Part shown: piece by piece, positions 1 to 64,000 of the stretch
How the letters are laid out: every line of letters begins with the position of its first letter
Numbering within the stretch: the stretch's first letter is position 1
NCBI GenBank assembly: GCA_050084515.1
Contig: CM114271.1
Span: forward strand, 23,436,001 to 23,500,000
Reading direction: 5' to 3'
Source of the DNA: Blasia pusilla
Lineage: Eukaryota
DNA length: 64,000 nucleotides
The notes under the pieces: model-generated
The model's database searches: none
What the model was told of the DNA's origin: nothing
Seen by the model: the letters and a program-made list of their open reading frames with translations, nothing else
Translations under genes and position numbers: made by a program

Positions 1-736
1 CGCGCCGCTTGTGGCCGCACCGCATCGTCTTGATCACCAAGCCGTGCCATCATTGGAGAGCAGAGCGTGTATTGTTGTTGAGGAGGGTATGTCGCTGAGT
101 GCCGTACCCTATTACCGAGTGTCGTGCTGTTTGTAGCCCTTCTGTGCCGAGAGTGCCGCACCGTACTGCTGGACCCGCACCACACATCGAGGAGATTTGA
201 GCATCGTCAGTACCAGAGCAGTACGACTTGCTGCTTGGAGGATTTGTCTTCACGATGGAGATAGGGTCGAGGTTTTTCAGTTGCTGAGGTCAAGTTATCC
301 ATTCTGGTCTTTTGCCTTGCACATGTTAGGGATTTCCGGGTATTGGGCAGTTCTTTGGGATATTGGGTTTCGTGTTGATGCCGAGAGCATCATTGATGTA
401 TGGGTTAGGGGACATAGACTGTGTGGGATGTCTAGAGTTGAGGGCGTGTCCTGTCGATGGGATGATAGGACAATAGACGATTTGCTGCACCATGTGCTTG
501 TTGCCGTACAACACACGTCTCAGTGAGAGAGTGTAGATTGAATGCCGCATGTTGGATTGAGTGATTACTCACAAGATTGAGAGTGATCGTGTGAGAGGGG
601 CACAAGGGTCATCACGGCGTCCTTTCAGGACTTTGAGAGGCGAGGTGGTGGACCTGAGAGTAGCTCTAGAGAATTTACCCGAAGTGGTGCGAGGTTTCTA
701 GAGTCTTTACGTGAGAGACCACCTCGATCTCCTTCT

Positions 737-3700
737 ATGTCGTCTTCAAACAAGGGGAAGAGTGTAGAGGAGTGTGCTAGTGATCCACCGCACATATTGA
801 GTGGTCCTACCAGTTGGGCGTACGAGATGGACGACCGGGGTAGAGGACCGCGTAGGTTGTGGGGTGCTATAGGCACTATAGAGTTACAAGACTTCATTAT
901 GGAGTTTAGGAGTTGGTGTGACTCACAGCGGGCTAGGAACTCCAAAGAGTTTGACCCGTTTACAGCATGGAATGGAATATTCCAACATTTAGAGGGGGCA
1001 TCCATGGACGATTACCACGAGTTCTCGCATAGATATGCCCATGACATTGAGTCCTGGAGACTCTACTATGACCTACACTATGTATCATGGACTGAGCCAT
1101 TTCTAGATGAAGAGGAGGAGCCACGAGAGGATTCCTTCACCGGTGATGTTGTAGGAGGGGTGACTCGCACTACAACAGTTGCATCGTCCATTCAAGTTTG
1201 TCCCTCGTTCAACCCCGTGGTTGAATTCTTAGGTGAGTTGAGGGCGAGCTATAAGGGGGTACAATTGGAGAAGTTGCGGAGCATCCATGACTTCCAGAGG
1301 TGCCCACGTGAGAGTTTGGGTGAGGCCTACACCCGCTTGCGCCGGTTGATTAACGTCACTCAGGGGGTGATAGAGCCTTAGGCTATCTAGTCATGGTACG
1401 CGATGTTGGGCTAGACCCTGCAGATACGTGTGCGAGAGGGGGTGCTTCTTATGAACACCTCCCCTACGTTAAGAGATGTTTTAAGGACCGCCAAGAACAT
1501 TAAGCGCAACATGGCGGAGGAGACCGTAGCCACCATGGGTTCTCAGTCACGATTGCATGCACCACCAATGCAGCAACATGGATTCTGAGATAGGTCTGTG
1601 GCACCACGAGCTCAAGGAGGATACCGGGAGGCCATGCCACAGAGACCTGGGCCTTCATATGTGGCTCAGCAGTAGCCGCCTACGATTACTTGTTGGTCAT
1701 GTGCTGGAGCCCATCATTAGCGCGATTGCACCTGTCAGGGTCATAGTCGCGTGCCTCAGCATGGAGGAGGAGATGGTGCTGCCCTAGGAGGTTATCAATG
1801 TGTCTATTGTCAAAGGTATGGTCACACACGTGCTAGGTGTTTCAGCTTGCACCCTGAGTTACGTTCGGACCGAGGTATAGAGAGGGCACCAGAGCGAGTT
1901 GCTGGTCCGGGTGGGCGTACAGGTCGTACACCAGGTGATCCCGTTGGGGGACGAGGAATGAGATTCACCCGAGGGGATGGTGAAGTTTCCCATGGAGTAG
2001 GTAGAGTCCACCACCTAGATGCGTCGAGGGAGACATCGAACATCGAGCGTGATAGCTACTCAGATATAGCAGCAGATTACTGCTATGGCATTGAGGTTAC
2101 CTGATGTCGTATTCGTGGCATCGACATCTTATGGAGCCGCCAGAGATATGGAGGATCCTGGTTGGATGTGCGGGGTTGCCCAAATGGAGGCCATTACAGT
2201 TGTTATGCGTGAAGCAGCCGCATAGTTGGATCCACAGCGAAGGAAAGCTAGGAAACAGACCATACTTCCTCAGTCCTTCACGTTTTCCGAGGCGATAAGA
2301 ACCCCATCGATGGGTCCTGATCATAGTTCTCAGAGAGTTGGTGTTGTTATTGTTGGTGTGCAGGCACGGAGGGCGATGGGAGAAGCGAGTGCAATGACTC
2401 ATATTGTTGATGCTCAAGAGGAGCATGTGTTGAGCATGTTGTTGGGGGCGGCCACTGTTGTGTACCGCGCTCCTTTATTTTCTACTTCCGATGTTATGAC
2501 GTTGGGAGGTACACCCGCTGAGGTTTTCCGGCTGACCGCTATACTATGTGAATGTGGAGTTGGAGTTCCTACATCACGTTCAGAGGTGATTGTAGAGAAG
2601 GTGATGGACCTGCCCTTGGAGTTGATGGTCGGCCGTCCACGCCAGATTTCTGGCAGGCTGCGGCTACTAGGATGGGGGAGATGCCCGCTAGACCCGCGAT
2701 AGAGCGTGCTATGGCTTCTCCTGGTGTTCTTTTGCTGGATAACTGGGGAGAGGTCTTCCAGTTGGTGAGTCGAGGAGGTAGAGCTTTTAGTTTGCAGCGC
2801 GTCTTGTTGGACTCAAGAGCGCAACCCCTTATGTTGGGGAAAGCGAAATTGAGAGGTTTGGGCCTGACGAGGGCCGATGTGGATCGTTGTCCATTCCAGA
2901 TACAGATATCCTTGAGTGAAGCGAGTACCACACAGTATATCACCCGACAGGAGGTCGTGGTGAGCATTCGCCCAGGTCATCCTACAGATGAGTCCGTCGT
3001 GCGAGCCAAGGCGATAGTGACTGTTGCAGAGTCCTACGATGTCTTGGTTGGTAGAGCAGTGTTGTACCCGATGGGGTTTTCCCTGGATTATTGGCAGGAG
3101 TCAGCATCCTACACAACAGGATGGCAGTCAGGTGATGCGCGCCTTAGCTCATTACCCGTTCAATTCACAAGTGCAGTGATCGAGCGTCGGAGACCTTAGC
3201 AACATTTAGCAGCGGCATCACTTGGCCTAGTGATTTGATTGAGGGACATGTCCATGCAGAGGATACTCCCATTCCTGACATGTCTATGGAGAGGAGTGTC
3301 ATGATCACCGAATCAGTCCGTGGAGGAGAGGTGCCGATTAGGGGTTTGACTGAGGAGCTTCCACGCTTAGCCACTGAGCATGTGGAGGCTGCGTGGAGCG
3401 AGATGTTTGCACCATAGCATGACGGGTCAGACGAACCCGAGGTAGCCGAAGGCAATGTGCTCGTGAACTTGCCCTCGTCTTTGGTGGACCAACTTGGTGC
3501 AACATGAGGTTTTGCGGAGGATGTATGCTAGAGTGGAGCGCCCCTTTGATTAGTTGGTGGATTCTATTCTGGATCCAGGTCGTCGATCACAAGCAGTGAG
3601 GCACGATGATTGATTGCTGTTGACTGTGGTCACCAAGATTGGCATGCCACGGGCAATCTTTCCCACATTTGTGAGTTTTCCCGCTTCCTATGCATTCAAG

Positions 3701-5733
3701 GAGGTCGGACCTGGCTTGGTTAGGGATGACCACATACAAAGGTTGGTGGAGCCCAACGCTGATGAGTGAGAGCAAGCGATGGGATTCCCCACAGGAGTGA
3801 CACTAGTATCGTCACTATCAGAGGCATCATGATGTCATGTCTTGGGTCAAGCGATGGACCTGAACTGCTTGACATGGATTTTCAGCCTTAGAGTAGCTGA
3901 GGAGTGTCATTTGCGGATGCAACAGATCATAGTTGTTGCGTTGGTGAGCCCCATGCCTATCGAGGTGGTTGAGGCAGTGGCTAGTGGCGAGACCCGAGGA
4001 GATCAACACACCAGGGGTCCCCTTGGACTTCTTAGGATGTTTTTCAGGTACGCCAAGAGATGATAGCCACAATATCGAGCGTGGTTACGGGTACTGCACA
4101 TGGAGATCGGATTTTGCAGTTCGCTGTAGGAGAGCAATCAAGTTCTGTTGTTCGGGACGGGGTTGCACCATAGCAATCACTGACACTTGCACCGGAGAGT
4201 CCTACCGTAGTCACAATGGAGACTTGGAAGCCAGATATGGGCCCTAAGTTGTCAGAAGGAGAACGACGCCGGAGACATCAGTTCCTAAGGAGTTATAGGA
4301 GTTGTTTTGCATTTAGCATGCAAGATTTGGGTAAGCTGAAGGGTCTAGGGATCCGCATTGAGTTGTCGATTGACACGCCAATCTTCTGACAACCCTACAA
4401 GTACAGTGATATGGAGAGGGCTCTGATTCAGAGTAGAAGCCATGACTTGGTTGGAGCAGGACTAGTGGAGATGTCGCATGGAGAGTATGTATCTGCCACT
4501 ATTATGCCCGCCAAGAAGGATGTGCATGGAAACTAGACGGATAGGCGGATGTGTGGAGATTACCGACCTATCAATCGGAAGATGAAGTCCGATAGGTATG
4601 CCATGCCCATCCCTGAGGAGATCTTTGATGCGATTGGGCATGCAAAGGTCTTCAGTTTGTTAGATCTTCAAGCCGGATACCATCAGCTGCCAATCAGATT
4701 GGAGGACAGACAGAAGACGGCATTTTGGGGCATCGATTCTCACGGGAATGATTGCTTGTACTAGTGGCAATTCTTACCATTTGGATTAAAGAACCCTCTG
4801 GCTGAGTTTTTGAGGGTCATGGATAGGATCTTGGCAGGTCTGGATTTTTCCAGGTGTTATATTGATGACATCGTAGTCTTTAGTGCCTCGGTTGAGTAGC
4901 ATGAGCAAAATCTAGAGGAGGAGTTTCGACGATTGCAATTACATGGGCTGAAGCTACATCCAAGCAAGTGCAAGTTCTTCTACGACCAAATTGGGTAGCT
5001 GGGTCATATGATATACCCAGGGAGCCTTGATATGCAACAGATGAAGGTAGAGGCTATTTCACACATTCCACACCCTACAGATGTGAGTCGAGTTCGTCCA
5101 TTCATGAGATTGGCGATCTTCTATCGACGGTACGATAAGGGTTTCAGTTCAATTGCGAAGCCGATAACCTTGCTGACCAAGGTGGATCAGGAGTGGCACT
5201 GTGGGGATGAGCAGGAGAGAGCATTTCAGCTGCTCAAGGACATATTGATGTCCGCGCCCATATTGAGGAGACCAATCAAGGGGTATTCTTTCTAGTTGCA
5301 TACCGATTGGAGCATGCTGGGGCTTTGAGCCATGCTCATCCAACATGACGATGATGGTAGAGAGTTCGTGGTGGCTCACGCTAGTAGCTCAAACAACGCT
5401 GCAGGAACAAAGTATAGCTTGTTTGAGGGTGAGTGCTTGGTTGCGGTGTGGGTTGTTGCACATTTCAGGTGTTATATATTCGGTAACCCCTTTACCATCA
5501 TTATTGATCATCAGCCACTTAAGTGGTTGATGGAGTCCGACAAGCTTATAGGGAAGCTTGCGAGGTAGACTCTTTTGTTGTAGGAGTATGACTTCCAGGT
5601 GGTGCATAGACCTGGGATGCTCAACCAAGATGCGGATGGTTTGAGCCGTAACCTTGGCCGAGTCAGCGAGATGCGATTGGAGCTCCTTGGCATGGCGAGA
5701 GTGATGAGGAGTTGGTGCCACAATGGCAAGCGT
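737..5733 (+). pseudogene. Degenerate gag-pol of copy 1
   Basis: ORF pieces 737-1381, 1751-2104, 2552-3199, 4549-4764, 5008-5295 and 5332-5568 are collinear gag/PR/RT/RH fragments. Confidence 0.92.
3473..3885 (+). pseudogene. C-terminal half (motifs VIII-X) of C5 cytosine DNA methyltransferase inside pol of copy 1
   Basis: Reading through stops: PRLWWTNL...RLVEPNADE*EQAMGFPTGVT...HVLGQAMDLNCLTWIF. Collinear with 54810-55215 of copy 3; motifs I-VII are missing. Confidence 0.85.
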
Positions 5734-8700
5734 TCATAGACTCATCATCCAACCCCACCACTGAAGTCATCACCTGTGGCTGACCTACCATAGTCAACCA
5801 ACAAAGATAGGAAGATGCATGCCAACCGAGCATCATCTCCTCATCACTCTCTCCGTGCCATCGAGCTCCTCTGTCGTCTCTCTGACTTGAACATGGGTTA
5901 CGACTCAACCCATTCGCATCCTGGTTTAGCCAACCTGACCTATGAACCACCTCAAACTCATACTCTTGTAGTAATAGAGCCCACCTGGCGAGTTTTCTTG
6001 TAAGCTTGTCGGACTCCATCAACCACCTCAACGGCTGATGATCACTGATAAGTGTGAAAGGGTTTTCGAATAAATAGAACCTGAAATGTGCCATGGCCCA
6101 CACTGCATCCAAGCACTCTCCCTTGTAGGAACTATACTTTGCCTCTGCAATGTTGTTCGATCGGCTCGCGTAAGCCACAACGAACTCCCTCTCCTCGTCA
6201 TCCCTCTGAGTAAGCACTGCTCCTAGACCCAACATGCTCCAATCCGTATGTAACTGGAATGGGCGACCCCTAACCGGTCTCTGCAAAATGGGTGAGGACG
6301 ACAACCTGTCCTTGAGCTCCTGAAATGCTTGCTCATGATCATCTCCCCACAACCAAACCTGATTAAGTCTCATCAACAAGGTCAAAGACTTTGCAATTGC
6401 ACTAAAACCCTTGACATACCGTCGATAGAATTTCGCCAGTCCAAGAAATGCTCGGACTCAACTCACATCTGTAGGGCGTGGAATCTGCGCAATAGCCTCT
6501 ACCTTTGTCTGCTAAACGCCTAACCCACTCGGGTATATGGTGTGTACCAAATACTCAATCTGCTTGTGAAAGAATCCGCACTTGCCTGGATGTAATTTCA
6601 GTCCATGTAACTGCAATCGCCGAAACACCTCCTCTAGGTGTCGCTCACGCTCCTCAACCGTGGAACTGAAGATAAGAATATCATCTATGTAACATCGTAC
6701 AAACTCCAAGCCAGCCAGAATCCTATCCATCATTCTCTGAAACTCTGCAGGTGCATTCTTCAACCCAAATAGTAAGAACCGCCACTAATACAAGCAATCT
6801 CTCCCGAACCAATCTATCCCCCAGAATGTTGTCTTCTCCCTGTCCTCCAACCTAATAGGAAGCTGATGATAGCCATCACGGAGATCTAAAGTACTGAAGA
6901 TCTTTGCATGCCCTACCGCATCAAAGATCTCCTCAAGAGTAGGCATGGCATACCGATCTGACCTCGTCTTTCGGTTGATAGGACGGTAATCTCCACACAT
7001 CCGCCTATCCATCCAATTGCCATACATATCCTTCTTTGCTGGCATGACTGTGGCAGATGCATACTCCCCATGTGATCACTCCACAAGTCCTGCCTCCAAC
7101 AAGTCCTGACTTCTGCTCTGAATCAAGGCTCGCTCCATATCAGAATATCTGTAGGGTCGACGAAAGATCGGCATATCACTAGCCAACTCAATCCGTATCC
7201 CGGGACCCTTCAGCGTACCCAAGTCTCTCATACTGAAGGCAAAACAACTAACATGCCCTCTCAAAAACCTATGAACTCGCCGTCGCTCTCCTCCTATCAA
7301 CTTGAGACCTATCTCAGGCTCCCAAGTCTCCATCGTGACCTCATTGGGAGATGACGCAACCTCCGGCTTTGGTTGCTATGTAGCAATCCTAGCCACCTCC
7401 GCAACAGCCACTCCAGTCTGACCTCCTACACCATGCTCCACATCCAAAAAATGAACATGTGCTACTCTGGCCGCCTTCGCACTCTCTGCTCGAACAACGT
7501 CCTAGGAAGTCCATGGGTGCATATCTCTTCTCATCTCGCCCCCAGCCGATGCCTGTACAGACCGTGTAGGCAATGGTCCAACTTGTGGACGTGACGGCAT
7601 GGATGACACTCGCATCCGTCTCTGCTCAACCATACCTAGGCTGACTATCCATGTGAGACAGCTCCACGCGTGCCTCACGAGATTGTCGGCACTCCTCTGT
7701 AGCTCTCGAGTCATACCCCACAATGGTGAAGATGTCTCGCCAACATGGGAAGAGACACTCGCCATGGACTGTCTCTCCGTGGGACTATCCGCTACTGGGA
7801 CATCCCCCGCATGTGCGTTCCCCTCCAACAACTCTCTTGGCGAGCTAACACTACCTGTGAAAGCTGCCAACGTGGTCACAGACTCGCCTCGTGATCGACC
7901 ACCTCGTCTCGTAAACTGCACGGGTAACTGACTCATCCGTCCGTCACCTGACCGCCACCCTGGCCGATAAGCAACGGTCTCCTCCCAAAATTCAAGGATG
8001 AATCCTAGGGGATATAACATTGTACTCCCTACCAACACATCGTACGACTCAACTGGTATCGTAATCGCACGTGTGCGCACCATAGCACTATCCGTCGTAT
8101 GCTCTCTCTGGACTATGAAAACTATCTCTTTTTGAGTCATATACTGCGTGGGTGACACGTCCCCAATCGAGGTCTGTATCTGGAAGGGACAAGGCTCAAT
8201 GTCGGCCTTCCGTAACCCCAACGCTAAACACACCGCCTTCCCTAACATCAAGGGTTGCGCTCCCGAATCAAGTAGGACGCGCTGCGGGTGGTATACCGTC
8301 CCCATGGGACTAACCAAGCGAAATACTCTAGCTCGGTTATCGAGTAATACTACTCCAAGTGTCACCACTACTCGCTCTATGGCTGATCGAGCTGGGATAT
8401 CTACCAACTTCTCCACCACCGCATGCCATGACTCTGTGGGAAACGTCTCAAGCACCGGCTCTGAGGGCAAGTCCACCACCTCGTCAACTACCCCTAAACA
8501 AGAAGTTGTCACCTCTCCACGCTCACACAACATGGCGGCCAGCCGGAACACCTCAGCTGGTCCAACTCCCAACGTTGCCAACTCTATGGCGGAATATAGT
8601 GGAGTCTGACTCACTCTGGTGGCCACCTCCAACAGTATGGTCGACACTGACTCTGCTCAAGTCGGCATAGGAGTTGTCACTCCAGTACCTGCCTGAGCTA

Positions 8701-10448
8701 TAGGCACCGCTGGTCGTCGAGGCACCATCGATGGTGTGTGTAGTGCCTCCAAAAATGTGAATGACTGTGGAACCCTGGCCTGCCGCCCATCGATCCCCTC
8801 TGGTGGGTCAATCTCAACTCCACCTCTCGATGGCTCGGTGCCTCTCGCAGCACCCCGAGTCACCACTGCAGCTGCCTCAACCTGGACTGCACTACACATA
8901 AACCCCATACTGGCAAGATCCTCACCCGGATCAGGGTAAGAGGTAGAAGCTGGAGTCACACTAGGTGCTCGCAGATCCGTGCCTTCCCTAAGCTGCATCA
9001 TCGTCATGGCACCAATCCTCTGCTCCAACTGATCGATGCGTGAGAGAGGTGCCGGCTCTGGTGCTCCTACTCCATCTCCTCTAGCTGGTGGTGGTCCTCT
9101 ATCACCACGTCCAGGAAGAACTCTCCGACCTCCTCTAGGACGACGGCCTACCTTTGGACGTGCCTCTCGACGAAGGTCAAAACACCTATCCCAAGTGTGA
9201 CCATATCTATGGCAATAGTCACACTAGTGCTGTGGTGGGGCCATCCTCTGTGGCTCCTAAGCAATCAGAGGCGCTCGTGGTCCTCTCCCATGTTGTGTGC
9301 AGTCTCTCTGCCGATGAGCCCCGGCCTCCACACGTCCAACAAGACAACATCGGTCCTTGCTCGGCAATATATGTAGGTACGGGTCATTGCCTCATAGGCT
9401 CACGGTACCCGCCCTGCTCTCTGGGCACACTCGCCCGCTCCCGTGGTACTGGTGCTTGCTGTGGCACCTGTGGGGTCATTGTCGCTCGTGGACCCGTCGA
9501 CTCTCGAGAAAATCTAGCGGTCACTACATGCTCCTCACTCATGTTGAGCTCAATACGCTCAGACAACTCAAAGACCACCTTCAATGTGGGCTTCGCTGTG
9601 TGAATCAGCACCGCATCTCGGACTCTCCTCCGTAGTTCTCGGTCCAGAACCCCGTACCAATACTAGACTGACTACGCCTTAGTCACTCCATACGTAGCAA
9701 TGATCAGCCTCCTCATGCGCGTGAATGCCTCTCTCAGAGTCTCACCTGATCGTCGCTGAAAATCCTGTAGACTCTTCAACTTGTCGGTGCGTACGCCTTG
9801 GTAGCTCTTCCCCAACTGTCGGAAGAACTCCACTGTGGGGCTAAAGCTGGGTGGCTCTCTACCACCAGCGGTCTCTGCCACATCGCCTGTCTCATTGCCC
9901 TCCTCTCCATCTAGTCTCCGGGTTGATGGTGTGGGTCTCTGTCCTCTCACAATCCCATCATATGCCTCGCGACCACTAGTGGAGACATACCTTGGAGCCC
10001 AATACATCCTCCAGGCATCGATCTCTAATGAATATAGTGATCAAAATTCCATGTAATCATCCATCGGAGGACCCTCCAAGTGTTGGAACAACCCCTTCCA
10101 TGCCATGAAAGGGTTGAACCGTGTCGGGGTCTGTATCTCTTGGAAGTCGCACCACGTGTCGAACCCTTGGATAAAATCATCTAAGTCGATGGTGCCCACT
10201 ACATCCGAGAAATGACGCATGCCTCGATGGCCCATGTCATCCATCTCTTGCCAAGTGATACTGCCTCCGTCTGCGATCTCGTCACCAGACCCAGTGTCTA
10301 GTGATGACGATCCAGCCACGGATGGATGTTGAGGTAGCTCCTCACTCGTAAATCCTCGGTATCTCACTCCACTCCGTGTCACTCCACTACTACTGCTCGC
10401 ACTACCCCGTTCTTCCGAACCCTGGAAGAATGCCGTGATGACAACCAT
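5734..10448 (-). pseudogene. Degenerate gag-pol of copy 2, lacking the methyltransferase domain
   Basis: ORFs 10041-10448, 9672-10007, 9384-9611, 8657-9028, 7502-8647, 7076-7333, 6785-7045, 6512-6763 and 5663-6385. Confidence 0.9.
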
Positions 10449-11613
10449 GTCTCACCCGCTCAAGCACTCAGACTCACCGAGAGTCTCCCACACTCCTCAC
10501 TAGCTCACCTATGCTAAGGTCAATCTCATGATGACACACCTGACCTCACGCACACTCAACACTCGGGCTCACCATGAGCCTCCCAACTGACTCACCTAAC
10601 TTAGCGACACTCACCTAACCTCTTGAATCATACATGCGACCCCTACGCGGAAACCGCCGTATATCCACTAACATGCTACACATGAAAAGAGTCTACACTC
10701 GTCACCATCACTGCACCCACCTAGCACCAGCTACTACCCAATACCCATCAATCTCAATCACACACGACAAGTGCGGGAAAAGGGACTCGAACGGGTAACC
10801 TGATCACGCCCTCCAACCTACGTACCGTCAGCACTCACTCCTCCATGTGGTATGACAACCCCGATCTGCAACACAACACTCTCCTCGACCACACCTTGAA
10901 CCTCCCATCAACGGATGTGGACGAACCGTCGGCATCTGCGCTTGCGTCTCTACGTCCAACACTTTGTCATGAACTATCGATGCAACTCACAATCTCACCA
11001 TCCATCGGATCAGAGCCTCAAGTCTATACATCCTGAATCTCCCATCCGACTCCGAAAACCCCAACGCAGGCCCACTCAACGATGTAGCTATAGTCTCATG
11101 ATGGACTGCCCTACCTTGTAACTCTCCAATCACCAACATACCACATTCACTGCTCAACCTGGTCGGCCCTACAACCATGTCGGCCTTCCTACCATGTGAA
11201 GCCACCTCTACTCCGTCCAACACTCTCCTCCATCCGTTTGGCTCTTCCCATTTGGGCACACGGCCCTATGCGGGCACACCTGCCCATCCCTCTTCCTCCA
11301 TCTTCGGAGCTTAATGACTCCCGTGGACTCGTCTACGCCCTTGGAGCTCCTCCTCCATGGGCAGTTGGTCCTATTCCTCTCCCTACCCATCTCCCTCTTT
11401 ACTCCCTTAGGCCCGGCCCTATGGGGCCGGGCCTTGTTCTCTCCCCCTTTGTCCGCACCCTCTTTCCTGCTTTTTAGGAGCCATCATGGCTCCCCCTTAG
11501 GTAGGCCGTACTTGGTAGATACGAAGGTACCTGCCCTAGACCCTCGGAGCCTTAATGGCTCTTCCTTCCTAGTTACTCCCGACATTCCCGCTATTAGACG
11601 ACGCTACACCTGC

Positions 11614-12293
11614 TGTCACAACCTGCGCTACACCCTACTGCTATCCCCCGTCAATCCGCACCAGCCAAAAATATGAGAAAAACGGACAGCGCTTCCGCCC
11701 ATGACCTTCCAAACAGAAAAATGACCAACAACCGTAATACACGCGTCTCCAGGGGCTCCCGACCAAGGTAACTCGCTTGCCTACCTACAAACAACGAATT
11801 CCCACCAACCCCCTCACATCTTTCTCATGTAAAAATAAAGAGTAGTAAAAACGGCACACCTAGCCTAAAACTCCACTCCTCAATCTACATCGGCATATCG
11901 AGCCTTGTCCACCCTGTGCTATCAAGGAATCCGGACACTAACACCCTAGCCCTATCCCACACACATACAAGAGAGGTGCTCCAACAGCCCAACATGAGAA
12001 AGATGGCTTAGGAAAGCCATCTTCCTCTCTTATATAGGGTTGGTAAGAGCCAAAAGGCTCTTCCCCTAAAAATAGCCCTCCCCTTGGTAACTAGGGGCGG
12101 GTGACCTGGTCAACAAGTCACTCGGTTGTGAAAGACCTCAACATGAAAGTTGTCAGAAACAACGTTTCTGACACAATGGACCTATCCTTAATCTCATCCG
12201 ACACAGTGAGACAAAGTTACACTCAAGATATTCCGCTGGCTCCTACGCCCTATCCACGATAGATCTCGGCCTATCGGCTACCCAGATGTGACA
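11614..12293 (-). repeat. 5' LTR of copy 2 (~680 bp)
   Basis: Bounded by inverted TGTCACA...TGTGACA termini (TG..CA). TATA-like CCTATATAA on the minus strand near 12030-12038. Near-copy adjacent at 12294-12951. Confidence 0.8.
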
Positions 12294-12951
12294 TCTATTT
12301 GCACCAACGAAATCCACGAAAAACGGACAGCGCTTCCGGGCACAGTCTTCCGAATGAAAAATTGACAAAGCAAACGCCAACCGACGTCTCCAAGAGCTCC
12401 CAACCGAGGCAACTCGCTTGCCTACCTGCAAACAACAAATTCCCCCTACCCCCTTGCATCTTTCTTATGTAAAAATAAGAGAAGTAAAAAGGGCACACCC
12501 GGCCCAAAACGCCACTCCTCAATCTACATTGGCATATCAAGCCTTGTCCACCCTACGCTATCAAGGAATCCGGACGCTAGCACCTTGGTCCCTATCTCAC
12601 ACACGAACAAGAGAGGTGCTCCAACGGCCCAACATGAGAAAGATGGCTTGGGAAAGCTATCTTTCTCCCATATATAGGTGTGGGAAGAGCCAAAAGACTC
12701 TTCCACTAAAAATAGCAACCCTCCTGGTAACCTGCGCGCACAGGTTAAGAGGGGTGGATGACGTGTTCAACAAGTCACCCGATTGAGAAAGACCCCAACA
12801 GGAAAGTCGTCACAAACAAGGTTCGTGACACAACGGACCTATCCTCAACCTCATCCGCCACCTCGAGACGAAGTTGCACTCAAGACAGTCCGCTGGCTCT
12901 CTATGTCGTCGCCACGATAGATCTCTACCTATCAGCTATTAAGATGTGACA
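12294..12951 (-). repeat. Second LTR of the same family in tandem, missing ~40 bp at its 3' end
   Basis: Aligns with 11651-12293 along its length (e.g. AAAACGGACAGCGCTTCCG, CAACATGAGAAAGATGGCTT) and ends with the same GATGTGACA. Confidence 0.85.
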
Positions 12952-14262
12952 GTGCTCCCATTGTAGAACGAAGAGTGAATTAGAAGAAATCTTTCGTAGC
13001 TCTAGCCATGATAATTGTCTTGACTATCGTGCGCAAACACATCATTACATAATCTACATCGTTATTCATTATCGAGTGGGTATCTTCTTATCTATATACA
13101 CATAAAAAAATACTCACACATATATACCAAGAACATACAACAAAAATTGAAGTAAAAGTGGCTCACATACCCAACTCCAATCACAAATCTACATGTATTC
13201 ATAGAGCCTTATTCATCCTCCGTCATGATGGGATCCAAACTCTAACACTTAAGCGCCTATCGATCACCAACCTCGTCCAACTTCCTATGACGACGAAGAT
13301 ATGCTTCAACAAATAACAAACTCCCTACATCGCCAACACAATAGAACTATAGTGATTGACCAACTATGATATTATAGCTCTTTGAAGTCTCACACTATGT
13401 ATTGATCCAATCATGACAAATATGAAATCTCTTACAAATTCATTGCAGTAACTTAATTGCCTTACGAAGTGCCTATTATTATAATATGCATCCTCAAAAC
13501 ACACATCTTTTCATTTTGCGAGGATGTTCCCGTCTCCTACTCATCCCAACAACATTTGCTTTCGAAAAGATGGTCTTTGGGCTTCGAGGAGGGCCATGCT
13601 ACTTATGGCATAATATCATCAATATAGGGATTTCAGTTTTCTTCAAAATAACATCATGGGAAGTGTGAAATTAATATAGGCATACCTGTAAAGTGCAGTG
13701 TACAATATCATTTTCAATCTCAACATATCCATATCTAAGAACTAAAAAAAAATATGAATTATCATTATATTATAGAATATTTTATTTCATAAGATTTCAT
13801 AACCCGGGAAGAAAGAGAAATTATGTTTTCAAAAGCACGTTCTTTGGGTGTCAGCGGCCAGAACACACAAATCAAAAGCATTTCAAATTGATAAGAAATT
13901 CCACTAGTCACCCTTCAACGCTTTTAATCAGAAGCTCACCGCTGACTACTAAACGAGAATTTGTGCGGATGCCCCATTGACTCTTCAAAATGACAAAAGA
14001 ACCTCATTCCAGCAAGTGAACCGGACGCTCATCATGGCTCAACAGCCAGGATCCCGCAGTTGACAAGATCCAAATCGCACCAGGTACAGATGATGGCAAC
14101 TCTAGTTAACTTGATTCATGACAGAAGAACTAGACTTGTTCCCAAAGTCGAAGGTATCCTTTGGAGCAACAATCAACATGAATTTACATGATCCCCGGTT
14201 TAGCCAAACTATACCTCTAACATGATGAGAGTACAACAACCCAGATCGTGATTGAAGAGGAG

Positions 14263-19357
<5,095 letters not shown>

Positions 19358-19991
19358 GATTGCTAATTACTCCTTCTTCCGTTCCTCTGAACCTGTTATT
19401 CGTACGCAATTTCGAAATATCAATTATGCGAGAGAATGAGCGGCCTCAGAATTGGACGTGAAGCGTTGAAGTTCAAGGTTGTCGAGTTGTTCCAGCGATG
19501 GTAGCACGCATGCACGGAGAGTTGGCAGGATCAAAGGGAGGGGAATGGAGAGAGCTGACGGGAGCGAAGAACGCTGGAGTCTTGTGAGCTACGGCGCTAC
19601 GGCTGCGGGAGAGAATCTCATCTTTCTAGAAGCTCCAGTTTTACCGACGCTCCTCCGTGGACTTGCGCACGATCAAGCCCGTCACTCCCGGGTCTCCTCT
19701 GTCCCGCCGAGAGTTCGGACATCCCTGGCGGGAGGGGAAATGTTATTTTATTTAACATTAATATTACTCGAAAATAAATAATATAATTTATATTATTACG
19801 TGATAGTGTTTTTAATTTGCAAACACTTTTGTGATTGATACGTGACAAATAGAGTGACAATGAACAGTATAAGAAAAGTATTTAAAAAATTTAACTGTAT
19901 GTAATATCATTAGTCCTTCCACCTAAGATGAAGGATTCCCAAGACTTTTTTTTCTTAATAATATAGATTTTTTATTATTATTATTATAAAA

Positions 19992-20173
19992 TCTATATTA
20001 TTATGAGAGAGTGTCCTTTTATTTGTCAACACTTTATGTTTTACGTATGACAATTGGACAGAAAAAAAATTTGAATTTATGTATAACATCATTAATCTTT
20101 TCCCTTCACGAGCAACACATTAGCTCTTCAAACACTTTTTTATTCCCCGTGCATCGCACAAGCACTTTACTAA
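19992..20173 (+). mobile_element. Non-autonomous mini-Helitron
   Basis: A|TCTATATTATT start, subterminal CCCGTGCATCGCAC hairpin and CTAA|T end. Homologous to 26835-27205. Confidence 0.6.
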
Positions 20174-21347
20174 TTTATTTATTTTTGCAAGCATCTTTCT
20201 ATTTCTAAAAAAGAAAATATTTTTTATTTTACAGGAAAAAATAAGATTTTTTATAAAATATGATTAGTCCATAGGCAAAGATTGCACACTAGTTTATTTA
20301 TTTATTACCTTCCCTATTATATGTCCCACATAAATCTTTGCACTTTGCAATATGGCAGTGGTGTCATCCACTTGGGGTCATTTATATTAGAATGGGAGGA
20401 AAGGAGGTTATTTTCTTGAATACTTTCATTCCAAAAGTTTTTTTTAATAATAATATTATATTTTTAAGTTCATATTGAATTTTATATATACATGGATGTT
20501 TATTTTTTCTAGCATTCATATAAATTTTTAGTGATATTGGAGCTTCAACACCCGTTGATATCTTATGGTTAGAGGATGTTAGGACACCACAAGATATGGT
20601 AGAGAAGTGTAGCAATATTTAGATGGAACTAGGATCTTATTTAATGACGTTATAAAGTGGAAAATATGGAAGGTACATATGCATGCTAGTGCATCGCACG
20701 AGGAACTCTCACTCTTATGGATCTACCCTATCTCGTTGGGAGAGGAAATTTTATGTGATTAATATTATATTAAAATAATACATTTAATGTATTTAAAGTA
20801 TTTAATTTTTACCTCACCTATGATAAAACCCACATCAATCTTTGCCCATTCTAAAATAAAGTCATTTTGATTGTGGTGCCATCCACTTTTTGAGTCATCT
20901 ATATTATTCATGGAGAATAACTTCAAATGTCTCTTTGATTGGCAAGAAAATATGTTGGCAATTGCAGGAGAATACTTTCTTGATATACAACCAGACCAGA
21001 AAATCTTATGGAATTTTTTCCCACAAGAAAAACAAGAAATAGTTTTTTTAGATGTTAAATCATGATGGGTTCCATTCATAATATAAGCTACACATTTCGT
21101 TTTTTTTTAAAACAATACCGGTAAACTAAGAGCATCTAAAGTCAGGATTGAGGTTATAGAGCCCGTGCGATAATTTATTGCTCTAGTGGAAGTCTGGAGA
21201 CCTGAAAAAGGCCTACAAACTCCCTCTTTTTTATGTTTTTTAATCAAATTTTCCATGTTGCACTAAGTTACTTACGGAAGTATGCATACACTCTAGGAAC
21301 ACTTCAGGGTAAACACCCATCCAAATAACTCCAACAATAAAAGGTAC

Positions 21348-21452
21348 AAGATTGTTCAGCAAGCCATGAAAATAGTCATGGAACATATATACGAACCTAG
21401 ATTCCTGGACACCTCCCACGGGTTCTGTCCCGGAAGAGGGTGTCACTCGCTA
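21348..21452 (+). pseudogene. Fragment of organellar group II intron maturase/RT (likely NUMT)
   Basis: Translates KIVQQAMKIVMEHIYEPRFLDTSHGFCPGRGCHSL, matching the group II RT segment DKIVQ..LE.IYEP.F...SHGFRPGR.CH.A. Confidence 0.85.
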
Positions 21453-21453
21453 A

Positions 21454-21527
21454 TGGGGTATCTAATCCCATTTGCTGCCCTAGCTTTCGTCTCTCAGTGT
21501 CAGTGTCGGCCCAGCAGAGTGCTTTCG
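21454..21527 (-). pseudogene. Plastid 16S rRNA fragment (NUPT)
   Basis: TGGGGTATCTAATCCCATTTGCTGCCCTAGCTTTCGTCTCTCAGTGTCAGTGTCGGCCCAGCAGAGTGCTTTCG is the reverse complement of a chloroplast-type 16S segment. Confidence 0.9.
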
Positions 21528-22821
21528 ACCTTAATTTCTTGATTTATGGATTCGTCATATATGCATATATAATGATTATAATTTCCTCTTACCTGTTTTT
21601 TGTCTCGGATCTTACGTCTCATGATGTAGGAGAAGTTAATTTTAGGAGAAAAATTATTCCACTCTTACATACACTTTTTTTTATTCCTATTCTTATTAAA
21701 TAATATTTTGAGTATTTTTTGGCATTCCCCACTCCGGAATTTCTTGAATTTATTTGGATAAGTAATTATCTATATTAGAATGATATAATCATAGGGTCAA
21801 TAGTTTGGTTGGCATGGAAACTCTAATAGTATCAAAATATTCTCAATTTAAGTCTCATATATTGGATTTGAATATTTAAGTATTATGCATCACACATGCA
21901 TTTGAGTATCAATATTATTACGACAAAAACTACGAGATGAACAAAAATTATAATATCTATCCGTTAATTGGATGATGGATTTTATTTTTGGGTCTGTTTG
22001 ACACGTGTCACTAGATGTCTCTCAAAAATAATTCTGGTCACATTAATTGGGGGTCATACATGAAGATTGGTATGGAGCTCCTAGAAAGATAAAAGTGCTA
22101 TCTTGGGAATTTGGAAGTAGATAGCACAATGATCGAATGAGATTTTCTTTTCAAAATAATGGGGAAGGGATTTTTGTCCGATCACGCATTGTACATGCAT
22201 ACAAACTAACGTTTTGGTATAATAAGACCACATTGTCATTAATTTTCCCAACATCACTATAACTTATTTGTTAACCATGCATCACTTACCATTATATGAC
22301 ATGGAATTGTAAGGTTTATGCTAGCTATATGGAACATTTCCCCTCGAATGCAAACAAGAAGAAAATTAGAAAGAGAGTAGAAAAATCTAGATTCTAGAGA
22401 GAATCTAACAATACAAAAATAGATACTTGAGATGATAGTGATGGAAAAAAGAAATGATAAATTATTGCAAGAAGAAAATGGATGGATATGTTTTGCAATC
22501 ACAACTGAAAATTTCCAAAGATGAAAAAAAAAATAGGGAATGAAAAAAAGGAACCTATGCGTTTTCTCAATAGATTGTTCTACATCTTCTAATATCAATG
22601 TTGTTAAAAGTTTAGGTTTTCTTTTTTTAACAACTTTTGGTACCAAATTTAAATTATTGTAATCACATGCTCCCATGTTGAAATGATTAAAAAATAATTA
22701 GGGAGAAGTGATTGAAGATCATAAAATATTGGTCTTGAAGTTGCTCCCTAGTAATCATATTAATATCACTAAAAATTTATATACTTATCAAATGTGTCCA
22801 TGTCGATGGACGGAATTGGAT

Positions 22822-22863
22822 GTGGGGCCATTGGATGGACTTCCGTCCATCCAATGGCCCCAC
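22822..22863. repeat. Perfect 19-bp inverted repeat with 4-nt loop
   Basis: GTGGGGCCATTGGATGGAC-TTCC-GTCCATCCAATGGCCCCAC. Confidence 0.9.
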
Positions 22864-23143
22864 TTGCCTCAATATTATACACTTCTCATTTCTTCCTCTT
22901 TCCACCTCTACTTCCTCCTCCTTTTTTGGATTGCACTAGCATAAGATAATAGTAGTATGATTTTTGAAAAATATTTTGCTGTATGCAAATATACGGCAGC
23001 TTGAAAAGTAGCATATTATTTGCAAATATATGGCAGCAAAGAAGACTCTTTAAAATTCGAAGGGGAGCATTTGGTAAAACGATTTAAGTCGGTCCAAAGG
23101 AACGACACGAGTAGTCGTACCAACTGCTTCAAGAGTCAGCACA

Positions 23144-23225
23144 TGTCAGAAGTGGGATTTGAACCCACGCCTCTCACGAGACCCGAACTTGAGTCGGGCG
23201 CCTTAGACCACTCGGCCATCCTGAC
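23144..23225 (-). tRNA. trnL-CAA: tRNA-Leu(CAA)
   Basis: GTCAGGATGGCCGAGTGGTCTAAGGCGCCCGACTCAAGTTCGGGTCTCGTGAGAGGCGTGGGTTCAAATCCCACTTCTGACA; 82-nt cloverleaf, long variable arm, CAA anticodon. Confidence 0.97.
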
Positions 23226-23262
23226 TTCGTGACACCTATCCCGTTCTTTTTCTATTGAGTAA

Positions 23263-23312
23263 ATTTGAAACTCAAGTCCGGGGCTCCGCGCACCACTCGG
23301 TCTCATCCTGAC
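23263..23312 (-). pseudogene. Degenerate partial tRNA-Leu copy between the two intact genes
   Basis: Minus strand GTCAGGATGAGACCGAGTGGTG...GACTTGAGTTTCAAAT keeps the 5' acceptor/D-arm start and a T-loop remnant. Confidence 0.55.
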
Positions 23313-23377
23313 CGATGCGAAATAGGCTACACTCTTCTCCTTGCCCAAACCCAAAAGGGGGATACGCAGTTCTGACT

Positions 23378-23459
23378 TGTCAGAAGTGGGATTTGAACCC
23401 ACGCCTCTCACGAGACCCGAACTTGAGTCGGGCGCCTTAGACCACTCGGCCATCCTGAC
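23378..23459 (-). tRNA. trnL-CAA: tRNA-Leu(CAA), identical second copy
   Basis: 82 nt identical to 23144-23225. Confidence 0.97.
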
Positions 23460-23953
23460 TTGACGAACCCCATTTGGAAGAAGAGATAATTACATAAGCT
23501 ACTAGTGCGTTGATAATTCGGGTGGATCTATCACCCGTATCTATTTTGGGCTAATTTTTTTAGTCGGGCCGTACTAGTCGGAGCAGACCGATTTTCATAT
23601 GTTCTCACGGTGTCCAACCCATCCACAATGTCAAGATGAGAAGGGAACCAGAACCCCCATGCATACAGTACATGGTGAAGAGGTGAAGGTGTAAGGGGTT
23701 CAGGACGTGAGAGGTTCAAAGGGTCGGTAAGGACGCTGAAATAAGTTGAGTGAGCTTTATTCCCAGTCATGGATATATTACATTGGTTTTCAGATGAGCT
23801 CCGACCTAGACGAAGACATCGGCACTTCGTAAAGTCATCTCCATGAAAATCATGGAGCCCTGTTCGTTCCCGTCGTCTCTGAGCCTGTGCTGAGCTGAAC
23901 AATCCTGTCTTCTTGGGTCTATGAGCACTGGAGGAGAGAGTCATGGCCTGAAA

Positions 23954-26025
23954 CTACCGCGCAGTGTAGAGGGGCACTGCTGTTGGAGTAGGTTGAGTTT
24001 TTCTCGTGTACTTCAACAACATAGCCTCGACAGACTGGCCCGGTACTTTCAAATCCCTACAAACATTGGATAGAAGAAGTTAGGGAACGCACATCAGAAA
24101 CCTAAAACAAAACCCTATCCAGAATTCGACTTCGTTTATGAGTATTGCGTGCTCATTTCTACTTTGACTTCAATTCAGCTTGTGCTCATTCACTCACGGT
24201 CAAAACAGAAAACTCAAATTGACCACGAGCAATGGACAAAGGAGTAGTATCTAGAGAAGGAGCGCTGTTGGATGACAAGCAGGGCTTTTTGTTTTGAAGA
24301 TAGACTGGACACTGACTAACTCACCTCAAATAGGGCATCAAGTCCTCCAACTCCCACTTGGGTCTTCTCTTGAAGAGAAGTGAGAAGCGTGCATCCGGCG
24401 TCATTGGTAATAAAGAGCAACTGTAAAGATGGAGCCAGGAGTCGATCCCGATTTTGTCCACGAGAGCTTCTCCCTTGAGCATATCCAGATGTGGATGCAT
24501 CCCCGTAGGTACCAAGTTCGACCATTCTTCCAGAAACTCTTCCAACTTCCATTTAGCTCGGGCTGCCAATAACCGCTTACCGAAGTGCAGGCATACTTTA
24601 TTCTCATCTAGCGTCCATGTTTGAGAAACGTCTCCTTCTGCGAAGACGAGATTCCCAACAAAGAATTCTCAAGGTGACAGCATGCACCAACACAGCAAGA
24701 CAAAATGTTGAGGCTGGTCACACTGCATCAACCAAAGCTACGCTAACTCCTGATTACCATCCCCAAATCTATTGAGGACTGAAATATGTGAGGGTCTAAT
24801 CCTCAGCCGGGGACGAAATACAATGAAATTGAGGGCTGCATCAGAAAAAAAAAAAAAAGGCGCCTGATAATCAGTTACTAACCTGAGATATTTTGGGCTG
24901 TTGTCTCCTGGCTGTGCTGAGAGTTTGTTCTAAAACCATAAGTTTCAAGGCAATGGATAATTAATCGGGGAGAGAAATTGTCGGCTGCGAGGACCCTCAC
25001 TACTTCTGAGCCTACCAAGGCGTCCAGAGGCCAGTCGTACTGTATAGCAGTCAGAAGAAGGATTTCCAGCAAGCTGTGCATGAATGCACTGTCAAGAACT
25101 CGCCAATAACCCCCGATCTCCACAGCTTCGAGGCTTTTCAGACCAGCTCTTAGTTGAAGCTCACTGGCCTGCACGGTACGTAGAAGATTGTCCCACGTAT
25201 ACAATCCTTCCTCGCCACACATATCTTCTGCTTCACCATCCAAATCTTCCTGCAAGGGCCGCCGACTCAGAAGATCCTTCAATACCTCCAACTTTGGCGA
25301 AGTCTCCACGAGTTCGATATGCCCAGAAGCCGTGGCCACAACACCGATCTCAGACCTCTTCCCTGTGGTTTCGGATTCGTCTTTAGAATCATGATCGGCC
25401 ACATTATGTGAAAAATACGGTGACTCGGATGGGGGAATCAGTAGAACCGTGTTCGAAGTGGAAACAAACTTCATGGCGTAAGTGGCAGTTGATGTGCAAA
25501 TGACAGCCTCCTCGTTAGGACCCCCTTTGACGCTCAGCCTGGAAATACAACACACGGTGTTTGAGAGAAGTTCTCAATTTATGGGACTCGCACGAAACCT
25601 TGCACGACAGGACACCTACTTTACGAAGATCGCAATGCTCACTAAGTACAAAGGAACGATGCATCGTAAAAAATTGCGTATGATTTGCAAGTTGAGTGCG
25701 AAGACATGAGTGGGATTCAAGCAAGCCGAGATCCTAGTAGACGACCTTCTGCCTACGATTTCATCAGACGTTAACTCCTGGTGCTGAAGTGCCAATGCAG
25801 CCAAGAAGCAAAGAGACTGTCTCTGTGATATCAATCGCAAAAGAGTGCAGAGTCAGACAGTCGCAAAATTTGCCACAGTGCTGGGAATCCATACCCGTTT
25901 TCCAGCATCTCTTTCAGCATTCCTTCGTCCACTTCTAGCAGCTTGTAAGGCTCCTCGGCTGTGAAGTTCTTGGCATACCTAATGTTTACCTCAGAATCAA
26001 TGAGCAAATTCAAAGCAGACAACAT
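23954..26025 (-). CDS. DCC1: Sister chromatid cohesion protein DCC1 (Ctf18-RFC subunit), 4 exons, ~400 aa
   Basis: GT-AG exons 26025-25895, 25538-24883, 24637-24325 and 24056-23954 join in frame (1203 nt). Motifs KGGPNEEAVICTSTATYAMKFVSTSNTVLL, VQASELQL..GL..LEAVEIGGYWR and LP..P.ARF.LLF..RPKW. The start codon is the least certain part. Confidence 0.9.
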
Positions 26026-26834
26026 CCTTCCTGACAAAGCCCGGTGTCCGGCAGTAGTCAGCCCTCCGAATGCACCAGCTCACTTTCTGCTGAACAAATC
26101 GATCCTCTCCAAGAAAAAAAGATAGAAATGAGGCCCCTGCTCCAATTGAACTGGCTGTCTTTCACATCCTGCATCAAAGTGTTGTGTATCCGAGTTGGCT
26201 ATTCTGATCACTCCGATTTATGTCAACTCAAAGTGAATTGATTTTTTTTAAGTGGAGCGTCCGCTCTTTCCCGCCACTTTTTTGCCTTTTATCTCCGTTT
26301 GCATCACGGGACGAATCATGGGCCCAAACCGACCTCGGGCTCCACAGTTGTCAACTTCTCTCCAACCGCTTTCAATCAATTCCCTGCATGAGAAGCAAAA
26401 GGTGAAGGAATACTTGTGCTTCGACAGTACCCTGAGATCCAACTCCAAGAAACTTTCCCCAAGATATTCTCCAAAGTACGAGATTCAGCCGATCCTCTCC
26501 TTTCCGATGCACTGATGTATCGCACTTGGCCTCTACAACTTCAACACGACGATTCAGCAACGCACGCGGTAAAATTGCCCTCTCTTTTCTCCCCAATTCG
26601 CATGCGGAGCTTTCGCTACGCACCAACTGTTCTCTTAAACTTACTCGAGATTCCAGTGCTTCGTCTCGTGCAGCTTTATCGGGATAAACACACACAATCC
26701 AGGAATTCGAAGTTTAAGTGCCACATAGCACTAGTAATTTTCATTTTATTAGAGAAAATGGAATCTCTCGTGGTTTAAAAAAAACCCCTTTTAAGAAATC
26801 CATAATAGGGGATAATTTATATTATTTTATAATA

Positions 26835-27205
26835 TTATATTATTATGGGAGAGTATTTTTTTATTTGGGAACAATTTTATGTTTGACATGTTGACAACTC
26901 GGGCAACAAGAAAAAAGTTTGAATTTGTAATGCTGGTAACGAGGATCAAGCTGCCCAGATCTTGAAGAATCCTTATGTGTGTCGGTCATGCGATCCAAGC
27001 AAACCGACCAAAGTTGGCCGAACGTGACTCTGGCCACTACAAAGGGCTTAGATATCTATGCACATTCGTTTTAGTATAATACTAGGGTACAGCACGGGAA
27101 TTTGTGTGCAACATCATTAATCTCTTCCCTTCAATGGTTATACACTAATAAAAATTCTTCTAACACTTTTTTTTATTTCCCGTGCATAAAAGGGGCCCTT
27201 ACTAG
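26835..27205 (+). mobile_element. Mini-Helitron (same family as 19992-20173) with a ~170 bp insertion
   Basis: Shares TTATATTATTATG.GAGAGT, AACATCATTAATCT, CCCGTGCAT and a CTAG|T end. The insert 26929-27097 is flanked by the direct repeat GAATTTGT. Confidence 0.6.
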
Positions 27206-30200
27206 TAATATTTATAATACTAGTGCATTGTTCATACTCCCAAAGGGCTATGGAAAATCAAAAAGAGATTTTCTTCTACTATGCCATGAATTTACTTTGC
27301 CCCAATTGGAGGATGGTTAACATGCAAGTGTTTGCAAATCAAGAAATGGGGCTCCCACTAGTATAAGAATAAAATGAACTCTCATCGCCGATCTACACCG
27401 AAACACACTCACGTTAGTTTGGTCTTGGTCAATCAGCCTTCCAACCCACCGAGCTATCAACTCGGCACCTCATAAAGCTCAACCTTCCCTCAGTCCTAGC
27501 TTCCCAACACGGGCAAGTCTTTTGAGACTTGGGACAAACTTTTTGGTTAGTTCAAGCATCTCAAACGGAATTTGCACGCCTAGCGATCCTAACTATCCAA
27601 TGGACCTCACATGAGCCCCAAACCAAGATCCAAGAGTATGAGTTGCGGTTTGGAATCCAATAGGGACCTCTAAAATCCACCGTATTGGACTTGGTTCGGG
27701 TTTCGAATTCCAACGCCTAACTCTCAATCCATTCCGTGCCCTTGAGTCGCCTTGTAGCGCCCCAAAGTGGAGTTCAAGCCCCAAGCACCCTTGGAGACCT
27801 TCCCCATTACTAGTACTTATGGGGATCTCCGCCCTCCTCCTACCTTTGGGGAAGAGACATTCGGACCCCTCTTTTTGGCCCTCAACCCGACTCCCTATTC
27901 AATTGTTTTCGGCTAAAATCTCATCCTCTGCTTATTCATTTTTTGAGATCTTTGGTGTGTTGGAATCCCCTTTGCATAAGCTTTCTAACACTACTTACTT
28001 TTCTCAAATGCATCTCTAGAAACAAATTTATGGTCCAAAATATAGTCAAAAACTCCAAACGCTAGTCACGTTTCAAATCCAGTTCTCCCCTTTTGGCCAC
28101 ATCTCATCCTAGACTCGACTCCTCTCAAGTCTGGATTTAAGTTTTGTTCTGGTTTCCTTAGTTGCAACCAAGAACGCATGAAACACTCAAAATGCTAGCC
28201 TCGCTCGTGTCTCACACTTGTGTTTCCTAACTAGCGTGAGCCCAGTAGAGTTTGGATGTTCCGCTTGCCCCTCTTTTGGTTATGAGGGTCGCGACATTAG
28301 GGGTGGTTTCTCAATCTCTACTCAAGTGTTTGTTTGGATCTTTAGTGCATTAGAATCATCTTCTCATAAGCTTTCCCATGTCATCTTTTTCATCCCAAAC
28401 GCATTTTGGATCTAGCCATTATGACCTCAAACATGGAGAACCCCCAAACAACTAGTCAATTTCCAATTAAGTTAGGTTGCAATCCCCTTGGCGCCCAAGT
28501 CTTATGGGACTGGAGCTCCTCTCAAGTCCTACTTGACATTTGGTCTTGTTCTAGACCATCATCACTTGAGATGCTCAACAAGGCTCCCATCTCACTTGTA
28601 CAATTCATTTCTCATTCGAGAGACTCTGACGCACTTCCATCCTAGTGTGAGCCCACTAAAGTTGTGACTTTCTGCATCGACACATATTTTGCTCTGAGGG
28701 TAGCAATAACAAGGGATGGAAATGAGAAATAAGACCAATTTGCATGGAGTGAGAAGAATTTTTTTTATTCTTCTATATTTATGATATGCCTAACAACTAT
28801 GAATTATGATGTATGTGAAGTCTTTGGGTATATGCAAGAAGCTAATAGTAATGCAAATAGATTTTTGGTTGAATTTTGTAACAGTGAAAATCTAACTTCA
28901 AATTCCCATATTTGAAAAGTTAAATTTTCGTATCCTTCTCTTAAATTTTTTTTGATAAACTCATGAAACGTTATAAATAAAATCACAAGCATAGATCGCA
29001 TGTTCGATGCAATGCGCATCTGGTGCGGGCTCAATGTGGGCCATGCAAGCATGATGCAAGCTAGAAAATGGGTGTCAAGAACCGATGGCGGGTTGATGGG
29101 TTGGCCAAGCCAGGGTTGAAGTTGTGGGAGCAATGGGCGGTGGGAACCTGAGCCTCCATGGACAAGTCTCTCATAGGGATGGATACGGAAATGTTCATCC
29201 ATACGAACAAAGTATGTGTCCAACCTTGTTGAGAAAGCCTTATTAGAAAAGGGCTACATGCTTTCTAGATTAGATTAACATTGGGGCTTGCTTTGCCCAA
29301 AATAACACCTGAGTTTGAAATACTTGTTTCCGTCATTTTAATCATGGCCATAGCAAGCAAAAATATTTCTTTGATCCACGTACTTAGTTGTTTCTATATG
29401 TTGGAGGGTTTGTTTTTGTGATGGAAAGAGTGTTTAAGGCTAAAGTTTTTGTTTCTTCTTCCTCTTTCTTCAAAAATAATTATGGTGTTTAGTAATAGTC
29501 ATGAAGTGTTTTATGGGTTATGATATCATAACCTATAAAGGTTATGATATCACAAGGGGAATTTACAGCAAGGATTTGGTTTCCAAACTCGCAAATGACT
29601 CCTTGTGAGTTATGACATTAGTAAACTACTCGTAAATTGTGAGTCTTGTGAAACTCTAATGCGAGTCCCCATACTCACAAACCTATGGCTTATTCAGTTC
29701 AAAGGGTGGCAATTCTTGGGCTGAGCCTCACTAGATCCAACATTCCTTCCATTTCCCTTCAACTCCAAGTACTTCCTTCATAAGTCAATCTAGTGGCTAT
29801 GTGGTAAAGTCTTCAAGCCATGGAGCCAATGTCCATTCCTCTCGAGAACATAACTACTTCTTAATTTATTTGGTGAGAAGGAGATATATGACATAAATGA
29901 AAGTAGATAAAAAATCCATCGGAAAAACAAGGTGGGGGGACTCAGAGAGTTGGGGGAATACTAACGCCACAACCAGCCAAGGGCAAATTAAAAGGGTGGA
30001 ACTCCTAATTAAATGTTTTCCTCATCAATCGCTAAACAAACAAAGACTACCAACAAGGGGAACTCTAGCAATAGCGTCCCTCACAACTTTAGGCTGCCTT
30101 TATTTAGAGCGGTTATGATCTCTCGTTGCCAAACATCATATATTTTGTCATTCTATTTTCTTCCTTTATCAATCATATTAGGTTTTTTTAATATCAAGAT

Positions 30201-31819
30201 AGTTAGGTGTCGCGTGTCTCTTCTTCATTCCCTCCTTTTAGCTAAATCCCAACTTCTTAATTTTTCATAATAATTTTTTCTTGTATTCTTGATTTGATTA
30301 CCACCCTTCTCTACTTTAATTCAGACATGTCCTTATTATAAGCTTGACTTATTTCAATATTGACAATAACTTTGGTTGGCAAGGCAAATCTCCTACGCTT
30401 TGCTGAAAAATTTAAACTCTTTACTACTATCTTTGCTAAATTCCTTAACTCTCCCGACTCGAGGACTATATATATCAAACTACTAAACTAGTATGGAGCC
30501 CTTTAAGAGGGGTGGGGAGAAAGTAATTATCAAATATGTGTGTAGAACATATGGATAGGCTAGATGGCAAAAAAAGAAAAAAAACCAAGGAGAACTTGTA
30601 AGGGCTGTAAAGAAAATTATGGTTTTTATTACTCCGCAATGAATGATTTGTGGAAAAAATAACAGACATTATGATTCCATCAGTTAAACTTTCTCTCTTG
30701 ACTTATTAGATTGATGTAGTCATATAATTTTAACAAAAATGGTGATAAAAATACTAGTTTTTCATGGGTTATATTTCGATCACTTATAAGTAATTATCAT
30801 CATTTACATGAGAATAATTCAAAATCAAAAAAATATCATTCAGTACTAAATATGAAATGAAATAATTTTAGGCTTCACCGCTCATTTGGGATCCCTTTGA
30901 GCAAAAAAAGAAGAGCTAATATAAAGACCCTTCAATGTGAATACTTTTCACTATGAAATTATAATTTAACTCACAATCTATACTATTAACTGAGCATTGG
31001 GGAAGGGGGGTTACTAAAATGGGATAAAAAGAAAAGTGAAGCTTAAGAGGGTGTGGGGTTTTTTATGTGGTTTCCAATGTGATATGCAATCTTTTTTTCG
31101 ACCGTGTGTATTTGATCTCGACTTATTTCTATCGAAATCAGATCTTGCACTATGCTCTTATCGTGCCTTGGTTGGAATTTGTTTGAGACATATGTCACAT
31201 AAGTATTGGAGGCTCAAGATGAACATGGTAAGCACTTAATACGTGGAGACATATCCAGACATTCGGAAGTTTTGAATGGAGATAAGTATTTGCTACTTTC
31301 CCTCTCTTTTCCAAAGAGGCGCGCCAACTGGGAAGAAGTGGGGAGGAAGATCCAAGCATTGAGTGTCTGAATGTGCACCCTGTTGATTCACTTCTGTTTT
31401 GAAACTGCACCCTGTCAAATTTCCCCTCCAATCTGTAGCACGTCCGCTTCAAATCTGAATCTGCTGTAGCATTCATCACAGTATTGAGCGCATTGTGATC
31501 ACGGTAAAAAGGATTCCTTCCCCCTTCTAGCTGTCTCTACATTTTTTCGCCTTGCATTGGTTCAAGTCCACTTTAACAGCCTCAACTCAGCACGAGCCCA
31601 AGTACAGAGTAATCTGAAATAGTAGTGCATGATTCAAATCATTAGGATCAATCAACTACTTGAGCGCCTCGAATTCCTCAAACCTCTCAGAAAGCGCCTA
31701 TTACCTGCTTTCCGCTTGGTGTGGAAACTGATTCGGATAAGCTCCACCTGCGTTTCCAATCTGGGATTCAACTTGAATGCCTCGACAAAGACGTGCGCGC
31801 TCTTCTTGCCGTTCTGTTT

Positions 31820-32365
31820 CAGGTGTTGTCTCGGAGGATGGCCGTTGTGTAGCACGATGTCCATTCTCAGCGCACCTTGCTCTCCAGTTCTGTCGCCTCT
31901 AAGATCCAAATCCAGCAAGCTCAAAAAATTCCCATCCATCAAGGCCCTGCACAGTGCTTTCAGTCCCTTCTCCCCGATGTTATTGTGCGACAGCCCTAGC
32001 TTCTCCAATCTCTATAGGTTATTGGATTCTAGCGACTTCATCAGTGACTCTACTCCTTCCTCTCTAATGTCATTGTTGTTGAGGTTCGAATGCAACAGAT
32101 GTGCGAGCAACCCCTTCCCCATTGCTCCTGCTATGCTGAAGACTCTGGGAGCTTGGATACGATTGAATGACAAGTCCATGTGCAGGAGGAAAAAGATGGT
32201 TGGATTTCCTGTCCGTTTCAATCCATCCAGCCCCTGTATGTCAATTCTTCTACCATCGTGCACATACACCATATTTTTGAAATGGTGGATTAGATGCTCG
32301 TGGTAGCGCGTATCCCCGATCGAATTGTGCGCCAAGCGTAACCACTCTAGGCATGGCACAGTCCT
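31820..32365 (-). pseudogene. Ribonuclease-inhibitor-type LRR gene fragment
   Basis: LEWLRLAHNSIGD, LHMDLSFNRI, LHSNLNNNDIREEG, LEKLGLSHNNIGEKG and LLDLDLRG repeats, with an in-frame stop at ~32012. Confidence 0.75.
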
Positions 32366-32378
32366 GATCTGAATACCA

Positions 32379-32513
32379 TTGTTGCTGGATAGTGATGTGG
32401 AGAAGGAACTGATGCCGGTTGGGAACTATCTCAAGAGCTTGAATGCAAGTGCGGATGATATCAACAAGATTTTGATGTCATTTCCTCAACTTTTATGCTA
32501 TGATATTGAACAA
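32379..32513 (+). pseudogene. mTERF-repeat-like fragment
   Basis: LLDSDVEKELMPVGNYLKSL...DINKILMSFPQLLCYDIE resembles a plant mTERF repeat. Confidence 0.6.
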
Positions 32514-32842
32514 GCAAGTGAGCTGATTTGGGCTGGCTGTGATATGAAGTGCATCCTAAAACTGAAGGGATTAGGCATCAGGCAATGACGAACTCCCCTG
32601 AACATGGAGTGGAGTATTGAAGTAAGAGTTAGCCGCGGTCTGGTTTGATATTTTGTTGGATAGATGAAATTGGACCGGAAAATTGGTGCGCAAGTGTAAA
32701 GAACCCACGGCTACGATACTTCCATAAAAGCCACAGGAGGGCTAATTGTGGTGTTGATGATTTACCTGCCAAGGAGACAAGGAGAGACTCCCTTCTTCCT
32801 TTGCGTTATTTTGATTGAACTCAAAACTATGGGCCACCATCC

Positions 32843-33160
32843 CATGGTCGTGCAAGCTCCAAAGGGGTGAGCGGATTCAGATTCGTAAGACGCCATGACC
32901 GTGCTTTTTAGGTAGGTGGAACATTATGCAGGCCGTAAAGGACAAGTCAGACTCGTCACTTGTAAGGGATAGGTTGGACCCTCATTCAAAGTGGAGAGTT
33001 TTTTGCTTACTAAGATACTCTCAGGCCTTACAGTTCGTGATGGTGCGGAGACTGGTGGAGTTACAGACTCCATCCCAGTTTTCTAACTCTCAACCCTCCA
33101 TGAGAGTTAGAGCCGATAGACATAGTCGGGTACCTTTTGCAGCCCCTGCCTACTCGCAAT
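32843..33160 (+). other. Densely base-paired ~320 nt segment, candidate structured RNA of unknown class
   Basis: At least 7 stems, many with G-U pairs on the + strand, followed by a T-run. Confidence 0.4.
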
Positions 33161-33395
33161 ATTTTTCTTTTATCTTTTACGAGAGAGGACGAATTAGTAT
33201 ACCCACTATCCTACGAGACATTAGCCTATGGGACATTAGACTCCCATATTTAAAATTTTAAAATTTTTCTAAAATTTAAAAAAACATGCATTCCAAATTT
33301 TTTTCCATCCTTTTTTCTTATTTTTCTTTCTCATTTCTACTTTGGTTTCTATTTTTTATTAAAATATAAGTGATACTTTTTTCTTTGGTTGCAAT

Positions 33396-33535
33396 TGTTA
33401 CGTATTTTAGGATAGATTGGTGAGATCTAGTAAAGCGCATTCGCGATTAATGGAGGACATGTTGAGGAGTTCGATGATGACCTGCTGAGGAGAGGGGAGG
33501 GATATACCTCAAGGAGAGAGAGCTTGAGAGCTCAT
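33396..33535 (+). repeat. Left part of the 5' LTR of copy 3
   Basis: TGTTACGTATTTTAGGATAGAT is similar to TGTCACATCTTTTAGGATAGAT (58400). ATACCTCAAGGAGAGAGAGCTTGAGAGCTCAT matches ~58700-58730. Confidence 0.8.
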
Positions 33536-34848
33536 CACTAGAAGAAATCCTTGGTTTTATGATTAGGTTATATGAGTCATACTTTACATACCACGACTAA
33601 CAATCACTGACAACTACTTTAGACAAAAAAGCCAAGTCATATTTGTTTGGTGACTAGGCTAACTAGGATGGTCAGCTTAGATGGAGGTTGGTATATGACT
33701 TGAGGGTGTAGTCATAAGGCCATGATTGACACATCACTTAGATGACGTGGAATAACGACACATCATCAAATGACATGGACTATTTAGTGTGATGTGTCAC
33801 TAATGACATGGACTATTGTTGTGACATGTGAATGATGATGTGGACTTGAGTACGACTCATCTAGTCATATGTGTATATTTTTCTAGTTACCACCAACGAC
33901 TCCTTAAGTCATGGTTGGTGTGCAAAAGTTCAGAATATCCTATCAAAATGCACCAAGTGTACTCCATTCAATTATAGTTGGCAACTCATGTAGTCATTTT
34001 CTTTTATAGAAATGTTGGTATGGACTCATGTAGTCATGTACTATGACTAGAAGAGTAGAGTTACATGACTACTATAGAAGCGGACACAACTGGTTTAGTC
34101 ACGAAGATATGACTATGTGAGTTGCGGAAATTATGTAGTCATTGCAACAGAACTCCATGAGTCATACAATTATGACTAGAGAGAACTTGGAGCTTACTAC
34201 TTCAATTTTTGAACCGTACTGTGCTAGTAATATCAATATGACTAGTGGGAAAATAAATTTTGGATATTTTGGAATGTTTATTATACCATTTGAACGGTGC
34301 AAGAATTAATGGATTTGAATTATTGAAATCCTATTTTCCATTTATATGGTGAACACTTAAGCGTTCACCTTAGCACGTAGTATAATTTTGAAAAAAGCGG
34401 AAATAACAAAATAACATCATATATCGAGAAACATGTCAACTGAACTATATGGAAGTAGAGCATGAGCACTATGTTGTTACATTGAGTAGTGGCATCTTGA
34501 AGTAATCAAGAAACTACATATATTTTTTCTCTGAGTTTAGAAAGAGATGTAATAAAAATATCTTGCTACAAATGAAACATACGCAAGCAATTAGCCAAGC
34601 AAATAATGAAAACATACTCTTGAAAACAAATTGTAAGGGATGGAATATCATCAAAGAGTAGCTTTCATACACCAAATTACGAAATGAATCACTATTACAT
34701 AGGGTTATAATCCAAATAGATAAAAAAAATGAAGATCAAATATAGTAGGGTTTATGATCTCATCTTGAAAGAGCAAAAGAGATCATGTCATCCATGAAAA
34801 CAAAGTTATTGCACCTTAGATAGTTGGGTGCCAAAAGAAAAGACTACT

Positions 34849-37800
34849 CTACTGAATCACCTTTCTCATATGCATCTCTGGCCAAAGCATGCTTGAGCCA
34901 AGAGCATCACCAAATGTTTCTTGTGGAGGTTTGTCTATCAAATTCAACATCCACAAAGCATGTACAGGTTCGAACATCTCATTTAGATCAACCCTCACCA
35001 GCCCTAAGGGGATATCTTTGGCATGGAACTTGTCTCTTCCACCAAAACCTGATATAACTCCTAACCCAAGCACCATCCTACTCAACTTTGGCTTGGTGAG
35101 TAATACGTGATCACCAATTCGTAGCTAAAAAAATACACAGGCATTTAGTTAGTATCAATTTAAATTCTTTCCACATGCATTTGCACCATTAATCTAAAAA
35201 TAAAAAATTGCTATGACATACCTGTTTGAAAGACCATCCCCATTTCGGAAGATGATGCGAAAAAATCACAAGTCCTAGACGACAATTTGACTGTCTACAA
35301 CAAGAAATATCATTGTCATCATATAAACCTTGAATAAAAGAGGCCATTATAGATGAGATAAATTACCTTAGTTATTTTCTTAGACGAGCTTGATCCGATT
35401 TCACTTTCCTGCTCATTCAAACCATCAAATTGTAGCCTAGACTTTTGTCTTTTGGCTGGTGATGATTTGGCTTGGTTGTCCATACTCACGTTTTTTGCAC
35501 ATTATGCACGCCAAAGTCCATTGATCGTTGTAGGAAGAAATGAGTATTGTTTTGTGGATAGGTTGAAAACTACGCCAAAGATAAATTCATTATGCCAAGG
35601 ATGACATACTTAAGAGTGATTCGAGTATCACCATCTGCACTTTTTGTGGAACTTCTCCTTTTGTTGCTCCGTTCTTGCACTTCTACAAACAATCCAAGTA
35701 TTGAGAAATGAATTGTAAAACCAGATTCTTCACTTCAACAAGTAATTATATTATAAGACCCTACATCTAGTGAAGCTAAACTCTCTCCTTACCACCAGAT
35801 TGTGTAGTTGCCATTGCCTCTTTTTGTGTGGAGATCTTTCTCTTCCCTAATTGTCCGGATGCAGACGTTGGTATAGGTTCAACAGTGACTATATGTTATT
35901 CAAAACAAAGAAAGTTAGTTGTGAAATACTCATGCTGGAAAGGACAAGTAGTTATAACCATTGAAAATCGAGGGCGGAAGAATGAGAATGGGCTACCTGA
36001 TGTGAGATTCTCATCCGTTGTTGCATATGGTTGAGAATTGGATGGCGGGGAACTAGAAATCTGGTGTAGTTTCACCTGCACATGTCCTTAAATACATAAA
36101 TTATGAAATTCATGCATGTGAAAGGGTTCAATGCAAATATGGAAATGAAGCAATAATGGAAGTTTTCTACCATTATGTAACTTTAGCAAGAAAACTAGGG
36201 AATGCCAATATGACTTACATCAAGTCCATCTAAACCTGCACGGCCGGAGAAATTTAAAGTCTGGACCTTGGCCCTTGCTTGAGCCATCTTTTCTGCCTTC
36301 ATTTTTCCTTCCTCGGAGAGCCAATAATCTACTAATCGATTCCATGACTCCTCACCGATATCAGGGTGATACGGGACTACGCAATGAGCCCCATGTAATG
36401 TCCAATAGTTCTTGACATTGGATCGCTATGTTTTCAACAGTTGTGCTATTTTTTTCTTCATGAAATCAAGCGAAAGAGATGATGCACCCATCTATGTGTA
36501 TGCCTCAAGGATGTGATTCTGAATAGCAACCATGCTGATAGAATTCTGTTTACTAATCTCAATGCATGATAAGTCCAAGTACCTCATCACCCATACCTTC
36601 AATTCATTTATCCAAGGCTCATAAACTGGAACTCTAGGCGACGTAATACCATTCGGCATGAGCTCACATCTAGGTTTTAAGTTCTGCTCCTTCCTAATGG
36701 AGACATCACGAGTCCACAAATCACGCTTTGTGCGACTCTGCCGTTCTCCTACAAACATATCACCATCCCAATTTTTAGATGTAAAAAATATAGGGTCGAC
36801 GATTATAAACTCACCAAATCATAATTATGTTGAACTATATTAACTATAAGACCAATTTATACTAGTGACAGTTTCACACCTTTCATAATACAACAACCTA
36901 TTCAATATAAATTTGTAAACTCGGAACCAAGTGAGAAGTTACCTTTAGATGCACTTGCTTGCGGGATCAAATTTTCTTATGGGCTTGGTGTTGCGCAAGA
37001 TTGAGACCTACTACGGTATAATTTGTCGTACGTATTCCCGTTGGCCAATGGAGGTGCCAGCGGTGTTGGGGGCAGCGATTGGGTTGGCCCATGTCCCTTG
37101 TGTCCACAAAAGAAATACAATTAGCTAGTTAGACTTCCAATTAATTGAATTCCCGTGTGCAAAACAAGAAAGGACAGAATAGTAAGCCTACGTACCCACG
37201 GGGATGGGATGGTCATGGATGATTGAGTTCCATTGGTCCATGGTGGCTGAAATTGACTTCCATAACCCATCGGTGATTGCATCATCATAGGTATCCACCA
37301 CGGCATCTGGCTTTGTGCCCATGGGGATGGAGGAGGGGGATATGTTGCGAAGGCATTATGGGTTGTGATGGAGTTCCATCCATGGGCTGCACATGTAAGT
37401 AAATTTGTTAGTAAACTAAACTAGAGAGCATTCGATGAATAAATATTACTGAAGTCATAATGACACGCTTCTACCATTCACTTTATTACATACCAATCAT
37501 ACATATAGAGATAGTTGAATATTCCTCCATGTGTACAATTACATTATCGCATCGTTTGTATTGGTGGAATTTTGTACACTTCCCTGTTTGGATGGTTTGA
37601 CTGGACGCTCCTTTGCTTGAGGCTATTCAAAACAGACATCTCATTGTGAGTTAACTCAGTATTCATAATTTTGAAATCTGAAGAGATTAACAAAACAACA
37701 AGATGTGAAGAGAAAGTACCCTCCCATCCTCCAGCCATAAGTCGTCATCCTCTTCAGCCCCCAAGAAGTCCATCTCAAGGAGTGGATTATAATAGGGGTC

Positions 37801-38290
37801 TCAAAAATATCTGAACAATATTTTTGAGTCTCCTCAGGGATTACACTTTGGTTAGTGGCCTTCTCCTCCAACCGTAAGCTGCGTCTTTGTGGAAGAGAAG
37901 GATTCTAAAATGGCAAAGGCTTGCGCTCCTTCACAACCCTTGGAGCAACAAACCTTCAAAATATGATCACACAAATTCTATCATATTTCCTAATGAACAA
38001 CCACTATATGAACATGATACACTTGACCAAATAAAGCAAAAGAAAAAGGTTATCCAAGATCATACTTACCAATCCTTTAACCCACCAAACAACTCCGCCT
38101 CTTTGGCCTTTCTCTCTCTCACTCTGCGATTCCTTTCTTCTTCGTATGGATTAGGACTTTGTTGAACATTATCTATACCATCACAGGATGAACTCTGATT
38201 GGATTCCACGTTCTCATCAGTCATATCAGGTACACCGTTCCAAGCGCCTCCCTCCCTCTGTAGACGACAAGTTAGCAAGAATAACACCTA
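34849..38290 (-). pseudogene. Probable second CACTA gene (TnpA-like position), multi-exon, decayed
   Basis: Short minus-strand exon-like ORFs with splice-like boundaries downstream of the transposase. No motif recognised. Confidence 0.35.
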
Positions 38291-38495
38291 ACTTGACGGC
38301 AATTTGAGAGTTCTACTTGTTGCCACAGAGTTTCATCCATTATGCCCAAAAACACCAGAATTCACTTACATCCTCGTAACAGAAGTCAATTATTTGAATC
38401 ATACCAAAAAAAACACAATGGTGAGTACCAAAGATACAACTATGAATTAATCTAATCTGATTCTGAGTTATTAGAGTCTGAATCAATGTCTTCTA

Positions 38496-41400
38496 TCATA
38501 TCGATGCATTGATTATTGGCACATGTTCCACATCCACCCTAGTAGCTTCCATTTTTGCATCACTTAGGACTCTAGCTCCTAAGGTATTTGCATCTGGTAG
38601 ATTTTGTGGTTCCATGCATGTGGCACGGAAGGTGGGCAAAGCATTACAAGCTCCATCTAGTGACTCTAAGTCATCAAAATAAACTCTCCGAGCTCTAGCT
38701 TCCTTCCTCATTACCACTTTCCATCCTCCATCCTCATCGGCATCTCCATAAAACACTTGTTGCACTTGTGATGGGAAAACAAATGGCTGATGATCTAATG
38801 GCTTGCATGACCTCAAGTTGGCCAACAGAAAACCCTCCTTATCTAATTTTATGGACCCTACTCTCGAATCCCAATCTGCTTTAACCCACCGCCCTCGCAT
38901 TAGTATTATGGGTTGTTCTAGAATCCCATAATCAAGTAAGAGAATATCAACCAACACCCCAACATATGAGTATAAACAATTCTGGTTGGAACTTTTTTCA
39001 TCAATAAATACTGCACCTATTCCACTATCATAAGTGGAGAAGGATGTTGCACCACTTGGCCCTTCTACCCTGAAGTGGTTTCCGTAGGCTTTCATATTCT
39101 TGAATGACAATGCCCTACTATTAGGAGGTATAGCTAACGATAGTAGGTGAGCATCCGGATCTTTTGAGTTGTCAATTGCATCCTGTGTGATGGTAGGGCG
39201 AATCCACTTTTCAAAAGGAATGTCTCTCGAACATGACTGATATTTCCTGTTCAATAACAATGTTAATGGTATTAGTACATTCTTTTGTATTTAATGTGTC
39301 AATACCAAAATAATATACACTTTGAGAGTCCGAACCGTAATTAACATAAATATAACCTTGAAAAGCATATATTGGAGAGTTTTACCTTTGCCAGTCAACC
39401 ATGACCTCTATAGTATGCAACACATAATGATGTGCTAAGTTGATCATTTCTTGCGAAAGTTGAACTGGAGTGCCCGCACCTTCTAGCTCCTCACCAGCGA
39501 TCCCCTCTTCCTCCCCATCATCCCACACTCGCGTTCGTACGTCTTCAAACCTTTTCATATACTCTGTCACAAACCCTAATGCCTCGTCCTTCACATACCC
39601 TTCTGCCATACACCCCTCTGGCCTAACTTTAGACCTTACATATTTCTTCATGTACCCCATATACCGCTCCATTGGATACATCCACCGACATGCTACTAGC
39701 CCACACATGTCTAATTCTTCTACGACATGAATCAACAAATGTGTCATCACGTCGAAGAAAGATAGAGGGAAATGCATTTCAAAGAGACAAAGGGTTATGA
39801 CAGTCTCTTCCAAGAGTTTGTCGAATAAAGCTGGATCATACACCTTTGTACACACCATTCTAAAATGCCGGATAATGTAATAACCACCATTCTCACATGG
39901 TCCTTTAGAAGACCACGGATGGAATAAGGAAGGACCTGCTGAATGAAGACATGATAATCATGTGATTTCATATTGCCCAATTTTTTATTAACCACAGACT
40001 TCGAGAGTTCTCCATAATATTTAGATGGCACCTTCAAGTTCTGAATCCTCGAAAGGAAAGTGTTCAAGTCATGGGGAGATAGACAATAATCGGAAACTGC
40101 TTTAAGCAAAACTTGGGGTTTACTAGGATAGGGTTGCAACCACAAATGGGATCGAATCCCACGGGCCTCCAAATCTCTCCTTACTTTCACAATATAAATC
40201 CAAATAAGGTCTTGACTAGATTCTCAACGATATTCTTCTCAACGTGCATTACATCTAATGTATGACGTATAAGCAAATTTTGATTGTATCGTCAAGGAAG
40301 CATGGACATCTCACAACTTGAACATAATAGCTAATATCCACAATCAAATCAAACAAAAGCTATCCTCCTCTATAGCCTCTATTTCATAACATAAAGAATA
40401 GATAATATAGAGAGGAAGCAGGATATTGGCCAGTAAGGCAAAAAATATATTATACTCAGCCTTTTCACCCCAGTTCTATTGTAGGGATCAATAGGGCCGT
40501 GTTCTCGACCCCCAATCTCATCATATGTATGTTTTTCATTTGCCCATCCAATAATCTCTCCGGAAAGTAGTCTAGGCACGCGTGGTCTAAGTTCTGCACT
40601 CCCGTTGAAATGAGATCCATACCTACGGGTCCTCCATGGATGGCTCAATGGGAGATATCGACGATGACAAACGTATATGGGCTTGCCACAAGACTTTGAG
40701 AAATCAGAATCCACTCAAGGCCCGCATATAGTACATCCTAGTTTTCCACCGTGGCTCTACCCAACTACAATTCCGTATGCTAAGTAATCATTTATGGTCC
40801 ATAGTAAGGTAGCTCTGAACATGAAGTTCCAACTTCCGCCTACCTTCCGAGCGTCATGAAATTGAACCCCTTTCCACATTTCTTGGAACTCTTCCACTAG
40901 AGGAAGCAAGTATGTGTCTATGTCTTTCCTATTTACGCTCTCCTTTCCTCGTATGATCAAAGAGAGCATCACAAAGAATTTTTTTGTCTGGAGCCAAGGA
41001 GGCAAGTTATAATTAACAAGAAGCACATGCCATGTTGACCACGAACTCGACTTGTCTGAAAATGGATTCACTCCGTCCAAAGCTAGCCCAAACCTGCAAT
41101 TCCTCTTCTCCTCGGCAAAGTCTGGATATAAGTTGTCCATGTGGCGCCATGCCTTTCAATGAGATGTATGCCTTACTAAGCCATCCTTGGTCTGATTCAA
41201 GGGGCCCCACGTTGACAATTCAAACAACGTCCTGCATCTAAACATACGTCTCATCCGAGGTATGACAGGAAAATGCCTTAATACCTTACATGGTACCAAC
41301 GTTCTACCCACTTTCTGGAACCTTGGTTTCCCACATAATGGACAAATCTCAGCTTTAGCCAAATCACCCCAAAATAAAAACACATCTAGCCGGACACGCA

Positions 41401-42223
41401 TGGATACTGTTGTAACTTAAGCCTAGTATTTTTGCTACATAATAACTCGGTGGTGCCAAGTTCCCTATTGGTAGGACCAACTTACAAAGGAGTTTCAAAA
41501 ATTTGTCAATAGCTACATTTGGGACGCCATGGGTGGTTTGAATGTTGAATAGTAACATGACAAAAGCCCAAAAAAATGTTTTTGCTGTAGTGAACAAGGG
41601 TTTGCAAGCTTCAGCAAGCTCCTCATATTCATCTCCATGATTGAATAGTGGTTCTTCGTTCGACTTTCCCGATTCTGGTAATTCATCAGATGGGAGAGAT
41701 ATCTCTTCAGTTTCATCTTCGTGTATATGGTCGTATTTCTGGAAAATATAATTGAGCATTTTATGAACATCAATGTGCTCGTCTATATCTACCATGGAAG
41801 ATCTCTCCCTTCCATCCATATGGAAGGTGGGGGTTGACTCCATTGTCTTATACTTTTGGTTTTTTTTTCAGCAAGATCATGCATAAGCCACTCCTCATCT
41901 GAAGAGTCCCATCCATCCCTAGATTTTGGCACTCGACAAAGTGCCGAGCGTCCATTTTTTCTCAAATGTGCTTCCACCTTGCCGATGGACAACGTAGACC
42001 CACTCTTACAGTCATTGCACGGACACCGCGATCTTTTACAACCTAGTACACTAGCTCGTGTGCTTTCTCGTTGCCACAACTTGGAATCGTGTGCCTTTAC
42101 TCTAACTGGGTGGTTCAAATCCATTCTAAGGGGATTGGAAGTGAATTCCTGCAAATTGTGAACTGAAACATTCCAAACACATCCAAAACCATAACATCTT
42201 GCCTCAATAACGAATTCCGTCAA
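38496..42223 (-). pseudogene. CACTA transposase (TnpD/Tnp2-like, Transposase_21 plus DUF4218/DUF4216-like regions), fragmented
   Basis: CPCNDC; FGLALDGVNPF..SSWSTW.VLLVNYNLPPW; HTLDVMHVEKN (~40240); MKSHDYHVF; FFDVMTHLLIH; RWMYPMERYM; PFVFPSQVQQVFY. Confidence 0.93.
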
Positions 42224-42816
42224 CCACGGCTGGACGAGCTATCATCTTAGATGAATGTATACCCACGTGAAGTCAAGACAAGTATGATAAGGCACATATA
42301 CCTAACATGGTTCTTATCTCGATGGAGATTTCAATTGTCACTAACAATCCTCACCGATGTGGTCCAACGCTTCCAACGACATTCCTGAATGACAAATGTA
42401 ACACCCAACTTTAGATAATGACTCAATCCTTTGATATGTACACTTCATCATGGCCCTGGTCTAATAAATGTTTCCAGCAAAGATCTAGACAAACAAACTA
42501 TAAATCTAATTTGCTGTGAGTGACCATAGTATTTCACCTTACACTCATATAAAATTAACCACTAAAGCAAGTGACTAACCTACGTGAAGGCGCAAGGGGA
42601 ACAAGGAGAAGAGTGACGTACAAGTAAGTACTTGGTAGGTCAAGGAGTGAATATCTTGGTCCCCTCCGTGATATTTGAGTCTTCCTTTGCTTATGTACCT
42701 GATACACAACACTAGTTGAGCCAAATTCAACCAATTCCATGGTCGGCTTGATATGTATATATATATAAGGCATGATGCCCTGAGAAGTATATGTTCCCTA
42801 AGAATTGTCCTCCGAA

Positions 42817-42952
42817 CAGGTACCGGTTCACCTCTAAACTCTCCCGCACGATCAACGTCTACATTGCTCCCATTTCGAATGCCTTCAACGTGTCATCAAT
42901 TCAGAATACATACTTATCCATGTCTTGGAACCGTTTGAGAGGATCTCTGAAG
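42817..42952 (-). pseudogene. eRF1: Captured fragment of eukaryotic release factor 1 inside the CACTA
   Basis: QDMDKYVF*IDDTLKAFEMGAM*TLIVRESLEVNRYL versus eRF1 domain 3 [36 protein letters not shown], preceded by SSEILSN. Confidence 0.85.
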
Positions 42953-43709
42953 AATAGTGGTTCTATTTTATTTGGATGTGACAACTTTAAATATGGCAAA
43001 GGAAATCCAAGTCCCTGAAGCATGCCTCATGCAACACGTATTACTACTACACTCCCTTGTTGCACTCTGGATCGATTGGTGATTTAGCATTCTCTTGAAC
43101 TACAAGCAATATTTTTAGTTGCCTAAGAGGAAATCCCGTTACTTTAGCACTAATTTTTTTCCAAGGCTCATTATTCATTTGAAAATGTTACTGAAAATGG
43201 ATACCCTCCATGTCGCAAAGTAAACATAATTGGAGAAGCCTTTTGACAAAAAAAGAGTTCTACTATATGGAAGCCTTATGATGAAAAAAGAGTTCTATTG
43301 TATGGAAAGCAAGGAAGCGCTCCGCCAAGATAAAAAATAAAGCAAAGTGCAGAATTACTCACATACATTACGATAGAAGAGGATGAAGAAGTTCCTGAAA
43401 TGTAAGTCATCCACGTTGAGGAATCTACTTGCTCCTTACCAAGGTCTTCCTTCTTGTATGAAATGGGGTCTGCTGAAACTCACATGACTGCCGTCAATAT
43501 CTAGGACATTCCTATCTTAGAGTCACGTAACGATTTCATCCACGCTCCTGCCAGGAGGGAGAGGAGACAGAGAGAAGTGAAGTCCTGCGAGGTTCTCATC
43601 ATAGAAAGAGAGATTACTGCTGATTTGTTATCCATGGTAATCAATAGGGCCATGTGACTTTGATTTGCAAAGTGCGCAAAAATTTGAACAGGACGCACTA
43701 CAGCGGAGA

Positions 43710-43892
<183 letters not shown>

Positions 43893-44528
43893 CAAGAATG
43901 CCACTCATATGGACGTCCTTTCATGAGCCAAACGGCATCCCATCACCAACGAAAGCGAATCAAAGCAACCTTCTTACGCATGACCACTAATGATGATTAA
44001 TCGAAAGAGAAGAGAGCGATGCAGACTGCTGGAGCACACCGCACGATTCATGGCTTCCGATTTACGTTTGATCACTTGACGTTCCTCTCCCATTCTCGTC
44101 TCCACCATCGCGTCCTAGCCTGGCCCGAGCTGATCACCAACCTATCGACGAACTACGCCTCACATCAACATGAAGTCGTTGTAGAGACGACCAATGTCAC
44201 CAAACCCCACAATCACGATCGCATTCTACACATGCTCCGCTCTTGAAATCACAAGATTCATACCTCTGCCTCTGCCGCTGCCGCCGTACGACATTAATAA
44301 CGTGTTTTCCTCGCTATCTCTCTATCTCTCTCTCTCGCTTTCCTGTCACCGCCTCCACATCACCCCACTTTGTCGTCTTTCCACAGGATAACAAGGATAA
44401 CTTCGCGTGTCCATAGCAATCCAGAGGTGTGCGAGCATGCTGCCGAATATCGACTACGGCGGATTCACTGCCAAATATGTGCTAGCTACCGAATCACGAG
44501 TCACGTAACGATTTCATCCACGCTCATG

Positions 44529-44731
<203 letters not shown>

Positions 44732-45699
44732 ATATGCCTGATTACGCATCAAAAGGAGAGTAGTAGCAAAGAATTGCTCTGGATGGCGAATGTAGCAAGC
44801 GGAGATGGAAGCGACCCTCATTGGCTTAGCAAACCGAGCTCGTCGCCTCAGCACACGATCCACCATGAACAGAGTCCCGACTCGAAACAGTGATCAGCGA
44901 GCGTGCACGAGGAATTCACTCAGCTCCAGCCTTCGACTTACAACTTGTAGTGCAGAGGAGCTATAAGGCGGAGAAGATTCACACGTCAACAAGGGATGAA
45001 GAAGGCGGTGGGCGATCAGGTAATCACAATCACTAATACAAATCTCATCAGCCAGCGAGACATATCTGAGGCAGCGCAAATCGGTAAGACACTGATCCAG
45101 CACACTTCAACTGTTGAAGATGGAGCAAAATGGCAGCGAAACTTCAAATGCGCCTGAAAATATGCATGGAGGAAACGACCTTTGCTCACTCGAGAATCCA
45201 CAATCTTTCGACCAGAAATGATAGTAAACGAGGTAAGGACGCGTCACAGACATCCGTGAAGGATCGTTATTTTAACTGGAGGAGAAACACCCTCTCCTCT
45301 TTGACCGCCCCACTCCCACTGATCTTCAAACTTCCCACTCCCGACCTCCGAACGCTCCACTCCCGCCTGTGAACTCCGAACATTCTGAACGTCCCACACT
45401 CCAGTGCATTCTCACACTTCCCATTCCTGACCTCCAAACTCTCCACTCCCATCTATGAGCTCCGAACATTCTGAACGTCCCATACTCCAATGCACTCTCT
45501 GTTCACTCTCTCCCGCCACACACACACACTTTGGGACGAAATGGGAGTCTAAACATTCCATGCCACATCATCATTCTCTTCCATGCCACATCAACATTCC
45601 TTTTCGTGACATGGAAATTTTTTTAACGACCTTTGCCCTAGGACCATCCTCACTTTTATTTCCAACACAATATGGAAGATTATTCGACTCATTTTGCTC

Positions 45700-48600
45700 G
45701 CGGGTATATTAAAAAATTGTAACTTGGGATGTACTTAAAAATCATAACTATGGGGGGCTAACTCATAGATCTGAACCATTGAAGTTGTGAGGATTTAAGG
45801 CCTTCACTTGTACCAGGTTTCACCACCATCCAACAGTAGTACCAGTCGTTCACTCCATGATAACATGAAAATGTCACAATGACTCGAAATAATCTCACTC
45901 TTGACCCCTCTTTTTGTACCCTCCACACTCCACATGTGGCCCAAAAATCATGAAATGTTTTTGAGGATGGCACCCCTAACCCAAAAATAGAGGGAAAAAG
46001 GAAAAACTTCAAATGACCACTCACACACATAACTAAAAATCATAAACCCTAAAACGGGTCTTCCATTTTTGGTTGGAGCATGGAGAGCTAACTTGTAGAT
46101 CTGAACTGTTGACCATGTGGAAAGATGTAATGCCTCCTTGTGTCCTAGGTTTCATCACCATCCAATGGTGAAAGCCAGAGATAACTCCATCATAACATGA
46201 AAATGCCACAAGGACTTCAAAGAATCCTATTCAACGCCCTCTTACTCCTTGGCTTGTCATTTTGTACCCTGCACCCTCCACATGGGCCCCAAAAATCATG
46301 AAACTTTTTTTAAGATGGAACCCTTAACCTAGGAACTGAGGAGAAAAGAAAAACCATCAAATGACCACTCATACACCGAACTAAAAATCGTAAACCATAA
46401 AAACGGTCTTCCATTTTAGGTTTGAGCATGGAGAGCTAACTTGTAGATCTGAACCATTGAATTTGTAGAAGACATTAATGGACAGGCTCTGAAAAAATAT
46501 TCATCCACATCCAATGGTGGAAAACAAAGTTACAACCATGTTACGATGAAAATGAGACAACGCCTAAGAAAAAGACTACTCAAAGTCCTAGTCCTCCTTC
46601 TTGATGCATCATTTTCTCCTCTCCTCCTTAAATCTTGAAACTTTTCCGAGGGAGGAAACCCGTATTGAGGAACACAAGACAAAAGAAAAAATTACAAATG
46701 ACCACTCACACATGGTATTAAAAACCGTAAACCCTAAATAAGGTTTCTGATTTTTGGTATTAGCATGGGAACTTCAATAGAAGATCTGAACCGTCGAAGT
46801 TCTCAACAAATCTAATATCAAAGCTAGGAAAAATATTCATCCTCATCCAATGATGGAAAGAAAAGAAACCACTATGTTACCATGAAAATAATGCAAAGCC
46901 TCCGAACGAGACTATTCAAAGTCCTCGTCCTCCTTCTTGATCCATCATTTTCTCCCCTCCTCCTTAACCATGAGTCCTAAAATCTTGAAATTGTTCCCAG
47001 GGAAGCAACCCAACTCCAGGAACACATATCAAAAGAAAAAATTACAAATGACCATTCACAAATGGAATTAAAAATTGTAAACCCTAAAATTGATCTTTCA
47101 TTTTTGGTTTGAGCACGGAGAGCTAACTAGCAAATCTGAACCGTTCAACATGTGGACGGATTTGAGGCCTTGGTGTGTGTTAGGTTTCATCACCATCCAA
47201 TGGTGGGAGAAAAAGTAAACTTCATGATACAATGAAAATGCCATGACGACTCGAACATAACAACGCCATTTTATCTCCATATTCCTTATATTTCAGCTCC
47301 ATCCAACATTGGGAAGTCAAGATGCTAGAGTGCAAACATCAAAATTGAAGTAACACTTAGATCATTATTCGTGTTTTGCCTTTCTTCATCTTTCATCTCC
47401 ATTTGCTTGGCCCTCCTCTTCATCATCGTGTCTATAAATCATCAAACTTTGTCACAATATGTACTTATGTGTTACTATACCAATGGAAAAATAAAATCTC
47501 CAAATGGACACCCAAACATGGAATAAAAAATCATAAACCCTAAATATGATTTCCCATTTTTAAATTGATCAAGGAGTAGGATATGGAAAATCCACACGGT
47601 TGAAAAGTAAAAGGGCCTCCTCATGTCCATATTCCTTATTTTTAATCTCCATCCAACGGTGGGAAGTCAAGAGGCTAGAATGAAAACATCAAAATTTAAC
47701 TAGCTCTTGGAACATTATTGATGTTTTGCCTTTATTCCTCTTTCATAGGCATTTTGTTGGCACCCCTCTTCATCACCAAGTCCGTAAATCCTAAAACTTT
47801 GTCACAAGATGTACTTATGTGTTACTATACCAATGAAAAAATAAAATATCCAATTGGACCCCCGGCCTGGGAATTAAAAATCATAAACCTTAAACAAGGT
47901 TTTCTATTTTTAAATTGAGCATGAAGTAGGATATGGAAAATCCACACTGCCCAAAAGTAAAAGGGCCTTCTCATCTCCATAGTCCTTATGTTTCAACTCC
48001 ATCCAACAATGGGAAGTCAAGTTACTAGAGTGCAAACATCAACATTCAACTAACTCTTGGAAGATTACTTGTGTTTTGCCTTTCTTCGTCTTACATCTCC
48101 ATTTGCTTGGCCCTCCTCTTCATCACCATGCCTATAAATCATGAAAATTTTTCAAAAGATGTACTTATGTGCTACTATACCAATGGAAAAAGAAAATTTT
48201 GAAATGGACATCCAAAGAGGGAATAAAAAATCATAAACCCTCAATATGATTTCCCAATTTTAAATTGAGCATGGAGATGATATGGAAAATCCACATCGTA
48301 AAAAAGTAAAAGGGCCTTCTCATCTCCATAGTCCTTATATCTCAGCTACATCCAACGGTGGAAAGTCAATATGCTAGAGTGCAAACATCAAAATTGAACT
48401 AACACTTGGATCATTATTCGTGTTTTGCCTTTCTTTGTCTTCGTGTTTTTGCCTTTTTCTTTGTCTTACATCTCCATTTGCTTGGCCCTCCTCTTCATCA
48501 CCATGTCTATAAATCATGAAAATTTGTCACAAGATGTAATTATGTGTTACTATACCAATGGAAAAATAAAATCTTGAAATTAACGCCCGAGCAGGGAATA

Positions 48601-49500
48601 AAAAATAAAGAAACCCTTAATGTGGTTTCCTAATTATAAATTCAGCATGGAGTAGGATATGGAAAATTCACACTCTCCAAAAGTAAAAGGGTCTTCTCAT
48701 CTCCATAGTCCTTAAGTTTTGAGCTCCATCCAACAGTGGGAAGTCAAGATGCTAGATTGCAAACATCAAAATTCAACTAACTCTTGGAAGATTACTTGTG
48801 TTTTGCCTTTATTCCTCTTGCATATCCATTTTGTTGGCCCTCCTCTTCATCACCAAGTCTCACCAAGTATGCCCTAAATCAAGATACATTTCCTTGAGGG
48901 GCATCCCAACACCTAAAACAAAGGGGAAAAGAAAAAACTCCAAATCACCACTCATACATGGATTTAAAAATCATAAATCCCAAAGGAGGTGTTTCATTTT
49001 TGGCACGATAATGGGGAGCTAAATAGCATATCAGAACCGTTCGAGTAGTGCAAATAATTAAGAGAAAAGTCAGTGCCACGTTTTATCACCATATGATGGT
49101 TTGATGAAAAGATAGCTACATCTTAATATGACAAACTATTCCCAACATTCGTACTCAAAGGCCTCCTCCTCCTTCTTGACATCCCATTCTCTCCCCCCTC
49201 CCCTCACCAAGGGTTCTAAAAATCAAGAAACTTTTTACACAGGGGCACCCCAACACCAAGAACTAAGGGGGAAAGAAAAAACTCCAAATGACCACTCACA
49301 TATGGATTTAAAAATCATAAACCCCAAAGGAGGTGTTTCATTTTTGGTAGGAGCATGGGGTGTTAAATAGAAGATCCAAACCATTCAATTAGTGCAAAAA
49401 ATTAATTAAAATGCTAGTGCCAAGTTTTATCTCCATCTAATGGTTAGATGAAAAGATATTGTCATGTAAACATGAAAATGACACAACGGCTTCGAATAAT
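45700..49500. repeat. Tandem array of ~11 diverged ~345-bp units inside the CACTA
   Basis: AAAATCATAAACCC-like anchor recurs near 45739, 46036, 46385, 46721, 47071, 47527, 47877, 48227, 48601, 48967 and 49311. Confidence 0.9.
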
Positions 49501-49754
49501 CCCTACCAACATTAGAGCATTAAATCATTTAAACATACCAGTCGTTGTTTATGACTCATCTTTACTGGGCGAGTAAAACAAGTTTGACTCGTCTCTACTA
49601 AAGGGTATTGATAACTACGTTAGTTATAAGCAGATGACTTGATGAGTCGTACAACCCTAAATTTGATGACTAAACCATTTAAGTCACAATTTGAGTGATT
49701 CTTTTGATGAGTCACTTAAAGTCTAGTTATAAAAACCACCCATTTCTTCTAGTG

Positions 49755-50164
49755 AATTCTCTCTTTGTTGAACCTCTTGGCATGAGGTGGTGGAGCTATG
49801 GTCTTGCTTGCCTTGTGAGTGTAACACAAGCCTCTCATTAGGAGAGTGGGTTTGGTTTGACATTGAGAGAGATATGTGAGAGTGCACACATGTGAGAGCT
49901 ATGGTGTTGTAAAAAAGATTTCACCTTATTTTACAAAGAGAGAATGAGAGGGTGAGAGAGCTTCATGAGGGAGCTCGCTGGTTGCTCGATGTTTGGTGCA
50001 GGTTTGGGGACCGTGTTCCTCGCTTCATGGCTCATGGGAGTGCTCAAGGGAGCAAGAGCCGCGGTATTTTGACGTTTGTGTGCCGATTTTTCGTGTGAGA
50101 AAGTGGCGCGCGGAAGCGTTGCCCAATTTCTGATAGGGATTGAGTATGGGGGCAGGTTGCCCCA
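49755..50164 (+). repeat. Right part of the 5' LTR of copy 3
   Basis: 49758-49932 closely matches 58731-58888. The end GCGGAAGCG...GCAGGTTGCCCCA parallels the copy-2 LTR end GCGGAAGCG...GCAGGTTGTGACA. Confidence 0.7.
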
Positions 50165-53100
50165 CGCCGGTGCTCTTGGGAGCACCATTTAGCTTGTTGA
50201 TTTTTGTTTTCACAGGTTTTACATTTTTGTTGGGGGAGAAATCAGAGCGGAAGCACTGCCAAATTTTGTGTAGGAGAAAGAGACGTTGGGCTTTACGACA
50301 GTCCCTACCAATTTTTACTGGAATATCCAATTCAAAATGTTTTTTGATGCCATTGTAGATCGTAAAGCTGTGCACGCTATGCAATAGATGGTGCACAATT
50401 TGAGTTGCAACCAAAAAGTTATGGTCAATTTTGCAAAACTACCATTGCTAGGCGATTTTTAGGGTAAAATTGTTCAAACCCTAAACCAACCGTTGTCATA
50501 GTCACCGTCAATGGTCCGCCGTCAATGGTCAACCATCACCATCAACGGTACACTATCCACCGTCGGCCATCGCTGCCACCTACCGCTGCTTAGAGCCGCG
50601 TAAGGCCTTTGTCCACCCTTGGTTGCCATTGTTGTCATTACGGAGTGGAGGGTCTTCAACGACGACCGTTGATTCTCTGACTTGCCCCGCCACCACGTAC
50701 TTTTTTTTGGCCGCCACCATCATCGCAGTTCCGTCATCAACCAGTGATGGCAAGTGACCTCGGGTTATGGTGTTTGAGTTTTCATTTCATTCTGCTATGT
50801 TGTAATTGGTAGCCGCTCGACGACGATCGAGTACCGTGTTGTAACGCCCGTAGTCGCAACGCACCGTTGATTTCCGTGCCGTGCTGCTCATGGCCGCATC
50901 GCACCATCTCCATCGCGAAGCCGCTCCTACACTAAGGAGGACAATGTGAGTGTTGCTGACCGAGTTGGGATCGAGATTTGCAATTGTCGAGGAGCGACAT
51001 CGACATTATTGTCAGATTACCCATTTTGGTCTCTTACCATGTACGTGTGAGGGAATTCTGGTTATTGGGAAGTTATTTGGGATATTGGGGTTTGTACTGA
51101 TGCTGAGAGCATCGATGACGTATGGGTAGAGGGGACATAGATATATGTGGGATGTCGAGAGTTGAGGATGGTTTATCGATGAGACTATAGATCAGTTGAT
51201 TTGCCATACCACGCCGATTGTTGCTGCACAACACACGTCTCGGTGAGAGAGTGTAGCTTGAGTGTTGCATGTTAGATTGAGTGATTGTATGATTACTCGC
51301 GAGGTTGAGAGTGATCATGCGAGGGGGGCACGAGGGTCATCACGGCGTCCTTTCCGGACTTTGAGAGGCGAGGTGGTGGACCGAAGAGTAGCTCTAGAGG
51401 GTTTAAGTGGAGTGGCGTGAGGTTTCGAGGGTCTCCACCTGCAGGACCACCTCGACCTCCTTCTATGTCATCTTCAAACAAGGAGGAGGGCGTAGAGGAG
51501 TTGAGTAGTACTTTGCCACTCACATTGAGTAGTCTACTGCTTGGGCGTACAAGATGGACGACCGGGGTAGAGGATTGCGTAGGTTCTCAGGTGTAGTAGG
51601 CACGATAGAGTTGCACGACTTGATCGTAGAGTTTAGGAGTTGGTACGACTCACAACGGGCTACGAACTCAAGAACTTGTTTATAGCATGGAACGGTATAT
51701 TCCAGCATTTAGAGGGGGCATCCATGGATGATTTCCATGAGTTCTCCCATAGATATGCCCAAGAGATTGAGGCATGGTGACTCTACTATGACCCACACTA
51801 TATGTCATGGACAGAACCGTTCCCAGATGAGGAGGAGGAGTCAAGAGAGGCTACTTCCTCTTTCACCAGTGATGTTTTAGGAGGGATAAGTTGCATTGGA
51901 GCAGTTGCACCGTCCAGTTGGGTTAGTCCCTGGTTCAACCCCGTGGTTGAGTTCTTTGCTGAGTTGAGGGCGAGCTACCAGGGGTTACGGACGGAGAAGT
52001 TGCGGAGCATCCACGACTTTCAGAGGCGCCCGGGTGAGAGTTTGCGTGAGGCTTACACTCGCTTGCGCCGTTTGATCAACATTACTTAGGGGGGTGGCAG
52101 ATGCTCAGGCTATCCAGTCATGGTACACGATGTTGGATCAGATCTTGCGGATATGGGTGCGGGAGGGGTTACTTCTTATGAACACCTCACCTACGTTGAG
52201 AGATGTTTTTAGGATCGCCAAGAATATTGAGCGCAACATGGCGGAGGAGAGCGTAGCCACCATGGGTTCTGGGCGAGAGTAGTTACGATTGCCTGCACCA
52301 CCGGTGTAGCAACGTGGACTCTGAGATAGGTCGATTGTGGCACCACGAGCTTAGGGAGGATATCGAGAGGCCATGCCACAGAGACTTGCGCCTTCACATG
52401 TGGCTCAGCAGCAGCCACCTACGATTACTTGTTGGTCATATGGTGGAGCCCATCATCAGCGTGATGGCATTCGTCAGGGTCATGGACGTGTGCCTCAACC
52501 TGGAGGAGGAGATGGTGCTGCACCAGGAGGTTATCAGTGTGACAATTGTCACAATTATGGTCACACGCGCGCCAGGTGTTTCAGTTTACACCCTCAGTTA
52601 CGTCTGGACTGAGGGCCAAAGAGGGCACCAGAGCAAGTTGTCGGTCCGGATGGGCATAGAGGATGTGCATCCAAGTGGTTACGTTGGGGGACGAGGAGCT
52701 AGAGTTTCCCGAAAGGGTGGTGGAGTTGCTCGTGGAGGAGGTAGAGTCCCACCACCTAGACGCGTCGAGGGAGACACCAAGCGTGAGGCTGGGATGGTTT
52801 CTTAGATACATCAGCTATATGAGCAGATTTTGGCTATGGCACTGAGATTACCCGATGCCGGATCCGCGGCATCGACATCATATGGAGCAGCCAGAGATAT
52901 GAAGGATCATGGTTGGATGTGCGGGGTTGTCCAAATGGAGGCTGCCGCAGTTGTGACGTGTGAGCAGCCGTAGAGTTGGATCCATAGTGAGGGGAAGCTA
53001 GGAAACAGACCAAGCTTCCTCAGTCTTTCACGTAGTCTGAGGCAATGAGGACCCCATCAATGGAAATTGATCAAAGTTCCCGGAGAGTTGGTGATGTTAT

Positions 53101-54274
53101 TGGTTTGCAAGCATAGAGGGCAATGGGAGAAACGAGTATGATAACTCCTATTGTTGATGCTCAGCAGGAGCATGTGTCGAGTATGATGTTGGGGGCGGGG
53201 CCATGATGGTGTACCGTGCTCCGCTATTTTCTGCTTTCGATGTTATGATATTGGGAGGTACGCCCGCCGAGGTGTTTCGGCTGGCCGCTACACTATGTGA
53301 GCATGGAGTTGGAGTTCCTACATCACGTTCAGAGGTGATTGCAGAGGAGGTGGTGGATCTGCCCTTGGAGCGGATGCTCAAGCCGTCCACGTCAGATTCA
53401 TGGCAGGTTGCGGCTGCTAGGATGGCGGAGATGCCCGCTAGATCCGCGATAGAGCATGCCATGGCTTCTTTTGGTATCGAGTTGTTGGATAAAAGGGGAG
53501 AGGTCTTGCAGTTGGTGAGTCCTAGAGGTAGAGCTTTTAGTCCGCAGCGCGTCTTGTTGGATTCAGGAGCGCAACCCCTGATGTTGGGGAAAGCGTTATT
53601 TAGAGGATTGGGCTTGATGAGAGCCGTTATGGAGCGTTGTCCATTCCGGATACAGATATCCTTGGATGGAACTAGTACCACATAGTATATCACCCGACAG
53701 AAGGTCGTGGTGAGGATTTTCCTGAGACATCCTACAGATGAGTCCGTTGTGCGAGCCAAGGCGATAGTGACTGATGCAGAGTCCTACAACGTCTTGGTTG
53801 GTGGAGCAATGTTATACTAGATGGGGTTTTCCCTAGATTACTGGGAGGAGTCAACGTCCTACAGACCAGGATGGCAGTCAAGTGATGGGCGCATTAATTC
53901 ATTACCCTTTTGATTCACAGGTGCAGTGATCGAGCGGCGGCCAAGAGAGATGGCGACCTTAGCAGAATTTAGCAGTGCCATCACTTGGCCTAGTGATACA
54001 ATTGAGGGATATGTCCATGCAGAGGATACTCCCGTTCTTGACATTTATATGGAGAGGAGTGTCATGGTAGCCGCATCAGTCCGTGGAGGAGAGGTGCCGC
54101 TTTGGGGCTCGACTAAGGAGCTTCGACGCTTAGCCACTGAGCATGTGGAGGCCGCGTGGTGCGAGACCTTTGCACCAGAGTGTGACATGTTAGAGGAACC
54201 CTAGGAAAGGCAAGAGTGATGTTATGACCCCTTTGGACTCCATCCCGATTGTGTGGTGCATCCTAGAGTAGTGT

Positions 54275-55215
54275 ATTCAGGTGTTGGATGGATGTCTTTG
54301 GAGGGATCAGACCTGGGTTAGCTGTTGTTTTGCATGTTGGAGTGCGCGTGCAGCAGTACCTGTATGTGGAGATTGTTGATGTTACGAGGCGATCTTCACT
54401 TCACCATATGGTGTAATTACCGCTCTGTTTTCCCGACTTGTTGTCTGCGTCCGCCATTCTAGGTTACTAGAGTTCCCTATCGAGGGACATTTCATTGTTG
54501 GGGGTGCAAGACTTGGAGCGAGTAGGGACCATAGACTTGGTCATTGCTGGTTGGCCATGTCAAGGCCAGTCGAGTGCTGGACGGGATAGCGGATTAGTTG
54601 ACTCTCGGTCCGGGTTATTTTGGGAGATGATGCAGATTTTGTGACACTTGCAGGAGCATCACTCTCGTCCTCCAACATACATTCTGAAGAATGTGCCAAT
54701 TTTGGGCAATTCGAGGTCCCGTGTGGTGACAAGTGCACATCAGGTGCGCGCATGGATTGGCCTGGGAGTTTTGTTGGATGCGGCGAGTGTGGGTTCACGA
54801 GCACATTGACCGCATCTTTGGTGGACCAACTTGGTACCACATGAGGTGTTGCAGAGGGCTTATGCAAGAGAGGAGCGTCCCTCCGATTGGTGGGTGGATT
54901 CTATATTGGATCCAGGACGTCAATCACAAGCAGTGAGGCACGATGATCGACTGTCGTTGACTATGGTCAATAGGATTGGCATGCCATGAGCAGCCTTTCC
55001 CACATTGGTAAGTTTTTCCGCTTCCTATGCATTCAAGAAGGCCGGACCTGGCTTGGTTTGGGATGACCAAGTATAGAGGCTGGTGGAGCCCAACGCCGAT
55101 GAGCAAGAGCGAGCGATGGGATTCCCCATAGGAGTAACGTCAGTACCGTCACTATTAGAGGCATCACGACGTCATGTCTTAGGTTAGGCGATGGACATGA
55201 TCGCTTGACATGGAT
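54275..55215 (+). pseudogene. Full-length C5 cytosine DNA methyltransferase catalytic domain within pol (pseudogenised)
   Basis: IQVLD/DVFGGI (I), YLYVEI (II), RDI (III), IDLVIAGWPCQGQSSAG (IV; PC at 54555-54560), DSRSGLF (V), YILKNV (VI), AH*PHLWWTN (VIII), EQERAMGFPIGVT (IX), RRHVLG*AMD (X). One frame from 54291 to 55199 with 7 stops. Confidence 0.92.
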
Positions 55216-57946
55216 TTTCAACTTAGGAGTAGTTGAGCATCGTTGTTTGAGGATGTGACAGATCACAACTATTGTGTTGGTGAGCCCCATGCCTACCGAG
55301 ATGGTTGAGGCAGTGGCTGGGGGCAAGATCCGAGGAGATCGACACATCAGGGGTGATTGGGAGAGACACACTTGGACTTCTTGGGGTGTTTTGCAGGTAC
55401 GCCAAGAGATGGTAGCCACAGCATCGAGCGTCGTTCCGGGTACTACAAGTGGAGATGAGAGTTTTGTTGTCTGAGACGGGGTTGCACCATAGCAACCATC
55501 TACACCCGTGTGAGAGATTCCTATCGTAGTCACGATGGAGACTTGGGAGCGAGATATGGGCCCTAAGTTAACAAGAGGAGAGCGGTGCCGGATACACCAA
55601 TTCCTTAGGAGTTAAAGGTGTTGTTTTGCATTTAGTATGCATGATTTGGGTACGCTAAAGGGTCCAGGGATCCGCATTGAGTTGTCGAGTGACCAAAAAC
55701 CCTACAGGTATAGTCACATGGAGAGGGCTCTCATTGAGAGTAAAAGCCATGACTTGGTTGGAGCAAGACTAGTGGAGATGTTGCATGGAGAGTATGCATT
55801 TGCCATTGTCATGCCGGCCAAGAAGGACGTGCATGGCAACTGGACGGATAGTCGGATGTGTGGAGATTACCGACCTATCAATTGGCAGAGGAAGTCCGAT
55901 AGGTATGCCATGCCCACCCCTGAGGGAATCTTTGATGCGATTGGGCATGCACATGTCTTCAGTTCATTAGATTTGCGAGCCGGATACCATTAGTTGCTTA
56001 TCAAATTGGAGGACAAACAGAAGACGGCATTTTGGGGCATCAATCCTCACGCCCATATTGAGGAGATTGATCAAGGGGCGTACTTTCCAATCGCATACCG
56101 ATTGGAGCATGTTGGGGCTTGGAACTGTGCTCACCCAGCATGACGATGATGGTAGAGAGTTTATGGTGGCTTATGCTAGTGGCTCGAACAATGTTGCAGA
56201 GGCAAAGTATAGCTTGTATGAGGGTGAGTGCTTGGCTGCAACGTGGGCTGTCGCACATTTCAGATGTTATCTATTCGGCAATCTCTTTACCATCATTATT
56301 GATCATCAGTCACTTAAGTGGGTGATGGAGTCTGACAAGCTTATAGGGAAGCTTGCGAGGTGGGCTCTTTTGTTGTAGGAGTATGACTTCCAGGTGGTGC
56401 ATAAACTTGGGACACTCAACCAGGATGCAAATGGTTTGAGCCGTAATCCATGCCCGAGTCAGCGAGATGCGACTAGAGCTCGTTGGCATGGTGAGAGTGA
56501 TGAGGATTTGGTGCCATGATGGCATGCGTCAGCCTATTTGGGCTTGTTGGCTATGGAGAGCCAGATTGTTGAGACTTTGATGGCAAGGTCTGATGGAGAG
56601 TCCTTAGATCTAGAGGCATGTGAGGAGACGATAGGTGGCCGAGACATTCACAACGATGGAGTGGTCTTGAAGTACCTATGTACTAGCAGTGTCGCCAGCA
56701 CAGTGGATGCTAGAGAGCGGGATCGTATCTTACAACGAGACAGACGGTTCCGGTGGGTGGGGACACATGTGTTGCAAGTATGGGAGGATGGTAGAGTGTG
56801 TGTAGTGCCTCATCCTTCGCAGAGATTACATTTGGTGTGTCATGCCCATGAGTAGTTGGGTCACTTTGGAGTGAAGCGAACATACAACTTGCTCCAGATT
56901 CAATTTTGGTGGCGAGGCATGCAGACTAACATTTAGCAGTTTGTTGTCAGATGCATGGCGTGTGATCAAGTCTGAGCATCGTTCAATGCTCCGACTCCAC
57001 AGTTGCATCCACTTCCGATCATGGTTTTAGGTTATAGATGGAGTTTGGATTGTGCAAGATCTTTGCCTTTGACAGAGCGCCATTATGTGTTGTTATGTGT
57101 TGGTGATGTTCAAGCACTTCTTCAAGTGGATAGAGTTAGTTGCATTTCCTGACAAAGCGAGTCAAGGAGTAGCGTATGCCTTCCTAGATCAAGTGCTGAG
57201 TCATTACATTGCATCAGTTGAGGTGTTGACAGACGAGGGTACAGAGTTTCAAGGGGAGTTTCAAGCCTTGTGTGATCAGGCACTGATCGACCACCGCACC
57301 ACTTCGCGAGATCATCCTAAGGCGGCTGGACTAGCGGAGAGGATTATGCACATGGTGAAGAGAGCATTACGCAAGTAGGGCTTGCAAAGAGGTCACCTAG
57401 GAGATTGGGACTTCAGTTTCCGTGGTTGGCGATGGAATACAGATTCACAGGCAGACATCCTTAGCGTCTTTCTCACCGTACTTGCTGCTTTATGGCCGTG
57501 AGCCAGATTTACCTATGGCCATTCGTCAAGATGTTGGTGAGGTGTTGAACCTTGATGACCCTGATGTATGGATGCGATCATGTTCTCAGAGGGCTCAATT
57601 GTTTCAGAGAGTGATGCCCATGGCGTTTGAGAACTTGGCGATTCCGTAGCATCGTGATACATTGAGGTATGCGACTATACAGGGAGGTGGTTATCAACCT
57701 ACTTTCTGGAGGTTTCATCAGGGAGACTATGTCTACTTATAACAGACGGCATCTACAACGTTGGATGTGACTACAGGGCCCACCATCTTGAGAGTGCGTG
57801 AGATTTTATCATCAGGTGTTCTCTTATTGGAGGGACGCGATGGTATGGTTTGGAAGGACCATGTGCGTAACTGTGCGTTATGTCACCTTCCGAACATTGA
57901 CCGTATAGTTGATCCGAGTTTAGCAGTAGTTCGTGCAGGCTTGCGA

Positions 57947-58087
57947 TGTATGTTGTGTGGTTCTGCCCGCGGTGCAGCCATTATGCCAGTCTGTGATGGA
58001 TGTTCGAGAGGATGGTATATGGCATGTTTGACGCCACCTCTCACTAGGGTTCCTCAAGGACGATGGATGTGTCTCAATTGTACATAG
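57947..58087 (+). pseudogene. PHD finger at the integrase C-terminus
   Basis: CMLCGS...VCDGCSRGWYMACLTPPLTRVPQGRWMCLNC, a C4HC3 pattern with His to Tyr (CAT to TAT). Confidence 0.9.
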
Positions 58088-58399
58088 CATAGGTAGTTCT
58101 ACATTCCGACTTGTGTCTGTGATATGGATGACAAGAAGGCGACTAACAATGGGGCCACATGAGCACCCGACCTTCTTGCTCTTAGCGTCCGAGAGATGTA
58201 TGTCATGGTAGGTAGGGATAGATGGCTATCTGGAGTTAGAGGGACCTAACCACCAGCTAGGGGGGCAATTGGAGATATTTTGGTACTTCTTGTCTCATTG
58301 TTTGGATGCCATGAGTAAGCATGGGATGGTGCGTGTTTGTATGTGTGTGTTCGGTGACAGCGATGTAAGTTGCGTAGCGATATATATGCGTACGACAGT

Positions 58400-58888
58400 T
58401 GTCACATCTTTTAGGATAGATCACGTGAGATCTACTAGAGCGCCTTTGGAAGTAGTGGAGGATAGGCTTAGGAGGTCGAGGATGATCTACTAAGGCCCCG
58501 GGAAACCTGAGAGAGCAGGTTTCCCCTTCGTTTTGGCTCATTTGAAGCCATATTGAGGAACTTACTATTTTAGGTAAATATCATTTTGCCTTTATATTTT
58601 TGGTAAGTAACCCTTGATCTCCTACATCATGTCAAGAGCCAAAGAGGTGACTTGAGAGCATAGGTTACCGTGGAGAGAGCTTGGGAGAGAGGAGGGGTAT
58701 ACCTCAAGGAGAGAGAGCTTGAGAGCTCATTCTCTCTTTGTTGAACCTCTTGGGATGAGACGCAGAGCTATGGTCTTGCTTGCCTTGTTAGTGTAACCCA
58801 AGCCTCTCATTAGGAGAGTGGGTTTGGTTTGACATTGAGAGAGATATGTGAGAGTTATGGTGTTGTGAGAGAGATTTCATCTTATTTT
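58400..58888 (+). repeat. 3' LTR of copy 3, truncated
   Basis: Starts TGTCACATCT like the copy-2 LTRs and matches the split 5' LTR. Confidence 0.75.
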
Positions 58889-59019
58889 AATTGGAGATAT
58901 TTTGGTACTTCTTGTCTCGTTGTTTGGATGCCATGAGTTAGCATGGGATTGTGCATGTTTGTGTGAGTGTGTTTGGTGATAACGATGTATGTTGTGTAGC
59001 GATGTGTATACGCACGACA
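58889..59019 (+). repeat. Direct duplicate of the ~130 bp segment 58267-58398
   Basis: AATTGGAGATATTTTGGTACTTCTTGTCTC...ACGACA occurs at both sites. Confidence 0.9.
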
Positions 59020-61535
59020 TAGTGCACACCTATTATAATAAGTGATCCTAGGGTTGGTCATGTGAAGTCTCACGTTGACATGTAAAGACCTAAGGAGCAT
59101 AGATTTTCTTTGTCTTGCTTTTCTCGAAAACGAAAACTATTTGATTTAGATCCCAACTTCTCCACTCTTGCCGCTAATGTTTTTAGTGAGTTTGAGCAGG
59201 TTAAGGAAGTTCAAAAAGGCCATAATATTTTAGGTATTGTTCCGAGTGATACGAGATACTCTATAGAAATTTGTCCCGGTCTTGAAGAACAAGACGATGA
59301 TGGAAACATTTCCTCTTCGCTCTATGATTTAGAGGGATGGTATATAGGTGATGAGCTTGATCGTGAATATAGGCATATCAATTATACAGAGTTTGACCTA
59401 AGTGTTGATAGTAGTGAGATTGGAGATTTCAAAGTTGATACTCTTTCTCCCCATGATGATTCAAGTGTTTAATAAAGCAATCAGTATATATTAATATATG
59501 TTATTTCCATTGATGTTTGTATGTAGTGTTCATGCTACAAATTATGTTACTTTTTATTTTTTTCATTTTATCCAAAATTATCATGTTATTTAAATGTAAT
59601 GACTTATCACATATTTTGTAGATTGTGTCGAATTAGTATACGAGGAACCGTATATTTTAAATGACGAGTCAAGAAAGTAATGGTGAGTCATATATTCCTC
59701 TTGGTGAAGAAGCAATTGAGCTTATGGCTGAAAATCCTGAGAGAATTGAGGTTGTACAAGTATCGAGCGATGTTTATGTTCCAACACCTGTGTTTGATGA
59801 AGAAGTAGACAATTAGTACATGATAGTTCCTATCGAGGATATCAGGCAAGAGCTCGATGAGAGTGTATCTAGAGTTGTATCCACTCCATTAGTAGGACAA
59901 ATCAATCCATGTATTAACATTGAGCCATCACAAGGTGAGGAGGAAGAAGGAGAGACAAGTTTGACTAATGATTGTATTCCTTCCTCTGAGCCAATATCCT
60001 CTAGCTATTCATTTGTTTGAAATGCCTTAGGTTCTAGGTTGTGGGCTGTAAGTAATGGTCATACTAATAACTTTGCAGACTCAAGTGAAATCAATACTGT
60101 TGAGTCCCACTTGATGGTAGATTCATTATCTTTTTGAAATATGAAATGTAATAAACTTTCCCTTGTGGGTAAGATATCAATGTAATAGTGAATTTTGTTA
60201 GTTCTTTTATTCCATAAATGTATATTTGTAAGTGTTTATGTATATTGAAATTTACTTTTTCCTATGTAGAAACAATCATTATATGATGGCTCAAGATCAA
60301 GGAGCCGGAAGTAATGGTAAATGGCCCTTTAGGGACCTCACAAATTTCGGGGGCAATATGCATCTTGAATCTAAGACAGAAAAAAGGCTGGGTATCAAAG
60401 GAAAAAATGATAACATCAAGATGTTTGCTTTGTACCTCTTTCTACAACTAGAGCGTCTGCAATGTAAGAATATTTAGCGCTATTGTAATGTAAATTTAGT
60501 TGGATTTTGTGGAATATTTTATTTATTTTTATATTTATTATTTCATCTCACTTATTATTGTAGATTCCAAATCCAGTTAATGCATGACGGCAAAGTCAAA
60601 TTCACAAAGATGCGAGAGCCGTCAAGTACAAGTCGAAGATATGGAAATTCGGATCTAAGGTGATTTTCTAATTTATTTGATTAGTATTTCAATATTGAAA
60701 CTATTTTGAATAATCTATGCTTATTATGAATTTTTTTTTGTTATGCATTTGAAATATAGTTGTTGAAAATGTGGTCCATTGTTGTATTAGCTCAAATTCA
60801 GAGATAAAGATTTGATGATTTTATTTAGCTTGATGATATTGGATGCCATTGTAATTCTTGTAGAATGAGTGATACATATGAAGCAAATGCGATTGTTCGA
60901 TTGACTCCTGCACCCATTGAAGAAGTAGTGGCTTCTTTGACCACGACTAGAATTGATGACTTGAATGTTGAAGATACTATCAGGTATTAATATTTTTGTA
61001 TATGCTTCGAGTTGCACGAGCGCAAGGGCAAAGTCCCAAAGACGTAGACGTTGTGATCTACTTGATGTACTCGATGGATCAATTATTGGCGATTCTTTGT
61101 TAAGGACAAATACCAATGAAGGCATACAATCCATTGGAAGATGTCTTCCTCCCATTAAGGAAGTACTCGCTCCTACAACTGCTGCTACGATTGATAATTT
61201 TGATGTTGATAATAATATAAGGTATACTTTTTATTTTATTTTCTATTATTAAAAGATTTATGTATATTTTTCGAATCTTATATACCAATTGATTTTGTAC
61301 CATTTTATTATTTATTTAGCTTAATTATCGCACACACTGATTTCATTCCTAAAATTTTTATTCTTCGCAGTCTTCGTGCTCCTTCCAACCCTAAAAGATT
61401 ACAAGATACGCTTCAAGCAGCACGAGCCAATGGCCAAAATGAAGGCATGTTAATTTAGTCGCATCACATAATGGAGGACTATTTGGTGATTCAACAACAA
61501 GGAATAATATACTTCACGAAAATCTTCCTCATGAA

Positions 61536-63960
61536 ATGGATTATTCTGAGGTTCATACAGAGGTAAACGAAGATCCTATACTTTCCACTCATCCAAATGT
61601 GGCATGTAGAAGGGTTGTAGACTTAACGAAGTTAGTGAATATTGCATGTATATGTGAATTTGAAGAGAAACACATCGGAATTCTTTGGTTGGGAGATCGT
61701 ATTGATAGTATTACTGGTCGTTATAGTATTGGATGCATGGATGATGTATATTCAAGTTGCCAAGCACTTCATTGGAAGTGTGAGAGAGTGAAGTTGTCAA
61801 AGTCCCCACACTCTCCTTTTGGGACGTGTTGCGAGTATGGTAAGATCTTGTTACCATATTTGAAGGCTTCACCTCCTTTACTATTCGAGTTGATTGTGGG
61901 TGTTATGTCAAAAAGTATGCATTTTTTGCGTAATGCATGTGCCTACAATAGCGCGCTTTAATTGGAATCCACTGGAGCACATGCTATAGAGCATGAAGGT
62001 GGTGCAAGAAATTTGAGAATTCAAGGTGGTATTTATCACTCTATTGGACCTCTTAATGCGGAGACAAGTGTTTCTCCACACTTTGCATAAATTTATATTC
62101 ATGATGATGAGTATCAGATCGAATAGAGGAGAAGGATCATGAATCAGGATAATTGTGATCAATTGAGGGTTGAGATTTTGAGGGGATTACAAGACATGTT
62201 ACTTGTCTATAATCCATATATCGCTATCTTTCGATATGTGGCCATGGATCCATGTAGTTCCAATTTTCATATTATTCTAAAGGGTAGTAAGCAAGGGCTT
62301 GATGCAAAACAATACACATTGCCTATTGCTTTGGAGATTGCTGCTATCTTGCTTGGAGACGGAAGCGAGTCAAGAGAAGGACGTAATATTATTTTTCATT
62401 TACATGAAGGAGGTATTTGTCAAATGTTTGACTTAAATAAGGCCTATATTCCATTGTATTTTGTATTGCCTTTTTTGTATGGTGAAGTTGGTTGATATCC
62501 TTGCATACCAATACAGTCGGGTGATCTTAGAGGAAATGCAACAAGGAGAGGGCGTGTTGTGATGGAGGAGGATGGAGGTGAGGATGTTGAGCATAACATA
62601 CCAGAAGGAATAGAAGAAGAGCAACACCAAGGTGGAGGAACGACTAATGAAGCAGGTTCAGAGAGTATTACTGCTCTACAATTTGCTTTGTTTCGACTTC
62701 AAGTACGAGCTAATGTTGAAGATCATAACATGTTGTTGAGGTTTGCTCGTCTTACTCAAGAATATACGGTAGATATGTATGCGAGTATTGAAATGCAACA
62801 ATTAACTTGGATACGGCTATATCAAAATGAGCTAAGAGTTGATTTATATGAAGGTGTGAGAGATGTTATGACTCGGCATGATAATGATGGTCATGCTATA
62901 GGGAGACGAGTCATTTTACATTCCTCTTTTATAGGAGGACCTCAACTCATGCATCAATTGTATCATGATGCCATGGAAATTGTGAGACATTTTGGGAAGC
63001 GAGACTACTTTTTGACTATGACTTGCAACCCTAAGTGGCCAGAGATTACTTCTGCTCTACTTCCTTGACAAACAACCTCAGATCATCTTGACTTGGTTGT
63101 ACGCGTTTTCTAACAAATGAAGAAAGAGTTGTTGAGGCTTATAGTTGATAAGTATATTTTGGGGCGAGTCATGGGATGTATTCATGTAGTGGAGTCTCAA
63201 AAGAGAGGTCTGCCACATGTGCATATTTTGATTATTCTTGCCTTAGAGGATAAGCCAAGGACAAAGTCTGATTTTGATGATATTATTTCTGCTGAGATTC
63301 TTAATTTGACTACTCATCCAAAACTCTACTCGATTGTGAGAAATTGTATGATACATGGACCATGTAAAATACTTCATCCAAGTGGACCATGTATAGACAA
63401 AACAACCAAAAAATGTTGTAAGGGCCATCAAATGCGTTTTACCTCCATGAAATGGAGAATGAGGATAGCTATCCTATCTATAAGAGGTAATCTTATGATC
63501 TTTGTTTCATTTCTTCTATCTTTCTATTTTTTTTAAAGTTTCCTTTAAGTAATAACCTATTCTTATATTTGTGTTTATGTAGATGTGATAATGGTAGGTA
63601 GATTAAGAAGTCAAATCATGACTTTGATAATCAGTGGGTTGTTCCCTATAATCCGATGTTATGTACCTTATTTGATTGCCATATCAATTTGGAGATAACG
63701 AATAGCATATCAGCAGTGAAGTACTTTTACAACTATGTATACAAGGGATCAATTGCGATATCCAACATACCTTGATGCAAGGTATGTTGGATTTATATTT
63801 TTACTATGGTATTTAAAAAAAATTAGTATATTGAAAGGTTGGATTTTCTCTTTGGTCTCTGCAAATACGTTTTGTCTTCCGAAGCATGTTGGCGAATTTT
63901 CAAGTTTGGACTACACGCTGAACAACCAAGTATTATAAGATTAATTGTTCATTTGCCACA
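61536..63960 (+). mobile_element. Helitron Rep/helicase gene, Rep (HUH endonuclease) part, decayed; continues beyond window
   Basis: CC..GKI.LP, RVILHSSFIGGP, FLTMTCNPKWPEI, ESQKRGLPHVHILI (HUH), VVPYNP and KYFYNYVYKG, with stops and intron-like gaps. Confidence 0.93.
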
Positions 63961-64000
63961 TGGTATATTTTCATGATCGAGATTTATTGGGTAATATTCT

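Follow-up and report, generated by a model that had tools for sequence, protein, structure and literature searches.

Results

The window, a stretch of 64,000 nucleotides from Blasia pusilla, holds three copies of one retroelement family (Table 1). In copy 2, Pfam searches on frames in which stops were translated as X give the order gag(CCHC)-PR-DNMT-[TAG CAA CCA]-RT-RH-INT-PHD, that is, protease (PR), DNA methyltransferase (DNMT), reverse transcriptase (RT), RNase H (RH), integrase (INT) and a PHD finger. At 59019, 2169 loose read ends mark where the copy stops on its 3' side, and the read depth of ~1800 falls to ~3-10 past 59141; homology was sought upstream of 49753 and is absent there. Relatives sharing the LLDSGA motif score with Pfam Asp_protease_2 or gag-asp_proteas. 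At 56050 copy 2 has lost about 510 bp of its RT together with the YxDD core, and copy 1 keeps this missing part (4744-5255, YIDD at 4858, Pfam RVT_1 match). Intact relatives show the PHD finger clearly, with E values of 1e-9 to 1e-12. A host gene, DCC1, also lies in the window, and the three of its matches that are named are all liverwort proteins, so that the host is probably a liverwort.

Table 1. Positions of element features within the window; in-frame stops inside motifs are written as asterisks.
Feature	Position	Strand	Evidence or remark
Copy 2 of the element, ~9.3 kb, decayed, 5' end truncated	49756..59020	+	Pfam order, repeats, reads
5' terminal repeat X1, reduced to the final ~178 bp of unit X	49756..49933	+	84-94% identical to 58729-58889
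Gag zinc knuckle CDNCHNYGHTRARC (CX2CX4HX4C)	52538..52579	+	motif search
Aspartic protease active-site motif LLDSGA	53554..53571	+	motif search
DNMT3-like C5 methyltransferase domain relic	54276..55214	+	frame translation, Pfam, phmmer
Motif DVFGGI	54291-54308	+	frame of base 54276
Motif YVEI	after DVFGGI	+	frame of base 54276
IDLVIAGWPCQGQSSAG with GWPCQG	GWPCQG at 54549-54566	+	frame of base 54276
Motif DSRSGLF	between GWPCQG and LKNV	+	frame of base 54276
Motif LKNV	54684-54695	+	ENV changed to KNV
AH*PHLWWTN	LWWTN at 54816-54830	+	in-frame stop within motif VIII
ERAMGFPIGVT	from 55107	+	frame of base 54276
LG*AMD	last listed motif	+	contains in-frame stop
In-frame stops, n=8	54414, 54468, 54642, 54807, 54987, 55074, 55185, 55206	+	stop-as-X translation
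In-frame stop TAG CAA CCA, candidate programmed read-through site	55490..55498	+	conservation
RT, N-terminal part	55535..56050	+	METWE at 55535, MCGDYR at 55856
RNase H	56079..56384	+	PF17917, E 1.2e-27
Integrase region overall	56814..57318	+	H2C2 + core
Integrase H2C2 zinc domain	56814-56972	+	PF17921, E 6.5e-13
Integrase core	57091-57318	+	PF00665, E 4.2e-4, 21 bits, below cut-off 32.6
PHD finger, C-terminus of integrase ORF	57947..58081	+	PF00628, E 5.7e-5, 23.5 bits against cut-off 24
Polypurine tract	58258-58266	+	sequence
Repeat Y1	58267-~58399	+	self-comparison
Repeat X2	~58400-58889	+	self-comparison
Repeat Y2	58889-~59020	+	self-comparison
Copy 1 (82-87% identity with copy 2)	289..5733	+	alignment, Pfam
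Copy 1 DNMT C-terminal half, motif VIII onward	3469-3870	+	alignment to copy 2
Copy 1 stop TAG CAA TCA	4171	+	
Copy 1 RT	4534-5010	+	
Copy 1 RNase H	5287-5589	+	copy 1 truncated beyond
Copy 3, ~75% identical	5663..9300	-	alignment
Copy 3 open 384-aa ORF, clean in-frame loss of the entire DNMT	7502-8656	-	
Copy 3 stop TAG CAA CCA	7378	-	

A decayed methyltransferase of DNMT3 type

When stops are translated as X, the plus strand from 54276 to 55214 reads as 313 aa in a single frame. Motifs I, IV, VI, VIII, IX and X of C5-methyltransferases follow one another in canonical, non-permuted order as relics, where we take PCQ to be motif IV, ENV motif VI and RxR motif VIII. All motifs listed in the preliminary description of this locus are recovered in this frame. 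The seven stops counted there are correct up to LG*AMD, but an eighth follows at 55206. A frameshift at 54287-54294 separates 'VLD', in the frame of 54200, from 'DVFGGI', in the frame of 54201, and the GATG duplication proposed for this place is compatible with the sequence because a direct GATGGATG is present. A second shift near 55199 had been missed; here a 1-base gap appears in comparison with copy 1, and ...LTWIFNLGVVEH runs on in another frame.

Passing eight stops and two frameshifts allows wishful reading, and the resemblance to a methyltransferase might be due to chance. This explanation is refuted, and we give it practically no weight, since the Pfam profile PF00145, a check that had been suggested for the translation across the stops, scores 41 bits (cut-off 22, E 2.1e-10), and a Calypogeia protein matches the window reading with E 3e-67, the two being 59% identical along 191 residues of a single frame. 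The search with phmmer against 1.84 billion representatives gave 2360 matches at E<=1e-3 and 152 at E<=1e-30, the best at 3.1e-67.

Six of the eight stops fall in columns where relatives mostly carry Gln or Arg, and in a comparison with reads the window has A/T where most reads have G/C at 667 places, against 344 in the reverse direction. PCQ is the only catalytic motif kept in the window copy, and its open reading frame is not intact. Judged by its sequence, the window copy is a pseudogene, predicted to be unable to methylate.

The assignment to the DNMT3 type is supported by sequence and, on relatives, by fold. Both the PDB and the fold comparison were done on the relatives P0003 and P0257 and not on the broken window copy. 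All 31 matches of P0003 among PDB sequences are DNMT3A/B/C (29) or 4onj/4onq (2), the latter titled merely 'DNA methyltransferase' in the PDB. P0257 is 60% identical to the window reading; its AlphaFold model (pLDDT 91.3) finds DNMT3A/B/C first in Foldseek (E 2e-19, target TM 0.83). Sequence and predicted fold thus both mark the domain as DNMT3-like. Across four pairs of intact relatives with dS < 2, dN/dS is 0.114-0.189, and the best pair, L001/L002, gives 0.139 at dS 0.25. These values point to purifying selection on the DNMT in intact relatives, while the window copy itself has decayed.

The domain is an integral part of the element

Intact relatives share the domain order of copy 2, with the DNMT in frame between protease and RT as had been claimed. 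The intact polyproteins P0221 and P0238 read PR-DNMT-RT-RH-INT(-PHD), and in L001 an ORF1 (PR+DNMT, 1369 aa), a TAG and an ORF2 (RT-RH-INT-PHD, 1047 aa) follow in one frame. Among 250 DNMT-bearing matches, 38 show PR-DNMT or DNMT-RT and 139 RT-DNMT-INT; the remaining 73 are unplaced (72 with the DNMT alone, one in odd order). DNA read depth is 1435-2128 over the DNMT, 2430 over the protease and ~3-10 in the flank. The order in intact relatives and the read depth together refute an independent insertion, which had been named beforehand as a case that would speak against the reading.

A related explanation is that a fragment of a host DNMT3, or another element, was captured once or nested in this copy and is no family trait. 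Half of the domain is missing in copy 1 and all of it in copy 3, and the DNMT depth is merely ~60-85% of that of the adjacent protease, as such an event would predict. However, intact relatives found in several plants and on several contigs carry the domain at this position and in this frame, and its depth exceeds that of the flank hundreds-fold. Moreover, the alignment of the copy 3 ORF to Calypogeia P0258 covers residues 27-275 and resumes only at 622-672; the copy retains the last DNMT residues (CLTWIVSLGMVEQ) and is therefore a deletion derivative, not a pre-insertion state. In copy 1 a deletion of ~600 bp corresponds to motifs I-VI, so that the earlier statement of a DNMT at the same position holds for the position but covers the C-terminal half only. 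A one-off capture thus appears very improbable to us.

We hold it just as improbable that the relic is a host DNMT3 gene, domesticated or defunct, amid transposon debris. Relatives are indeed annotated as ordinary genes, for example Sphagnum and Marchantia models under the UniRef name 'DNA (cytosine-5-)-methyltransferase', yet those gene models also contain CCHC, PR, RT and RNase H. The frame is continuous and without introns, with protease upstream and RT downstream, and read depth indicates hundreds of family copies. The domain is best taken as a regular part of the element.

The order PR-RT-RH-INT and an integrase with H2C2 and DDE core place the element with Ty3/Gypsy. A chromodomain at the integrase C-terminus, expected of a chromovirus, was not found, and a PHD finger stands in its place. 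Pfam scans contained no tyrosine recombinase and found Integrase_H2C2 and rve instead; on these grounds a DIRS-like tyrosine-recombinase class was rejected.

Split repeats and a conserved in-frame stop

The terminal repeats have the layout X1 ... Y1-X2-Y2, with no Y beside X1, in 3/3 elements examined (copy 2, L054 and L065). Since the 5' end of copy 2 (X1) is truncated, ends and target duplications were read from L054 and L065 only; both have TGTC...GACA ends and 4-bp target duplications, AAGG in L054 and CATA in L065. A plain LTR pair, sought by self-BLAST, was not found in the window. The 3' repeats had also been taken for an LTR of 622 bp whose 5' partner was truncated, a view that was dropped after L054 and L065 showed X...Y-X-Y with target duplications. 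The name 'LTR retrotransposon' given to the element therefore fits its Ty3/Gypsy-type domains but not its terminal repeats, which are split direct repeats and not plain LTRs. Split direct repeats of the type A1-ORFs-B1-A2-B2 characterize the Ngaro/PAT-type tyrosine-recombinase retrotransposons. The repeat topology is the same here, but the present elements encode a DDE-type integrase and have TGTC...GACA ends and 4-bp target duplications.

Between DNMT and RT, TAG CAA YYA occurs at the same site in 3/3 window copies, and a stop followed by CAR is found at the equivalent place in 16 related loci. Ten of these 16 depart from the strict form TAG-CAR-YYA, with CAA CCC/CCT or with TAA as the stop, and in P0221 the stop is absent altogether. 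We take the context TAG CAA CCA to match a read-through motif. From context and conservation we infer that the UAG is probably read through.

Copy number and transcription

DNA read depth indicates hundreds of copies of the family in the host. In three stranded RNA runs one strand of the DNMT is covered at a depth of 29-61 and the opposite strand at 0.5-5.8, with at most 1.7 in the flank; the family is transcribed in sense. In run X15, 5272 of 6715 reads are less than 90% like copy 2, and loose ends of high agreement in the RNA suggest that few loci are expressed. Transcription is therefore no proof of activity. A joint seen only in RNA, 55657->56205, was rejected as splicing, as it is without intron ends (AA..CA), and is read as an expressed deleted copy.

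Relatives in the green lineage

All named relatives that share the PR-DNMT order come from streptophytes, namely Mesostigma, Closterium, Marchantia, Calypogeia and Sphagnum. Persistence in a land plant, raised earlier as a possibility, finds support in the DCC1 matches and in the relatives annotated in the last three. Marchantia polymorpha has long gene models in which every catalytic motif is intact, e.g. Mp_4g09160; a search by identifier found no literature mention of the Marchantia models. In a 45-row tree the window reading falls into a 10-row bryophyte clade (support 99), and a 28-row PR-DNMT clade includes the K. nitens fragment KFL_005910020 (SH-aLRT 85). A 236-row tree requires 2 changes only for the two domain orders. 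Both trees are unrooted and without canonical plant DNMT3 and DRM, and their deeper supports, SH-like, are modest (85-93). Two proteins from Tetraselmis, in which the DNMT precedes the RT, fall outside both clades and have very long branches.

The bryophyte elements might have gained their DNMT3-like domain independently of the Klebsormidium Gypsy-DNMT3. The parts of de Mendoza et al. (2018; PMC5890265) available to us place the acquisition 'in the K. nitens lineage', and capture of a DNMT by retrotransposons recurs (PMC5890265; bioRxiv 10.64898/2026.05.21.726589, as far as their available text goes). In addition, a single short K. nitens fragment was retrieved, and the branch leading to its clade is long (1.24). 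On the other side, this fragment of 226 aa, which may come from KnitGypsy-Dnmt3 or from elsewhere, matches the family profile with E 4.4e-51 and groups with Mesostigma and Closterium within the PR-DNMT clade; the domain order is common to Mesostigma through bryophytes, and the split repeats match the repeats called DIRS-like in a figure legend for the K. nitens element (PMC5890265). Convergence hence seems improbable to us, though less so than a capture or a host gene. A common lineage would be linked to KnitGypsy-Dnmt3 by the one K. nitens fragment of 226 aa and this legend.

Discussion

We consider it highly probable that 54276-55214 is the pseudogenised DNMT domain of an old, dead Ty3/Gypsy-type copy that belongs to a streptophyte Gypsy-DNMT3 lineage, and we include in this judgement the mechanism proposed as follows. 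In intact relatives, ORF1 encodes Gag(CCHC), protease and a DNMT3-like methyltransferase; one UAG in the same frame, with CAR-YYN after it, leads into ORF2 with RT, RNase H, integrase and PHD finger. Split direct repeats in the layout X ... Y-X-Y enclose the whole, the ends read TGTC...GACA, and target duplications of 4 bp flank the element. A leaky UAG would mean that the methyltransferase is made together with Gag and protease, in excess of RT and integrase. In functional copies, the DNA of the element or its insertion sites may be the target of de novo cytosine methylation by this enzyme; self-methylation of cDNA and host mimicry, both raised earlier, are conjecture. In the window the enzyme is dead, and deletions have removed half or all of the DNMT from the two adjacent copies.

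A wider picture can be drawn, which we put forward tentatively and regard, taken as a whole, as rather doubtful. The elements might form an ancient family of the green lineage with a chlorophyte form (RH-DNMT-INT) and a streptophyte form (Gag-PR-DNMT with leaky UAG), the latter transcribed and possibly moving in bryophytes including Marchantia. The enzyme might be made in Gag-like amounts and packaged into particles, insertion might proceed by the integrase despite the DIRS-like repeats, and deletion derivatives such as copy 3 might mean that the host setting decides the enzyme's worth.

Cytosine methylation is the host's chief weapon against transposons, and a transposon with its own de novo methyltransferase is therefore a paradox. 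On the wider picture, Gypsy-DNMT3 elements would be no Klebsormidium oddity. The intact Marchantia models make the question accessible in a plant for which genetics, methylomes and transformation are available. Several bryophyte models named 'DNA (cytosine-5-)-methyltransferase' or 'hypothetical' are retrotransposon ORFs and could inflate counts of host DNMT genes. No description of such elements in a land plant, liverwort, moss or other, was found in the main texts of the open literature searched. What is new is a land-plant member of a known streptophyte Gypsy-DNMT3 kind that was earlier described only in an alga.

Cellular DNMT3A/3B/3C are the best and nearly the sole solved relatives by sequence and fold and share the motif order, with ~20-23% identity to the P0257 model in structural alignments. 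Compared to cellular DNMT3 and DRM, the element domain is without PWWP or ADD and is encoded within a retrotransposon ORF. DRM is described as rearranged in the text available of PMC5890265, while the element domain is not.

Among mobile elements, those of chlorophytes with the order RT-RH-DNMT-INT-PHD, such as 'pol' of Scenedesmus sp. PABB004 (KAF8056149.1) and others in Haematococcus, Monoraphidium, Chromochloris, Cymbomonas and Chlamydomonas eustigma, share a homologous DNMT (31-38% identity to the window reading), Gypsy-type RT/RH/INT and a C-terminal PHD. They differ in the place of the DNMT, which follows RNase H and precedes the integrase, and they form the sister clade in both trees; no publication describing them was found in the literature searched. 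EpiLTRs, as the available part of the preprint presents them (bioRxiv 10.64898/2026.05.21.726589), are also LTR-type and combine a cytosine methyltransferase with a chromatin-reader domain. Their DNMT is sister to DNMT4 and lies at the 3' end of pol together with an adenine methyltransferase and a chromodomain, whereas the element here has a DNMT3-like domain in ORF1, plus a PHD finger. SymbioDIRS-Dnmt3 and SymbioLINE-DNMT of dinoflagellates are likewise retrotransposons with a C5 methyltransferase, but the former is a tyrosine-recombinase DIRS element and the latter a LINE, in other hosts and independently acquired; SymbioDIRS-Dnmt3 enzymes showed CG de novo methylation in yeast (all according to the accessible text of PMC5890265).

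The closest described system is KnitGypsy-Dnmt3 of Klebsormidium nitens (de Mendoza et al., 2018; PMC5890265), which in the parts of the paper at hand is likewise a non-rearranged DNMT3-like domain in a Gypsy-type coding region with integrase. De novo methylation by it was not detected in yeast, a result that its authors call inconclusive in that text. The terms 'PHD' and 'readthrough' do not occur in the main text of the paper. Its repeats are called DIRS-like in a figure legend, and ours are split direct repeats; Ka/Ks of its DNMT is given as <0.2, in line with 0.11-0.19 in the relatives here. It resides, as described in the same source, in a charophyte alga and with 'fewer copies', whereas the present family occupies a land plant with hundreds of copies.

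Results

The methyltransferase segment of copy 2, a decayed Ty3/Gypsy-type element in this N-free window (G+C 44%), is a genuine methyltransferase domain that is now dead, and copy 2 is a fossil. Translated in frame from base 54276, with X standing for each stop, the relic shows in order DVFGGI, YVEI, IDLVIAGWPCQGQSSAG, DSRSGLF, LKNV, AH*PHLWWTN, ERAMGFPIGVT and LG*AMD; the Glu of the ENV motif has become Lys, and a stop lies inside motif VIII. The preliminary description had read this motif series as a C5 DNA methyltransferase (DNMT) of a retrotransposon, located between protease (PR) and RT, and had asked for a profile check, which bears the domain out: PF00145 (DNA_methylase) matches with E 2.1e-10 and 41 bits (cut-off 22). 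All seven stops counted there are found, although an eighth in-frame stop at 55206 had gone uncounted; likewise, joining 'VLD' to 'VFGGI' does require a frameshift at GATGGATG (54287-54294), but a second one, a 1-base gap near 55199 relative to copy 1, had been overlooked. Searched with phmmer against 1.84 billion cluster representatives, the relic gives 2360 matches with E<=1e-3, 573 with E<=1e-10 and 152 with E<=1e-30 (best 3.1e-67).

The suggested likeness to the DNMT3/DRM type holds for two related proteins, in which DNMT3A/B/C come foremost by sequence (P0003) and by fold (P0257). Among PDB sequences, P0003 has 31 matches, 29 of them DNMT3A/B/C (E around 1e-9); the other two, 4onj and 4onq, bear just the title 'DNA methyltransferase' and are a plant DRM. 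The AlphaFold model of P0257, which is 60% identical to the window reading, has a mean pLDDT of 91.3 (40-row alignment), and the top-ranked Foldseek matches listed are methyltransferase domains of DNMT3A, 3B or 3C throughout (best E 2.2e-19, target-normalised TM 0.83). Invariant in 13 streptophyte-type proteins are motif I FxG, AGWxCQG, ENV, the motif VIII Arg and ERExAMG. Over the DNMT domain of six intact metagenome copies, dN/dS is 0.114-0.189 in the four pairs with dS <2 (0.139 in the least saturated pair, L001/L002, dS 0.25) and 0.198-0.258 in three pairs with dS >2; eight further pairs of metagenome copies were saturated and gave no value.

Pfam finds DNA_methylase, RT_RNaseH, Integrase_H2C2, rve and a PHD finger, in sequence, in the three forward frames of 50401-60302, which together with the CCHC knuckle and LLDSGA gives copy 2 the order gag-PR-DNMT-RT-RH-INT-PHD. 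A deletion at 56050 has cost its RT about 510 bp; copy 1 still has this stretch, with YIDD and a Pfam RVT_1 match. Copy 1 itself has lost ~600 bp with DNMT motifs I-VI, the C-terminal half remaining at 3469-3870. Copy 3 holds an open 384-aa ORF (7502-8656, -) that aligns to residues 27-275 and then 622-672 of a Calypogeia protein; the whole methyltransferase has been lost cleanly in frame. Since the last DNMT residues are kept, copy 3 is a deletion derivative and not a pre-insertion state. The loss in copy 3, the half deletion in copy 1 and a DNMT read depth of ~60-85% of that of PR suggest that derivatives lacking the DNMT are frequent in this genome. Copies 1 (4210-5733, +) and 3 (5788-7339, -) face each other and both end within RNase H; with ~55 bp between their breaks, they make up a large, imperfect palindrome of ~76% identity.

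Features of the element copies, related loci and host genes (window positions unless a locus is named)
Feature	Position	Strand	Remark
Copy 1	289-5733	+	82-87% identity to copy 2
Copy 3	~5663-9300	-	more distant, ~75% identity
X1 remnant, copy 2 5' end	49756-49933	+	last 178 bp of X alone left
CCHC knuckle, copy 2	52538-52579	+	
Protease motif LLDSGA, copy 2	53554-53571	+	
DNMT relic, copy 2	54276-55214	+	313 residues
Polypurine tract, copy 2	58258-58266	+	followed by Y1, X2, Y2 (to 59020)
Stop, copy 1	4171-4179	+	TAG CAA TCA
Stop, copy 2	55490-55498	+	TAG CAA CCA
Stop, copy 3	7370-7378	-	TAG CAA CCA
Stop, related loci	L001 5083; L004 4661; L005 4509		
CDC48-type AAA ATPase, host gene exons	16572-17585	-	Pfam AAA, E 8e-49
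DCC1, sister chromatid cohesion protein, host gene exons	24878-25573	-	PF09724 in its matches

The related locus L001 consists of ORF1 (PR + DNMT, 1369 aa) and ORF2 (RT-RH-INT-PHD, 1047 aa) in the same frame with one TAG between them, and L004 and L005 are built alike (contexts TAG CAG TTA, TAG CAA TCA and TAG CAA CCA); none of the three window copies has lost the site. In 15 loci the first in-frame stop, 119-158 codons past motif IX, has CAR directly after it; L004 brings the number to 16. Six of these 16 have strict TAG-CAR-YYA, four TAG CAA CCC or CCT, and six TAA CAA CCC; the related protein P0221 has no stop. Tobamoviruses have UAG-CAR-YYA as their leaky-stop context, and because the conserved contexts resemble it, the stop between DNMT and RT looks like a programmed read-through site. 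With such read-through, the abundant Gag-PR product would be the one to carry the methyltransferase. The more distant loci L070 and L078 have TGA CGG 48 codons past motif IX, then open frames of 221 and 270 codons, which may be a different read-through context.

In DNA run X12, with reads aligned at >=80% likeness and depths summed over both mate orientations, the flank (59142-60600) has a depth of about 2.6-9.7, DNMT 1435-2128, PR about 2430 and RT-INT 2370-3230, hence hundreds of element copies, most of them with the DNMT domain. In three stranded RNA runs DNMT depth is 29-61 on one strand versus 0.5-5.8 on the other (flank <=1.7), which, given the usual library type, means sense transcripts; as the reads are mostly <90% like copy 2, their source is other copies. 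A joint 55657->56205, skipping 547 bases, occurs in the three RNA runs only (9, 23 and 5 reads) and is absent from DNA; it lacks intron-like ends and probably derives from a single transcribed copy that carries a deletion. At sites where >=20% of the DNA reads disagree with the window, the window has A/T against G/C in the reads at 667 sites and the opposite at 344, with transversions at 461; six of the eight relic stops lie in columns mostly Gln or Arg among relatives. Both observations fit decay through deamination of methylated cytosine.

The possibility that such a family persists in a land plant is confirmed by named relatives of the window DNMT in Calypogeia fissa (59-61% identity), Sphagnum troendelagicum (46-59%) and Marchantia polymorpha, where many gene models (47-58%) include Mp_8g17980 and Mp_4g09160 (1278 aa, cluster of 18 sequences). 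Closterium sp. NIES-68, Mesostigma viride and Klebsormidium nitens (KFL_005910020, a 226-aa fragment, E 4.4e-51) also have relatives. P0221 and P0238 are unbroken polyproteins of the order (CCHC-)PR-DNMT-RT-RH-INT(-PHD). Sorted by where PR, RT and INT sit, 250 DNMT-bearing matches show the window order (PR-DNMT or DNMT-RT) in 38, RT-DNMT-INT in 139, DNMT alone in 72 and an odd order in one. On an unrooted FastTree of 236 domains, PR-DNMT and RT-DNMT-INT orders require just two changes; named members are all chlorophytes in one clade (135 typed and 32 untyped rows) and all streptophytes in the other (36 and 29, the window among them), with modest deep SH-like supports of 85 and 93. A quick unrooted IQ-TREE run of 45 rows is concordant: the streptophyte clade (28 rows, support 85) takes in the K. 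nitens fragment along with Mesostigma and Closterium, the window falls in a bryophyte clade (10 rows, 99), and the chlorophyte clade has 13 rows (86).

Three of the five DCC1 matches carry a species name, and all three come from liverworts (Calypogeia fissa 58%, Marchantia paleacea 50%, M. polymorpha 52%), so the host is probably a further liverwort. Copy 2, truncated at its 5' end, is immediately preceded by a tandem array at 45900-49500 (units ~344-350 bp, 60-86% identical). Near-perfect 6-base-period blocks at 43710-43888 and 44532-44729 are mutually inverted, ~650 bp apart, and 11677-12293 / 12318-12951 is a tandem duplication of ~620-630 bp (82% identity). Other transposon remains, at 38496-39957 (-) and 62496-63068 (+), include DUF4218 and DUF4216 ORFs, typical of CACTA-type transposases, and Helitron_like_N (E 7.5e-30).

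Discussion

Retrotransposon-borne DNMTs are reported from Symbiodinium and K. nitens (KnitGypsy-Dnmt3); with the K. nitens enzyme, no methylation was obtained in yeast, a result its authors call inconclusive (PMC5890265). Later papers of the same group name 'streptophytes (Gypsy-DNMT3)' (10.64898/2026.05.21.726589; PMC12344493). Our search, which covered passages of article text, turned up no report of such elements from any land plant, liverworts and mosses included, or of the chlorophyte RT-RH-DNMT-INT-PHD form. The element is a land-plant addition to an already described retrotransposon-DNMT type. Its chief interest is that intact relatives are present in Marchantia, a genetic model; further work is warranted on its conserved stop, on the PHD finger and on the split repeats flanked by target duplications.

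In the chlorophyte sister lineage (for example P0018 from Scenedesmus and P0190 from Haematococcus) the methyltransferase sits between RNase H and integrase, unlike in the window, while the C-terminal PHD finger is shared. Some members of that lineage add a Tudor domain (P0007) or a chromodomain (P0195, P0210). The preliminary description had spoken of an LTR retrotransposon; the terminal repeats are split direct repeats, X ... Y-X-Y, rather than plain LTRs. The related loci L054 (1679-10805) and L065 (6671-15880), which share ~72-73% RT-INT identity with the window, have X1 ... Y1-X2-Y2 with no Y adjoining X1, termini TGTCATG...CACGACA and 4-bp target duplications (AAGG and CATA, respectively). 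This is the split-direct-repeat layout of Ngaro/PAT-type elements; in contrast to tyrosine-recombinase elements, however, the family described here encodes an integrase.

Follow-up and report, generated by a model that had tools for sequence, protein, structure and literature searches.

A probable dead Ty3/Gypsy-type retrotransposon copy from a bryophyte, whose family pairs a predicted DNMT3-like methyltransferase with a putative PHD finger at the end of integrase

Does a single retroelement carry both a DNA methyltransferase and a chromatin reader, and do the two act together? This question arose from a first-pass annotation of 64,000 nucleotides of Blasia pusilla DNA (the window), which placed a DNA methyltransferase (DNMT) and an integrase ending in a PHD finger in the same element and suggested that one polyprotein could target chromatin and then write DNA methylation. 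The pairing itself was correct: a DNMT domain lies at 54288-55196 and a PHD finger at 57947-58081. We read the region from approximately 49.8 to 59.0 kb (copy B) as probably a dead, nearly full-length copy of a bryophyte Ty3/Gypsy-type retrotransposon; the roles of its domains in live members are the part that we infer.

Pfam and tblastn gave the pol order of copy B, on the plus strand, as protease, DNMT3-like C5 methyltransferase, reverse transcriptase (RT), RNase H (RH), integrase (INT), and PHD. The Ty3/Gypsy order of protease, RT, RNase H, and DDE integrase is found within it by the same methods, and the RT of a relative, P0037, had Ty3 as its nearest match among solved chains (E 2.2e-94). 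A gag-like region at 51315..52802 is spread over several frames of the ORF list and has about 82% identity to copy A, described below. It contains a CCHC zinc knuckle, placed by its motif coordinates at 52538-52579, and a Pfam scan of the region gave no gag match above significance. The aspartic-protease region (53158..54201) was delimited from ORFs, with 53764-54177 matching the N terminus of the Marchantia model P0020 by tblastn; we take LLDSGAQ at 53554-53574 to be its active-site motif. Downstream of the DNMT are the N-terminal part of RT (55529..56101; tblastn) and the RNase H domain (56049..56375; PF17917, E 2.1e-28). The zinc-binding region and catalytic core of integrase (56520..57420) contain stops and frameshifts and were recognized by tblastn to P0037 and P0025 and by a Pfam rve match (E 3.8e-06) that is below the cut-off. 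The integrase C-terminal region (57434..57946), comprising a helical part and a small beta-barrel, was identified by tblastn to P0037, P0025, and P0020 (54-72%) and from an AlphaFold model of the relative P0003. The last segment of pol (57947..58087) is the PHD finger (Pfam PF00628, and an alignment with relatives), after which a single codon precedes the pol stop, TAG, at 58085-58087.

A polypurine-tract-like sequence, ctaggggggc (58257..58266), lies immediately 5' of the 3' repeats, and the related locus L030 has this tract at the corresponding position. The 3' direct repeats (58267..59035, plus strand) are split into B1 (58267-58413), A2 (58414-58888), and B2 (58889-59035), with 86% identity between B1 and B2. 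At the opposite end, self-blastn detected a 5' terminal repeat remnant, A1 (49756..49933, plus strand), with 84% identity to 58729-58889, the end of A2. Copy B is laid out as A1 ... B1-A2-B2 instead of having two plain long terminal repeats; the same split layout is present in L030 and L066, and 6 of the 49 loci with sufficient 3' sequence have it. Many reads diverge at 58266, which we considered as a possible truncation point. We rejected this because relatives have the same B1-A2-B2 at an equal distance from the PHD: B1 begins 180 nt past the pol stop in copy B and 176-183 nt past the PHD in L001, L002, L020, L024, L063, and L066. The diverging reads stem from subfamilies with other repeats.

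This spacing also bears on whether the two domains met by accident at this locus, through nested insertion, chimeric assembly, or a PHD exon of the host lying beside a transposon. The window does contain three interrupted elements of the family. Besides copy B there is copy A (289..5733, plus strand), of the same family and with about 82% identity to copy B, which has half a DNMT at 3476-4048 and ends inside RNase H, so that its PHD would lie outside the window. There is also a related, inverted element, C (5788..10451, minus strand), with the order gag-PR-RT-RH, in which RT comes directly after the protease (PR) without a DNMT and which ends before integrase. In addition, some Marchantia gene models (P0013 and P0020) are chimeric. 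However, the 3' repeats begin at the same distance past the PHD as in relatives, and a pol of this order, with the PHD at its end, is seen again in 25 independent loci as well as in intact ORFs of many origins. We regard an accidental pairing as extremely improbable.

How constant is the pairing across the family? The PHD ORF of the window matched 41 proteins, with PF00628 recorded for 36; its closest matches, at 70-78% identity, were from Marchantia polymorpha and Calypogeia fissa, and Sphagnum fallax was also matched. Across the family, the hosts with a name comprise, among others, Marchantia, Calypogeia, Sphagnum, Haematococcus, Chromochloris, and Cymbomonas. Searching with a profile that joined the integrase C terminus to the PHD found 350 representatives at E<=1e-30, and the PHD was present in 144 of the best 150. 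The order PR-DNMT-RT-RH-INT-PHD was found in 25 of the 28 informative close loci, and three more have the DNMT and PHD with RT deleted. Among the 51 distant representatives that were informative upstream of integrase, 43 have a DNMT (RT-RH-DNMT-INT-PHD in 41, DNMT-RT-RH-INT-PHD in 2), and 8 have no DNMT between RNase H and integrase. Retrieval by the DNMT of P0037 gave four long proteins, all with a PHD, and the PHD is present in 65 of 74 DNMT-found proteins extending past integrase. A locus search with P0037 as the query returned no relative. Intact one-ORF relatives exist (P0025, P0031, P0034, P0037, and P0045), and intact single-ORF proteins with both domains comprise P0037 (1516 amino acids) and 34 proteins with the order RT-RH-DNMT-INT-PHD. 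Thus, the co-occurrence on which the first-pass annotation depended is borne out in loci, representatives, and proteins, including intact one-ORF cases. The DNMT is not obligatory in PHD elements: element C is without it, and P0034 has none as far as its ORF extends. These comparisons show that a predicted DNMT and a predicted PHD are both almost constantly present in one large Gypsy clade of the green lineage, in two domain orders. The accompanying claim, that early-diverging plants have Gypsy lineages with a PHD outside the chromoviruses, agrees with our own searches but finds no echo in a plant LTR survey, in which "PHD" occurs 0 times (PMC6317226).

Two domain orders could reflect either independent capture of a DNMT at two positions or its relocation. 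Quick, unrooted trees of integrase and of the DNMT gave the same neighbors for the window's clade (P0131, P0077, P0166, P0116, P0067, P0042, P0171, P0174, and P0185), with support of 56 for the branch joining four DNMT-before-RT sequences. Because the neighbors are shared, independent capture is disfavored and the trees favor relocation of the DNMT within the lineage.

The family is multi-copy and, given the usual stranded-library convention, sense-transcribed in the host. Whole-genome sequencing (WGS) placed 17,495 reads on the element, only 125 of them at a likeness of at least 99%, and three RNA runs gave 891, 1067, and 891 reads, with the first mate mostly on the minus strand. At a likeness of at least 90%, depth over the DNMT region was about 3-fold lower than that over the PHD region in DNA and about 30-fold lower in RNA.

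Copy B itself is a fossil, incapable of making any protein. Its DNMT is in a single frame with 7 in-frame stops, RT has lost its catalytic core (P0037 residues 641-794) at about 56051, the integrase is split by frameshifts near 57084-57101 and 57420-57447, and stops at 57647 and 57740 precede the PHD. Other copies differ at these places: copy A retains about 510 bp absent from the RT of copy B, 229 WGS reads continue past 56051 unlike the window, and, compared with most reads, the window carries indels at 57084/57086 and 57447. Since stops and frameshifts separate the PHD ORF from the integrase core, the first-pass description of the PHD as fused to integrase is true only by homology. Among 80 close loci, no ORF spans DNMT to PHD; ORFs that run through a PHD reach 1461 nt at most. 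The DNMT of the bryophyte clade comes after protease and ahead of RT, some 1,000 residues away from the PHD, so that after polyprotein processing the two need not share one protein. The idea of one polyprotein that targets and then writes is therefore not sustained by the window copy.

We then considered each domain. PF00145 matched 54471-54641 (E 3e-09; 37.2 bits, cut-off 22), and tblastn aligned 54288-55196 with P0037 residues 4-314 (35%). We take 54291-54317 to be DNMT motif I and GWPCQGQS at 54549-54572 to be motif IV; presumably 54681-54695 is motif VI, with LKNV in place of ENV, and SRAH/LWWTNL at 54792-54833 is a motif of the DNMT3 type. Motifs I, IV, VI, and VIII occur in this order at 54291-54833 and are not rearranged. 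The best solved matches of the P0037 DNMT were DNMT3B, 3C, and 3A (E 1e-06), ahead of HaeIII and DRM. By sequence, the enzyme of the element is DNMT3-like, and the earlier comparison with DNMT3 was apt.

The PHD is encoded in a 114-amino-acid ORF (57743-58084) with a PF00628 match at residues 69-113 (E 5.3e-07; 30.0 bits, cut-off 24), the sole PHD match in a Pfam scan of the 104 window ORFs of at least 95 amino acids. The start given in the first-pass annotation, 57761, also covers the integrase C-terminal beta-barrel. Pfam gave no match to the Chromo family in window ORFs or in 14 relatives and reported no other reader-domain family, such as ADD, for the PHD ORF; the finger is a plain PF00628. 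A C4HC3 finger in place of a chromodomain had been claimed, and the family assignment and the lack of a Chromo match agree with this, but the window copy has only 7 of the 8 ligands: the His position (58016-58018), given as [H] in the first-pass annotation, is Tyr. That zinc-binding His is kept in 76 of 79 close relatives or loci and in 183 of 185 family fingers. The ligands are near-invariant over the 185 fingers (in order, 185, 185, 183, 183, His 183, 183, 176, and 167). Downstream of the PHD, the tail present in algal members matched no Pfam family at E<=0.001; in one member a faint MethyltransfD12 match (E 0.033; 14.3 bits) fell below its cut-off of 22.

Which ligand would such a finger bind? 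A profile search of solved relatives was headed by CHD4, KMT2D, KDM5B PHD1, DPF3, KDM5A, and BHC80. The AlphaFold model of P0003 (pLDDT 82.6) superposes at 0.6-1.3 Å on DPF3b, DPF2, BAZ2A/B, UHRF1, and BHC80; a model from a shallow alignment of relatives (pLDDT 45.9) was discarded. By profile and fold together, the nearest solved relatives are fingers with unmodified H3 tails (BHC80, BAZ2A/B, UHRF1, KDM5B PHD1, DPF3b, ATXR5, and CHD4), and ING/BPTF-type fingers are absent from both lists. In KDM5B PHD1, as described in the text of PMC4225485, P-x-G-x-W anchors H3 Ala1, a hydrophobic strand pairs with the tail, and the Asp after Cys3 contacts Arg2. These residues are conserved in the 185 family fingers (P in 180, G in 152, W in 170, and D in 172); the pairing strand is M/L/L in the family, and one strand residue is Pro in the window copy. 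Thus, in sequence and predicted fold the PHD resembles the unmodified-H3-tail kind of reader.

The same comparison gave a different result for Lys4, whose amine is held by an acidic residue just before Cys1, D308 in KDM5B (as given in PMC4225485) and E488/D489 in BHC80. In the window and throughout the bryophyte clade, the residues up to Cys1 are A-G-L-R-C, with positions -2 to -4 nonacidic and -1 basic, and the loop after Cys2 in the clade, SAGQAAR, is nonacidic as well. In the wider family, 80 of the 185 fingers have D or E at position -3. Because the acidic residue is absent from the bryophyte clade, reading of unmethylated K4 is not implied there, and with a nonacidic loop the finger may bind something other than H3K4me0, or a ligand other than H3. 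The earlier assignment of the finger to the type that reads an H3 tail unmethylated at K4 is thus supported in its first half, by the solved neighbors that bind unmodified H3, and unsupported in its second for this clade.

The missing Lys4 pocket raises the possibility that the PHD is not a histone reader at all and binds another N terminus or partner, such as a host factor or element protein, or is a structural zinc module of integrase. The neighboring UHRF1 finger has also been solved with PAF15 and Stella peptides, according to structure titles, and the text of PMC8557442 describes the PHD as a common accessory domain in many unrelated Chlamydomonas transposons. We think this quite unlikely: across the 185 fingers, conservation extends to the anchor for H3 Ala1, the pairing strand, and the Asp that binds Arg2, and all close solved relatives are H3 tail binders by title.

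We propose that in live elements the PHD, placed at the end of integrase, would hold the integration complex on nucleosomes by way of the free H3 N terminus and so bias the landing sites of new copies, much as chromodomains do for chromoviruses. Newly made cDNA or a recent insertion would be methylated by the DNMT3-like enzyme, a role already suggested for KnitGypsy-Dnmt3. Both domains would then work for one element, and they need not form one physical reader-writer unit.

Could they nonetheless form such a unit, in which the PHD reads the state of H3 and directs or gates the DNMT, as a transposon-borne counterpart of ADD-DNMT3? The domains stay paired through two domain orders and deep divergence, the enzyme is DNMT3-like, and the finger is of the same functional kind as readers of unmodified H3. 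Most family members have the order DNMT-INT-PHD, which could keep the DNMT and PHD on one processed protein. In the window's clade, however, RT, RNase H, and integrase intervene between them and the finger has no acidic residue to contact Lys4; it is a plain PF00628, with neither ADD nor another reader family reported for the ORF; and elements that have a PHD but no DNMT persist and seem more transcribed. We consider a single reader-writer module unlikely. The evolutionary form of this idea is that the clade, from chlorophytes to bryophytes, kept the writer and the integrase PHD through relocation of the DNMT because they cooperate, the PHD placing or gating the DNMT on chromatin lacking H3K4 methylation. 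We hold this tentatively, as a minority possibility. If it were true, the family would have built a transposon equivalent of ADD-DNMT3, and an element could pick and mark its own landing sites. If the PHD steers either integration or the DNMT, the family would offer a compact natural system for the reading and writing of host chromatin by mobile elements. It could also help in understanding bryophyte heterochromatin that is rich in transposons, that of Marchantia included.

Among known systems, DNMT3A and DNMT3B pair a DNMT3-type catalytic domain with an adjacent ADD, a zinc finger of the PHD type with relatives that read unmodified H3. The family described here likewise has a DNMT3-type catalytic domain and a PHD-type finger in one gene product, but the ADD sits beside the catalytic domain, whereas here a plain PHD is at the far end of integrase. 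Retrotransposons with a DNA methyltransferase and retrotransposons with a histone reader were already known separately; our comparisons show both domains to be near-constant in one green-lineage Gypsy clade, in two orders and with DIRS-like split repeats. Our literature search found no described Gypsy element with both a DNMT and a PHD.

The closest known family, likened by description, is KnitGypsy-Dnmt3, in which a Dnmt3-related, nonrearranged DNMT lies inside the Gypsy pol ORF of a streptophyte (de Mendoza et al. 2018, PMC5890265). According to the legend of Fig. 4c of that paper, its repeats are DIRS-like rather than plain LTRs, which compares with A1...B1-A2-B2 in the window and its relatives. 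Its host is Klebsormidium rather than a bryophyte, and its DNMT position is unstated in the text of PMC5890265, whereas in the window's clade the enzyme is encoded between protease and RT. There are 0 occurrences of "PHD" in the text, as opposed to the figures, of its main article and three supplements, and K. nitens proteins were not among the named matches of our PHD and DNMT searches. Chlamydomonas REM1 and Gypsy-7a_cRei are also green-lineage Gypsy-type LTR elements with a PHD accessory domain, as far as described in PMC8557442 and PMC9940879; the legend for Gypsy-7a_cRei puts the PHD before INT, unlike the present order, and names no DNMT. EpiLTRs and DAM-LTRs are LTR retrotransposons that likewise assemble several epigenetic domains, but those described in the text of 10.64898/2026.05.21.726589 combine an adenine methyltransferase, a DNMT4-like DNMT, and a chromodomain, in contrast to the DNMT3-like DNMT and PHD of the window, and that text does not mention a PHD domain ("PhD fellowship" only). 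Finally, chromoviruses also have a histone reader at the C-terminal end of a Ty3/Gypsy integrase, where, by the accounts in 10.1101/2021.11.30.470311 and 10.64898/2026.05.21.726589, chromodomains direct integration; in the present family, with no Chromo match, that end of integrase carries a putative unmodified-H3-tail PHD in place of the chromodomain.

We found that the DNMT and the PHD finger lie in a single retrotransposon, copy B, on the + strand at about 49.8 to 59.0 kb of the window. Its domains, from 5' to 3', are a gag-like region that includes a CCHC knuckle, a region of aspartic-protease type, a cytosine C5 methyltransferase (DNMT; 54288-55196, +), the first part of the reverse transcriptase (RT), RNase H (RH), integrase (INT), and the PHD finger (57947-58081, +), with a stop one codon past the finger (58085-58087, +). 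A DNMT fragment (54471-54641) matched Pfam family PF00145 (E 3e-09; 37.2 bits, cutoff 22), and the PHD open reading frame (ORF) matched PF00628 (E 5.3e-07; 30.0 bits, cutoff 24). Both matches are inside copy B, as expected from the first-pass annotation, which had placed the two domains in the same element. It had also called the finger a C4HC3 PHD. Copy B has Tyr at the position of the zinc-binding His, which is His in 76 of 79 close relatives, and Pro at a strand Leu position. Between the integrase beta-barrel and the finger is a strongly conserved motif, H..NCAPCHLP.ID (57866-57901), whose second Cys is invariant in protein alignments A1 and A2 (23 and 55 sequences; distinct from the repeats of those names).

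Copy B is dead, a fossil. Its DNMT frame contains seven stops and has KNV as the ENV motif, its RT core is deleted at about 56051, its integrase has stops and two frameshifts, and two stops (57647 and 57740) separate the integrase core from the finger. We compared one whole-genome run and three RNA runs from the host with window positions 53900-58300 at a likeness of at least 90%. This interval was matched by 17,495 DNA reads, only 125 of which were at least 99% alike. Thus, the family is multicopy in the host. The majority of the DNA reads disagreed with the window at 304 places, where the window had A or T against G or C in the reads at 191 and the opposite at only 22. Therefore, most of the decay of copy B was C-to-T and G-to-A change, as would be expected if methylated cytosines had been deaminated. 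By the host reads, the RT deletion and a frameshift near 57447 are private to copy B or to a minority of copies.

The window content is plant-like, with gene pieces of CDC48 (a CDC48-like AAA ATPase; 14266-18052, -) and Dcc1 (24324-25573, -), CACTA transposase pieces (38499-42238, -), a Helitron Rep fragment (61443-63536, +), and a satellite of about 350 bp. The tandem array of ~350-bp repeats (families D1-D4, D10, and D12; 45790-49500) lies directly 5' of copy B and may have taken the place of most of its 5' repeat. Two further elements of this kind lie at the start of the window. Copy A (289-5733, +) retains one-half of the DNMT and is cut off before the integrase. The inverted element C (5788-10451, -) has its RT directly after the protease, without a DNMT. 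Copy A and element C are joined head to head at 5733-5790, each broken in the RNase H-integrase part.

With the PHD ORF of copy B as the query, 41 proteins matched; PF00628 was recorded for 36. The nearest, 70 to 78% identical, were from Marchantia polymorpha and Calypogeia fissa, and Sphagnum fallax was also matched. In all matches the finger forms the protein end, 2 to 5 residues past the last Cys. A profile of the integrase C terminus plus the finger, searched against 1.84 billion representative proteins, gave 7736 matches (350 at E<=1e-30), and the finger was present in 144 of the 150 best. Across 185 family fingers, the zinc ligands were conserved, in order, in 185, 185, 183, 183, 183 (the His), 183, 176, and 167.

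More than 100 residues follow the PHD in 104 of the 144 PHD-bearing representatives among the best 150 (e.g., P0042, P0043, P0044, and P0060). This tail, absent from the clade of copy B, has two conserved blocks, WGRV.Y.G...RP..F.V.YEDG and DPWAG.G ... TSP, the second resembling a SAM-methyltransferase motif. It matched no Pfam family at E<=0.001, and one member gave a faint MethyltransfD12 match (E 0.033). Parts of these elements are annotated as host genes in public gene models (P0013, P0020, and P0289): in Marchantia, Mp_7g09570 combines pieces of protease, DNMT, and integrase-PHD, and a Cymbomonas copy is labeled "Methyl-CpG-binding domain-containing protein 9."

The occurrence of DNMT with PHD is real, and the family as a whole shows it more strongly than the first-pass annotation could tell. 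Of the 150 best representatives in the finger-based search, 51 contained enough sequence on the N-terminal side of the integrase for domain order to be judged. The order RT-RH-DNMT-INT-PHD was found in 41 and DNMT-RT-RH-INT-PHD in 2, giving both domains in 43/51. The other eight lacked a DNMT in the stretch from RNase H to integrase, and most of them did not cover the pre-RT region. We also scored domain order at 80 metagenome loci encoding close relatives (58 to 77% identical), of which 49 were uninformative. There, PR-DNMT-RT-RH-INT-PHD (PR, protease) was found at 25 loci, and 3 had lost the RT but kept DNMT and PHD. Three more were scored as lacking DNMT, although one (L079) does have it, 3.1 kb upstream of the RT. 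P0037 is an intact protein of 1516 aa with the order of copy B, DNMT-RT-RH-INT-PHD; its DNMT as the query led to the finger in four of four long proteins. The DNMT of P0077, another relative, retrieved 112 proteins. The finger was present in 65 of the 74 that extend beyond the integrase, and several of the remaining 9 had finger remnants. Named hosts of the RT-RH-DNMT-INT-PHD order are Haematococcus lacustris, Chromochloris zofingiensis, and Cymbomonas tetramitiformis.

Other results speak against a strict pairing. Element C lacks DNMT, and the related protein P0034 has none within reach of its ORF. An open frame spanning DNMT to PHD was found at none of the 80 metagenome loci. Host DNA reads numbered ~60 per orientation in DNMT bins against ~170 in finger bins, and in one host RNA run these values were ~1 and ~34. 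Therefore, transcribed members mostly lack DNMT or have a DNMT less than 90% like that of copy B.

Two quick unrooted trees were built, one from 58 integrase rows and one from 39 DNMT rows, in which the copy B stops were read as X. Forms with the DNMT before the RT grouped, in the integrase tree, in one clade (SH-aLRT 96), which also includes the closest intact relatives of copy B and is nested among DNMT-before-integrase forms. The clade of copy B kept the same neighbors in the DNMT tree, where the branch joining the four moved DNMTs was weak (support 56). Because the two trees give this clade the same neighbors, the pattern fits a single DNMT acquisition followed by movement of the domain within pol.

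Against solved structures, the P0037 DNMT best matched DNMT3B, DNMT3C, and DNMT3A (E 1e-06), followed by HaeIII (4e-05) and plant DRM (1e-04). The match takes in the DNMT3-type AHR-R-FW-NL motif, present in broken form in copy B. The top solved chains for the finger profile were CHD4, KMT2D, KDM5B PHD1, DPF3, KDM5A PHD1, PHF12, ATXR5, and BHC80. In the AlphaFold model of Marchantia P0003 (pLDDT 82.6), the finger superposed at 0.6 to 1.3 A on DPF3b, DPF2, BAZ2A/B, UHRF1, and BHC80 and less closely on ATXR5 (1.8 A) and KDM5B PHD1 (2.2 A), several of these structural neighbors being titled as unmodified H3 complexes.

The first-pass annotation had noted that PHD fingers of this type often read the H3 tail, frequently unmethylated Lys4. 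Readers of K4me3 have a cage residue two residues before the His, and a Trp at this position was not seen in the family fingers. Relative to the KDM5B PHD1-H3K4me0 contacts described in PMC4225485, the family conserves the P-x-G-x-W anchor for Ala1, the pairing strand, and the Asp that binds Arg2. The acidic residue that holds Lys4 before Cys1 is partial (D or E at -3 in 80/185); it is absent from the bryophyte clade and copy B (A-G-L-R-C), where the loop after Cys2 is likewise nonacidic. With these contacts conserved and the acidic residue missing, binding to the H3 N terminus is plausible from sequence and model. For the bryophyte clade, it does not follow that the finger would be selective for unmethylated Lys4. 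In the most likely working model, the finger would tether the integrase to H3 tails and the DNMT3-like enzyme would work on the element's own DNA. A physical coupling of reader and writer, the reading given in the first-pass annotation, is possible yet unsupported for the clade of copy B.

Gypsy elements bearing Dnmt3 have been described in Klebsormidium, with self-methylation of cDNA proposed (PMC5890265); "PHD" does not occur in the text or searched supplements of that report. Among reader domains, PHD and Chromo are reported to be those with the most frequent fusions to transposons (bioRxiv 10.1101/2021.11.30.470311), and elements of Chlamydomonas are reported to carry PHD commonly as an accessory domain (PMC8557442, PMC9940879). 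A 2026 preprint (10.64898/2026.05.21.726589) presents elements combining adenine methyltransferase, DNMT, and chromodomain and cites streptophyte "Gypsy-DNMT3"; its available part does not mention PHD as a domain, nor is PHD mentioned in a plant LTR survey (PMC6317226). Our literature search found no description of a Gypsy element with both DNMT and PHD. We class the copy B element as a variant of the already known Gypsy-DNMT3 kind.

The ends of copy B bear on this comparison. A polypurine stretch of ten bases (58257-58266, +) directly precedes the 3' repeats B1 (58267-58413, +), A2 (58414-58888, +), and B2 (58889-59035, +), and the end of repeat A occurs a second time on the 5' side (49756-49933, +). 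Thus, despite a DDE integrase, copy B has split direct repeats (A1...B1-A2-B2) rather than plain LTRs, an arrangement also found at metagenome loci L030 and L066. B1 starts 180 nt past the stop in copy B and 176 to 183 nt past the finger at six related loci. The split-direct-repeat layout is that of some DIRS-type elements. It agrees with KnitGypsy-Dnmt3, which is described as combining DIRS-like repeats with Gypsy domains (PMC5890265, Fig. 4c legend).
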